NCBI GenBank assembly: GCA_032718475.1
Contig: JAUCBJ010007112.1
Coordinates: 1-36,381, forward strand
Length of the DNA stretch: 36,381 bases
Reading direction: 5' to 3'
From: Nemertoderma westbladi
Taxonomy: Eukaryota > Animalia > Xenacoelomorpha
Shown: positions 1 through 36,381 of the stretch, piece after piece
How the letters are laid out: each line of letters opens with the position of its first letter
How positions within the stretch are numbered: the first letter of the stretch is position 1
Notes under the pieces: generated by a model
Databases searched by the model: none
Told to the model about the DNA's origin: nothing
Seen by the model: the letters and a program-made list of their open reading frames with translations, nothing else
Position numbers and translations under genes: made by a program

Positions 1-1396
1 TATGAGGGAGGTGAATACCGCGGCCGCTCCTAAAGCCGCAGGCCATCGCTAACTATATAGGTTAACTTGGGATTCTGGGGGACTTTTCGATGAAGGAACT
101 GACCAAATTTTTTTATTTTCTCACCAGGGGAGCGGCTCGGAATTCTAAGATATTAGCAACTCTAACATTATTAAATCTAACCCTTCGACGGACACGGCGG
201 ACAAAAAACCGTCATTTTTTCGACAATTTTAAAATTTTTTTGAAAGGCGCTCTACAGTGGCTCGAAAAAACCCTAGGTTATTGCTTAGCCGACGCCGGGA
301 TACGATAGAAGGGATTAATTAGTGAATTCGTTTTTTTTTTCAAAAAAGATTACCACGCCTTTTTTCCGAAAATGTCCGCCAAAGTTGAAAAAACGGACAA
401 AATGACTTTGCGGGATCCGCTATAACTCGGCTAATATTAATCGTACGGGGACGAAAGTAACGCGGTTGGAAAGGGGAAGAGTGGTACAACCTTCGTATCG
501 AATGGGGGTAAGATATTTATTAAAATTTCGGGTGGAAAAAGGGGCTGTAAATTTGTACGTTTTTGTCCGTCTTTTTTGGAAAACTTATTTCCGAAATGTT
601 TAATTCGACAACGCGGGTAGGAATCCACTAATTCTTTTATGAAACTCGTAGAAGACCATTGGGGCTACGTTCCTATCGAATGGGGGTACAAAAAATATGT
701 CGGCAATAGGGGCCAAAAAGGGCCAGAATTTGTAAAGTAGTTTTTATCGAATAATTTTTTATTTTTAACTTTAGTTGGTTAAGGTACATTCTATACAGTC
801 AATATCCATACGGGGAATTCAAATATGCTATCGGTTTTGCTCCAAGGATGATATTAAAAAAATGAGGGCCAAAATTATAATTTCGCGCTTCAAACTTGTT
901 TCGCGGGAAATCGTCTAGCTCGAAAACTACTTAACTACGGGAGATTTGTTTACACAGACTTATAGTGCGTTAAATTATCTATCTAACAGCGTTAATCACA
1001 GCGCCGGAGGTATTATAAAACTGGAGCGGCAGGCGATCGTGTGAAATATAATATTTATAAAAAGGGACGAAACATTTTTTTTTTAACAAATCGCTATTCC
1101 ATTATAATTTAGCGTATTGCGCCAAAAGTACCTGTAAAAAGTATCAAATTAACTCCGCTATCTTTTATCTTAACATATATAATTAAAATTACGAATTTTA
1201 AGGGTCGAAAAATATCGCGTTATTTTGGCCCTTTTTTTTAATTTTTTTGGGGCCAAAAATAACCCCTTCTCAAAAGATTAAGAAAAAAATTACGGCAAAG
1301 AATATACCAATTTTATTGAATTTGGACCACCAGAACCGAAGTTAGAGCGATTTTAGTGAAAAAATAAAAATATTTTTTTTTGCAAAAAAATAAGAA

Positions 1397-1470
1397 TGGT
1401 CAATATTGGATTTCGAACCCGCGAACTTCGGTTTCATTAACGTGATTGATAACCACTAGACTATGTGACC
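1397..1470 (-). pseudogene. Degenerate tRNA-derived sequence (pseudo-tRNA or SINE-head-like)
   Basis: Minus strand reads GGTCACA-TAGTCTAGTGG (A-box-like)...GGTTCGAAATCC (B-box-like)...TGACCA over 74 nt, with GGTCA/TGACC acceptor-stem pairing. No clean anticodon stem. Confidence 0.5.
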
Positions 1471-3303
1471 AAGAGAATTTGAAATTTTCGAGTGACTATT
1501 TTTAAACATCAATAACTTCGGTTCTACAGGGCCGTTTAATCTGAAACTTTTTTCATTGCATAGAGGATAGATTGTAGTGTGTGAAATAGGATAAAACTTG
1601 GGAAAAGACGCATGTGCACTAAGTGCAAAATGCACTTAAATAGTGAACATTTTTTCGATAGTTCAAACACTATTATTTCCAGTTCTATTCATCGTAGAAT
1701 GTTATTTTTTGGATTAAAATGTAGTTTGGAATGATTTCTAACTATAATCGTAACATTTGTTTAACTTTTTATGTCTATAAAGTGACTTAAAATGTCCATG
1801 AATATGGTCCAAAATCGCAAATATCGAGATTTATTAAATTGGATTTTTGACACTTTTAGCGACTGACACTTGATCATACACCATCGTAGATCGGTAGAGG
1901 ATAAACATAAGTTTGTTAAATAAGAGCCACCATTACGATCTGCTAAAGTGCACTTGTACAAATAAGTGTGCAAAAGTGCAAATTTTTTAATAAGGTCAAA
2001 TTATATAGTATTGGGTTCTTTTCTTTGCAGATACTTTATTTTCATATTAATATGTTGTTTAAACCTTACTGAGCACATTAGGGGATATGCGTACAAAAAT
2101 AACCGGCCCTTATGAGGCTTCGATTGGGTAAATTAATAAAACATAAGGTTGTATAGTATAATATTCTAAAAACCAGTGTGATATTAAATGCACTTTAAAT
2201 AATAAATAGAGATCAAATAACAAATGGACCACACAATTAAAAACTCGCACAATTTTGTACTTATGCAAATTGTATGTATTTAATTCCAAACATATGGAGT
2301 AAAATGAACAACATGGTTATTAAAAGTTTTACAAAATGAATAAAATAATATATAAAATATTGTGCTATTAAAAAGTTTTATTTGGTTGTGGGGGGGGGGG
2401 GGGGGGTCATTGGTTTAGGGTAAGGACCGCAAGAAACATCCCTGTACGGAGGCCCGAACTGGTTGCTGGGATACCCGGGCACATTGTATAGTGCTCCGAG
2501 CTGATTGCTGATTGGCCACACAATAAACAGCGACACTCCTCGATTGGGCGCCAACAGTTCCGAGTGGCACATAGTTTATTTTGTACTTATTATATCGCTT
2601 CAAATTAATTCAACAGTGGATATTTGGGGGAAGGGGGGAAGTTACAGTGTGCATTCGGGGGAAGTTTGGTGAACTGCATTTATGCAGTGAATCCAAACTT
2701 CCCCCTTTGATATATCATATACTTACGACATGCTAGGGTGACGGGGAAATAATTGTTACTGTCACACTTTGCATCCATTTATCCTATCCTTTATTATTAC
2801 CCCAGTCAGATAAGAGATAATAATCAGTAAAAACCAAACTAAACTGTCTTTCATGCAAACAAATTTCTAATTAAAGACGAGTGAATGACCATGACCATCG
2901 AAATAATTTTAAATATAATCGTATATCAACTATTTGGGGAGGCTTCCAAACCCGAAAACAATTATTTCGTTACATATAATATAGTAAATAACGTTGTATG
3001 TTCTTCTTCCTCTCATAATAAAATATATATATAATATCTCTGATCGCTGTGCCCTGAACATTTCACAACCAAAATGTTTCAGTGTGAAAAGTGTAGGCCT
3101 ACCACACCCCGCCCAAACAGCCGCAAACGCATAGCCAAAAAATTTATCAAAAGTTTACATACATGTTGTGTTCATGACGAGATGAGTGAAAATTGATCGC
3201 ATAATATAAAGGAAAAAATTGAGAGTCGGGCCTGGCTCTCCTCAACTTTCTTACCCAATGGATATGTTGTTGTTATAATCTAATATTGGGGCGGCTTTCT
3301 CTC

Positions 3304-4020
3304 GGAGGACGCCCATAACACTTCAAATGGTTCTGTGTCACCGTCAACAGTAGACACAAATGTTGTCGAACCATCGTATACTGATCTGATTGCTGCAATA
3401 ATTTCATCAGGAATCCCATATAATGAAAGTATGCTGAACATACGTGAGCGAGAGACTGAATCAAAGGCCTTGAAGAAGTCAACAAAGATAACAGCCAGAG
3501 GCCTGTCTTTCTTTTTTGATAATTCTTCAATTATCCTTCTAAGTGTCAAAATGGGCTCCATGGTCCCACGACCTTTACGGAACCCATTCTGATTTCCACG
3601 GAGCAGTCTCTCAATGGGATCCCTGATGCGATTTAATAGAATCCTATTGTATAGCTTTGCAGCAATCGAGATCAATGAGATTCCCCGAAAATAACCATAG
3701 AGTGTTAGGTTGCCCTTCTTGTGAACTGGCACCAACTTATTTGTTTTCATTTATTGTGGGACTCTTGTTGTTCGGTACATGTCTACTACGATGGGATATA
3801 TGAGCTTTAAACACTCAGGTATTTTAAAGACCTCAGGGGGAACACCATCTACTCCACTGGCATGATTGGTCTTAATGCTCTTTGCAGCAGCCTTAACTTC
3901 TGCAAAGGTGATATCGCCAATGGGAATATCTGGGAGTACAGACTCAGACACGTTTACTTCTATAAAGTTATCAGGCAATACCCTGTCATTATTGAAGAGC
4001 TTTTCAAAGTGGGCTTCCAA
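3304..4020 (-). pseudogene. N-terminal reverse transcriptase region of the RTE LINE
   Basis: ASGVDGVPPE, VPVHKKG..RGISL, QNGFRKGR, FVDFFKAFDSV. In-frame stop at 3751-3753; YADD region absent. Confidence 0.9.
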
Positions 4021-4162
4021 CCATTGAGGCGATCGGCTGGTGATTCAGCCTTAACCTTGGTGGTTGGTTCGCTTTTCCGCCCAGTAAGCAAATTGATCAA
4101 TTTTCATGCCTGGGATGATTACCTGCTGTCGTCAGCATCATTGATGGCATCAACCTGTTGGT

Positions 4163-5450
4163 TTATTTTATTAGCTCCTGTAGATTAACAGAGTACTGCC
4201 TGTTCAGAGACCTAGATGCACCCTTAACTACATTCTTGGCCGCTGCAGTCTGTTTGAGTCGGGACTCTTTCTGCGCCTTATGAAGATCATTTCGGCACTT
4301 CTGAATTTTGTTGTCAGTCCAGGGGGCCCTTTTCCTGTTTCGAGGGTATACAGGAACTGTTTCTGCAGCTGCTAACTTAACTGCTTCTGTAAAGGCAGTA
4401 TAGCCCTCACAGTGATCTGCCGCCTCAGAGGCAAGAGCCTCATACCTGTTGCTCAGCTGTAGTGTGAAGCTGAATCTCACACTTGGCTGTTGCAACAGAG
4501 AGGACCAGTCATGCCGCGGCAAGGCAGATTTCGTTGTTCTGCTAGCACGCAGACTAAGTCTTACCTTGGCCACAATAAGGCAGTGATCACTGGAGAAGGG
4601 TCGAAGTGTAAATGCATTACAGTCTTGTATAGAGCTCCTGTATTTCCTACGAAACAGAATATGGTCTATCTGGGACTTGTGACCACTGGGTCCACTATGA
4701 GTCCATAGCTTTCTAGTTCGCTTCTTGAACTGGGTTCCAGCCGAAAACAATCCATTTCCAGAGATAAAATCCTGAAGATGGACAGAATTTCGGTTAACAC
4801 TTATGGCTATAGGCTATAGGTGATTGATGCAGACTTGCATTAAAGTCTCCCAGGAATGTTAAGAATGCATGCTGATCCACTCCATCAGTAGCTGCTTGTA
4901 GATTGTGGTAGAAATTTTCCACCTCCTCTACAGGGGCAACACTAGTTGGAGAGTAGCACACAATCAGAACCACGTTAGGAAACTTCTTAGCCAGTCTTCC
5001 AGAACATGAGAAGTGGCAACGGATGATGCGGTTCGAGATTTGGTCTATTTTGTACAATGCTGCATGTGCAGTTGGATTTATCAATAGACCAATTCCACCA
5101 TTGCCGCTATCATCTGCTGACGCGAGGGCAAGTCGCCAACCGCCCCCCATGTCCTTAATCAGAACCTCATCAGTCTGTCCAGTCTGCATTCGGTGCACTT
5201 GTACACCCACTGCGCTAAGAGAAAGCTTATCTGCCAAGGCAGTCAGCTCACCTTGTCGCATTGGGGACCCGAGTGTTAGGGTGTTTACTGAGGCTAGTCT
5301 AGTGACTTGCATCAGATTCACGAATGGCTTTGTTGGTCGGGGTGGAACATGAGAGTAGCCTCCAACTACAGAATCCCTCTCCCCATCACAATCTGGCCTC
5401 CCTGGTGACCCAGGGTTTGGGCCAGAAAGGTCATCAGGAAAGGGACTCAA
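4163..5450 (-). pseudogene. APE endonuclease region of the RTE LINE ORF (frameshifted)
   Basis: GIGLLI, ISNRII, VCYSPT and GDFNA in 4794-5450; WTH..SQIDHIL and SDHCLI in 4163-4750. Confidence 0.85.
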
Positions 5451-5703
5451 AGAATTGTTGGCTTCTCTCTCTCCAATAGGGGGTGAGACAGGCAGCCGGT
5501 CAGGAGTTAACTGATGCCTGTGAGAGTAGTAGATAAAGCATAGTCCTCACGATAGTCCTCCCTAAGCCTGGGCTATGCACATTCCATTGAGAGGGGTATT
5601 AAAAATGTCAAATTCCGGTGCTAAATTGCGATGCGCGCGCCATATGTCACCATCGGCAGTTGCCATCAACCAATCGTAGCGTAGCCTAACCCCGCGATGT
5701 CCA

Positions 5704-5936
5704 ATATTATATTATATCGATTGCCAACTCAACGATTTACCCTCCGCTAGCTAGTGCTACTCCTCGACGGCACCACCACCACCACCGCTGCATACTGTAT
5801 ATGATGATGAGAACAACGACGTGGCCATCTACACGCATCGTGCATATACCCTCCCTCGATATTATATATTATATTATATCGATTGCCAACTCCACGATTT
5901 ACTCTCCGCTAGCTAGCGCTGCTACTCCTCGACGGC
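5704..5936. repeat. Direct repeat, two copies of about 70 bp (5704-5771, 5866-5936)
   Basis: atattatattatatcgattgccaactc..acgatttac.ctccgctagctag..tgctactcctcgacggc occurs twice with few differences. Confidence 0.85.
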
Positions 5937-6350
5937 TGTCACCAAACCAACAAACCAACCAACCAACCTACCAGTATGATACATGAAATTCTGCCACGCG
6001 TCAACTACACGTTCTCGTATTTCCATAGTAGTTACTCAAGCTAACCATTTCCTCAGCATCTGTGACATATTGAAAGGCTACTACTACTAACATTATACTG
6101 TGCGTTTTTTATTATAATTATTGATTATTATTACACACAACCCAATGATTCATATTCTTTCGCATATTTCCTATCCACGCAACCAATCATCCACATTGCA
6201 ACCCATCTCTTTTCTTATTCGTTCATTATGCCACATCCCACTCTTCTACGTTGACTATGCCACATCCACATCCCCACGTATTCAGAAATTTATATATAAC
6301 TGTAGGTTTTTAATAAAATTCATCACTTGTAATCTTCATGGTAATATATT

Positions 6351-7985
6351 TTTTTATTTATTTCTTTATTCCATCGGGCCGAAACCCATTGTACATAGGC
6401 CTACCTACAATATGCACGATATACATACAAAAATCAACACAACACAATAAATTGCACAATTGATTATTACTGGGTTATGTACCCAAAACTCGTTTCCATC
6501 TATCAATAATGACAGAATCATCTTTCGTAACTAGATAACAAGCTGCTACAATTCGATTATTTGACTTGGTTACACGATTATACATAGAATACATGTTACT
6601 ACGTAACACCGATTTAAATGTATTTACTCTGTTAGCGACAAAAAATGTGTCGGCATCCTCAGTTCGGCCATATTTAAATAGTAACCTAAACGCAGTATTA
6701 TTTGCAACCTTCAGCTTGCGCTGACATTCTACTCGAAAAATAGACCAAAGTGCACAACAATATATATTATAACAAAAAGCCTTAAAAAGCACCACTTTTA
6801 CAGATTTCGAACATACTGAAAAATGCCGAGCTAACTGGTTACCACGACAATATATGCCACTTCTCAGACGCATCATGTCTGGTTCGTCTGACAAGTCACA
6901 AGATATTGTGTGTCCCAAGTACTGCACCTGCCGAACACACTCTAATGGCTTACCATTAAGAAATACATCTCCTGCACGTCCAAATTTATATGGTAAGAAA
7001 TACATGCAGTTAGATTTAGAAGGATTAAATAGGATATCAAATTCCAAACCGTACTGTTCACATATCTTAACCAATGCTCTTAGCCCAAAGATACTGGGAG
7101 ACAATAAACACAGATCATCGGCATAAAACAAATGATTTAACAATAACGTACCTAACCGACAACCAACGTTAATATTATTAAGACGCACACTCAATTCATT
7201 AACATAAATATTAAACAATAACGGGGATATTAGGCTCCCCTGCCTCACACCATTTGAAACATAAAAACTATCAGACACTGAAGAACCCCAAGACACCGTA
7301 ATAGATTGTCTACTATACCAATAACTTAACAACCTAACTATTCCAATTGGAACTTTCATATCAATTAGTTTACGAAATAACTTAAAATGCGAAACACGAT
7401 CAAATGCTTTTGAAGCATCCAGAAAGGCAGAGTACACGGGTGAGTCTTTAGAGATATACAATTGCACAGTTTGTTTCAAAGTGAAAATGCATAAATCCGT
7501 ACCCAAACCCGTACTAAAACCAAACTGATTATCTTCTATAGACGCACAGCGAGATATAGTGTCAAAGAAACAGGATTCAGTAACCTTAGAACCACTATTA
7601 GCTGATGCTACGGGTCTATAGTTAGAATCATCGTTCAGACTACTATTCTTATCTTTTAGCACCGGAGATATACATAAACTCATAAATGAATCAGGTAGAT
7701 AACCATGAGCAATAAAGCTATTAATCAACAGGGATACGAGTACTGTTAATTTATTACTCCCAAATATATAACTCTCTGGAAAAATATTATCAGGCCCTGC
7801 AGCCTTCCCTATTTTTAAACCTTTAATAACGGAAGTTACATCACTAACGGAAATATGTACTCTATCTGAGCCATCCCATTTATCAAAAACGTCCTTAACA
7901 AAATCAATGTCATCTTTATTCGACGGCACAGAATTAAAAATAGTTTCATATTTACATTTAAACAAATCAGCAATATCATCAGAGT
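6351..7985 (-). mobile_element. 5'-truncated RTE-X-like LINE
   Basis: RT ORF, short 3' UTR and an AATAAA/A-rich tail ending near 6351. Candidate TSD TATATT at 6345-6350 and 7986-7991. The clade call rests on motif recognition only. Confidence 0.85.
6475..7965 (-). CDS. Non-LTR reverse transcriptase, N-terminally truncated, uninterrupted 496 aa
   Basis: KAAGPD, NYRPV, QFGF, FLDASKAFDRV, GVRQGSLISPLLFNIY, FYADDL, YLG. Confidence 0.93.
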   Translation of the reverse strand: MFKCKYETIFNSVPSNKDDIDFVKDVFDKWDGSDRVHISVSDVTSVIKGLKIGKAAGPDNIFPESYIFGSNKLTVLVSLLINSFIAHGYLPDSFMSLCISPVLKDKNSSLNDDSNYRPVASANSGSKVTESCFFDTISRCASIEDNQFGFSTGLGTDLCIFTLKQTVQLYISKDSPVYSAFLDASKAFDRVSHFKLFRKLIDMKVPIGIVRLLSYWYSRQSITVSWGSSVSDSFYVSNGVRQGSLISPLLFNIYVNELSVRLNNINVGCRLGTLLLNHLFYADDLCLLSPSIFGLRALVKICEQYGLEFDILFNPSKSNCMYFLPYKFGRAGDVFLNGKPLECVRQVQYLGHTISCDLSDEPDMMRLRSGIYCRGNQLARHFSVCSKSVKVVLFKAFCYNIYCCALWSIFRVECQRKLKVANNTAFRLLFKYGRTEDADTFFVANRVNTFKSVLRSNMYSMYNRVTKSNNRIVAACYLVTKDDSVIIDRWKRVLGT

Positions 7986-8033
7986 TATATTGATACCATA
8001 TCTAATTTTTTTTGGTCTCACTCTGAAATTGTG

Positions 8034-8228
8034 TTATTTCCTTAATAATTTCTTCATTATCTTACTCGTTGTATATTCGTTGGTCGGAAACACTCGAATA
8101 AATGATACTGATTCCCACATTGGGTTTCTAAACGTAATTATGTAACTCAAAGGAAATCTCGTTTGGATGTGAGGTTGAATTTTTAGTATCGATGAATGAA
8201 TTCCCGATAAGGATTTGTTATAAATCAT
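8034..8228 (-). CDS. Hypothetical small ORF, divergent from 8434
   Basis: 64-aa ATG ORF next to the inverted repeat; no recognisable motif. Confidence 0.2.
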   Translation of the reverse strand: MIYNKSLSGIHSSILKIQPHIQTRFPLSYIITFRNPMWESVSFIRVFPTNEYTTSKIMKKLLRK

Positions 8229-8231
8229 GAA

Positions 8232-8336
8232 ATATATAATTGGTCAGAAACTCACACAAGAGAGAAGATGATACTTAATGATGTAGATAAGTTAAGTATC
8301 ATCCTCTCTTGTGTAAGTTTCTGACCACTTATATAT
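8232..8336. repeat. Imperfect inverted repeat (arms 8232-8278 and 8292-8336, 13-nt spacer)
   Basis: atatataattggtcagaaactcacacaagagagaagatgatacttaa versus the reverse complement of the right arm, atatataagtggtcagaaacttacacaagagaggatgatacttaa. Confidence 0.9.
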
Positions 8337-8433
8337 ACACAATTTTAGAGTGAGAACTATGGTGTCAATTTATTACAGCGATACGGTTTAAAATTTATCA
8401 CTTGTAATATTTTTCGTATTTATTATTATTATT

Positions 8434-8850
8434 ATGGCCTTAACGCAAAAAACCGGAGCAACAAATAGCTGGAAATTTACTTACAATAAATATACTTGTA
8501 CCGTCGTTCACAGCAAGTATTTTATTGTGGAATCTCAGGAGGACAACGAATCAATTTGTTTTTCCCATCAAGATACCCGCTATTTGTTAGACATTCTAGA
8601 AACAACCAACAACAACCAACATCAATCCAGACCAGCAATTATACCAGGTAGGATATATCCCACTCTTCGTTTTGCGCGGGGAAATTTGAATATTTCCATC
8701 AACCCCACATCGGGTGATGTTTACGTTCAGAAACAAGGCAAATGTAAAGTTCTCAACAAAGCTTTTACTGAAGTTCTAATTCAATACAGAGGGAAATTAT
8801 TGCAATTTCTCTCTCCACCGCTAGAGATTATTTCACTCGCTAGCATATAA
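8434..8850 (+). CDS. Hypothetical 138-aa Polinton accessory protein
   Basis: ATG-to-stop ORF with globular composition in AT-rich DNA, about 100 bp upstream of pPolB and on the same strand. Confidence 0.6.
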   Translation: MALTQKTGATNSWKFTYNKYTCTVVHSKYFIVESQEDNESICFSHQDTRYLLDILETTNNNQHQSRPAIIPGRIYPTLRFARGNLNISINPTSGDVYVQKQGKCKVLNKAFTEVLIQYRGKLLQFLSPPLEIISLASI

Positions 8851-8947
8851 ATGATTAGATATAGTCAATAACATTTCATTTCATTTTATTTTAATCTTTG
8901 GAGATATTTTATTATTATTATTATTATTTATCTAAACAAACTTCAAC

Positions 8948-9685
8948 ATGGATAAAATAAAAATATGTTGTTCATTCTGTCATATGAATGTAACTAGACA
9001 TAATTACTTACGCCACCTACGGTCACATTTTGAAGGTTATTCTTGTTTTAAGTGTCATGTCATGACTTCATGCAGCGAAATTTGTAAACGACATGAATCA
9101 ACTACTGGTTGTAAAGAAATGGAGTTCCGCACCTATCAATTGACTTGTTCTACCTGTAAAAAAAAGAGTATACATATGACAATTATCTACGACACGATTG
9201 TCACTTGAAATGTTACTACACAAGAAAGCGTAAATCTCTGCAACATAAAAATATATTATCTAGAAAAAACTTAAGGGTGGCTCTTGGTACATGCGCAACA
9301 ATTTTTACGCGGGAACAAGAAGCTCACGATAATCGTCTTGAAATTTATGTCCACGACCTCCCAACTTCTAGAGATTATCCCGATGTAGAAACAGCATTAA
9401 CGCAAATTCGAGGTAATATTCTTCAGTTAATATTAGACAGATTGAAAGAAATGAATGTTCTTAGACTGTGGTTAGGTCTAAATGTATTAATGTACAGATC
9501 ACATTTTTCAGAAGGTGAGCAATTGGAAACCTTTTATTTTAATTCTTCCGGTGGTGCTATTAATACTGTAGATTTATCACAAAGTTTTGACACATGGTTT
9601 GAGTATGTGGTGGGAAATATATTACAAAAAATAGCCATGTTTAACACACGTGGCTCCGGGTGGCGTATTAAATCTTTATTAAGGG
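8948..9685 (+). pseudogene. pPolB-A 5' part (Zn-finger region to GSGW motif)
   Basis: CxxC-x9-YLRHLRSH finger; frameshift in the A8 run at 9158-9165; ends NTRGSGWRIKSLLR at the LTR insertion. Collinear with the pPolB-B N-terminus. Confidence 0.85.
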
Positions 9686-10913
9686 TGTAAAAGCTTTTAC
9701 TGAATTGTCCGGTTATTTTTCCTTATTTTTCCCGTAAAGTACTCTGTAGTTGGTTTACCAGGCATAAAAAGGCCGTGTCCTTGCTGTACTGGTGTTTTAG
9801 CGGACATAAAAGCTATTTCTTCTGTATTTGTACTTTAGAGGACATAATCCGTAATTCCGTGACGTAAAAGCTCGATACTCTTGAAAACAGTGTCGCTACC
9901 ATGACGACGGCTAGCAGCTGATATTGCCACGTCGACGTTTCTTTGTTTCTCTGTTCTCTCGTTGTTCATGTTGACCAATCAGAGCGTTTGTGATCTCTGT
10001 GTTGGAGGTATATACAGAAACTCAGTAGTTCAGTGTTATGTTTTTGTCCAGAGCCTAAGAACCGGCTTTGGCACCTCCGTGTTTTAGTTTTTAGTCTTAC
10101 ACTAGTAGGTTTAATTATAAAGGGCATATATCCTTTAACGCACCTACCTGACTCATGGAATCACTGCATACTGATGACTGATGTCTGCATACTGCAGTAC
10201 TGCATACACTGCATACTGTGTAACATTGTGCATACCTTTATATTGTTATACTGCTATTTACCGTCAGTTCTTCATAATATGGTTGATGAATAATTATATT
10301 TGGAATAACGATAAACAACCCCGAAACCCAATGTTCTTGATATACCGAAGGTAAGAGAGAAGGGTTACAGATAAACGATTGTGACTTATGTTAAAGTGGT
10401 TTGAAGTGAATCTAATGTTATTTGATAGACCCTACATGAGCCAGTCTGTGTTCCTTTTATATGTGACTAAAATCAGTGAAGATCGGCAGATAAGTGTGCA
10501 GTATTGTGCAGCATTGTGTATGAGTGAGTCTGTTAAAGAAGCATTCCTAAAGAATGCGCCATATATGTGAATTATAATTAAGCCATATCGTTGTGAGTGG
10601 TTTAAGTCATAACTCTGTTTATATAGATAAAGCGCCACGTCCTAAAGGAACTGTTAATATTCCCGAAGGTGAATAATATTGTCAGAGATTATATAATACT
10701 GTCAGTCGAATAATACATTAGGCTTACATAGCAATAAAATTAAACCGTCGAACCCAATCTCCCGGGAATTTCCAGCGGGTGAATGGTCGCGCACGGATTG
10801 GTTTCGACTAGTGTAGTGAATCAAATACTTGTCATAGACTAAAAACTGATTTAATATCTAGAAGACATCTTAATTTGGTGGGTTAAACTGCCAAAGGTCT
10901 GAAAGCGCGAACA
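9686..10913 (+). repeat. 5' LTR of BEL element 1
   Basis: TGTAAAAGC...GCGAACA. CCAAT at 9975, TATA-like at 10009, TCAGT at 10022 and 10030, AATAAA at 10733. No difference from the 3' LTR noticed. Confidence 0.96.
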
Positions 10914-10980
10914 TTAAAGGATATAGCTTCTTTGTTGCAGTAAGCAATAAAGTTGAAAGTACCGGTCAACCGGTAAACCT

Positions 10981-11110
10981 GAACCGGTACATCTGTAGGT
11001 CAGTAGGCTCAACCGTTAGAACCGGTACATCTGTAGGTCAGTAGGCCCTACTGCTAGAACCGGTACTTCTGTAGGTCCATAGGCCTAGCTGTCCTAACCG
11101 GTACTTCCGT
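10981..11110. repeat. 38-bp tandem repeat, about 4 copies
   Basis: aaccggtac(a/t)tctgtaggtc..taggc units starting at 10981, 11019, 11057 and 11095. Confidence 0.85.
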
Positions 11111-11199
11111 ATAAGTACACTAGTATTATTCGATTTGATTATTGCATACCGGTAGGCTGTTTAAGGGATTAGGGATTGATCACCCCTTATACCTTTATA

Positions 11200-11840
11200 T
11201 GGTTTACTTATTTCTGTCAGTTTTGTTTGTTTGTAGGCCAGTATTGAACAGAAGGCGTGTAAACCTGATCAGATTGTACAGACAATTTGTAGGCTGAGCT
11301 GTTGTCTGATTGCTGTTAAGTCCGAACGAATTGCAGTGTGTGTAGAGCACTTGTCCGATTAAGTACGGTTAGGAAGTAGGGGCAGCCAATGCGGTAGGGT
11401 AAACCCCCAACTAAAGAATAAGTCGCACTACTGGGTTAGAGCGCATACTCCCTAATCATTTCGGAGTCTGCATGTCCTGTGGTTTATTTAGGCTTGAGAG
11501 TGGTCTGCCATCGTTTAGTCTGTACTTTGTTTGTGTAAGTCTGTACGGGTAGCGTATAATTTTATTTAGATAATTTGTAGGCTGGATAGTTGTCTGGCTG
11601 TTATTAGGTCTGAACGGATTGCCGCGTGTGTAGATCATCTGTCCGATTAAGTACGATTAGGCAGTAGGGGCAGCGAACGCTGTAAGGTAATCCCCCAACT
11701 AAAGAATAAGTCGCACTACTGGGTTAGAGCGCATACTCCCTAATCATTTCGGAGTCTGCATATACCGTAGTTTGTTTAGGCTTGATAGTAGTCTGTCAGT
11801 GTTCGGTCTGTATTTTGTTTGAGTAGTTTGTACGCGTAGC
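11200..11840. repeat. 288-bp tandem duplication, about 2.2 copies
   Basis: gtccgattaagtacg...ccccaactaaagaataagtcgcactactgggttagagcgc at 11353 and 11641. Confidence 0.85.
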
Positions 11841-12789
11841 GTAATATTTATTATTCAGAGTTTATGCGATTATCCGCAACATTCAAGTCCCCAAGTTTGT
11901 TCCTACAGTAATTGTGTTTGTTATACATACCGCTATAGTTAAATTAACCCCGGTACTACACGGGCTGCTCGGCGTAGGTCAAGACTGGTGATTTTGTGCA
12001 TCGGTCACTCCAGCAGATGCCGTGGTTCTTTTAGCTGTTCAAGTATATTTAACTACTGATTATTTGTTATACAAGTACTTGTACCTAATTTAGGGTTTAG
12101 TGTACAATACTTTCCGAAGTAATTATTGTAGGCATTATATTTGTGTTGTAAAGTGGTTGATAGGCACATTCGATTAGCTCTATTAACTTCTAGGTAGGAA
12201 CACTCCGTGATACATAACGTAGAACCTATAGCGATACGGCTATAGGTCGTCAGGCGGTGGTATTTTCCTATCTAGACAACGCAGTGTATTTACTACTACT
12301 TATTATTTCAAATACCGTAGTACCCTGTCCGCTGTGATAACCAGTTTTCTAACCCTTTGTTAGGCTGGTTTGTAGACTTCTTGTAAAATTACCCTAAAAA
12401 TTCGTATTTTGTGTTTTTTGTAAATTTTTGTGTTTATTTAGAGATTGTAATCTCAACCCGAATTGTACGTAATTTGTAGTATAAGTAACTTAGGTAAATT
12501 AGTAATATTTGTTTTAGTGTCCTATAAGTAACACTTCACTGAAAGCGCACCGCTTTGTGTAGTGATTACTCCCCAGAAATAATAACATTTATTTCAAACA
12601 TTGACAAAACCCATTAAAACGGGTATATATATATTATAAATCAAATCTAACGATTTATAAATAGTAGGCCTACCATACAACCATTAGGTCTCAATATCAG
12701 TTGGATTATTGCTTAAATAACGGTAATAAAGTAAGTTAAAGTAACCAAGTAACCCTAAAGTTCAGAAATTCAGTTATTTTAAAATAATT

Positions 12790-13085
12790 GATATACCGGT
12801 ATTTATGATAGGCCTATTATCTTTATTTCTATAATCTAGGCTGAAATTATACCGGTACGTGTAATTAATTCTATTTCAGAATTATATATACTACAAACTG
12901 TAAGCTGTATACCGGTATTCCGATAGGCCTATTATATTTTTATATATATTTGTGCTAAAATTATACCGGTATTCTGAGATAAACCTAGTCTGTAATAATA
13001 CTTATATAGTTATATATACTATAAGCATACCGGTATTCTAATATATTATATATATCACGCTACACTGAGTAGCAGTACCGGTAAT
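12790..13085. repeat. Degenerate AT-rich repeat of about 57 bp anchored on TACCGGTA
   Basis: TACCGGTA recurs six times at 50-65-bp spacing. Confidence 0.65.
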
Positions 13086-13169
13086 TAATTACTAGGCTAG
13101 CAGTTAATACTGAGTTACTAGACTTGCTCAGACTGTAATACAGCAGTAGACATTCAACTGTACACAAAC

Positions 13170-14090
13170 ATGTCTGACGCAAAGCAGAACCTGTCAGACA
13201 GTCTACTAGATACAACGGAGAGTGAAGCGACATTAGAGAAACGGCCTGCTCAACCGCAGCCACTACAGACCTATGCGGTAAGAACTAGAGTAGGTTGGTA
13301 CCTTACTGGACCTTCCGGTAGAACGCTCAGGGAAAGACTGCTTCAAGATCGCGTCTGCCAGATGAGTGAATGGGAAGATGATACTAGTGAGGGAGACGAC
13401 CCAACTGAGGGAACACCACACTCCTCAGATAATGACAATCTTAGCTCCAATGTAGATCAATGGAGATATTGCCCCAAGAAGTTTAATCCAACGGACATCG
13501 CTTCCAGAGGAGCAACTCCTCAAGAACTGACAGATACTACAGACCGATTAGGTGAACCCGACTTCCTGAGTAAGGAGAATGAATGGCCTCCCCATCTTAC
13601 TCCGACTGAGATTATACCAGCCAAGGGAGCGGAGAAAGTCGAACCTGAAACCCGGACGTGTGGATCGGAGTTATTTGAACCCGGGATAGATCTGTCGGTA
13701 TTACATGTTGCCAGGGACGACGCCGTGGATCTGGGCCTCCCCACCGCGAGTGGATCCTTCATGAAGATCAGAGAGAGCGATTGGAGCTCTGGAACATCAG
13801 ACGTCTCGCAGGGACTCTCACCTCTCCTGCAGAGAGCGACGGACCACTATAGCTCCTGGAATCGGCTTTGTGACGCCGTCATATACTTTGAGCGATGTTT
13901 CTATCGTCACTATTCCAGGACGAAGAGGAAACCTGGAATTGTATTCAGGATGCAGCGACTCAATCACCCAGTCGGTCGTTTGTGTTTATCGGAAGGGAAT
14001 GGAGGACTCTCCGGAAACTGTGGAAGGCAAGATTCTCTTCCCACGACCACCTCCCTAATCCTTCAAACATCTAGGGACTCCATAACGTAA
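13170..14090 (+). CDS. Internally deleted BEL/Pao pol-derived ORF (306 aa)
   Basis: AVRTRVGWYLTGP (BEL protease C-terminal motif), WRYCPKKFNPTDIASRG..GEPDFL (BEL RNase H C-terminal motif) and YSSWNRL. No RT or integrase core. Confidence 0.8.
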   Translation: MSDAKQNLSDSLLDTTESEATLEKRPAQPQPLQTYAVRTRVGWYLTGPSGRTLRERLLQDRVCQMSEWEDDTSEGDDPTEGTPHSSDNDNLSSNVDQWRYCPKKFNPTDIASRGATPQELTDTTDRLGEPDFLSKENEWPPHLTPTEIIPAKGAEKVEPETRTCGSELFEPGIDLSVLHVARDDAVDLGLPTASGSFMKIRESDWSSGTSDVSQGLSPLLQRATDHYSSWNRLCDAVIYFERCFYRHYSRTKRKPGIVFRMQRLNHPVGRLCLSEGNGGLSGNCGRQDSLPTTTSLILQTSRDSIT

Positions 14091-14599
14091 CAACATATGG
14101 AGTGGGTGTGTGACTCTATTATTTTATATTATTTTATTATTTTTATATTTCTGTATGTATTACTATGTAATTTTATTATAATCGTTTTCTTTAATTTTAT
14201 TCAGTAGAATGTTATTTTAGCGATTATTTAGTAGATTAGTGCAATATATATTCGCGTTTATTACTTAATTACATATATATTATATTTAATGAGACGGCAA
14301 GAAATAATTCTTTTTCTCTTTCCTTACTGTCCGTATTACATTACAAATACGTAACTACAGTAAGATGAAATGTCCGTACTTATTAAAGTACAATAAAGCC
14401 ACTACTATATTCAAGTATTATTGGTAGGCAGAGTATTAGGAATGCAAAGTTCAGATCCTCGTGTCTCGGCTAAACCAAGCTCTGGGTAGACCTTGGAAAC
14501 GACTTGCCTCTTCACACTGACATTGCTTCGTGCGATATTGCTCTCATACCGTATATTAAATAATACATATAGTAGCGTGATGTCCCTTTAACAGTAGCG

Positions 14600-14960
14600 T
14601 ATAACGCAAAATAAATCTGTTAAACCCTTTGACCATCTGTAATTCTAGTCGATTAAGATATCGTGGCACCCACCGATATACTTGAAAGACAAATTATAGA
14701 ATCAATGGTTAACGTCACCAGACAAGTTCTGGAATAAATCGGTGCCCATCTCAAATATTAATTATTTAATATTTGCAAATCTAATACGTCAAAATCTGTA
14801 AAATTCAGATCCTTTAACAATTCTAGTCGATTAAGATATCGTAGCATTTACCGATATTCTTAAAAAGACAATTGTCATAGAATTAAGGATCTTGTGTCCC
14901 TAGACATGTTCTAGAATCAAAATATGTCCATTTAATTATCAAATAATAAAATTTCAGGGA
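14600..14960. repeat. Diverged 178-bp tandem duplication
   Basis: ttctagtcgattaagatatcgt at 14643 and 14821, with similar flanks. Confidence 0.75.
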
Positions 14961-15718
14961 ATAAATTTAAATTCATGTCTTTTAATGAATTTAATAAATT
15001 GCCATTTTACGCAATTTATAACATTCCCAAAATTCCATTAATTAATAGATCAAGGGAGCGGAGATTTATATTATTATGCGTATGCGTGTACGAAAGTCTC
15101 CCAAACATAGTCAATAGCCGATAAAATTCATAAAGTCATGTATAAAACCGAACATTGACTATTAAAGAATACTATTAAATAACATCCCAGATCTGTATGC
15201 ATTGGAACTACCCTAATTCTACCGCTAGCTTTGCATAATGTCACCATAGCAACAACCACGCTAGAATTAGAATTGAGTTAACGAAAAATAGAAAGCCTGT
15301 CCCATTGAATAGCATAGGGAATAAATAGCGCACTACTAGTATCCAAGGATACATAATAATACAGTGACATTCTGGAAGGCATTGACTAACGGACAAATGG
15401 CCCGAATGTGTGTAATTTGTGACAAGTTGTGCGTGTGGTATTTGTGAGTTTATAGGTGAATGTTACTGCTAAGGTGTGTTTACAGTAGCTAGTCGCAATC
15501 GTAAAAGTAACCTAACTCTCCAAGGAAAACCTGAAGTACATCTAAGTCTTTGGGACGGACAGTCGAGTGACTTGTGTCGGTTGTCGTTGTCGTTGTGCGG
15601 CTACGTCGTTGGCGAAAGTACAGCGGCGACGACACATCGGCGCTGAGGATCTCGTACTGTCCGGGGGTTAATTGGAGTAGGCAGCGACGCTTGCTAGCCT
15701 GAATATAAACTCCTTATA

Positions 15719-16051
15719 ATGTGGATAAACTCATATATAGCAGACATGATGGAGTTGATAGCAGATGTTCTTGGTATCGGGGAGCGATATACTCTACTTT
15801 TGCAAGCGTTTGTTGATAGCTTAATACGCGGCGACGTTAGTCCAACTGCTGCGGAGGACGATGGTCGTTATATCGAACCGCCAATGTCCCAAGAGCAGCT
15901 CGCGCGCGAGTTGGACTATAGAAAATTCGCTGCTCGATATACGCAGCGTAATGGTACGTATATGGTCTTCTTAACCACTGGTCATCCTATCGATTTACAC
16001 AATACTGACTATGTCGACTATATATCCTGCCCAGCGGAGTCGGAACCATAA
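15719..16051 (+). CDS. Hypothetical 110-aa ORF in the 3' internal region of BEL element 1
   Basis: ATG-started ORF with protein-like composition; no recognisable domain. Confidence 0.35.
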   Translation: MWINSYIADMMELIADVLGIGERYTLLLQAFVDSLIRGDVSPTAAEDDGRYIEPPMSQEQLARELDYRKFAARYTQRNGTYMVFLTTGHPIDLHNTDYVDYISCPAESEP

Positions 16052-17157
16052 ACTGAAATCCGAATGCGAAAATTCTATTCGAAATCGACTCGAAAGAAAA
16101 GGCACTAAAGAAACAAATAAACGCGGTAACTCCAACGTATATTTGGAATTCTTGATAGAATCATTGTAACTACAAATAAATATCATCCGCGTTTCCCCTA
16201 CCAGACGTGCGTCTTGGGTATTATTACGGTAAATGCCCTAGACCCAGCCAATAAACGGAAAGACATAAACATCCACGGAAACGTTGTGTTAAATACAGTT
16301 GTGTTCGTTATATTTACTGGAGTTTCGAGCGAAACTTGTTTGACGTATCACCTATGCTCACTCGGCTCTAACGATCCTAGAGTAAACCTACGATCAGAGT
16401 CCCGGAATACTCGGTCAAACCTCCTCATTCCTTAGTTGGACCTCAGACCTGCGATCCTGGTGGTGGCGCGGATCCTCGCGGACGGTATTCACTGTTCAAA
16501 GATCTAGTGCTACCCTAACAATTAATCGGTAACACTCCGACAGTGATTTCTAGCTAGCCGCCCATCTTACCTAGCCGGATTGTGACGCGGACACCTAATA
16601 TCACTATCCAACCGTATGGTCGTCCCCGTTTAACGCGATACAACCCCTCATCAAGGTGAAGGAGAGCTTTGTACGAAACGAGTTAAACGCTATTCTATAA
16701 AGATCAAAAGAGAAACCTGCGTTTGTTCAGATAAACGTAAGTTATAACAGTAAGTCCAGTCGATAAACGAATTGGCCTTATCTCAATTCGATTGGGAAAT
16801 CCAGAATCTCTAAGAAGTTATCGAACTTGGACGATCCTATTCTCTGCGAGAGTTTTTGGATGAACGTATCCAGCTACGAGCGGAGGAAAATCAGCTCGAG
16901 GAGAAGCATATCGAAACGGCAGATACCTCGACCATAAACCTACACCTTCTGATGCAATCATATTGCACCCTTCACCCAGGAGTTATGGCCCTCCTAGTAA
17001 AGTGGCTCCCCCCAAAGAGAAAAAGACTCTTGCTAGCCTCAAAAAACTGCGTAAACGCCGTCTGCGTAAGAAAGACTAACTGTTTAGAGTATCTTTATGT
17101 TTTAGAAACTGTGATTTTTATATTTTATAGACTGAAAATCCCATTTTCTGGGAGCGG

Positions 17158-18385
17158 TGTAAAAGCTTTTACTGAATTGTCCGGTTATTTTTCCTTATTT
17201 TTCCCGTAAAGTACTCTGTAGTTGGTTTACCAGGCATAAAAAGGCCGTGTCCTTGCTGTACTGGTGTTTTAGCGGACATAAAAGCTATTTCTTCTGTATT
17301 TGTACTTTAGAGGACATAATCCGTAATTCCGTGACGTAAAAGCTCGATACTCTTGAAAACAGTGTCGCTACCATGACGACGGCTAGCAGCTGATATTGCC
17401 ACGTCGACGTTTCTTTGTTTCTCTGTTCTCTCGTTGTTCATGTTGACCAATCAGAGCGTTTGTGATCTCTGTGTTGGAGGTATATACAGAAACTCAGTAG
17501 TTCAGTGTTATGTTTTTGTCCAGAGCCTAAGAACCGGCTTTGGCACCTCCGTGTTTTAGTTTTTAGTCTTACACTAGTAGGTTTAATTATAAAGGGCATA
17601 TATCCTTTAACGCACCTACCTGACTCATGGAATCACTGCATACTGATGACTGATGTCTGCATACTGCAGTACTGCATACACTGCATACTGTGTAACATTG
17701 TGCATACCTTTATATTGTTATACTGCTATTTACCGTCAGTTCTTCATAATATGGTTGATGAATAATTATATTTGGAATAACGATAAACAACCCCGAAACC
17801 CAATGTTCTTGATATACCGAAGGTAAGAGAGAAGGGTTACAGATAAACGATTGTGACTTATGTTAAAGTGGTTTGAAGTGAATCTAATGTTATTTGATAG
17901 ACCCTACATGAGCCAGTCTGTGTTCCTTTTATATGTGACTAAAATCAGTGAAGATCGGCAGATAAGTGTGCAGTATTGTGCAGCATTGTGTATGAGTGAG
18001 TCTGTTAAAGAAGCATTCCTAAAGAATGCGCCATATATGTGAATTATAATTAAGCCATATCGTTGTGAGTGGTTTAAGTCATAACTCTGTTTATATAGAT
18101 AAAGCGCCACGTCCTAAAGGAACTGTTAATATTCCCGAAGGTGAATAATATTGTCAGAGATTATATAATACTGTCAGTCGAATAATACATTAGGCTTACA
18201 TAGCAATAAAATTAAACCGTCGAACCCAATCTCCCGGGAATTTCCAGCGGGTGAATGGTCGCGCACGGATTGGTTTCGACTAGTGTAGTGAATCAAATAC
18301 TTGTCATAGACTAAAAACTGATTTAATATCTAGAAGACATCTTAATTTGGTGGGTTAAACTGCCAAAGGTCTGAAAGCGCGAACA
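17158..18385 (+). repeat. 3' LTR of BEL element 1
   Basis: Copy of 9686-10913 at offset 7472; the ORF-track translations of both copies are identical. Confidence 0.96.
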
Positions 18386-18390
18386 AAGGG

Positions 18391-20561
18391 TTGAAATTAA
18401 ATTAGCTGAATCTAAGTGTAGGTCATTACTATATAAGGGGCATGGATATATGGAATTACCTAAGGCTTTATCAGCTAAAAAATGTACAATAAATATACAA
18501 ACAGCTGATAATGATTGTTTCAAATGGGCTATTATATCCGCAAAATTTGGTAGCAAAGTGAAAAATAATAAAAACCATACTTCATCGTACAAAAATTATA
18601 TGAGTCATTTCATTTTTGACATTGGGAACAAAGATTATCCAACAGAGTGGCAGTTAGCGATTAAACTTTTTGAAAAACAAAATTCAAAATATATAATTAA
18701 TTTACTATTTTGGAATAACGACAACAAACGCACCCCTGTATCTATATTAAGACAACCTCCGTTTAGTAAAATTACACCTGATAAACAATTATTAAATATA
18801 TTACTTGTAGTAAAAAATAACAATGTACCTAAACTGAATCATTATGTTTGCATAACTAACTTGAATCGATTGCTGAATACGAGAGCTCTTCATACCCAAG
18901 GTAGGCAATATTCTGAAAGGTGTTTGACACATTTTTTTCGAGCAGAAGTTCTTCTTCGACACTGTCTCATATGCTACCAAGGAATAAGTCAGCGCGAGAA
19001 ACTACCTAATAAAAAAAGAACACACATTAGTTTTACAAATTTAGATAGAACCTTATCCCCATTGTTTGTCACCTACTTTGATATAGAATGTATCTTACAA
19101 CCTTCAGTTAATAATCAATTTATACAGGAGCATATACCGTGTGCGGTGAGTTATTTAATTGTTCCCAATAGTGAATTAATTGATGCTCCAAAATGTCATT
19201 TGAAAACATTTGTAAAGACAAATAATAATAATTGTATTCAAGATTTCTTAGATTCATTATATACTGATTTAACTGAATTATGTTGTTGGTCAGACATATA
19301 CACTCATAAAACTATGCCATTTACTAATATTGATTTTGTAAATTTTGAACAAGCAAAATTTTGTTTCTATTGTAATGTTACTTTAAATAATAATGTAGGG
19401 AAAAACAGACACCATTCACATATTACTGGTAAATATATTGCAGCAGCCTGTAATAGTTGTAACCGAAGTTTATCATTGAAACGAAACCTGTATGTACTTT
19501 GCGGGCACAATTCCAGTAATTACGATATACATTGTATATTACAAACCGGATTTAGAGATAAGAAATACACAGATTGTGATATAAAGGTTATACCGAGAAA
19601 TACAGAACGATATATTTCACTGAGTGCATTTATCCCAATTAAAAACACTTCTAAAAAAATTGAGTTACGTTTCTTAGACACATATCAATTTTTAAGCTTT
19701 TCTTTAAGTAATTTAGTTGAGTGTTCAACAAAGGATGTAGCGAGTCATGATATAAGCTCAATTTTACCTATCACTATACAAGAAATGAAATATTTTTATC
19801 CAAACTTGAATAACTCAACAATTAAACGGAAAGGAGTATTTCCATACGAGTACTTGACAGATATTAATAAATTTAATGATACTAGTTTGCCATCTATAAA
19901 TAATTTTTTTAGTAACTTAAGTCAAAAAACATGCACAATTGAAGATTATAGGTTTGCAAGATTATCATGGGTAGAATTCGACTGTGTGAATCTCAAAGAT
20001 TATCTTTTAGCCTATTTAAAACTCGATGTTTGTTTGCTTACTGATATATTTGAGAATTTTAGGAATGTTTGTAAACAAAATTACGATTTAGAAGTGGTTT
20101 TTTACTGTAGTATCGCATCATTTACCTATGATTGCGCGCTAAAATATAATAAATGTAAAATAGAATTAATAAAGGATTATCAGACATATAGAGATTTTAA
20201 AAAATCAATTAGGGGTGGTGTTTCATTTTGTCGAAAGCATTATATAGAATCAAATATACCAGGAACAAGTACATATGATTATACTAAGGAAGAATGCCAT
20301 ATTTTTAATATTGATTTCAACTCTTTATATTCTGGGAATTTAAGTAAAAAACTACCCACCTCGCAATTCAAAGAAGTAAGTATTAAACATTTAGAGAATG
20401 CAATTCCAGAAAAACTAATCGAGTACTTGGTAGATTTAGACATTGATGGATCTACTGGATATTTTTTAATATGTGATTTAAATTATCCTAAAGCTATTCA
20501 CGATTACAATTACCGTTAGCACCAGAGCATTTAAGTATAAATTAATCAATGCTTTCACCTT
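18391..20561 (+). pseudogene. pPolB-A 3' part (exonuclease, endoVII insertion, Pol motif A), truncated
   Basis: Joins in frame with 9685 (SLLR-VEIKLAESKCRSLLYKGHGYMELPK). Motifs YFDIEC, HHSHITGKYIAAACNSCN, HNSSNYD, KGVFPYEY, YLKLDV, IDFNSLYS. Frameshifted LPLAPE near 20510; motifs B and C absent. Confidence 0.92.
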
Positions 20562-20641
20562 AGTAGTAATAGTATGCCATCCTCTGCGACAGTTTAGTCC
20601 CACTTCACACCTTGGGTGTTAAGTAGGTCATTAATTAATTA

Positions 20642-20741
20642 ACCAATTAATTAATTGGTCGATTAAACAATTAATTAATTGTTTAATCAATCGATTTGTA
20701 TCAAATAATGTTGCCAAAGGCAATTTAATTTGACACAAATC
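20642..20741. repeat. Cluster of three palindromes near the Polinton B terminus
   Basis: Perfect 18-bp (20642-20659) and 28-bp (20661-20688) palindromes centred on TTAATTAA; imperfect hairpin at 20693-20741. Confidence 0.9.
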
Positions 20742-21454
20742 AATCAGATAGGGACGCGAGATGAATAAATTGTACTACAGCAAATGAAATATACAATACT
20801 GTAGGCACTGTGCAATACAATATACAGTACATTTGTATTATTTTTGTCGTACAGTAGAAGGTAAAGATAGAATGAAATATAAAGACTCGAACGAGGCCCA
20901 AAACATAATTTACCCTTTCAAGAAAATAAAATGGGCCAGTTTGGCCCCGGCTCAGTCCCTCAATAATCTATGGCTGCTTGGGCTCTTATTAGACGTAGCA
21001 TGACTAACCCCACCAATGTCAACGTGTAGGTGGGGGCTGCCACGAATTTTAAATTATTCAAACCTACAGCTTCATTATTATGTCAATTCGCCTAAGAAAA
21101 TTATAATAAACATCTGCTCTTGCAATAGATTGCATTCTTTCGCATTGTACTTTATGAAGCAGTCCACGCGCGTATTAGCTCAACAACAAAGCCATCGCCC
21201 AAACGCCATGTGTCAAATTAACCCCCAACCATATCTATACTACAGTAGATACTGTAGTTTTTTTTTTTGTTTGAAGTAATTTCAGATGCTCTAGTATAAC
21301 ATTAATTAGCATACCCAGTCTGACGCAGCAACCCATTCATTACACACACTTTTCTCCAGCGCACCCCCCGCTTCTCAATTCATCCCATTTCCCTTCGTAA
21401 CTAATGTTTTACATTTAATGAACCCAATGAAATGTGTTTATTATTCCCGCAATC

Positions 21455-21817
21455 CAATAGCACGTCACTCTCCCCCTCTTTTTTATTTCTATTGGTTCCC
21501 CACAAGCTTTACTTTTATTTTCATTGGTTACCCTTTCCCTTATAAACCCCCATCCATCGCTTTGAACTTTACTTACAAAAATATTATTAACCATTTTACT
21601 TTTTATTTAAAGTTATAATACATTTATTGTTATAAATAATATATTGTTGCAAACATCATTTTCTTTTTCCAACACCACGAATCAATCTGCAGGTAAGAAC
21701 AATAAATTTGTATTTTTATGAATTCGTTTAGTTTTAACATTATTGCCTCAAAATAAAAATCAACCCCACGAAACCTTCCCAAACTTATTATTATTATTTA
21801 GTTTTTTTATTTTATAG
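21455..21817 (+). promoter_or_regulatory. Putative Pol II promoter and 5' UTR intron of pPolB-B
   Basis: CCAAT/ATTGG at 21455, 21491 and 21523; TATAAATA at 21631; TCATT at 21656; CAG|GTAAGA donor at 21693; T-rich TTTTATAG acceptor ending 21817; ATG at 21823. Confidence 0.55.
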
Positions 21818-21822
21818 CAAAC

Positions 21823-24800
21823 ATGCCTATGTCACCAAAATTTGTTGACTGTCTGCAATAAGAACATGCGTAGCGATCATCTCAACAAACATCTCGCAAC
21901 TCATTTTAAACAATATTCATGCGATTGTTGTGGCACCTGGTCCTCTGATAAGAAAAAGAAAACTATGGTTAGCCATCTAGCGCTATGTACGCAAGGTGGG
22001 ACTGGGTTCAGATTTATCAACGAAGAAAACACTTGCAAATGTGGCGAATCATTCACTTTATCAACCTTTAAAGAACACGATTGCTATACGCGGCTCTTCT
22101 CTCGGAAACGCAAACAATCTCAAGCGCTTTTGTCACCACCACCTCCACCAAACATTCAATCTCCAAGGGTTGGCCCTTCTACTTCAAGACAACAGACTGG
22201 AGGTTCGACCAACAACCCATTTTTACCATCCGTGAATAGCTCATCCCACAACCGCTTATTTACATATACAAACACCTTACTTACACCACAATTAGATGTA
22301 GAGTTAACACTTAGAGAAAATGAAAGTAATATTTGGGATAGAGTGAGTCAACATTTTAATAATGAATTTAATTTTATAAAAGTTTGGTTAACTATTTCTA
22401 TCTTAATGGAAAGGGAGATATTCTGAGGGTACACAATTAGAAACCTTTAGTTTCAAATCAAACGCTTCAAATAATCAAATAACTTCTAATTTAGATTTTG
22501 AAAACTGGTTTTCGCAAACTATTGAATGAATAGATGAATTAATAGCTGTCTTTGTTTGCATGGGCAGTGGTTGGAATATTGTTTCAATTAAAGAAATCAA
22601 TTTACAAATTTCTACCTTCAATCGCAACCCCTATTTCAAAGGACACGGTGGCGGTTATATTCCTAAAATTTTAGCAAAGAAGAAGTGCATTATTAACTTA
22701 GATTGTCCCATCGGGGAATGTTTTAAGTACGCAGTAGTCGCTGCTGCTTGTTATAAAAAAATTGAAAGAAAGAAACAAAACATTAGTCGATTGTCAACAT
22801 ATACTCCATACATGACCATGTTTGATTTCAGTACGATGAGTTTCCCAGTAGATAGAGTAGTAGGCATCCCACGTTTTTTAGAAACCAACCCTTTGTACTG
22901 CATTAATTTATTATTTTGGAGTACTGATAACATATTGAGCATTCTATCACAACCAGATTCAGAACATTGCTTCCAAAAAACTGTTTTACATTTAATGTTT
23001 ATAGAAGGTAATCAAAACAATCCAGGACATTACTGCGCAATTGTCAACTTAAATAGACTTATTAAAAAACAAGGACAAGGGACCAAATCCATTTGTGAGC
23101 GTTGTCTGAGAGCTTTTTATACTATTAACTCATTGCAAACTCATCGGGAACTATGTTACACGAGCAAACGACAATTGGAACAAATGCCTACACCAGATAA
23201 ATTAAAAATTAAATTCAATCGATTAGATAAGACTTTATCCCCTCCATTTGCATATATGCCGATATTGAAAGTGTTTTAGAACCTACATCAAACCCTAAAT
23301 TAGTTCAAAAGCACATTGCTAGCGCCGCCGCATTTTATACAGTACCCAATCGCGAGCTAATAAATCCCCCACAAACATCATTACAAATGTTTAGAGACAC
23401 TGGAACAAACCATGTTATAGACGATTTTCTCACTGCTCTCGAATCACACTGTAGGCAATTGTACGAGTGGACTATTTCTGGTACAAACACCAACGTTCCT
23501 AAACATTTGACTCGAGCACAGAAACAAAATTTTGATAATGCTACAAACTGTTACACTTGTAACTGTTCTCTAACCCCTGATTCACATCGACTGAATCTAG
23601 CAGAAAATCTCAATACTAAAGTTTGTGACCATAACCATCTAACGGGAGCCTATCGTGGAGCGGCATGTGTTAGTTGTAACCGCAAACTTTCTCTTAAACG
23701 CAATAAATTTTATGTAGTGCTACACAACCTGAGGCATTACGATTCCCATTTAATCTTAAAAGAAGATCTGAAAAACAGTTCTAGAACTCATTGGAAGATA
23801 AACGTAATTCCAAAGAACACTGAGACTTATATCAATATAGAAATATCATTTCCCATAGACAAAACCATGCAGACAGCAAATGCAAAAGAAAGTATTGTCA
23901 TCAATCTTCTAGACTCTCTACAGTTCATGACAGCTAGTCTAGATAAGCTCAGTAGTTATCTTACTGCAAACAATTCTGATCTAACAAAAGCTATCCCACA
24001 CACTTTGAAACAAATGAAAAATCTTTATCCCAATATTAGCAATTCCACTATTAAAAATAAAGGTATATTTCCTTATAGCTATATACAATCCATAACAAAC
24101 TTATACGAAACTCAATTACCACCAATCGAGAGTTTCTATAATGATTTACAGCTTGAAGACTGTAGCGAGCATAACTATCAGCGTGCCCAAACTAGTTGGG
24201 TTGAGCTTCAATGTCAAAACATATTTGATTATATGATGGGATACTTGGCTCTAGATGTCACACTTCTCGCGGATACTTTCCAACAGTTTAGGAAACTATG
24301 TTTCTCCAATTATGGGTTAGATCCTCTGCATTATTATACTTCACCGGGGTTAACGTACAATGCAGCATTGAAATTTACAAACAGTGAAATTGAACTACTA
24401 TCTGATGGAACTATTTACGCAGATTTTGAAAATAATATTCGCGGAGGGCTTGTATTTCTGAATACACACTTAGAGGAAGCTAATATACCTGGCAAACCAG
24501 AATACAACCCCTGTAAACCAGAAAAATACCTAATTCCTCTCGATGCAAATAACCTTTATGGTTCTGCTCTCTCTCAGAAGCTCCCCTGCAGCAATATGAA
24601 AATCGTCGATACACCAATAGATCTGGCTACAGTTGATGCCACTGGGTCAGTAGGATATTACTGCATCGTTGACCTCAAATACCCCCGAGAGATCCACGAC
24701 GAAACTGCTGACCTACCACTAGGAGCAGAAAAAATGTCCATTCCCAAGAGCTTCCTCAGTACATACATGCAAGACCTCTGGCAACATTATAATCTCAATG

Positions 24801-25875
24801 ATCAAGGGACCTATAAGCAATATAATGAGAAATATAGTAAACTGATTCTTCATCAATTCAAAAAAACTAATTATGGTATTCATATAAAATTACTCCAATT
24901 ATACTTAAAATTAGGACTTCAAATAACACAGGTGCATAAAGTATACTCATTCACTCAAAAATACATATTCAGAGACTATATCTCGTTTAATACATCCAAA
25001 CGACAATCTGCTAAAAATGCATTCGAAGTTTTATTTTATAAACTACTCAACAACTCACTCTATGGGAAAAGTCTTCAGAAGGTACGAGACCGGTTATCAT
25101 TCCGACTCTGCACATCCCCAGAACAGTGCGACCTGCTAATATCAAAACCAAATCATGAGCGCTTCATCTCATTCTCCCCCTATCTCAGTGGTCACACTTT
25201 TACTAAAGAAGTAGCAGTACTCAATCAAGCTGTATTTATTGGGGCAACCATCTTAGATCTTTCAAAGCTAGAGATGTATGATTACTATTACTGTAAACTG
25301 AAACCTCTCGAAGAAAAGCTGAGATGTGAAATTCGAGCCTTAGCCGGGGACACGGACAGTTTCTTTCTTTCGGTTACCGGTGTTGAGCACAAATTATTCC
25401 TAGAAGCCATGTTTAACTCCGGCTTTCTAGACACTTCAAATTACGATCCCTCACACCCCCTCTTTACAAATCAAAACAAGGCTTCCTTAGGTTTTTTGAA
25501 AGATGAAAGTAGAGGTCTATTATACAAATCATTTGTATTTTTGAAACCGAAAATGTATTTATTCGAGGCATACGACGCGCAACCAAAGCGGACTTGCAAA
25601 GGCATTTCAAAAAATATTGTAGCAAAGCAATTAACAAATAAACACTATTTAGACTGTTTTATCAACGAATCAACAGATTTCACAAACAATACAATATTTA
25701 CTTCTAGGGAACATCAAATGTTTACAGGGAGAATAAAAAAAAAACATTAAGTCTCTGGGATACAAAATCATTCTGGATGACGAAATATTACAGTAGACCA
25801 TATGGCCACTATATTACAGGATTAACTAAACCAACAAAAAAAACTGTAATACCACCTTATTTAGTTGCAGAATAA
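21823..25875 (+). pseudogene. pPolB-B: full-length protein-primed family B DNA polymerase with N-terminal Zn fingers and endoVII insertion, disrupted
   Basis: GSGW, YADIES (Exo I), DHNHLTGAYRGAACVSCN (endoVII), HNLRHYD (Exo II), YLALDV (Exo III), LDANNLYG, KLLNNSLYGKS, GDTDS, C-terminal LSLWDTK..PYGH. Frameshifts near 21845, 22415, 23250 and 25740; premature TGA near 22526. Confidence 0.95.
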
Positions 25876-25876
25876 A

Positions 25877-26058
25877 ATGCCATACAAAGCAAGCAGCGGA
25901 TCAACACCAATTCAAATAATCAATCGTCAATATACAGCTCAATCTGAATTTCCAATTGATATAATCAAAGTTTCTCAACAACTAAAAGGTCAGATGCGGC
26001 AAAAACCAAAAATGTTTGTGTATAAGACTGGATCTGCGACAATTATGCTATTCCCAAC
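25877..26058 (+). pseudogene. TBP-like protein, 5' part (first TBP repeat)
   Basis: MPYK..IQIINRQYTA..PIDIIKV..ATIMLFPT. ATG one base after the PolB stop; interrupted by BEL element 2. Confidence 0.72.
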
Positions 26059-26598
26059 TGTGACGGGATCTACGGATCCCGGTTTATCCGTTGGGTTTTC
26101 TATCCACGCGTCCCCGCCGTGTGTGAAAGGTAAAAGAGTTCTGATGTTGGGTAATATGTATAAAGGTATAATAGTCTGACAGTTGATATAGTATAGTATG
26201 ACACAACAGGTAATATATAATGGCGGTAGCGGACGGTGACAGAAGTCCCCGTTCCACCCTACTGATCTGACTGAGTAAACTGACTGAATAGGGGAGCACC
26301 AACAGGTAATATACTGCACGGTTGGCCTAATTGCTACCTAGTCGATGCTGTCCCCCCATTGGCTAATATCCCACTTCTCGCCCCTTCACCTTCCCTGGTG
26401 TGTTTCCCGTTCACCCCAGCTATTCTCTCTCTTGTCAGGGGAGTAACCCCTGACCCTTATTGTGTGTGTCTCCTTTGGGGCCTATTGTCCCCGTTTACTG
26501 GGCTGACACGAGGTTGATTGGTAATCAACCTCGTGCTCCCAATATTGCTTTATGGCTCACTCTATGGGTTTGTGTTAGCGGAATTGGATAAGCTAACA
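26059..26598 (-). repeat. 3' LTR of BEL element 2
   Basis: Direct repeat of 32918-33457, adjacent to the polypurine tract. Confidence 0.96.
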
Positions 26599-26959
26599 CT
26601 CCCCCCCATGCTATCTTCCCGGTGAGAAGATAGCATCCAACTCAAGTGCGCTACAATTCCGCTGGATCCCGATCTATTATCGGGTGTGGGGTGGGTCTAT
26701 TTTTTCGGAGTCGGCTTTCCAGGCCGCTCCCTATGGGTATGATGTCACTACCCTCTGGCGTCTCGTGTCGGGCCGATCGTGCGCTTCTCTCACGCAATTT
26801 TTGTTTCCCCAACACTCTCACCACTATACTCCAACTCTCGCATACCCCCGGACCTCCTCGTCCCACACTCTTCCTCTCACTTCTCCTCCCCCACACTTGA
26901 ATTGCGCCCACGCTCTCTTCGCACTCCGCACTATCACTCCATCACTCTCTCGTCACTCC

Positions 26960-28950
26960 CTAAGGCTTTCTACCTACTGCTTACTAACTCTAACTATCTA
27001 ACTAACTCTGCTAACTACTAACTCTTACTACTTCTAGCTCTAACTGAGAGCCTCTAACTTTCTACTGACTCTAACTCTCTACTAAGTCTAACTAACTCCT
27101 ACTAACTTTCTACTTCTACTAACTCTACTTGACTCCTCTGAGTCTACCAACTCTGCTAACTAGCTCTACTAACTCTACTCCACTAGCTCTGCTAACTCTA
27201 CTCCACTAGCTCTGCTAACTCTACTAACTAGCTCTATTAACTCTACTCCACTCTTCTAACTACGTGGCGCTTGCGGTGCCCACAACCACTCTACTATATG
27301 GCACCCTATGTGCCCTCTCTGCTCTACTCTACTACCTGGCACCCTATGTGCCCTCTCTACTACACTACTCTATCTCTAACTCTCTAACTCTACTACCTGG
27401 CACCCTACGTGCCCGTCTCTACTCTTCTACTCACTGGTACCCTATGTACCCTCTCTACTACCTCTAACACTCTACTCTACTACCTGGCACCCTATGTGCC
27501 CGTCTCTACTACTCTACTCTATCTCTAACTCTCTAACTCTACTACCTGGCACCCTATGTGCCCGTCTCTACTATTCTACTCTATCTCTAACTCTCTAACT
27601 CTACTACCTGGCACCCTACGTGCCCGTCTCTACTCTTCTACTCACTGGTACCCTATGTACCCTCTCTACTACCTCTAACACTCTAACTCTACTACCTGGC
27701 ACCCTATGTGCCCTCTCTACTCTTCTACTACCTGGCACCCAATGTGCCCGTCTCTACTCCTCTACTCCCCCTTTACGTCTCATCGCCTACACGTGACGCT
27801 CTGAGTGCCGGCAGAGTGGGTACGTTAATTATGTGAACTACTACTGACTCTACTAACTCTCTTCTAACTCTACTAACTCTTTTTGTGCCCGGCACCTCTT
27901 GTGCCCGGCACCTTCTAACTCAACTAACTCTACTAACTCTCTACTAACTCAACTAACTCTACTACTAACTCAACTAACTCTACTACTAACTCAACTAACT
28001 CTACTACTAACTCTTTTTGTGCCCGGCACCTCTTGTGCCCGGCACCCACCCTAATTAACATACCCTGCTCTTACATCAAACACGTCATCACGCCCGTGCC
28101 CCACTAAGTTCAGCGCATTCCCTACTAACTCTAACTGCGTGGCGCTTCCGGTGCCCACAACCCTTCTACTGCTACTACTAACACTCCTATCTAGCGGTAC
28201 TACGTACCCTCTTACTACTCTAGCTCTCTCTACTAGCTAGCAGTACTACTACCCTCTTCTAACTCTTACTCCTTAACGGTACTACGTACCCTCTAACTCT
28301 TACTCTCTAACGGTACTTACGTACCCTCTAACTCTAACTAACTAGCGGTACTTACGTACCCTCTAACTCTAACTCTAACTAGGTACTACGTACCTACTGA
28401 CTCTCTAACTAGGTACTACGTACCCTCTAACTCTAACTAACTAGCAGTACTTACGTACCCTCTAACTCTAACTCTAACTAGGTACTACGTACCTACTGAC
28501 TCTCTAACTAGGTACTACGTACCTACTAACTCTAACTCTAACTAGGTACTACGTACCTACTAACTCTAACTCTAACTAGGTACTACGTACCTACTAACTC
28601 TTCTAACTCTCTAACGGTACTACGTACCTACTAACTCTAACTCTAACTAGGTACTACGTACCTACTAACTCTTACTAACTCTCTAACGGTACTACGTACC
28701 TACTAACTCTAACTCTAACTAGGTACTACGTACCTACTGACTCTCTAACTAGGTACTACGTACCTACTAACTCTTACTAACTCTCTAACGGTACTACGTA
28801 CCCCTTAACTCCTACTCTCTAACGGTAGAGAGACTCTCTAACTCTACTCTAACACTAACTATCAGTGCTAACTGACTAACTAACTAACTCTGACTCTAGG
28901 TACTACGTACCTCCTAAATAACTCCTAACTACCTAACTTCTACCTACTTT
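26960..28950 (-). repeat. Low-complexity CTAACT/CTACT array studded with short hairpins
   Basis: Plus strand almost G-free except in GGCAC-N5-GTGCC and GGTAC-N3-5-GTACC units. Confidence 0.92.
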
Positions 28951-28972
28951 ATTATTTAATTATTTTATTTAA

Positions 28973-31900
28973 TTAAATAATTATTTTATATTTTGTGCGT
29001 GGGAAGGGCGTCTCGCCCTCATTCCCACCCCCCTCAGTCCAAAACTTTGGACGACTAAAAACTCTCACGTGCCCCTTCTTCCGGTAGGCACTCTCCCGCT
29101 GCCCTCCTATACGTCCTCTAACTCTTCGCCACACTCTCTTCGGTGCCACCTTTGCTGGCCTCCCCCTTCGTATGTGCGCTGGCATTAGAGCCCTCGACGA
29201 CCCCCGCTCGTCCCTCGGTATACGCGGTGTCTGCCCGTGTAATGCCCCCTCGCACTGTGTCCGTCCTGCGTGTGTATGCAACACGCCTCCTCCTACTTTC
29301 CCGACTCCCTTATGTTTGCTAATGGGCTTCTCTGCCCCTGGTTTAGTCCTTTCATATCCTCTCCCTTTCCAACACTCTCCGGATCTGTGTCCTTTTACCA
29401 CACATCGATGACATAGTCCGTTTGCGTCTGTGTAGGCTACACGATCTCGTTTGGGCAACGCTTGCCAGTACTTGCAACTCCTGGTCTTATGGGTTCCGTC
29501 CCGATGTAATTGACATTGGAATCCTGGATTATAGCGTTTCCTGTATAGTCCTTCACGTATCGCGCTTAGGTTTATATGTACCGATTTAATGTTTTGGTTG
29601 TCTAGACTCGGCCTACTGGGTATATTGGGATTGTGTTTATTTTTGGTGTTATTTTCTTTCTGTCCCTGCCACGGTGTGGCCCTGCTACCACCTAACTGTG
29701 GACTAGCAGTCCCCTGTACGGCCGCGTGTGGTATTGACTGTCCGCACGACCTGTTCTCGTCCAAGGGGTTCGATGTTCTCGCTCCTATTGGGGTATATTG
29801 TCGATATTGTGATGGGGGAATGTCACCCTGTCCCCCCCCAGCCGGTATGTTTGGTACTGGGGTTGATGTTAATACATTGGGGCCCATACGTCTATCTCCA
29901 ATAACTCCCCCCTCCCCTGGATATATGTTATGTCCCTGTGTATTATAGTCATGCTGCTGTACCGATATAGGCCTACCTACCTCTCGCCTACCTACCGGTA
30001 TGTACTCCGCGACTTCCGGGTTTAATCCCGTCGTTCGCGCTACCCCATCGCCTACTCTATCTCTCCCAGCATGGCCTATAATAGTATGTGCAGTAAGGCC
30101 TACAGTATGTCCTGCAGTCTGCATGTGCCCTTCCGAACCGAAGTTTATTCTTCGCGAATCTCGAATCTCCCCGCGACTACTGCACTCTCGATCGGCAGCT
30201 ATATCCCGTCGGGAAGTTTCCCTTCGATCCCCTCTCCTGCTCTCGTCTTCGTATTGGTACGTCTTGTACCCCTCTCTTGGCGTGCGGTGCGTTTCTCCGG
30301 GGCGACGGCAATCTCCCGAAGTTCGACCCCACTGGCTCCCTGACTCCATCTCTACTATCGACGGTCCGTTATCCGTCCTCGCACTCCTATCGTTCGTGGC
30401 GACACCTTTTCTACTATCTTCTCTTCTTCTCTTTTCTGTGTAGTATTCCGGCTCGTGAGGTCTCTCGTCGACCTCCCGGTTAAACTCCACTGTTCTTCTT
30501 CCCTCTTCTGGTCGGGCTCGACGCTTCGTCTGCCCTCTCGCGACGTCAACCTGCTTCTCTCTGCTCGATCGCACGCCGCTGGGGATACTCGCAATCCCCC
30601 TATTACTCTCCGTCGCCGGGTGTTGCGGTTTACCTGATTCGGCCCGCGCATTATCCGCTGACGGCTGTGGGACACTCTCTGCCCCCCCTCTCTCTCTACT
30701 AATCTCTCGCGGTGGGGTGCCCGCAGCCCCCCCCCCACCCGCCACTTCTAACTTCACTATCTCTTACTACACTTCTGCGTCCCTCTTGTCGGACATTCTC
30801 TACCCCCCTTCTCTCGCCACTAATCTTATGTGGTGGGGCGCCCTGTAGCCCCCCCCCCCCACCCGCTACTTCTAACTTCACTACTTCTTACTACACTTCT
30901 ACACCCCTCTTGTGGGGCATTCTCTGCCCCCCCTCTCTCGCCACTAATCTTATGTGGTGGGGCGCCCGTAGCCCCCCCCCCCACTCGCCACATCTAACTT
31001 CACTATCTCTTACTTCGTCTCTACACCCCTCTCTAGTCGACGCACTGTCTCTACTACGGCTGGGTCTATTCACCCCCGCCTCTCTCTCTACTACTGCGTG
31101 GCCCATCAGGCCCACCTTCGGGTTGGCTCAACCCCGCTACCTCCTGCCTACCAACTACGTGGCCTACCAGGCCGCCGTCGGGTTGGCTCAACCCTGCCAC
31201 TTCCTGCCTACTAACTACGTGGCCTACCAGGCCACCGTCTGCCGGGTTATGTACGTCCGACACGCTCATATTAATAGCACCATTCCCAATATTATTTGTT
31301 AAATCAATTAAATTATTAGAATTTGAAACGAGATTTAAATTATTTAAATTAGAATTATTATATATTTTCAAAATTTAAATTATTATTCGTATTATTTGAT
31401 TATTCTGATATTTGAATTAATGTTATTATTTGAATTTAAATTTAAATTACTACTACCCGGTAAAATATTATTTCCTGTAATAAAGGGATTAGGGTTATCT
31501 ACTACGGTACTATTAATATTAACTACTTCTAACGTACTACTACTACCCCCCTCGCCCGTACGGCTACACCAGTTCTGGTTCTCTCGCCCGGTGCCTGTAA
31601 GTGGGGTCTCACTCTCTGACATTTCCAACCGCGCCGGTTCTAGTCGGCGCCGCTCCAGTTTGGCTTGATATTGCGCAAGCCTGCCTAGCCGGGCACGCAA
31701 ATCATCCCGCACACGCTCTGCCTCTATCTCTCTCTCTATGCACTCTCGTAAACTTTGCTCGGCCAACTCGGTATCTCTCGCAACCATCTCAAACCGCCTC
31801 GCCGGCTCGCTCTCTACTCTCATCTCCCGCTCTCTACACTCCTTGACTCTCTCTCTACACACCTCGACTCTCTCTCTATCCTCCCTTGCCCACTCTCTTT

Positions 31901-32667
31901 CTCTCTCTATAACGGCGGCATTATCCCTCAGTTGCCGCTCTGTGCTATTCAGCTTTGCCGCTACCATTTCTAATTCATACGTCAGATTTATTTTCAGCAC
32001 CCTTCTTTCTTTCGCGGAGGATGTAGCAGACTTATCGGTTGCGACGGACTCCCGTCGCCCCTCCGTCCTACCAACTTTCCCCCGCCTCCCGGAACTCCCT
32101 GCCTCCGACCGACGAGACCGAATCCTCGGAGTTAACCTCGGATTCGCCCTCCCCAGGTCTCTTCCAACCCACTAATTTTATATCCTGGGCATCGACTAAG
32201 TATGGCCCTATGTACACTACACTAGGTCCCATACCCCCACATTCCCATAGTTCAAACAGTTCGAAGGCAACTCCCCACGCCCTCAACTCTGCTAGTTCTC
32301 TCTGCCCAGAACGCACTAGGTGATCAAAGTATCTGTTCGACTCACCTAGTCCCTTTGTCATCCTGACCTCGTCTATCCTCGCCCCCTCCTTGGCCTCCTT
32401 TAGTAGTTCCCGGGTCGCGTTGTAGGCCCGTCGAAGTCGATCAGAAACCCCGACGTCCTCGTCGCCGACCTCTCCTCCGTCTCTCCGGGTCCGACGTCGT
32501 ACCGACGGCCCCACCGTCGCCGTTCCGGTGGACCGTTCGTCGTCCTCGGCCTGTGGCTGACCGGTGACATCGGTACGTCGACCCTCGCTCCGCGTCGACT
32601 CGTCTTTCTCTTCTCTCCCTCTCGTCTCCTCGACTCGACTCCTCTCTTTGTAGACGACCCCCCACAT
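28973..32667 (-). pseudogene. BEL/Pao Gag-like polyprotein broken into several frames
   Basis: Consecutive ORFs 32667-32068, 32000-31392 (coiled-coil-like), 31371-31066, 31115-30891 and 30757-28973. Last ORF has CQLH..H....C..W..L....R.......LCHRC..KGH....C knuckles. Internal 60-bp and about 120-bp coding repeats. Confidence 0.8.
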
Positions 32668-32917
32668 CTTGGTTCGCCGGGTCGCTCGTTATCGACGTGG
32701 CGTCAACGCACGTCGACGTGCGTAGCATCGACCGGCGTCGTGGGTTCGTATCGTCTCGCCGTGGCCTCGCGGATCGTTAGATCGTCGTCCGGGGTCCGCG
32801 GCGGTGTCGTTCCTTTCTCTCGACTCATCTTCGTCTTTAGTAGCTGGTCGTCACTAGCTAGGACGGTAGCTCTATTCTATCTCTGTCAGGGCAGCTGGGC
32901 GGATCTAGTTCTGTCAC

Positions 32918-33457
32918 TGTGACGGGATCTACGGATCCCGGTTTATCCGTTGGGTTTTCTATCCACGCGTCCCCGCCGTGTGTGAAAGGTAAAAGAGTTC
33001 TGATGTTGGGTAATATGTATAAAGGTATAATAGTCTGACAGTTGATATAGTATAGTATGACACAACAGGTAATATATAATGGCGGTAGCGGACGGTGACA
33101 GAAGTCCCCGTTCCACCCTACTGATCTGACTGAGTAAAGTGACTGAATAGGGGAGCACCAACAGGTAATATACTGCACGGTTGGCCTAATTGCTACCTAG
33201 TCGATGCTGTCCCCCCATTGGCTAATATCCCACTTCTCGCCCCTTCACCTTCCCTGGTGTGTTTCCCGTTCACCCCAGCTATTCTCTCTCTTGTCAGGGG
33301 AGTAACCCCTGACCCTTATTGTGTGTGTCTCCTTTGGGGCCTATTGTCCCCGTTTACTGGGCTGACACGAGGTTGATTGGTAATCAACCTCGTGCTCCCA
33401 ATATTGCTTTATGGCTCACTCTATGGGTTTGTGTTAGCGGAATTGGATAAGCTAACA
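32918..33457 (-). repeat. 5' LTR of BEL element 2
   Basis: Direct repeat of 26059-26598. Minus-strand TATA-like GTATATTA near 33170 followed by TCAGT near 33145. Confidence 0.96.
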
Positions 33458-33462
33458 CCAAC

Positions 33463-33805
33463 TGGTTCAATAACAATAGTGGGTCCATGTAAAAATGTTT
33501 GTAGTGATTTACTTTATCTGAAACAATGCACCAACATATTAATTAAGAAAATTAAATTAAATACAGTGACCAGACTAATTAAGTTACCATCTCTTAATTT
33601 TAAATCATTAAGTAAAAAGTGTGGACATCATTTTGTAAACAATGTAAAGGTATATATTGATTTTACGCCGGAGCTCTTTTGTGGAATTCGATTGTATATT
33701 GGGCGATGTTATTTCAGTGTCTTTCACTCGATGAAAGTTATAAGTATGTGTCCTGTTGGTGATTTTGAAGAAGCTCTTATTATATTATTTAGTTTATTGA
33801 ATTAA
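33463..33805 (+). pseudogene. TBP-like protein, 3' part (second TBP repeat)
   Basis: GSITIVGP...KLNTVT...DFTPELFCGIRLYIGRCYFSVFHSMKVI; joins in frame to 26058. Confidence 0.75.
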
Positions 33806-33813
33806 TAAGTAAA

Positions 33814-33995
33814 ATTATCTCTCAATATACTACATGTCATTATACTCTATGTGCGGTTTTATATATTTATGTGATTATACTGTCTCTCAATATACTATAT
33901 GTGTTTATATTATCTCTCAATATACTATATGTCATTATACTGTATGTGCGGTTTTATATATTTATGTGATTATACTGTATGTGGTTCTATATATT
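33814..33995. repeat. 95-bp AT-rich tandem duplication
   Basis: attatctctcaatatacta.atgtcattatact.tatgtgcggttttatatatttatgtgattatactgt at 33814 and 33909. Confidence 0.85.
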
Positions 33996-34339
33996 CATGT
34001 AACATATATACTAATTATAGTTTTATTAAATTTAAGTAAAAAATATATTGATTTATATTATTAATAACATCTTACCTTGAGAACAATTCTCCCAAGTAAT
34101 GGGGACCCACCTCTCCTCCCGAAAAAAGACCGTAAGGCCAAGTTTTACTGCACTTGTTCTCCATTGAGTGATTAGTTGTTAAACTGGTGAATTCAATATA
34201 TAAATTTAAATATTTACTAAAGCCGCTAGATGGCATGCATTTGTGATGCGAATATTAGTTTCATATTATACTGTATAAACGTTAAAAGTCAATTATTATT
34301 TTAATAAATATAATAATAATTGTATTATAAAAGGAAAAC

Positions 34340-34782
34340 ATGATGAATATAGGAGATATGCGGTTTCGTTTTGGTAGTACAATATTAATAGCCGGTCCTA
34401 GTGGTAGTGGAAAAACGTCTTTTTTGGAGAAAATGTTATTGAATAGGAAATTGATCTTTAACGAAACCCCAAACAGTATTACTTGGTTTTATGGACAGAC
34501 GAAACCAATAATTAAAGGGGTTAATATTACCGCTTTAAATGAAATTCCAGAACACTTTAATGAAAATGTGAAAAACCATTCTATCATTATAATCGACGAT
34601 TTGATGACAGAACTACAAAATTCCAAACAAGCGACTACGCTAATTACTAAAGTAGCTCGACATACAAATTCATTGGTAATTTTTCTCACTCAAAACCTTT
34701 ATCAAAAAAGAGGAGAATCTAGGACCCGTTCCATTAATTCCACTTATTTCTTATTGTTCAAAAATCCAAGGGATCAGACACA
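34340..34782 (+). pseudogene. Polinton DNA-packaging ATPase (A32/FtsK-HerA family), interrupted
   Basis: Walker A AGPSGSGKT, Walker B IIIIDDLM, ARH, FLTQN, LFKNPRD; cut by the Gypsy LTR at 34783. Confidence 0.92.
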
Positions 34783-35060
34783 TGTAGCGGCGTTATTCTC
34801 AATGAATAAATCGAAGCGCGGGTTATTATGTATTATAATAATAATAATAGTTAGCAATGCATTGCTACTGTAAAGATATAGATATACCGGGATAGGGCCG
34901 CAGTCATCCGTATAGCACACAGCGTGCCGGTACTGCAGTGTACGGTACCAAAAGATGATAGATGGACAGTCTGTATGTAAAACTCCACATCGTCCGTTGC
35001 TAGGCAACTAGGGACGCCACTACTGTATATCTCCTAAGTCCCGCATACAGTATCGCTACA
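34783..35060 (-). repeat. 3' LTR of the Gypsy element (278 bp)
   Basis: Terminal inverted repeats TGTAGCG...CGCTACA with an adjacent polypurine tract. The partner LTR is not in the window. Confidence 0.82.
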
Positions 35061-35114
35061 TAACCCCCCCTCAAGTGTGGTAACACGATAAATCCCTAAT
35101 AGTGGCGATGAATG

Positions 35115-36381
35115 TTAGGTGGTATATCTTTCCGGACGGCGGACCTGTCGGCCGGAACGAGTCTGAAACGTGGACGACGTCGTGGTGGGAGGTTTCGAGT
35201 GGGCCTTGGGCCTGGCGTAAGGACTGGTATGTCGTGCTGGAGTGGCTGCTACGGCAGCGTAGGAAGGCGCCGGAAGGTCGGGATCTGACGAAGATGCCGA
35301 CGGTGCCGGTGGGATCGTGGGCGGCCGCGGAATGAAGGCAATCTTCAGTCTGTCGATGGAGACATGATCCAGGCGGCCATTGAGGTCAAGGAGGAAAGTT
35401 TTTGGCTCCACCTTAATGATTTTGTAGGGGCCAGCATAGGGGCGGTTGAGAGGTCCTACATGACCACCACGGCGTACATACACGTAACCTGTCGAGGCCA
35501 GGGATGCCGGGATGTGGGAGGTTGACGGTGAGCCGTGGAAGTTTGTCGGCGGGGGAACAGCTGACTTGAGGCGTTCCTTGAGGTCGGAGACGAAAGCTGA
35601 GGATGGAGTCTCTGTTCGCGCGGACCCAGGGCCCACGAACTCGCCAGGCACGTGGAGGGGGGTGCCATAGACGAGGTCGGCGGGTGAGCAGCCAGGGTCC
35701 TCCTTCCAAGCCGTCCTGATCCCGAGTAGGACTAGTGGGAGTTCGTCCATCCATTTCGGTCCATGTAGACGGGCCTTGAGCGATGCCTTGAGTTGGCGAT
35801 GGAGTCGCTCGATCATCCCATTCGCCTGTGGGTGGTAGGATGTAGTAGTGGAGGCCGAGATGCCGAGGAGGTTGTGAAGCTCGGCCCACAGGTGAGAGGT
35901 AAACTGCGCCCCGCGATCGGAGGTGATGTCCCCGGGTATCCCGAACCTGGCGATCCAGCCCCGTAGAAGTGCGCGGGCACACGTCTCAGCGGTGGCGTCG
36001 ATAATGGGGATGGCCTCAGGCCACCGTGTGAACCTGTCGATGATTGTGAATAGGTAGCCGTGGCCTTCCGATGGTGGAAGTGGACCAACGATGTCTACGT
36101 GGAGGCTGTCGAATCGGGCCTCAGGGGCAGGGCGACTTTCTAGTGGCGCATGGACATGGCGGCCGACCTTGGAGGCCTGGCAGGCGGCGCACTCGAGGCA
36201 GCGTCGGCGCACGTCTTTCTTCATCCCATGCCAGATAAAACGCTCGGAGATGGCGCGGATGGTGGGCTTTGGACCGGCATGTGAGAGGCCATGGATGGCC
36301 TCGAAGATCCGGCCGCGCCAGCTATCCGGGACGACGGGGCGGTTCCGGCCCGTCGAGGTGTCGCACAAGACCGTGAAGTGA
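35115..36381 (-). CDS. Gypsy pol integrase region (HHCC, DDE, GPY/F), 5'-partial
   Basis: H.LSHAG..C..C, HVDIVGPLP, TSDRGAQF, YHPQANGMIER, YAGPY, C-terminal TRSGR. Confidence 0.96.
   Translation of the reverse strand, partial: HFTVLCDTSTGRNRPVVPDSWRGRIFEAIHGLSHAGPKPTIRAISERFIWHGMKKDVRRRCLECAACQASKVGRHVHAPLESRPAPEARFDSLHVDIVGPLPPSEGHGYLFTIIDRFTRWPEAIPIIDATAETCARALLRGWIARFGIPGDITSDRGAQFTSHLWAELHNLLGISASTTTSYHPQANGMIERLHRQLKASLKARLHGPKWMDELPLVLLGIRTAWKEDPGCSPADLVYGTPLHVPGEFVGPGSARTETPSSAFVSDLKERLKSAVPPPTNFHGSPSTSHIPASLASTGYVYVRRGGHVGPLNRPYAGPYKIIKVEPKTFLLDLNGRLDHVSIDRLKIAFIPRPPTIPPAPSASSSDPDLPAPSYAAVAATPARHTSPYARPKAHSKPPTTTSSTFQTRSGRQVRRPERYTT

Follow-up and report, generated by a model that had tools for sequence, protein, structure and literature searches.

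A young BEL/Pao derivative with a primer binding site complementary to its own LTR, and probable self-priming among related animal elements

The DNA analyzed here, called the window, is a 36,381-nucleotide stretch of a Nemertoderma westbladi contig that carries two LTR elements, element 1 (positions 9686-18385) and element 2 (33457-26059, minus strand). Their features are collected in Table 1. Both are inserted in a Polinton/adintovirus-like region. By resemblance, we take the ORFs at 9160-9690, 18375-20519, 21818-25750, and 34331-34873 to be Polinton/adintovirus-type polymerase genes plus an A32-like ATPase, and element 1 lies between two ORFs that presumably belong to a single, interrupted polymerase gene of the Polinton type. 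For the ORFs flanking element 1, Pfam support was limited to a weak endonuclease VII match, and the ATPase-like ORF had a Pox_A32 match just above the cut-off. The end of a third LTR element lies on the minus strand at 35061-36381; it has a TGT start near 35060, a G-rich tract, and an integrase-like ORF that we read as gypsy-type. On the minus strand at 3280-8001, fragments of two LINE-type reverse transcriptase/endonuclease ORFs were recognized by eye.

Table 1. Features of the two LTR elements, with positions in the window
Feature	Position	Strand	Basis or remark
5' LTR, element 1	9686-10913	+	TG...CA, 1,228 bp; matches 17158-18385
Candidate promoter, element 1	10009-10034	+	TATATA at 10009, TCAGT at 10022 and 10030; putative, from motif scan
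Two acceptor-like sites, element 1	10075-10094	+	AG ends at 10087 and 10094; 33-40 nt 5' of anti-PBS; motif scan
Anti-PBS, element 1 (predicted self-primer 3' end)	10127-10138	+	Exact complement of 10914-10925
Predicted competitor for anti-PBS region	10531-10584	+	Pairs with 10108-10140; probability 0.97-0.99 in folds from 9990 and 9686
AATAAA, sole canonical poly(A) hexamer in LTR, element 1	10733-10738	+	Motif scan; ATTAAA next, at 10739
PBS without TGG, element 1	10914-10925	+	Sequence; directly 3' of LTR
Sole BEL-like coding remnant, element 1	13122-14090	+	Similarity to RNase H end of BEL/Pao Pol
Purine-rich tract before 3' LTR, element 1	17146-17157	+	Sequence; ends GGGAGCGG
3' LTR, element 1	17158-18385	+	Second anti-PBS copy at 17599-17610
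3' LTR, element 2	26059-26598	-	1 mismatch vs 5' LTR
PBS, non-TGG, element 2	32909-32917	-	Directly 3' of LTR
5' LTR, element 2	32918-33457	-	540 bp
Anti-PBS, 9 nt, element 2	33095-33103	-	0/300 shuffles, 1/57 leader controls

The two LTRs of element 1 do not differ at any position (100% identity). The element is flanked by a 5-bp target site duplication (TSD), AAGGG, at 9681-9685 and 18386-18390. The empty site is represented by one contig of run X1 that joins 9680 to 18386. Identical LTRs together with the TSD indicate that this copy was produced by a recent complete cycle. The longest internal ORF encodes 322 aa, and the ORF list holds no intact gag-pol. The coding remnant was detected by tblastn with residues 1322-1462 of protein P0016, the RNase H end of Pol (E = 5e-10). 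In addition, phmmer with an 83-aa piece of the remnant matched 95 proteins, and the Pao domain (PF05380) was present in 10 of the 11 long matches scanned. A Pfam scan of the remnant (322-aa ORF) returned zero matches, and word-based protein searches with two remnants found nothing. Because gag-pol is absent and the remnant corresponds to the RNase H end of a PF05380-type Pol, we classify element 1, on its sequence features, as a young, non-autonomous derivative of the BEL/Pao superfamily. The remnant is too short to place the element in a subclade, since outgroup BEL proteins score equally well; one subclade considered was a Sinbad/Dan-like one. The purine-rich tract resembles the GGGGAGCCA and GGGGCCGG tracts of related elements. 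Rfam gave no match to 9686-13200 at E values up to 1, and a scan of the window and of 23 loci yielded no tRNA genes. Neither element 1 nor element 2 has nucleotide similarity to the relatives' loci described below. The leader of element 1 contains a 288-bp duplication (11280-11859).

According to the ICTV profile of BEL/Pao elements (Belpaoviridae), a host tRNA primes reverse transcription from an 18-nt PBS for tRNA-Arg or tRNA-Gly (PMC8742986). Element 1 shares with this profile its TG...CA LTRs, TSD, purine-rich tract, and BEL-type homology (in the PF05380-type Pol remnant only), but it lacks an intact gag-pol, hence autonomy, and the tRNA-type PBS, there being no TGG at the site or elsewhere among the 8 bases that follow the 5' LTR. 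Instead, as a sequence-only reading of the locus had claimed with coordinates that are all correct, the 12 bases that follow the LTR are the exact reverse complement of a 12-mer that occurs once in each LTR. Pairing halts at the LTR edge, where C10139 stands opposite A10913, unpaired. Such a match is rarely reached by chance: 12 Watson-Crick pairs were reached in 2 of 5,000 dinucleotide shuffles of the LTR, and when offsets 0-5 and a junction search were included, at least 12 were reached in 0 of 300 shuffles and at 0 of 57 other leader positions. Among 6,233 internal 12-mers of element 1, two have a complement in the LTR, the PBS being one. The nested pairs thought to extend the helix (CTTAC/GTAAG and GAGCCTA/TAGGCTC) are located where described, but they carry no significance, because shuffles of the upstream flank with the core held fixed gave equal pairing in 43 of 500, 103 of 500, and 42 of 300 cases.

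Splice junctions within the element 1 LTR yield at best 7 complementary bases or fewer, and the primer of this element is therefore not junction-built. A strong splice-donor match (AAG/GTAAGA) is found at 10351-10356, about 210 nt 3' of the anti-PBS. An arrangement like the candidate promoter, TATATA followed by TCAGTGTT, also lies upstream of the anti-PBS in the related locus L006, and an acceptor similar to those of element 1 lies 14 nt 5' of a contiguous complement in L019. Run X1 contigs over 10850-11010 carry no PBS variant, although contigs drop rare variants. Over 9400-18700, run X1 has joints from 17192 to 10088 and from 10139 to 10246, each at depth 15, suggesting that a shorter LTR variant exists in which only the 52 bases around the anti-PBS are retained. 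A further contig of that run has 10121-10176 swapped for 23 letters, altering two anti-PBS positions. Fifteen viral matches to the PBS-junction pattern were rejected as chance, as their similarity to element 1 ends within about 20 bases.

Element 2 repeats this arrangement. It is flanked by a TSD (GTTGG), and its ORF at 28973-30763 holds a BEL-like Gag zinc-knuckle remnant (blastp E = 3e-6 to protein P0203). The PBS and anti-PBS stand in the same register as in element 1, and again pairing stops at the LTR edge. Pairing over 45 nt upstream is significant (2 of 500 shuffles), whereas the first 20 upstream bases alone are not (68 of 500). Tandem arrays with units of about 34, 62, and 124 bp occur inside element 2 at 26980-28950 and 30666-31231.

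Related elements were collected by using an alignment of 14 BEL polyproteins as the query. This gave 94 loci, comprising the best 80 of 562 from metagenome contigs and 14 from genome contigs; viral contigs yielded no BEL loci. Both LTR 3' ends were apparently present in 17 of the 94, and 14 of these, representing 13 families, were used after L008, L022, and L094 were left out on account of shared ends without a terminal CA. For each locus, we determined the longest complement to the bases 0-5 beyond the LTR, allowing both contiguous matches and matches formed across a filtered GT-AG junction. The controls were shuffles, other leader positions, and cross-family pairs rather than tRNA-primed BEL elements.

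A co-varying anti-PBS, as the self-priming proposal predicts, was found in 12 of the 14 relatives under the strict filter: each has an own-LTR complement of 11-14 nt that starts 0-4 nt after the LTR. Shuffles matched these complements in 0 of 300 cases for eleven relatives and 1 of 300 for L085, and other leader positions did so in 0 of 57 cases each, except for 1 of 57 in L040. The two loci that fail the strict filter, L016 and L091, reach 10 and 11, respectively, under looser splice filters run without shuffles. What the sequence-only reading had overlooked is that the primer of most relatives spans a splice junction. In 11 of the 12 positive loci, the complement comes about only when LTR segments are joined at a GT-AG junction, and in L025 it is contiguous. 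The LTR introns of the junction relatives measure 74-451 nt, and their donors are mostly GTAAGT. TGG occurs in the first 8 bases of only 2 of the 14 relatives, both of which also have a junction complement.

The letters of the pair change from family to family. In a 16 x 16 comparison, 15 of the 16 rows had their own PBS as best partner, and none of the 240 off-diagonal, cross-family cells reached 11. The families share 41-69% identity across RT-RNase H, apart from L084 and L085 at 91%; L014 and L091 have no long segment for this comparison. Compensatory changes, matched on both sides, number two in L084 vs L085 and four in L028 vs L032. Moreover, one LTR copy of L032 lacks exactly the 117-nt intron of the other, and such precise loss implies splicing of the intron out of an RNA that then served as template for reverse transcription, even if the contig merges two copies. 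A blind scan of 53 further loci found matches of at least 11 in 21 of 53 vs 20 of 106 controls, a noisy result that we did not count. The self-complement is a real feature that is common to the clade. Since most related families tested show an own-LTR match with different letters, the group likely begins copying with a piece of its own RNA.

In a tree built without named reference members, the relatives cluster with proteins of echinoderms, molluscs, cnidarians, and fish. The noisy blind scan suggests contiguous primers in one subclade, made up of loci L001, L002, L005, L006, L007, and L010, which stand beside L025 and fish proteins in this tree. The pair starts with GT or AGT in 14 of 14 relatives and in element 2. 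Two peculiarities of element 1 had also gone unnoticed in the sequence-only reading, namely its terminal base pair and its distance to the LTR end. The PBS of element 1 starts with TT while its LTR still reads AC at 10138-10139, so that the terminal G-C pair usual in the relatives is missing, and its primer end lies 775 nt from the LTR end vs a range of 44-234 nt among the 12 relatives for which this was measured. A 12-nt pair with a TT start is apparently present in L019 too, judged from a putative LTR end. An AGGAC-like motif, which may extend pairing into the leader, lies a few bases 5' of the primer in L028, L029, L032, L084, and L087 (upstream of the donor) and in the window at 10119-10126. 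L081-L094 are BEL/Pao elements within contigs filed as bacterial metagenome-assembled genomes, and these contigs are most likely host-animal DNA binned by mistake.

Folding predictions disagree with one part of the earlier proposal. In an equilibrium fold that begins at the start site it favored (10030), the PBS helix has a probability of 0.0, and forcing the helix costs 11-12 kcal/mol. The value is 0.002-0.23 in folds from 10090 and 0.65-0.99 in those from 10120. In equilibrium folds the anti-PBS itself pairs with 10531-10568, and the helix was not rescued when candidate introns of element 1 were held unpaired. Among junction relatives folded with an 80-nt lead, the helix reaches at least 0.5 in 5 of 11 when spliced vs 1 of 9 computed unspliced, and the helix of element 2 remains below 0.1. 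Because only 5 of the 11 spliced relatives reach 0.5 at that lead, the fold test discriminates weakly. Just after the candidate start site, 10035-10045 is predicted to pair imperfectly, with four G-U pairs, with 10917-10927, which overlaps the PBS; this might be a competing or a Tf1-like pair.

Taken together, the data led us to interpret element 1 as a young, non-autonomous BEL/Pao element whose PBS complements 12 bases of its own LTR and which is likely primed by a piece of its own 5' RNA cut after 10138, with enzymes likely supplied by an intact relative. We assign this reading a probability of roughly two-thirds. Self-priming in BEL/Pao, as first put forward for this locus, is partly supported, by covariation in relatives and not by the nested pairs or the fold, and priming by own RNA is probable. 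Transcription would start upstream of 10127, so that the primer would lie tens of bases inside the transcript rather than at its first base as in Tf1. This element of the original proposal fits the relatives, which need an upstream exon. The RNA would then loop and anneal 10127-10138 to the PBS, perhaps aided by nucleocapsid. A cut after the pair, possibly by the RNase H of reverse transcriptase (RT) by analogy with Tf1, would expose a 3'-OH, and the 5' piece would be extended by RT acting in trans. The register originally suggested appears workable: with no spacer present, DNA extended from 10138 would begin exactly at the final base of the LTR, whereas DNA extended from 10139 would not. Minus-strand DNA would thus begin at that base and later jump to the 3' R region. 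The progeny PBS would be copied from the primer during plus-strand synthesis, in which case co-variation is automatic and the pair keeps itself matched.

In the intron-bearing relatives, the primer would arise when the 5' copy is spliced, and the unspliced 3' copy would pass the intron to both new LTRs. Because new LTRs would not be copied from the piece that carries the spliced junction, the 3' copy allows the intron to persist. If the 3' copy were spliced, intron-less lines would result, and element 1 is possibly one of them. We lean slightly toward a broader view in which a large animal BEL/Pao clade has abandoned tRNA priming and the host spliceosome builds its primer from an intron-split LTR, the intron being removed only in the 5' copy, which is cleaved off to act as primer, and surviving via the unspliced 3' copy, with elements 1 and 2 as lines that carry a ready-made primer.

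Several other explanations deserve consideration. The pairing of LTR and leader could instead be structural, for example a splicing-sensing switch for packaging, dimerization, or translation, with a host RNA such as a tRNA fragment or another small RNA serving as primer. Competing helices are indeed predicted for both the anti-PBS and the PBS, and the accessible part of PMC6317226 describes half-tRNA primers in copia lineages. Nevertheless, all positive loci have the pair where a primer would bind, 0-4 nt from the LTR end and in the correct polarity, and a single host RNA cannot account for PBS letters that differ by family and follow the own LTR. We consider a structural role with a host primer unlikely. 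The view that the 12-base match of element 1 arose by chance in an AT-rich LTR is far less credible. When G-U pairs are allowed, 110 of 5,000 shuffles reach 12, and the blind scan, which ran over many candidate LTR ends, found 11-mers in its controls at the frequency given above. However, the shuffle counts at the fixed position (2 of 5,000 and 0 of 300) and the recurrence of the feature in element 2 and 12 of 14 relatives make coincidence very improbable.

Two further alternatives accept pairing with element RNA. The clade might self-prime while element 1 is a degenerate rider that has lost the first G of its PBS, whose helix is out-competed in the long LTR, and that is mobilized poorly or by other means. 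Its TT start alongside an LTR that keeps AC, its outlier spacing, and the unfavorable fold from 10030 would all be consistent with such decay, but identical LTRs and a TSD speak for a recent complete cycle. Furthermore, a run X1 contig reads across the LTR-PBS junction, where neither a gap nor an altered letter is listed for it, and L019 apparently shares the TT start. Decay of this kind is a little harder to credit than a structural role. Alternatively, the primer could derive from the 3' copy or a separate short RNA. Here TATAAAGG at 10116 would act as the promoter, the anti-PBS would fall in U3, and annealing to the PBS would be left to the 17599-17610 copy or to a transcript that ended early. 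A TATAA-like motif does occur directly 5' of the element 1 anti-PBS, and of the donor in L028 and L032. Yet cutting the 3' copy would presumably lose the R region needed for strand transfer, and TATA-like boxes lie about 50-70 nt 5' of the complement in L001, L002, L006, and element 2, which puts the complement inside the 5' end of the transcript there. We regard a primer of this origin as quite improbable.

Priming from the element's own 5' RNA, our preferred reading, has precedents outside BEL/Pao. Self-priming is described for Tf1/sushi elements and predicted for Tcn1 and TAR in the accessible parts of PMC6317226, PMC7175516, and PMC4600332. As described in the available sections of two of these (PMC7175516 and PMC4600332), Tf1/Tf2/Tj1 and Tf1/sushi elements likewise have no tRNA PBS, and an 11-12-nt LTR segment complements the PBS and is predicted to be cut to form the primer; the corresponding part of PMC7175516 attributes the Tf1 cut to the RNase H of RT. 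Element 1 has such an LTR segment in the priming register. However, the Tf1/sushi elements are Ty3/gypsy chromoviruses, a different superfamily, and the Pol remnant of element 1 is BEL-type rather than of their kind. The primer of Tf1 is the first 11 nt of its mRNA, whereas in the BEL/Pao relatives it probably lies 20-100 nt inside and is mostly intron-split. The need of the intron-split relatives for an upstream exon argues against the mRNA's first 11 nt as their primer. An intron-split primer is not described for Tf1/sushi self-priming in the accessible text of PMC7175516 and PMC4600332. [quoted passage not shown] By that measure element 1 qualifies and element 2 (9 bp) does not; those are plant copia and gypsy lineages, and that method took contiguous primers only.

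BEL/Pao elements are described as tRNA-primed, with a replication that is poorly understood (PMC8742986). A term search of a BEL/Pao survey (PMC3118150) for primer, PBS, and tRNA returned none of these words, the accessible part of the Sinbad paper (PMC554778) has no PBS passage, and the accessible parts of PMC3601003, PMC8220671, and PMC12451622 have none either. Within the open literature searched, which excludes subscription papers, Repbase Reports, and supplements, self-priming of BEL/Pao and a primer built from an LTR intron are unreported. If our reading is true, self-priming would extend to all three superfamilies of LTR retrotransposons, and these BEL/Pao elements would be freed from the host tRNA supply. 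In intron-bearing families, reverse transcription would be tied to host splicing, which would also show how a spliceable intron can persist in an element whose copying passes through RNA. The reading gives exact predictions for RNA ends and an annotation rule for BEL elements without a detectable PBS.

Follow-up and report, generated by a model that had tools for sequence, protein, structure and literature searches.

A Polinton in Nemertoderma westbladi carries, directly behind its protein-primed DNA polymerase gene (pPolB), a gene whose product is, on the predicted models, a highly diverged TATA-binding protein (TBP) fold, and in this decayed copy the gene is split by a retroelement. In intact copies, we consider it somewhat probable that the gene supplies the element's own promoter-recognition factor, bringing host Pol II to the later genes. 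The material was the forward strand of contig JAUCBJ010007112.1 (assembly GCA_032718475.1), and we call this whole stretch of 36,381 nucleotides the window. The following features of the window are relevant:

20562 to 20567, plus strand: AGTAGT, probably the left terminus of Polinton A; the pPolB homology belonging to a second element, Polinton B, ends here
21631 to 21817, plus strand: predicted early promoter and leader
21823 to 25875, plus strand: pPolB of Polinton A (PF03175, E 1.2e-16; PF02945, E 1.2e-4)
25852 to 25870, plus strand: acceptor-like site ending in TTGCAG, in the last pPolB codons and six bases before the TBP ATG
25877 to 26058, plus strand: 5' part of the TBP-like gene, codons 1 to 60 and part of a split codon
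26054 to 26058 (left copy, plus strand) and 33458 to 33462 (right copy): 5-bp target-site duplication, identical flanks
26059 to 33457, no strand assigned: LTR retroelement within the TBP-like gene, with LTRs at 26059 to 26598 and 32918 to 33457
33463 to 33805, plus strand: 3' part of the TBP-like gene, 113 codons and the stop
34340 to 34782, plus strand: A32/FtsK-like packaging ATPase, truncated by another LTR element, the third, at 34782

The initial annotation had proposed that excision of an LTR insertion restores a 174-codon frame immediately behind pPolB, and all parts of this proposal were borne out. The pPolB frame stops at 25873-25875 and the TBP ATG follows at 25877, with one base between them. 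The 60 open codons of the 5' part, the single split codon, and the 113 open codons of the 3' part, which end at a stop at 33803-33805, add up to 174. The 3' part was open only in the frame that continues the 5' frame, while the two alternative frames closed after 9 and 2 codons. The insert showed the paired LTRs and target duplication of an LTR retroelement: its two 540-bp LTRs are bounded by TG...CA and differ at a single position (26280), and the bases outside the 5-bp flanks are not identical between left and right. Its interior contained tandem repeats and minus-strand ORFs with a weak zinc-knuckle match, and none of the tested ORFs in the insert matched a reverse transcriptase or an integrase; the insert is likely nonautonomous and recent. 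Additionally, the uninterrupted form of the gene was recovered from public data, with one contig spanning both halves without LTR sequence in all four runs (three samples from three studies). We rejected the idea that the element had picked up a host TBP pseudogene by chance, because the gene adjoins pPolB on deep contigs from three samples and is very distant from canonical TBP.

The expected link to Polinton genes was found on both sides of the gene, in the form of pPolB and an A32-like ATPase, both of which serve to recognize Polintons, together with a left end of the AGTAGT type, a probable Polinton terminus, since Polintons are bounded by terminal inverted repeats that have AG-rich ends and lie within a 6-bp target duplication. 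AT-rich palindromes are located close to this left end (20621-20696), and the right end lies beyond the window. The pPolB gene, with its C terminus at 25708-25872, is broken in this copy. The ATPase scored 23.4 bits against PF04665 (cutoff, 22.8) and had 308 homologues, and its relatives sit in Polinton-type loci. Two candidates at this end of the window were rejected: the 177-aa ATPase ORF is not a complete gene, as its tail derives from the LTR insert starting at 34783, and the rve ORF at 35115-36380 is not the Polinton integrase, as it lies inside that LTR-bounded insert.

Homologues outside the window were also linked to Polinton genes, since Pfam TBP matches were obtained at two unrelated Polinton loci from metagenomes. 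Locus L015 carries pPolB, rve, ATPase, protease, and TBP (E 7e-8), and L016 carries rve, TBP (E 2.8e-9), a TFIIB gene beside it (E 6e-6), and ATPase; in neither does TBP adjoin pPolB. The metagenome scan covered 1 of 64 parts, and TBP was present in two of the seven clear Polinton-ATPase loci (L010 to L016, several of them 1 to 7 kb), a count that is no frequency estimate. TBP was not found in L012, a near-complete Polinton; thus, not all Polintons need a TBP gene. The proteins of L015 (P0123) and L016 (P0124) and 24 relatives make up a compact set of 136 to 245 aa; a Polinton setting was demonstrated only for the L015 and L016 proteins. The window protein resembled this set in size, in basic pI, and, as regards those two loci, in Polinton context, and it shared a DF.PE.FCG-type second stirrup with P0148. 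In contrast to the compact proteins, to which it was 13 to 21% identical, it had a more canonical first repeat, adjoined pPolB, and had no TFIIB beside it. The one-base spacing from pPolB, within the replication-packaging block, and the AT-rich palindromes would suit a TBP fold that has been co-opted to bend DNA during replication, integration, or packaging, with the palindromic termini as one possible target. We regard such a role as very unlikely, given the TFIIB pairing in L016 and the separation of TBP from pPolB in L015 and L016; moreover, viral TBP-fold proteins in the parts of the literature covered act in transcription.

A phylogeny had been suggested as a check on affinity, and it left the window protein unplaced. 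In a tree of 41 rows, built without the near-copies L147 and L157, L152, and eukaryotic TBP/TRF, the protein was on a long terminal branch (3.2 changes per column) and did not group with the compact TBPs. Since it is unplaced, we make no claim about its origin.

Sequence searches gave little. The proposed Pfam check yielded no TBP match for either half, scanned separately, and the one weak row, a capsid family at E 0.12, was treated as chance. The halves had no match in the PDB, phmmer returned 0 matches among 1.84 billion representatives, and a word-index search gave four candidates, none scored. With an archaeal-TBP profile, the protein reached 3.0 bits, under the best shuffles, and was not separated from them, and with a single-repeat profile it reached 12.2 and 7.4 bits versus best shuffles of 10.9 and 11.1. 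Pairwise BLAST against P0123 and P0124 was not significant. Scans of viral contigs with ATPase, pPolB, and two-sequence TBP alignment queries found no close relatives, and a scan with an ATPase alignment found nine distant loci without TBP. A profile of the 26 compact TBPs, from which the query was excluded, behaved differently: it gave 16.4 bits versus 10.1 for the best of 1,000 shuffles and ranked the two halves first and second among 346 window ORFs. The hhalign probabilities were low: with the compact family they reached only 51% and 19%, and with archaea 3% and 0.2%.

The TBP fold was backed by this profile, by language-model features, and by an alignment-free two-chain fold, and the structure prediction that had been called for produced a two-repeat TBP saddle both in two-chain ESMFold2 and in AF2 with an alignment. 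In the predicted models, the saddle is pseudo-symmetric, and each lobe is built from five strands and two helices. ESMFold2 without alignments scored 0.77 versus 0.00 for the best control (pLDDT, 82 to 83 and 91), passing a mark that 51 of 78 solved pairs and 2 of 108 mismatched ones also attained, although the pass may reflect likeness to solved TBPs. At least 93% of the contacts agreed between runs, and these contacts followed the TBP order S4-S5-S1-S1'. In the ESM Atlas, the 5' half had no match, and all 30 matches of the 3' half were TBP (score, 0.93; 193 shared features). AF2 with the compact-TBP alignment reached a pLDDT of 83; run on the 3' half as a single sequence, it gave no usable model (pLDDT, 37). 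In the VIA comparison, the best five rows for the 3' half were all TBP, with human TBP at Z 9.8 over 105 of 113 residues (rmsd, 2.2), and the Foldseek E values were 0.014 to 0.05; as a TBP-like alignment went into the AF2 model, this fold search is not independent. That dependence, the lack of significant matches in Pfam, the PDB, and the large phmmer search, and the Z values of 5.7 to 6.7 for the phosphoglucomutase C-terminal and KA1 domains are what would be expected if the likeness to TBP were superficial and the protein were an unrelated helix-grip or KA1-like alpha/beta protein. We find this highly improbable: the alignment-free model has the TBP strand order, the Atlas matches were uniformly TBP, and only TBP rows reached 104 to 105 of 113 residues at Z values of at least 7.9.

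The residues that contact DNA were partly retained. The 5' part encodes strands S1 to S4 and helix H1 of the first repeat, with N16, F47, and F58, and the 3' part encodes S5 and H2 of the first repeat and then the entire second repeat, with T34, E70, F72, and F87 (numbered within the 3' half). Both central Asn residues had been thought to be present. Of these, N16 is retained, whereas a Thr (T34) most likely occupies the second position, a placement also given by ESMFold2 contact symmetry, with an Asn one residue before it in the alignments; the protein thus departs from the two symmetric central Asn residues of the TBP family. As for the claim that three of the four Phe residues are retained, it held firmly for F58, F72, and F87, the last two being invariant in the compact-relative alignment, and the fourth, F47, may also be kept, as it aligns with the first stirrup Phe only if a gap of three to four residues is allowed. 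In the acidic C-terminal stirrup, whose two Glu residues bind TFIIB, the second Glu is kept (E70) and the first is Thr (T68), and M90 of the 3' part replaces the conserved second-repeat Gly. The protein is basic (pI 9.6; 22 K+R versus 8 D+E). The substitutions of the second central Asn, of the Gly in the second repeat, and of one acidic stirrup residue out of two could amount to a loss of DNA or TFIIB binding. Based on the predicted saddle, the basic surface, three or four wedge Phe residues, and one of the two Asn residues, the protein probably still bends AT-rich DNA, with an altered preference for sequence. Cellular and archaeal TBPs (PF00352; 5fur_A, 7o4i_O, 1mp9_B, and 1ais_A) thus share with it the predicted two-repeat saddle and strand order, the first Asn, the Phe residues, and one acidic stirrup residue. 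It differs from them in its structural-alignment identity of 12 to 20%, below Pfam detection, in having only the core, in an Asn spacing of about 79 residues versus about 90, in the likely Thr and the Met, and in being encoded by a mobile element.

Promoter signals read from the sequence suggest how such a factor might be used. The predicted leader has a TATAAA at 21631, an initiator-like TCATT near 21656, a donor-like GTAAG at 21693, and an acceptor-like AG at 21816-21817, five bases upstream of the pPolB ATG at 21823. In the favored reading, pPolB and TBP would both be transcribed from a single early promoter whose canonical TATA box is usable by host TBP, with the TBP of the element possibly being made through alternative splicing of the shared leader. 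The element's TBP would then mark the later promoters (packaging and capsid) and would work with host TFIIB, since no TFIIB gene adjoins the TBP-like gene in the window. A fuller two-stage programme with a private promoter code we put forward only tentatively: a canonical TATA promoter, recognized by host TBP, would give both PolB and, through alternative splicing of the leader, a TBP that would recognize a lineage-specific non-TATA word and activate the virion genes with host Pol II. The noncanonical word [AT][CT]TTAAG, which was chosen after looking, occurs 39 to 62 bases before 7 of 21 genes in L015 and L016 versus 0.74 expected. The window has a single late gene, the ATPase; upstream of it are TATAAA words of canonical appearance (34274 and 34326) and no [AT][CT]TTAAG in range, so that a private word is not demonstrated in the window lineage.

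The same TATAAA words, together with that before the pPolB leader, could mean that the protein plainly supplements host TBP, reading ordinary TATA boxes and keeping the genes of the element active wherever host TFIID is in short supply, be it in certain cells or in chromatin, with no private code. We rate this as quite unlikely, as TATAAA words come cheaply in this AT-rich region (GC, 0.33) and as neither the long branch nor the changed central residue is like a conserved TATA reader. The absence of the private word upstream of the ATPase also agrees with a decoy that would bind host TBP partners (TFIIB, TFIIA, TAFs, NC2, and Mot1) or host promoters, dampening or redirecting host transcription without reading the element's promoters. 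The strongly diverged DNA-facing center with its Thr fits this possibility, and the compact relatives P0144, P0147, P0148, and P0149 likewise lost the second Asn. However, the wedge Phe residues and basic character fit DNA binding, the pairing of TBP with its own TFIIB in L016 fits initiation, and L015 and L016 have a common upstream word at a fixed distance; we therefore judge a decoy unlikely.

A promoter-recognition role for the Polinton protein has viral parallels. Beta/gammaherpesviruses use a TBP mimic, ORF24 in KSHV, to divert host Pol II to their late genes (10.1101/2025.08.25.672222), and ORF24 serves as a model in that a TBP fold directs host Pol II to late promoters in a virus without its own RNA polymerase. 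In contrast to the bare 174-residue core of the Polinton protein, for which such partners were not seen, ORF24 is described there as depending on viral partners and on an additional DNA-binding domain at its C terminus and as preassembling with Pol II. Diverged viral TBP folds also occur among the TBP-like factors of the Nucleocytoviricota (M1PH61, A0A1C9C511, and a B263R homologue), which were the best BFVD rows (TM, 0.5 to 0.62). Most giant-virus TBPs serve a virus-encoded RNA polymerase. Poxvirus VITF-3 does so as well (PMC12917281), whereas no RNA polymerase gene was found among the tested Polinton ORFs of the window or L015.

Some record of TBP in elements of this kind already exists. A MELD virus or Polinton-related element carries a "TBP" label in the legend of Fig. 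5 of Starrett 2021 (PMC8502044), and the preprint has it in the legends of Figs. 5 and 6 (10.1101/697771). Like the Polinton of the window, that element is midsize, of the pPolB type, and has a TBP-like gene; in the accessible portions, it differs in that the gene appears only as a label in the legends, within a section that deals with non-animal datasets, without analysis in the text, and the supplement text has no TBP or TATA match. The accessible parts of Polinton surveys had no TBP or TATA passage, and no paper analyzing a Polinton TBP was found in the part of the literature covered.

Although this copy is dead, it is valuable because it marks a lineage that has diverged beyond the reach of Pfam or phmmer; this suggests that annotations undercount the TBP gene. 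For the control of Polinton capsid genes, and for any switch to particle making, a TBP encoded by the element would offer a concrete and testable candidate mechanism, made up of one small protein, host Pol II, and the candidate promoter word. The reprogramming of TBP specificity can be probed with natural TBP variants whose central residue has changed, and a Polinton TBP bears on the origin of TBP-like factors in larger DNA viruses. If the two-stage reading is true, Polintons would have a minimal late-gene switch, based on one bare TBP core and evolved separately from the herpesvirus one, and the window would represent a further, deeply diverged lineage of that switch.

The TATA-binding protein (TBP)-like gene of Polinton A, the element that also carries a pPolB and an A32-like ATPase gene, is interrupted by an LTR element whose 540-bp LTRs lie at 26059-26598 and 32918-33457 (one difference between them), with TG...CA LTR ends and identical 5-bp flanks. 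The 5' half (25877-26058) runs from the ATG at 25877 through 60 open codons up to the insert, and the 3' half (33463-33805) has 113 open codons in the frame that continues it, with the remaining two frames closed after 9 and 2 codons; rejoined, with one codon split by the insert, the gene has 174 codons. An LTR-free contig joining the halves was present in all four public runs (at most three samples, from three studies), with lengths of 398, 481, 483, and 537 bases, and these contigs confirm that the two halves belong together. The 174-residue frame that the initial annotation obtained by removing the insert is borne out by the codon count, the LTRs, the flanks, and the LTR-free contigs. Because the LTR-free contigs hold the main depth across the gene and many variant contigs are present, the gene family is likely multicopy, contig depth not being equal to copy number. 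No RNA run was among the public runs listed for the sequence, which bears neither way on expression. The insert itself (26059-33457) has long low-complexity tandem arrays at 26980-28900, a weak zinc-knuckle match as the only match of its ORFs, and an LTR that matches contigs with very high summed depth in the public runs; it is suggested to be a member of an abundant, nonautonomous LTR family.

Neither half had a match in Pfam, and the protein retrieved nothing from the PDB, a word-index search, or 1.84 billion representative sequences. An archaeal TBP profile (65 sequences) scored it at 3.0 bits, with shuffles reaching 4.5. In the ESM Atlas, all 30 clusters returned for the 3' half were TBP (score, 0.93; 193 features) at a recognition of 1900, under the tool's mark of 2300, while nothing was returned for the 5' half. 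A profile of compact TBPs, 26 short TBP relatives gathered without the window protein, matches solved TBPs at an E value of 3e-18; it gave the rejoined protein (an X marking the break) 16.4 bits, whereas the top score among 1000 shuffles was 10.1, and it placed the two halves first and second among 346 window ORFs.

AlphaFold2 gave an unusable model of the 3' half without an alignment (pLDDT 37) and a pLDDT of 83 with the compact-TBP alignment, on which the structure search of that model depends: TBP was the best match (Z 9.8, 105 of 113 residues, rmsd 2.2), the next non-TBP structure had a Z of 6.7, and Foldseek placed TBP in its top rows at E values of only 0.014 to 0.05. Alignment-free folding of the halves as two chains is an independent test. 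The halves assembled at 0.77 and the three controls at 0.00, with pLDDT values of 82 to 83 and 91 and agreement between runs of at least 93%; the assembly mark is reached by 51 of 78 solved pairs and 2 of 108 mismatched pairs, and a pass means likeness to solved TBPs, not activity. In the predicted contacts S5 lies between S4 and S1, and S1 pairs with S1', which is the TBP order. The fold prediction, the Atlas matches, and the compact-TBP profile bear out the TBP resemblance first proposed; we consider it very probable that this is a TBP-fold Polinton gene and highly improbable that the ORF is not a TBP at all.

At the residue level, N16 (5' half) aligned to the invariant first Asn of TBP. In both second-repeat alignments the Asn position is occupied by Thr34 (3' half) and the D/Q position before it by Asn33. 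Among the 25 contact pairs listed for the two-chain fold, T34 as the mate of N16 gave four mirror pairs plus a single self-mirror contact, compared with one of each for N33. Of the two Asn residues originally thought to be retained, the first stands and the second position is most likely Thr34; the second-repeat Asn is also absent from four compact relatives. The proposed count of three out of four intercalating Phe residues may fall short, as F58 (5' half), F72, and F87 (3' half) are firmly placed and F47 (5' half) fits the first stirrup Phe given a short gap. The second-repeat Gly is replaced by Met, and one of the two stirrup Glu residues is retained. We take the functional roles of these Asn, Phe, Gly, and Glu positions to be those assigned from TBP structures. 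The protein might use the TBP fold for nontranscriptional DNA bending, which we regard as improbable. The protein is basic (pI 9.6), as are the compact relatives and unlike an archaeal TBP example (pI 4.05). Since one defining residue departs from TBP and the function is a predicted one, we class it as a diverged TBP-fold factor that may work like a viral TBP, a candidate activity.

Alignment of the ATPase led to 16 metagenome loci, seven of which were clear matches (L010 to L016). Across 25 ATPase loci, the archaeal TBP profile matched 2 of 2053 ORFs, one in each of the following loci:

L015: near-complete Polinton with a pPolB-like ORF, rve, ATPase, protease, and large ORFs taken for capsid genes; TBP E value, 7e-8
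L016: rve, TBP (PF00352, E value 2.8e-9), TFIIB (PF00382, E value 6.1e-6), and ATPase

The TBP genes of these two loci are linked to Polinton genes. In L016 (1088-3129) TBP adjoins TFIIB, with the integrase block to one side of the pair and the ATPase to the other, and in L015 (9037-10850) the ORFs beside TBP have weak dUTPase and F-box matches and a DUF4326 match. Polinton context was seen for these two of the compact TBPs, the 24 further relatives being known as sequences alone, and the profile found no TBP among the ORFs of L012, a 10.8-kb Polinton. The window protein is 13 to 21% identical to the compact TBPs. It is an unplaced long branch (3.2) in the tree, which holds no eukaryotic TBPs and gives no origin for it.

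The host is a eukaryote rich in repeats and probably an animal. The neighborhood of the gene is as follows:

3280-5312 and 6475-8001, minus strand: two LINE-like reverse transcriptase remnants
8200-20561: Polinton B, a second element, its pPolB 39% identical to that of Polinton A over 495 residues
8434-8850: orphan 138-aa ORF ahead of the Polinton B pPolB
21631, 21693, and 21817: TATAAA with an initiator-like word, donor-like site, and acceptor-like site, candidate leader signals ahead of the pPolB ATG at 21823
Upstream of the TBP-like gene: Polinton A pPolB (PF03175, E value 1.2e-16) with an endonuclease VII insert
25852-25870: second acceptor-like site, ending six bases before the TBP-like ATG
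About 530 noncoding bases downstream of the TBP-like gene: A32-like ATPase, cut at 34782
34783-36381: third LTR element, inside the ATPase gene, with a minus-strand ORF matching rve and H2C2 integrase

Polinton B is interrupted by an LTR element (about 9688-18385) whose LTRs measure about 1.2 kb. It is cut at 20561, where Polinton A has inserted into it, so that one Polinton sits nested within another. Its 138-aa ORF had no Pfam match and is preceded by a 33-bp inverted repeat (8232-8336). Polinton A probably begins at AGTAGT (20562), where homology to the pPolB of the second Polinton ends and which we take to be a terminus by the AGTAGT terminus rule; its integrase, protease, and capsid genes fall outside the window. 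Several frameshifts or stops disrupt its pPolB in this copy. Among the differences from deep contigs listed for 23231-25732, 23 of 34 are at third codon positions, so the lineage of this copy likely diverged under selection prior to decay; for the TBP-like gene the figure is 3 of 7, a number too small for a conclusion. The last pPolB frame ends one base ahead of the TBP-like ATG, in agreement with the proposal that the gene directly follows pPolB. This leaves no intergenic space for a promoter, so a spliced leader shared by the two genes is plausible.

The word [AT][CT]TTAAG, picked after viewing the L015 and L016 upstream sequences, lies 39 to 62 bases ahead of 7 of their 21 genes (the ATPase and its neighbors), with 0.74 expected. 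L012 has it upstream of none of 11 genes and has TATAAA 42 to 50 bases upstream of three (1.26 expected). In the AT-rich DNA upstream of the window ATPase, the sole window gene open to this check, TATAAA occurs twice (34274 and 34326) and the TTAAG word is absent in range, so a private word is unsupported for this lineage. A TBP-fold protein acting as a decoy is unlikely, and a plain supplement of host TBP is slightly less likely still.

No paper that studies a Polinton TBP came up in our literature search; figures, supplements, and subscription papers may carry such annotations. In the portions available, "TBP" is named in MELD-virus map legends, without analysis, by Starrett et al. (2021; PMC8502044) and in the preprint of that paper (10.1101/697771), and those of PMC10748475, PMC8097293, 10.64898/2026.06.19.733378, and 10.1101/2022.05.25.493380 hold no TBP or TATA passage. 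Functional precedents, as far as the accessible text goes, are herpesvirus ORF24 (10.1101/2025.08.25.672222) and poxvirus VITF-3 (PMC12917281). The model toward which we lean, if only modestly, is one in which an early unit read by host TBP would yield pPolB and the element TBP, which would then steer host Pol II to the later genes.

Follow-up and report, generated by a model that had tools for sequence, protein, structure and literature searches.

What primes reverse transcription in a BEL-derived retrotransposon whose 5' LTR is followed by no tRNA site? The question is raised by a locus of Nemertoderma westbladi (assembly GCA_032718475.1, contig JAUCBJ010007112.1), where a first reading of the letters alone (the sequence-only reading) had described a duplex between LTR and leader in two elements. 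We analysed the whole stretch of 36,381 nt, here called the window, and give positions in its numbering. The duplex of interest spans the 5' LTR/leader junction of element 2, an LTR retrotransposon of 7,399 bp on the minus strand, on which all features of this element given below lie.

Paired-repeat comparison delimits a 5' LTR of 540 bp (TG...CA, 32918..33457), from which the 3' LTR (26059..26598) differs by a single mismatch. The element is flanked by a 5-bp target-site duplication (upstream copy GTTGG at 33458..33462, downstream copy at 26054..26058), and a polypurine tract (26599..26607) adjoins the 3' LTR. Element 2 thus has the structural features of BEL/Pao: paired TG..CA LTRs, target duplication and polypurine tract. 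At the start of its LTR (33457-33433), a short inverted repeat with 7-bp arms could form a terminal hairpin. The interior holds a gag-derived ORF (28973..30763) with BEL/Pao-type zinc knuckles at ~29327-29671, two more gag-region ORFs of 206 and 259 aa (31392..32688) without family match, and tandem-repeat arrays (26950..28950) in place of pol. As pol, with its PR-RT-RH-IN order and RT phylogeny, is absent, element 2 is a deletion derivative and we file it as BEL-derived and non-autonomous.

The knuckles were compared with 1.84 billion representative proteins. Two of the six hits are gag-type, P0004 (E 2e-4) and P0006 (9e-4); the remaining four, of which two were inspected, are repeat proteins or have a single knuckle. 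P0006 contains DUF1759, and longer relatives of P0004 contain both DUF1759 and the Pao marker Peptidase_A17. A pairwise comparison gave E 7e-13, and the gag is of BEL/Pao type. A Pfam search of the element's own ORFs gave no direct hit, and neither the gag knuckle nor the RNase H piece of element 1 (see below) matched any protein in word-based searches. A 24-nt LTR pattern had 0 matches among metagenome contigs, three scans of viral contigs had none, and all Atlas matches were <0.9.

Contigs of public runs X1, X3 and X5 contain the empty site (26053 joined to 33458), while the interior of element 2 is covered by thousands of contig fragments in public runs. The insertion is therefore young and polymorphic, and its family abundant. 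Run X6, which we guess to be RNA, contributed 51 short contigs.

Pairing at the LTR boundary

The leader begins at the primer-binding-site position (32909..32917), adjoining the LTR end and without a TGG, and its bases 1-9 are complementary to an LTR core, TTCTGTCAC (33095..33103). All 9/9 pairs between 33103-33095 and 32917-32909 are Watson-Crick, in agreement with the sequence-only reading, which had also described a duplex of about 50 nt. The four helices of that duplex are all present, the further three being 33123-33112 with 32903-32892 (11/12 pairs, two G-U), 33134-33126 with 32889-32881 (8/9, with an A-A mismatch that had gone unmentioned) and 33150-33145 with 32877-32872 (6/6). Two of them form an outer 'clamp' with LTR arms at 33112..33134 (P ~0.9) and leader arms at 32881..32903. 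Since the LTR ends at 32918, the match begins at the first post-LTR base, and it shrinks from 9 to 6 nt when one LTR base is added. No TGG stands at the site, the first one after the 5' LTR lying 253 nt downstream, and the 18-nt site for a tRNA 3' end by which BEL/Pao elements are recognised is missing. Searches for tRNA genes or Rfam families within the window found none.

The anchored 9-nt match was reached in 1/2000 LTR shuffles and at 10/6278 internal positions. The 50-nt leader duplex has an energy of -46.8 kcal/mol, which was reached by 0/300 LTR shuffles, 0/300 leader shuffles and 0/125 internal windows (best -45.5); shuffled sequences hence do not give equally stable boundary-anchored duplexes. 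At 15 nt, duplex energy alone is unremarkable (10/300, 35/300 and 68/210), and when the LTR end is treated as unknown, a 9-nt match is reached by 16/200 shuffles. The antisense duplex is equally stable (-45.9 kcal/mol), so the G-U pairs do not mark out the sense strand energetically, as had been claimed. Folding of the whole region is only slightly more stable than that of shuffles (z -1.85, 5/100; plus strand z -1.48).

A TATA-like box at 33166..33172, the inferred promoter, stands 28 nt ahead of a predicted +1 at 33144, which lies in an initiator-like TCAGT (33141..33146) called by the initiator consensus. The sequence-only reading placed most of the paired LTR segment downstream of a start near 33145; the 33150-33145 helix is just upstream of the predicted +1 and would be absent from the RNA. 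In related copies, similarity of the loose ends breaks down upstream of 33148, but a TATA-like run stands at a similar distance (read by eye). A second TATA-like run at 33080-33071 would put the RNA start downstream of the primer. A fall in depth upstream of 33141 was dropped as start-site evidence, being confounded with the edge of the stretch.

In a modelled RNA starting at 33144, the outer helices form with P ~0.9. The core helix reaches only P 0.07 at 37 C in the uncut RNA (0.00-0.01 at 15-25 C) and lies 1.2 kcal/mol above the minimum, the primer end being captured by a U5 look-alike of the binding site (32957..32966). A modelled cut between 33095 and 33094 lifts the core helix to P 0.88. 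A U5 strand (32968..32977) pairs at P 0.99 with 33094-33088, the segment that immediately follows the predicted cut, and beside the binding site stands a U5 hairpin (32924..32939, P 0.98). The rise of the core from low before to high after the cut may be an RNA switch or merely model error of the fold. The look-alike is variable among copies, holding 5/16 substitution rows, which argues against a conserved decoy.

These rows are the 16 substitutions counted at ≥3% among copies of element 2, from unphased contigs with rare variants dropped. None of the 16 falls in the LTR arm 33095-33134. Only one falls in the binding site, at 32913, where it replaces a C-G pair by U-G; three runs from two samples carry it at 17-25% of depth. 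Variable positions make up 1/73 of the duplex arms vs 15/187 of the others (p 0.047); the difference is weaker for the LTR arm alone (p 0.079), and paired and unpaired positions overall do not differ (p 0.43). Covariation had been suggested as a check on the duplex, and these unphased contigs, stripped of rare variants, showed no two-sided compensatory change.

BEL relatives and tRNA-primed controls

Searches with BEL protein profiles retrieved 24 loci and 22 further regions. Most of these loci and regions sit in bacterial genome records and are likely on animal-host contigs. Many intact BEL retrotransposons (L007-L024, G001-G010) lie on long contigs in several bacterial records, likely animal-host DNA binned with the bacterium. 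Paired repeats fix the LTR end in 12 of the 24 loci, 10 with a TGG site and two (L010 and L011) without. The complement of the TGG sites in the 10 loci equals the last 12 nt of tRNA-Tyr(GUA) as given in PMC13524379. Together with five further families, these 10 make a control set of 15 TGG elements from about nine lineages. We excluded from the anchored test L009, L006, L014, L018, L024 and fragments, in which the LTR-leader junction could not be fixed from paired repeats, and L074, L076-L080, L088 and L089 as repeats of counted families or loci.

The 15 controls match their own LTR for 3-6 nt only (best 22/1000, a T-run). L010 and L011 have an 8-nt match to their own LTR directly after a pyrimidine-rich AG, and the match grows to 11 nt if a GTAAG donor further upstream is joined to it (1/1000 and 0/1000 shuffles). 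We also scanned blindly all CA ends of six single-LTR loci on the non-TGG side. This gave 13 nt across a splice-type junction in L008 (1/200) and 11 nt in L073, which at 13/200 is only suggestive; L084, L085 and L013 had no match. L002, the closest protein relative, gave 11 nt unspliced (4/200), and this match was set aside as likely a local hairpin, the LTR end of L002 not being fixed. In the same scan the true LTR ends came out on top for both element 2 (16/200) and L011 (3/200).

Predicted GT..AG introns lie in the LTRs of four relatives: L008:5459-6338 (493 nt), L010:7265-8311 and 183-242 (697 nt), L011:1484-1908 (76 nt) and L073 reverse 1-676 (399 nt). In all four, the predicted splice junction creates 11-13 nt of pairing with the post-LTR site. 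The core has P 0.94-0.97 in modelled spliced RNAs and 0.00, 0.00 and 0.84 in unspliced ones. A similar acceptor-core layout is seen in L009, whose contig lacks the leader. A splice-built primer was rejected for elements 1 and 2, in which the best spliced extension is 2 nt.

Across six elements, the site matches its own LTR for 9-13 nt vs 3-8 nt in 30 foreign pairings, the own-LTR values of L008 and L073 having been chosen by the scan and hence not being independent. In an RT-RNase H tree (33 rows, midpoint-rooted only), a branch with support 97/98 splits 16 TGG from four self-matching elements. An ACA|GT junction is common to element 2, L008, L010, L011 and L073, and the primer ends in A-C or A-A before C in 5/6 elements. 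In 4/6 elements a canonical poly(A) hexamer occurs between primer end and LTR end, and the ~45 nt ahead of the primer end hold one in 0/6, the arrangement needed for a primer taken from the 5' end. Element 2 lacks a canonical hexamer and has only a variant at 32947 near its LTR end. Backed by its relatives and by the tRNA-primed controls, element 2 carries a real boundary-anchored self-complementary primer site.

Element 1, the other element described at the outset, has a 5' LTR of 1228 bp (9686..10913, plus strand) identical to its 3' LTR (17158-18385, plus strand) and a target duplication AAGGG. It keeps a piece of BEL RNase H, and both elements are BEL/Pao-derived and non-autonomous. Its primer core (10127..10138, plus strand) is complementary over 12 nt to leader 10914-10925, an anchored match reached by 0/1000 shuffles. 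We found no LTR similarity between the two elements, bearing out the statement that their LTRs are unrelated. That they share one architecture is true of the boundary-anchored core but not of the rest: the primer segment lies 775 nt from the LTR end in element 1 and 177 nt in element 2, the extension is weaker in element 1 (-25.5 vs -42.5 kcal/mol), and the core of element 1 has P 0.00 in a 950-nt fold, cut or uncut, reaching 0.96 with short pieces only. Small extra ORFs without family match precede the 3' LTR of element 1 (15698-16051 and 16814-17209), and L001 and L002 likewise carry an extra ORF after pol.

The RNase H piece of element 1 scores 48.5 bits with the non-TGG profile vs 25.1 with the TGG profile, and the knuckle of element 2 scores 32.4 vs 26.9, a weak placement. 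As both elements score better with the non-TGG side of BEL, the pairing is likely inherited and not independently invented. The sequence-only reading had seen in it a conserved tRNA-independent priming structure and no coincidence. The shuffles, cross tests and 15 controls uphold the second half of that claim, while priming itself is inferred from position.

A candidate self-primer and its alternatives

Going by its sequence, element 2 probably primes from its own RNA in the manner of Tf1, although its predicted primer, at ~40-50 nt, is longer than the 11 nt of Tf1. The predicted self-primer (~50 nt, 33095..33144) would be released by a cut between 33095 and 33094. Pol II would initiate at ~33144, and the 5' end of the RNA would be held on the leader by the two outer helices. 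Cleavage would then fall to the RT/RNase H of an autonomous partner, after which the freed primer 3' end would settle on the binding site (P 0.07 before and 0.88 after the cut in the model) and be extended from the last LTR base. The resulting 177-nt strong-stop DNA would transfer to the 3' LTR copy, and the plus strand would begin at the polypurine tract. A bolder version, which we regard as possible but doubtful, extends this to a whole BEL/Pao branch without tRNA. Its members would obtain the primer by cutting their capped RNA in a common A-[C/A]|[C/G] context and some families would assemble it by splicing, while the family of element 2 would use a 50-nt leader-clamped primer, parked on the U5 decoy until cut, as a cleavage-triggered switch that times reverse transcription.

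It is unlikely that the duplex instead serves packaging, dimerisation or the control of translation as a structure of the 5' UTR, with priming by something else. Such a structure would suit the outer helices, at P ~0.9 whereas the core is disfavoured in uncut RNA, and an 11-nt primer of Tf1 type needs no long leader duplex. However, what the six elements have in common is a core that stops at the first post-LTR base and not the outer helices, no alternative tRNA site is present, and the TGG elements have no match. We give rather less credence to a host tRNA-Asp half, cut in the anticodon loop, as primer, with the LTR match as a by-product or a cover for the site. Leader bases 1-7 match 4/4 tRNA-Asp genes and the match ends in the anticodon loop, although these genes are bacterial and not the host's; five genome records searched for a eukaryotic tRNA-Asp yielded bacterial-type genes only. 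This 7-nt match compares with 9 nt and two further helices for the LTR, and a 30-nt duplex with the bacterial tRNA-Asp reaches -19 to -27 vs -29.9 kcal/mol with the LTR. Moreover, the relatives have different letters, each matched by its own LTR, and the site of L008 would require a non-U before the anticodon, where the U of tRNA is generally regarded as invariant. Half-tRNA priming as such has been described in plant copia lineages (PMC6317226).

A primer could also be the 3' end of the genomic RNA, if the transcript ended at the core copy of the 3' LTR (26236) and folded back without an internal cut. This we consider improbable, more so than the tRNA half: the same core is indeed present in the 3' LTR and element 2 lacks a canonical downstream hexamer, but a canonical hexamer lies upstream of the core in 0/6 elements and downstream in 4/6, and the variant of element 2 is the one near its LTR end. 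Chance, or a functionless inverted repeat at the DNA level, is the least credible reading and largely refuted already. The equally stable antisense duplex, the whole-region z of only -1.5 to -1.9 and the 16/200 shuffles with the LTR end not known beforehand would all be in keeping with it. Yet the second LTR and the target duplication fix the LTR end without recourse to the match, and four further elements repeat the anchored match in different letters.

Self-priming from the element's own RNA, the reading we prefer, has its model in Tf1. There RNase H cleaves between bases 11 and 12, and the 11 bases at the start of the RNA act as primer (PMC7175516), within a three-duplex 'pretzel' (PMC10085805). 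Such priming is on record for Tf1/sushi, and predictions exist for the plant Tcn1 and TAR lineages (PMC6317226). Also covered were PMC3601003, PMC6934838, PMC11042837, PMC3587641, PMC3286476 and PMC2864245. As with Tf1, Tf2, Tj1 and the Tf1/sushi group (PMC7175516, PMC4600332, PMC10085805 and PMC5341516), element 2 has no tRNA site, its post-LTR site can pair with a segment close to the predicted start of the RNA, and a cut 3' of the LTR segment would release a primer. Unlike these Ty3/gypsy chromoviruses, its gag knuckles match BEL/Pao proteins and chromovirus protein features are missing. The core would be nt 42-50 and not nt 1-11, with extra helices upstream of it. In the 'pretzel', LTR sequence downstream of the primer pairs on both sides of the site, whereas that of element 2 pairs with a U5 strand ~50 nt ahead of the site. 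In place of three duplexes, our pseudoknot-free fold model has a nested extended stem, a U5 helix and a hairpin. Relatives of element 2, again unlike Tf1, would build their primer across a predicted splice junction. Element 2 would by inference work like Tf1 but is no Tf1/sushi member.

For plant TAR/Houba/Osr-1 (Ty1/copia) and Tcn1, as for element 2, self-priming is inferred from complementarity outside yeast Tf1 (PMC6317226); these are plant elements of other superfamilies, while element 2 is metazoan BEL/Pao. Canonical Belpaoviridae, in the ICTV profile, are primed by tRNA (Arg or Gly), and BEL/Pao replication is called poorly understood there (PMC8742986). Element 2 resembles them in its LTRs, polypurine tract, gag knuckles and 5-bp target duplication and differs in having neither tRNA site nor pol. 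The BEL/Pao element Achilles is described as using a tRNA-Tyr primer (PMC4580426), the tRNA assigned also to the 15 controls, and the main BEL/Pao survey (PMC3118150) does not contain the words primer, tRNA or PBS. We found no report of BEL/Pao self-priming by title or abstract start, in a search with most subscription journals and Repbase reports outside its coverage. So far, proof of self-priming is limited to Tf1-type Ty3/gypsy elements, with a prediction for one plant copia lineage. If it holds here, all three LTR superfamilies would include tRNA-free lineages. Such elements would presumably not be controlled by the supply of tRNAs or by 3' tRNA fragments, and annotation tools that insist on a TGG site would overlook or misinterpret them. 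As element 2 is young and abundant, primer-cDNA junctions could be searched for directly in host tissue.

Genomic surroundings

Both LTR elements lie in a Polinton-like region (8392-9690, 18375-25750 and 33377-34873). It contains an A32-like ATPase (PF04665, E 4e-5) and two ORFs resembling DNA polymerase B of the protein-primed type, which have no Pfam or PDB hit and were recognised by motifs of that family. Element 1 interrupts one of these polymerase-like frames. The Polinton-like host element is likely present in many copies as well, given a summed depth of ~900-1100 for the empty site in two runs.

A short ORF is split by element 2 (25865-26056 and 33458-33805). Residues flanking the insertion resemble, judged by eye, a TATA-binding-protein repeat; a Pfam search of both pieces gave no TATA-binding-protein hit. 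The window also holds LINE-like RT and endonuclease fragments (3280-8001) and, at 35115-36381, a third element with a Ty3/gypsy-type integrase ORF (rve, Integrase_H2C2) that runs off its end.
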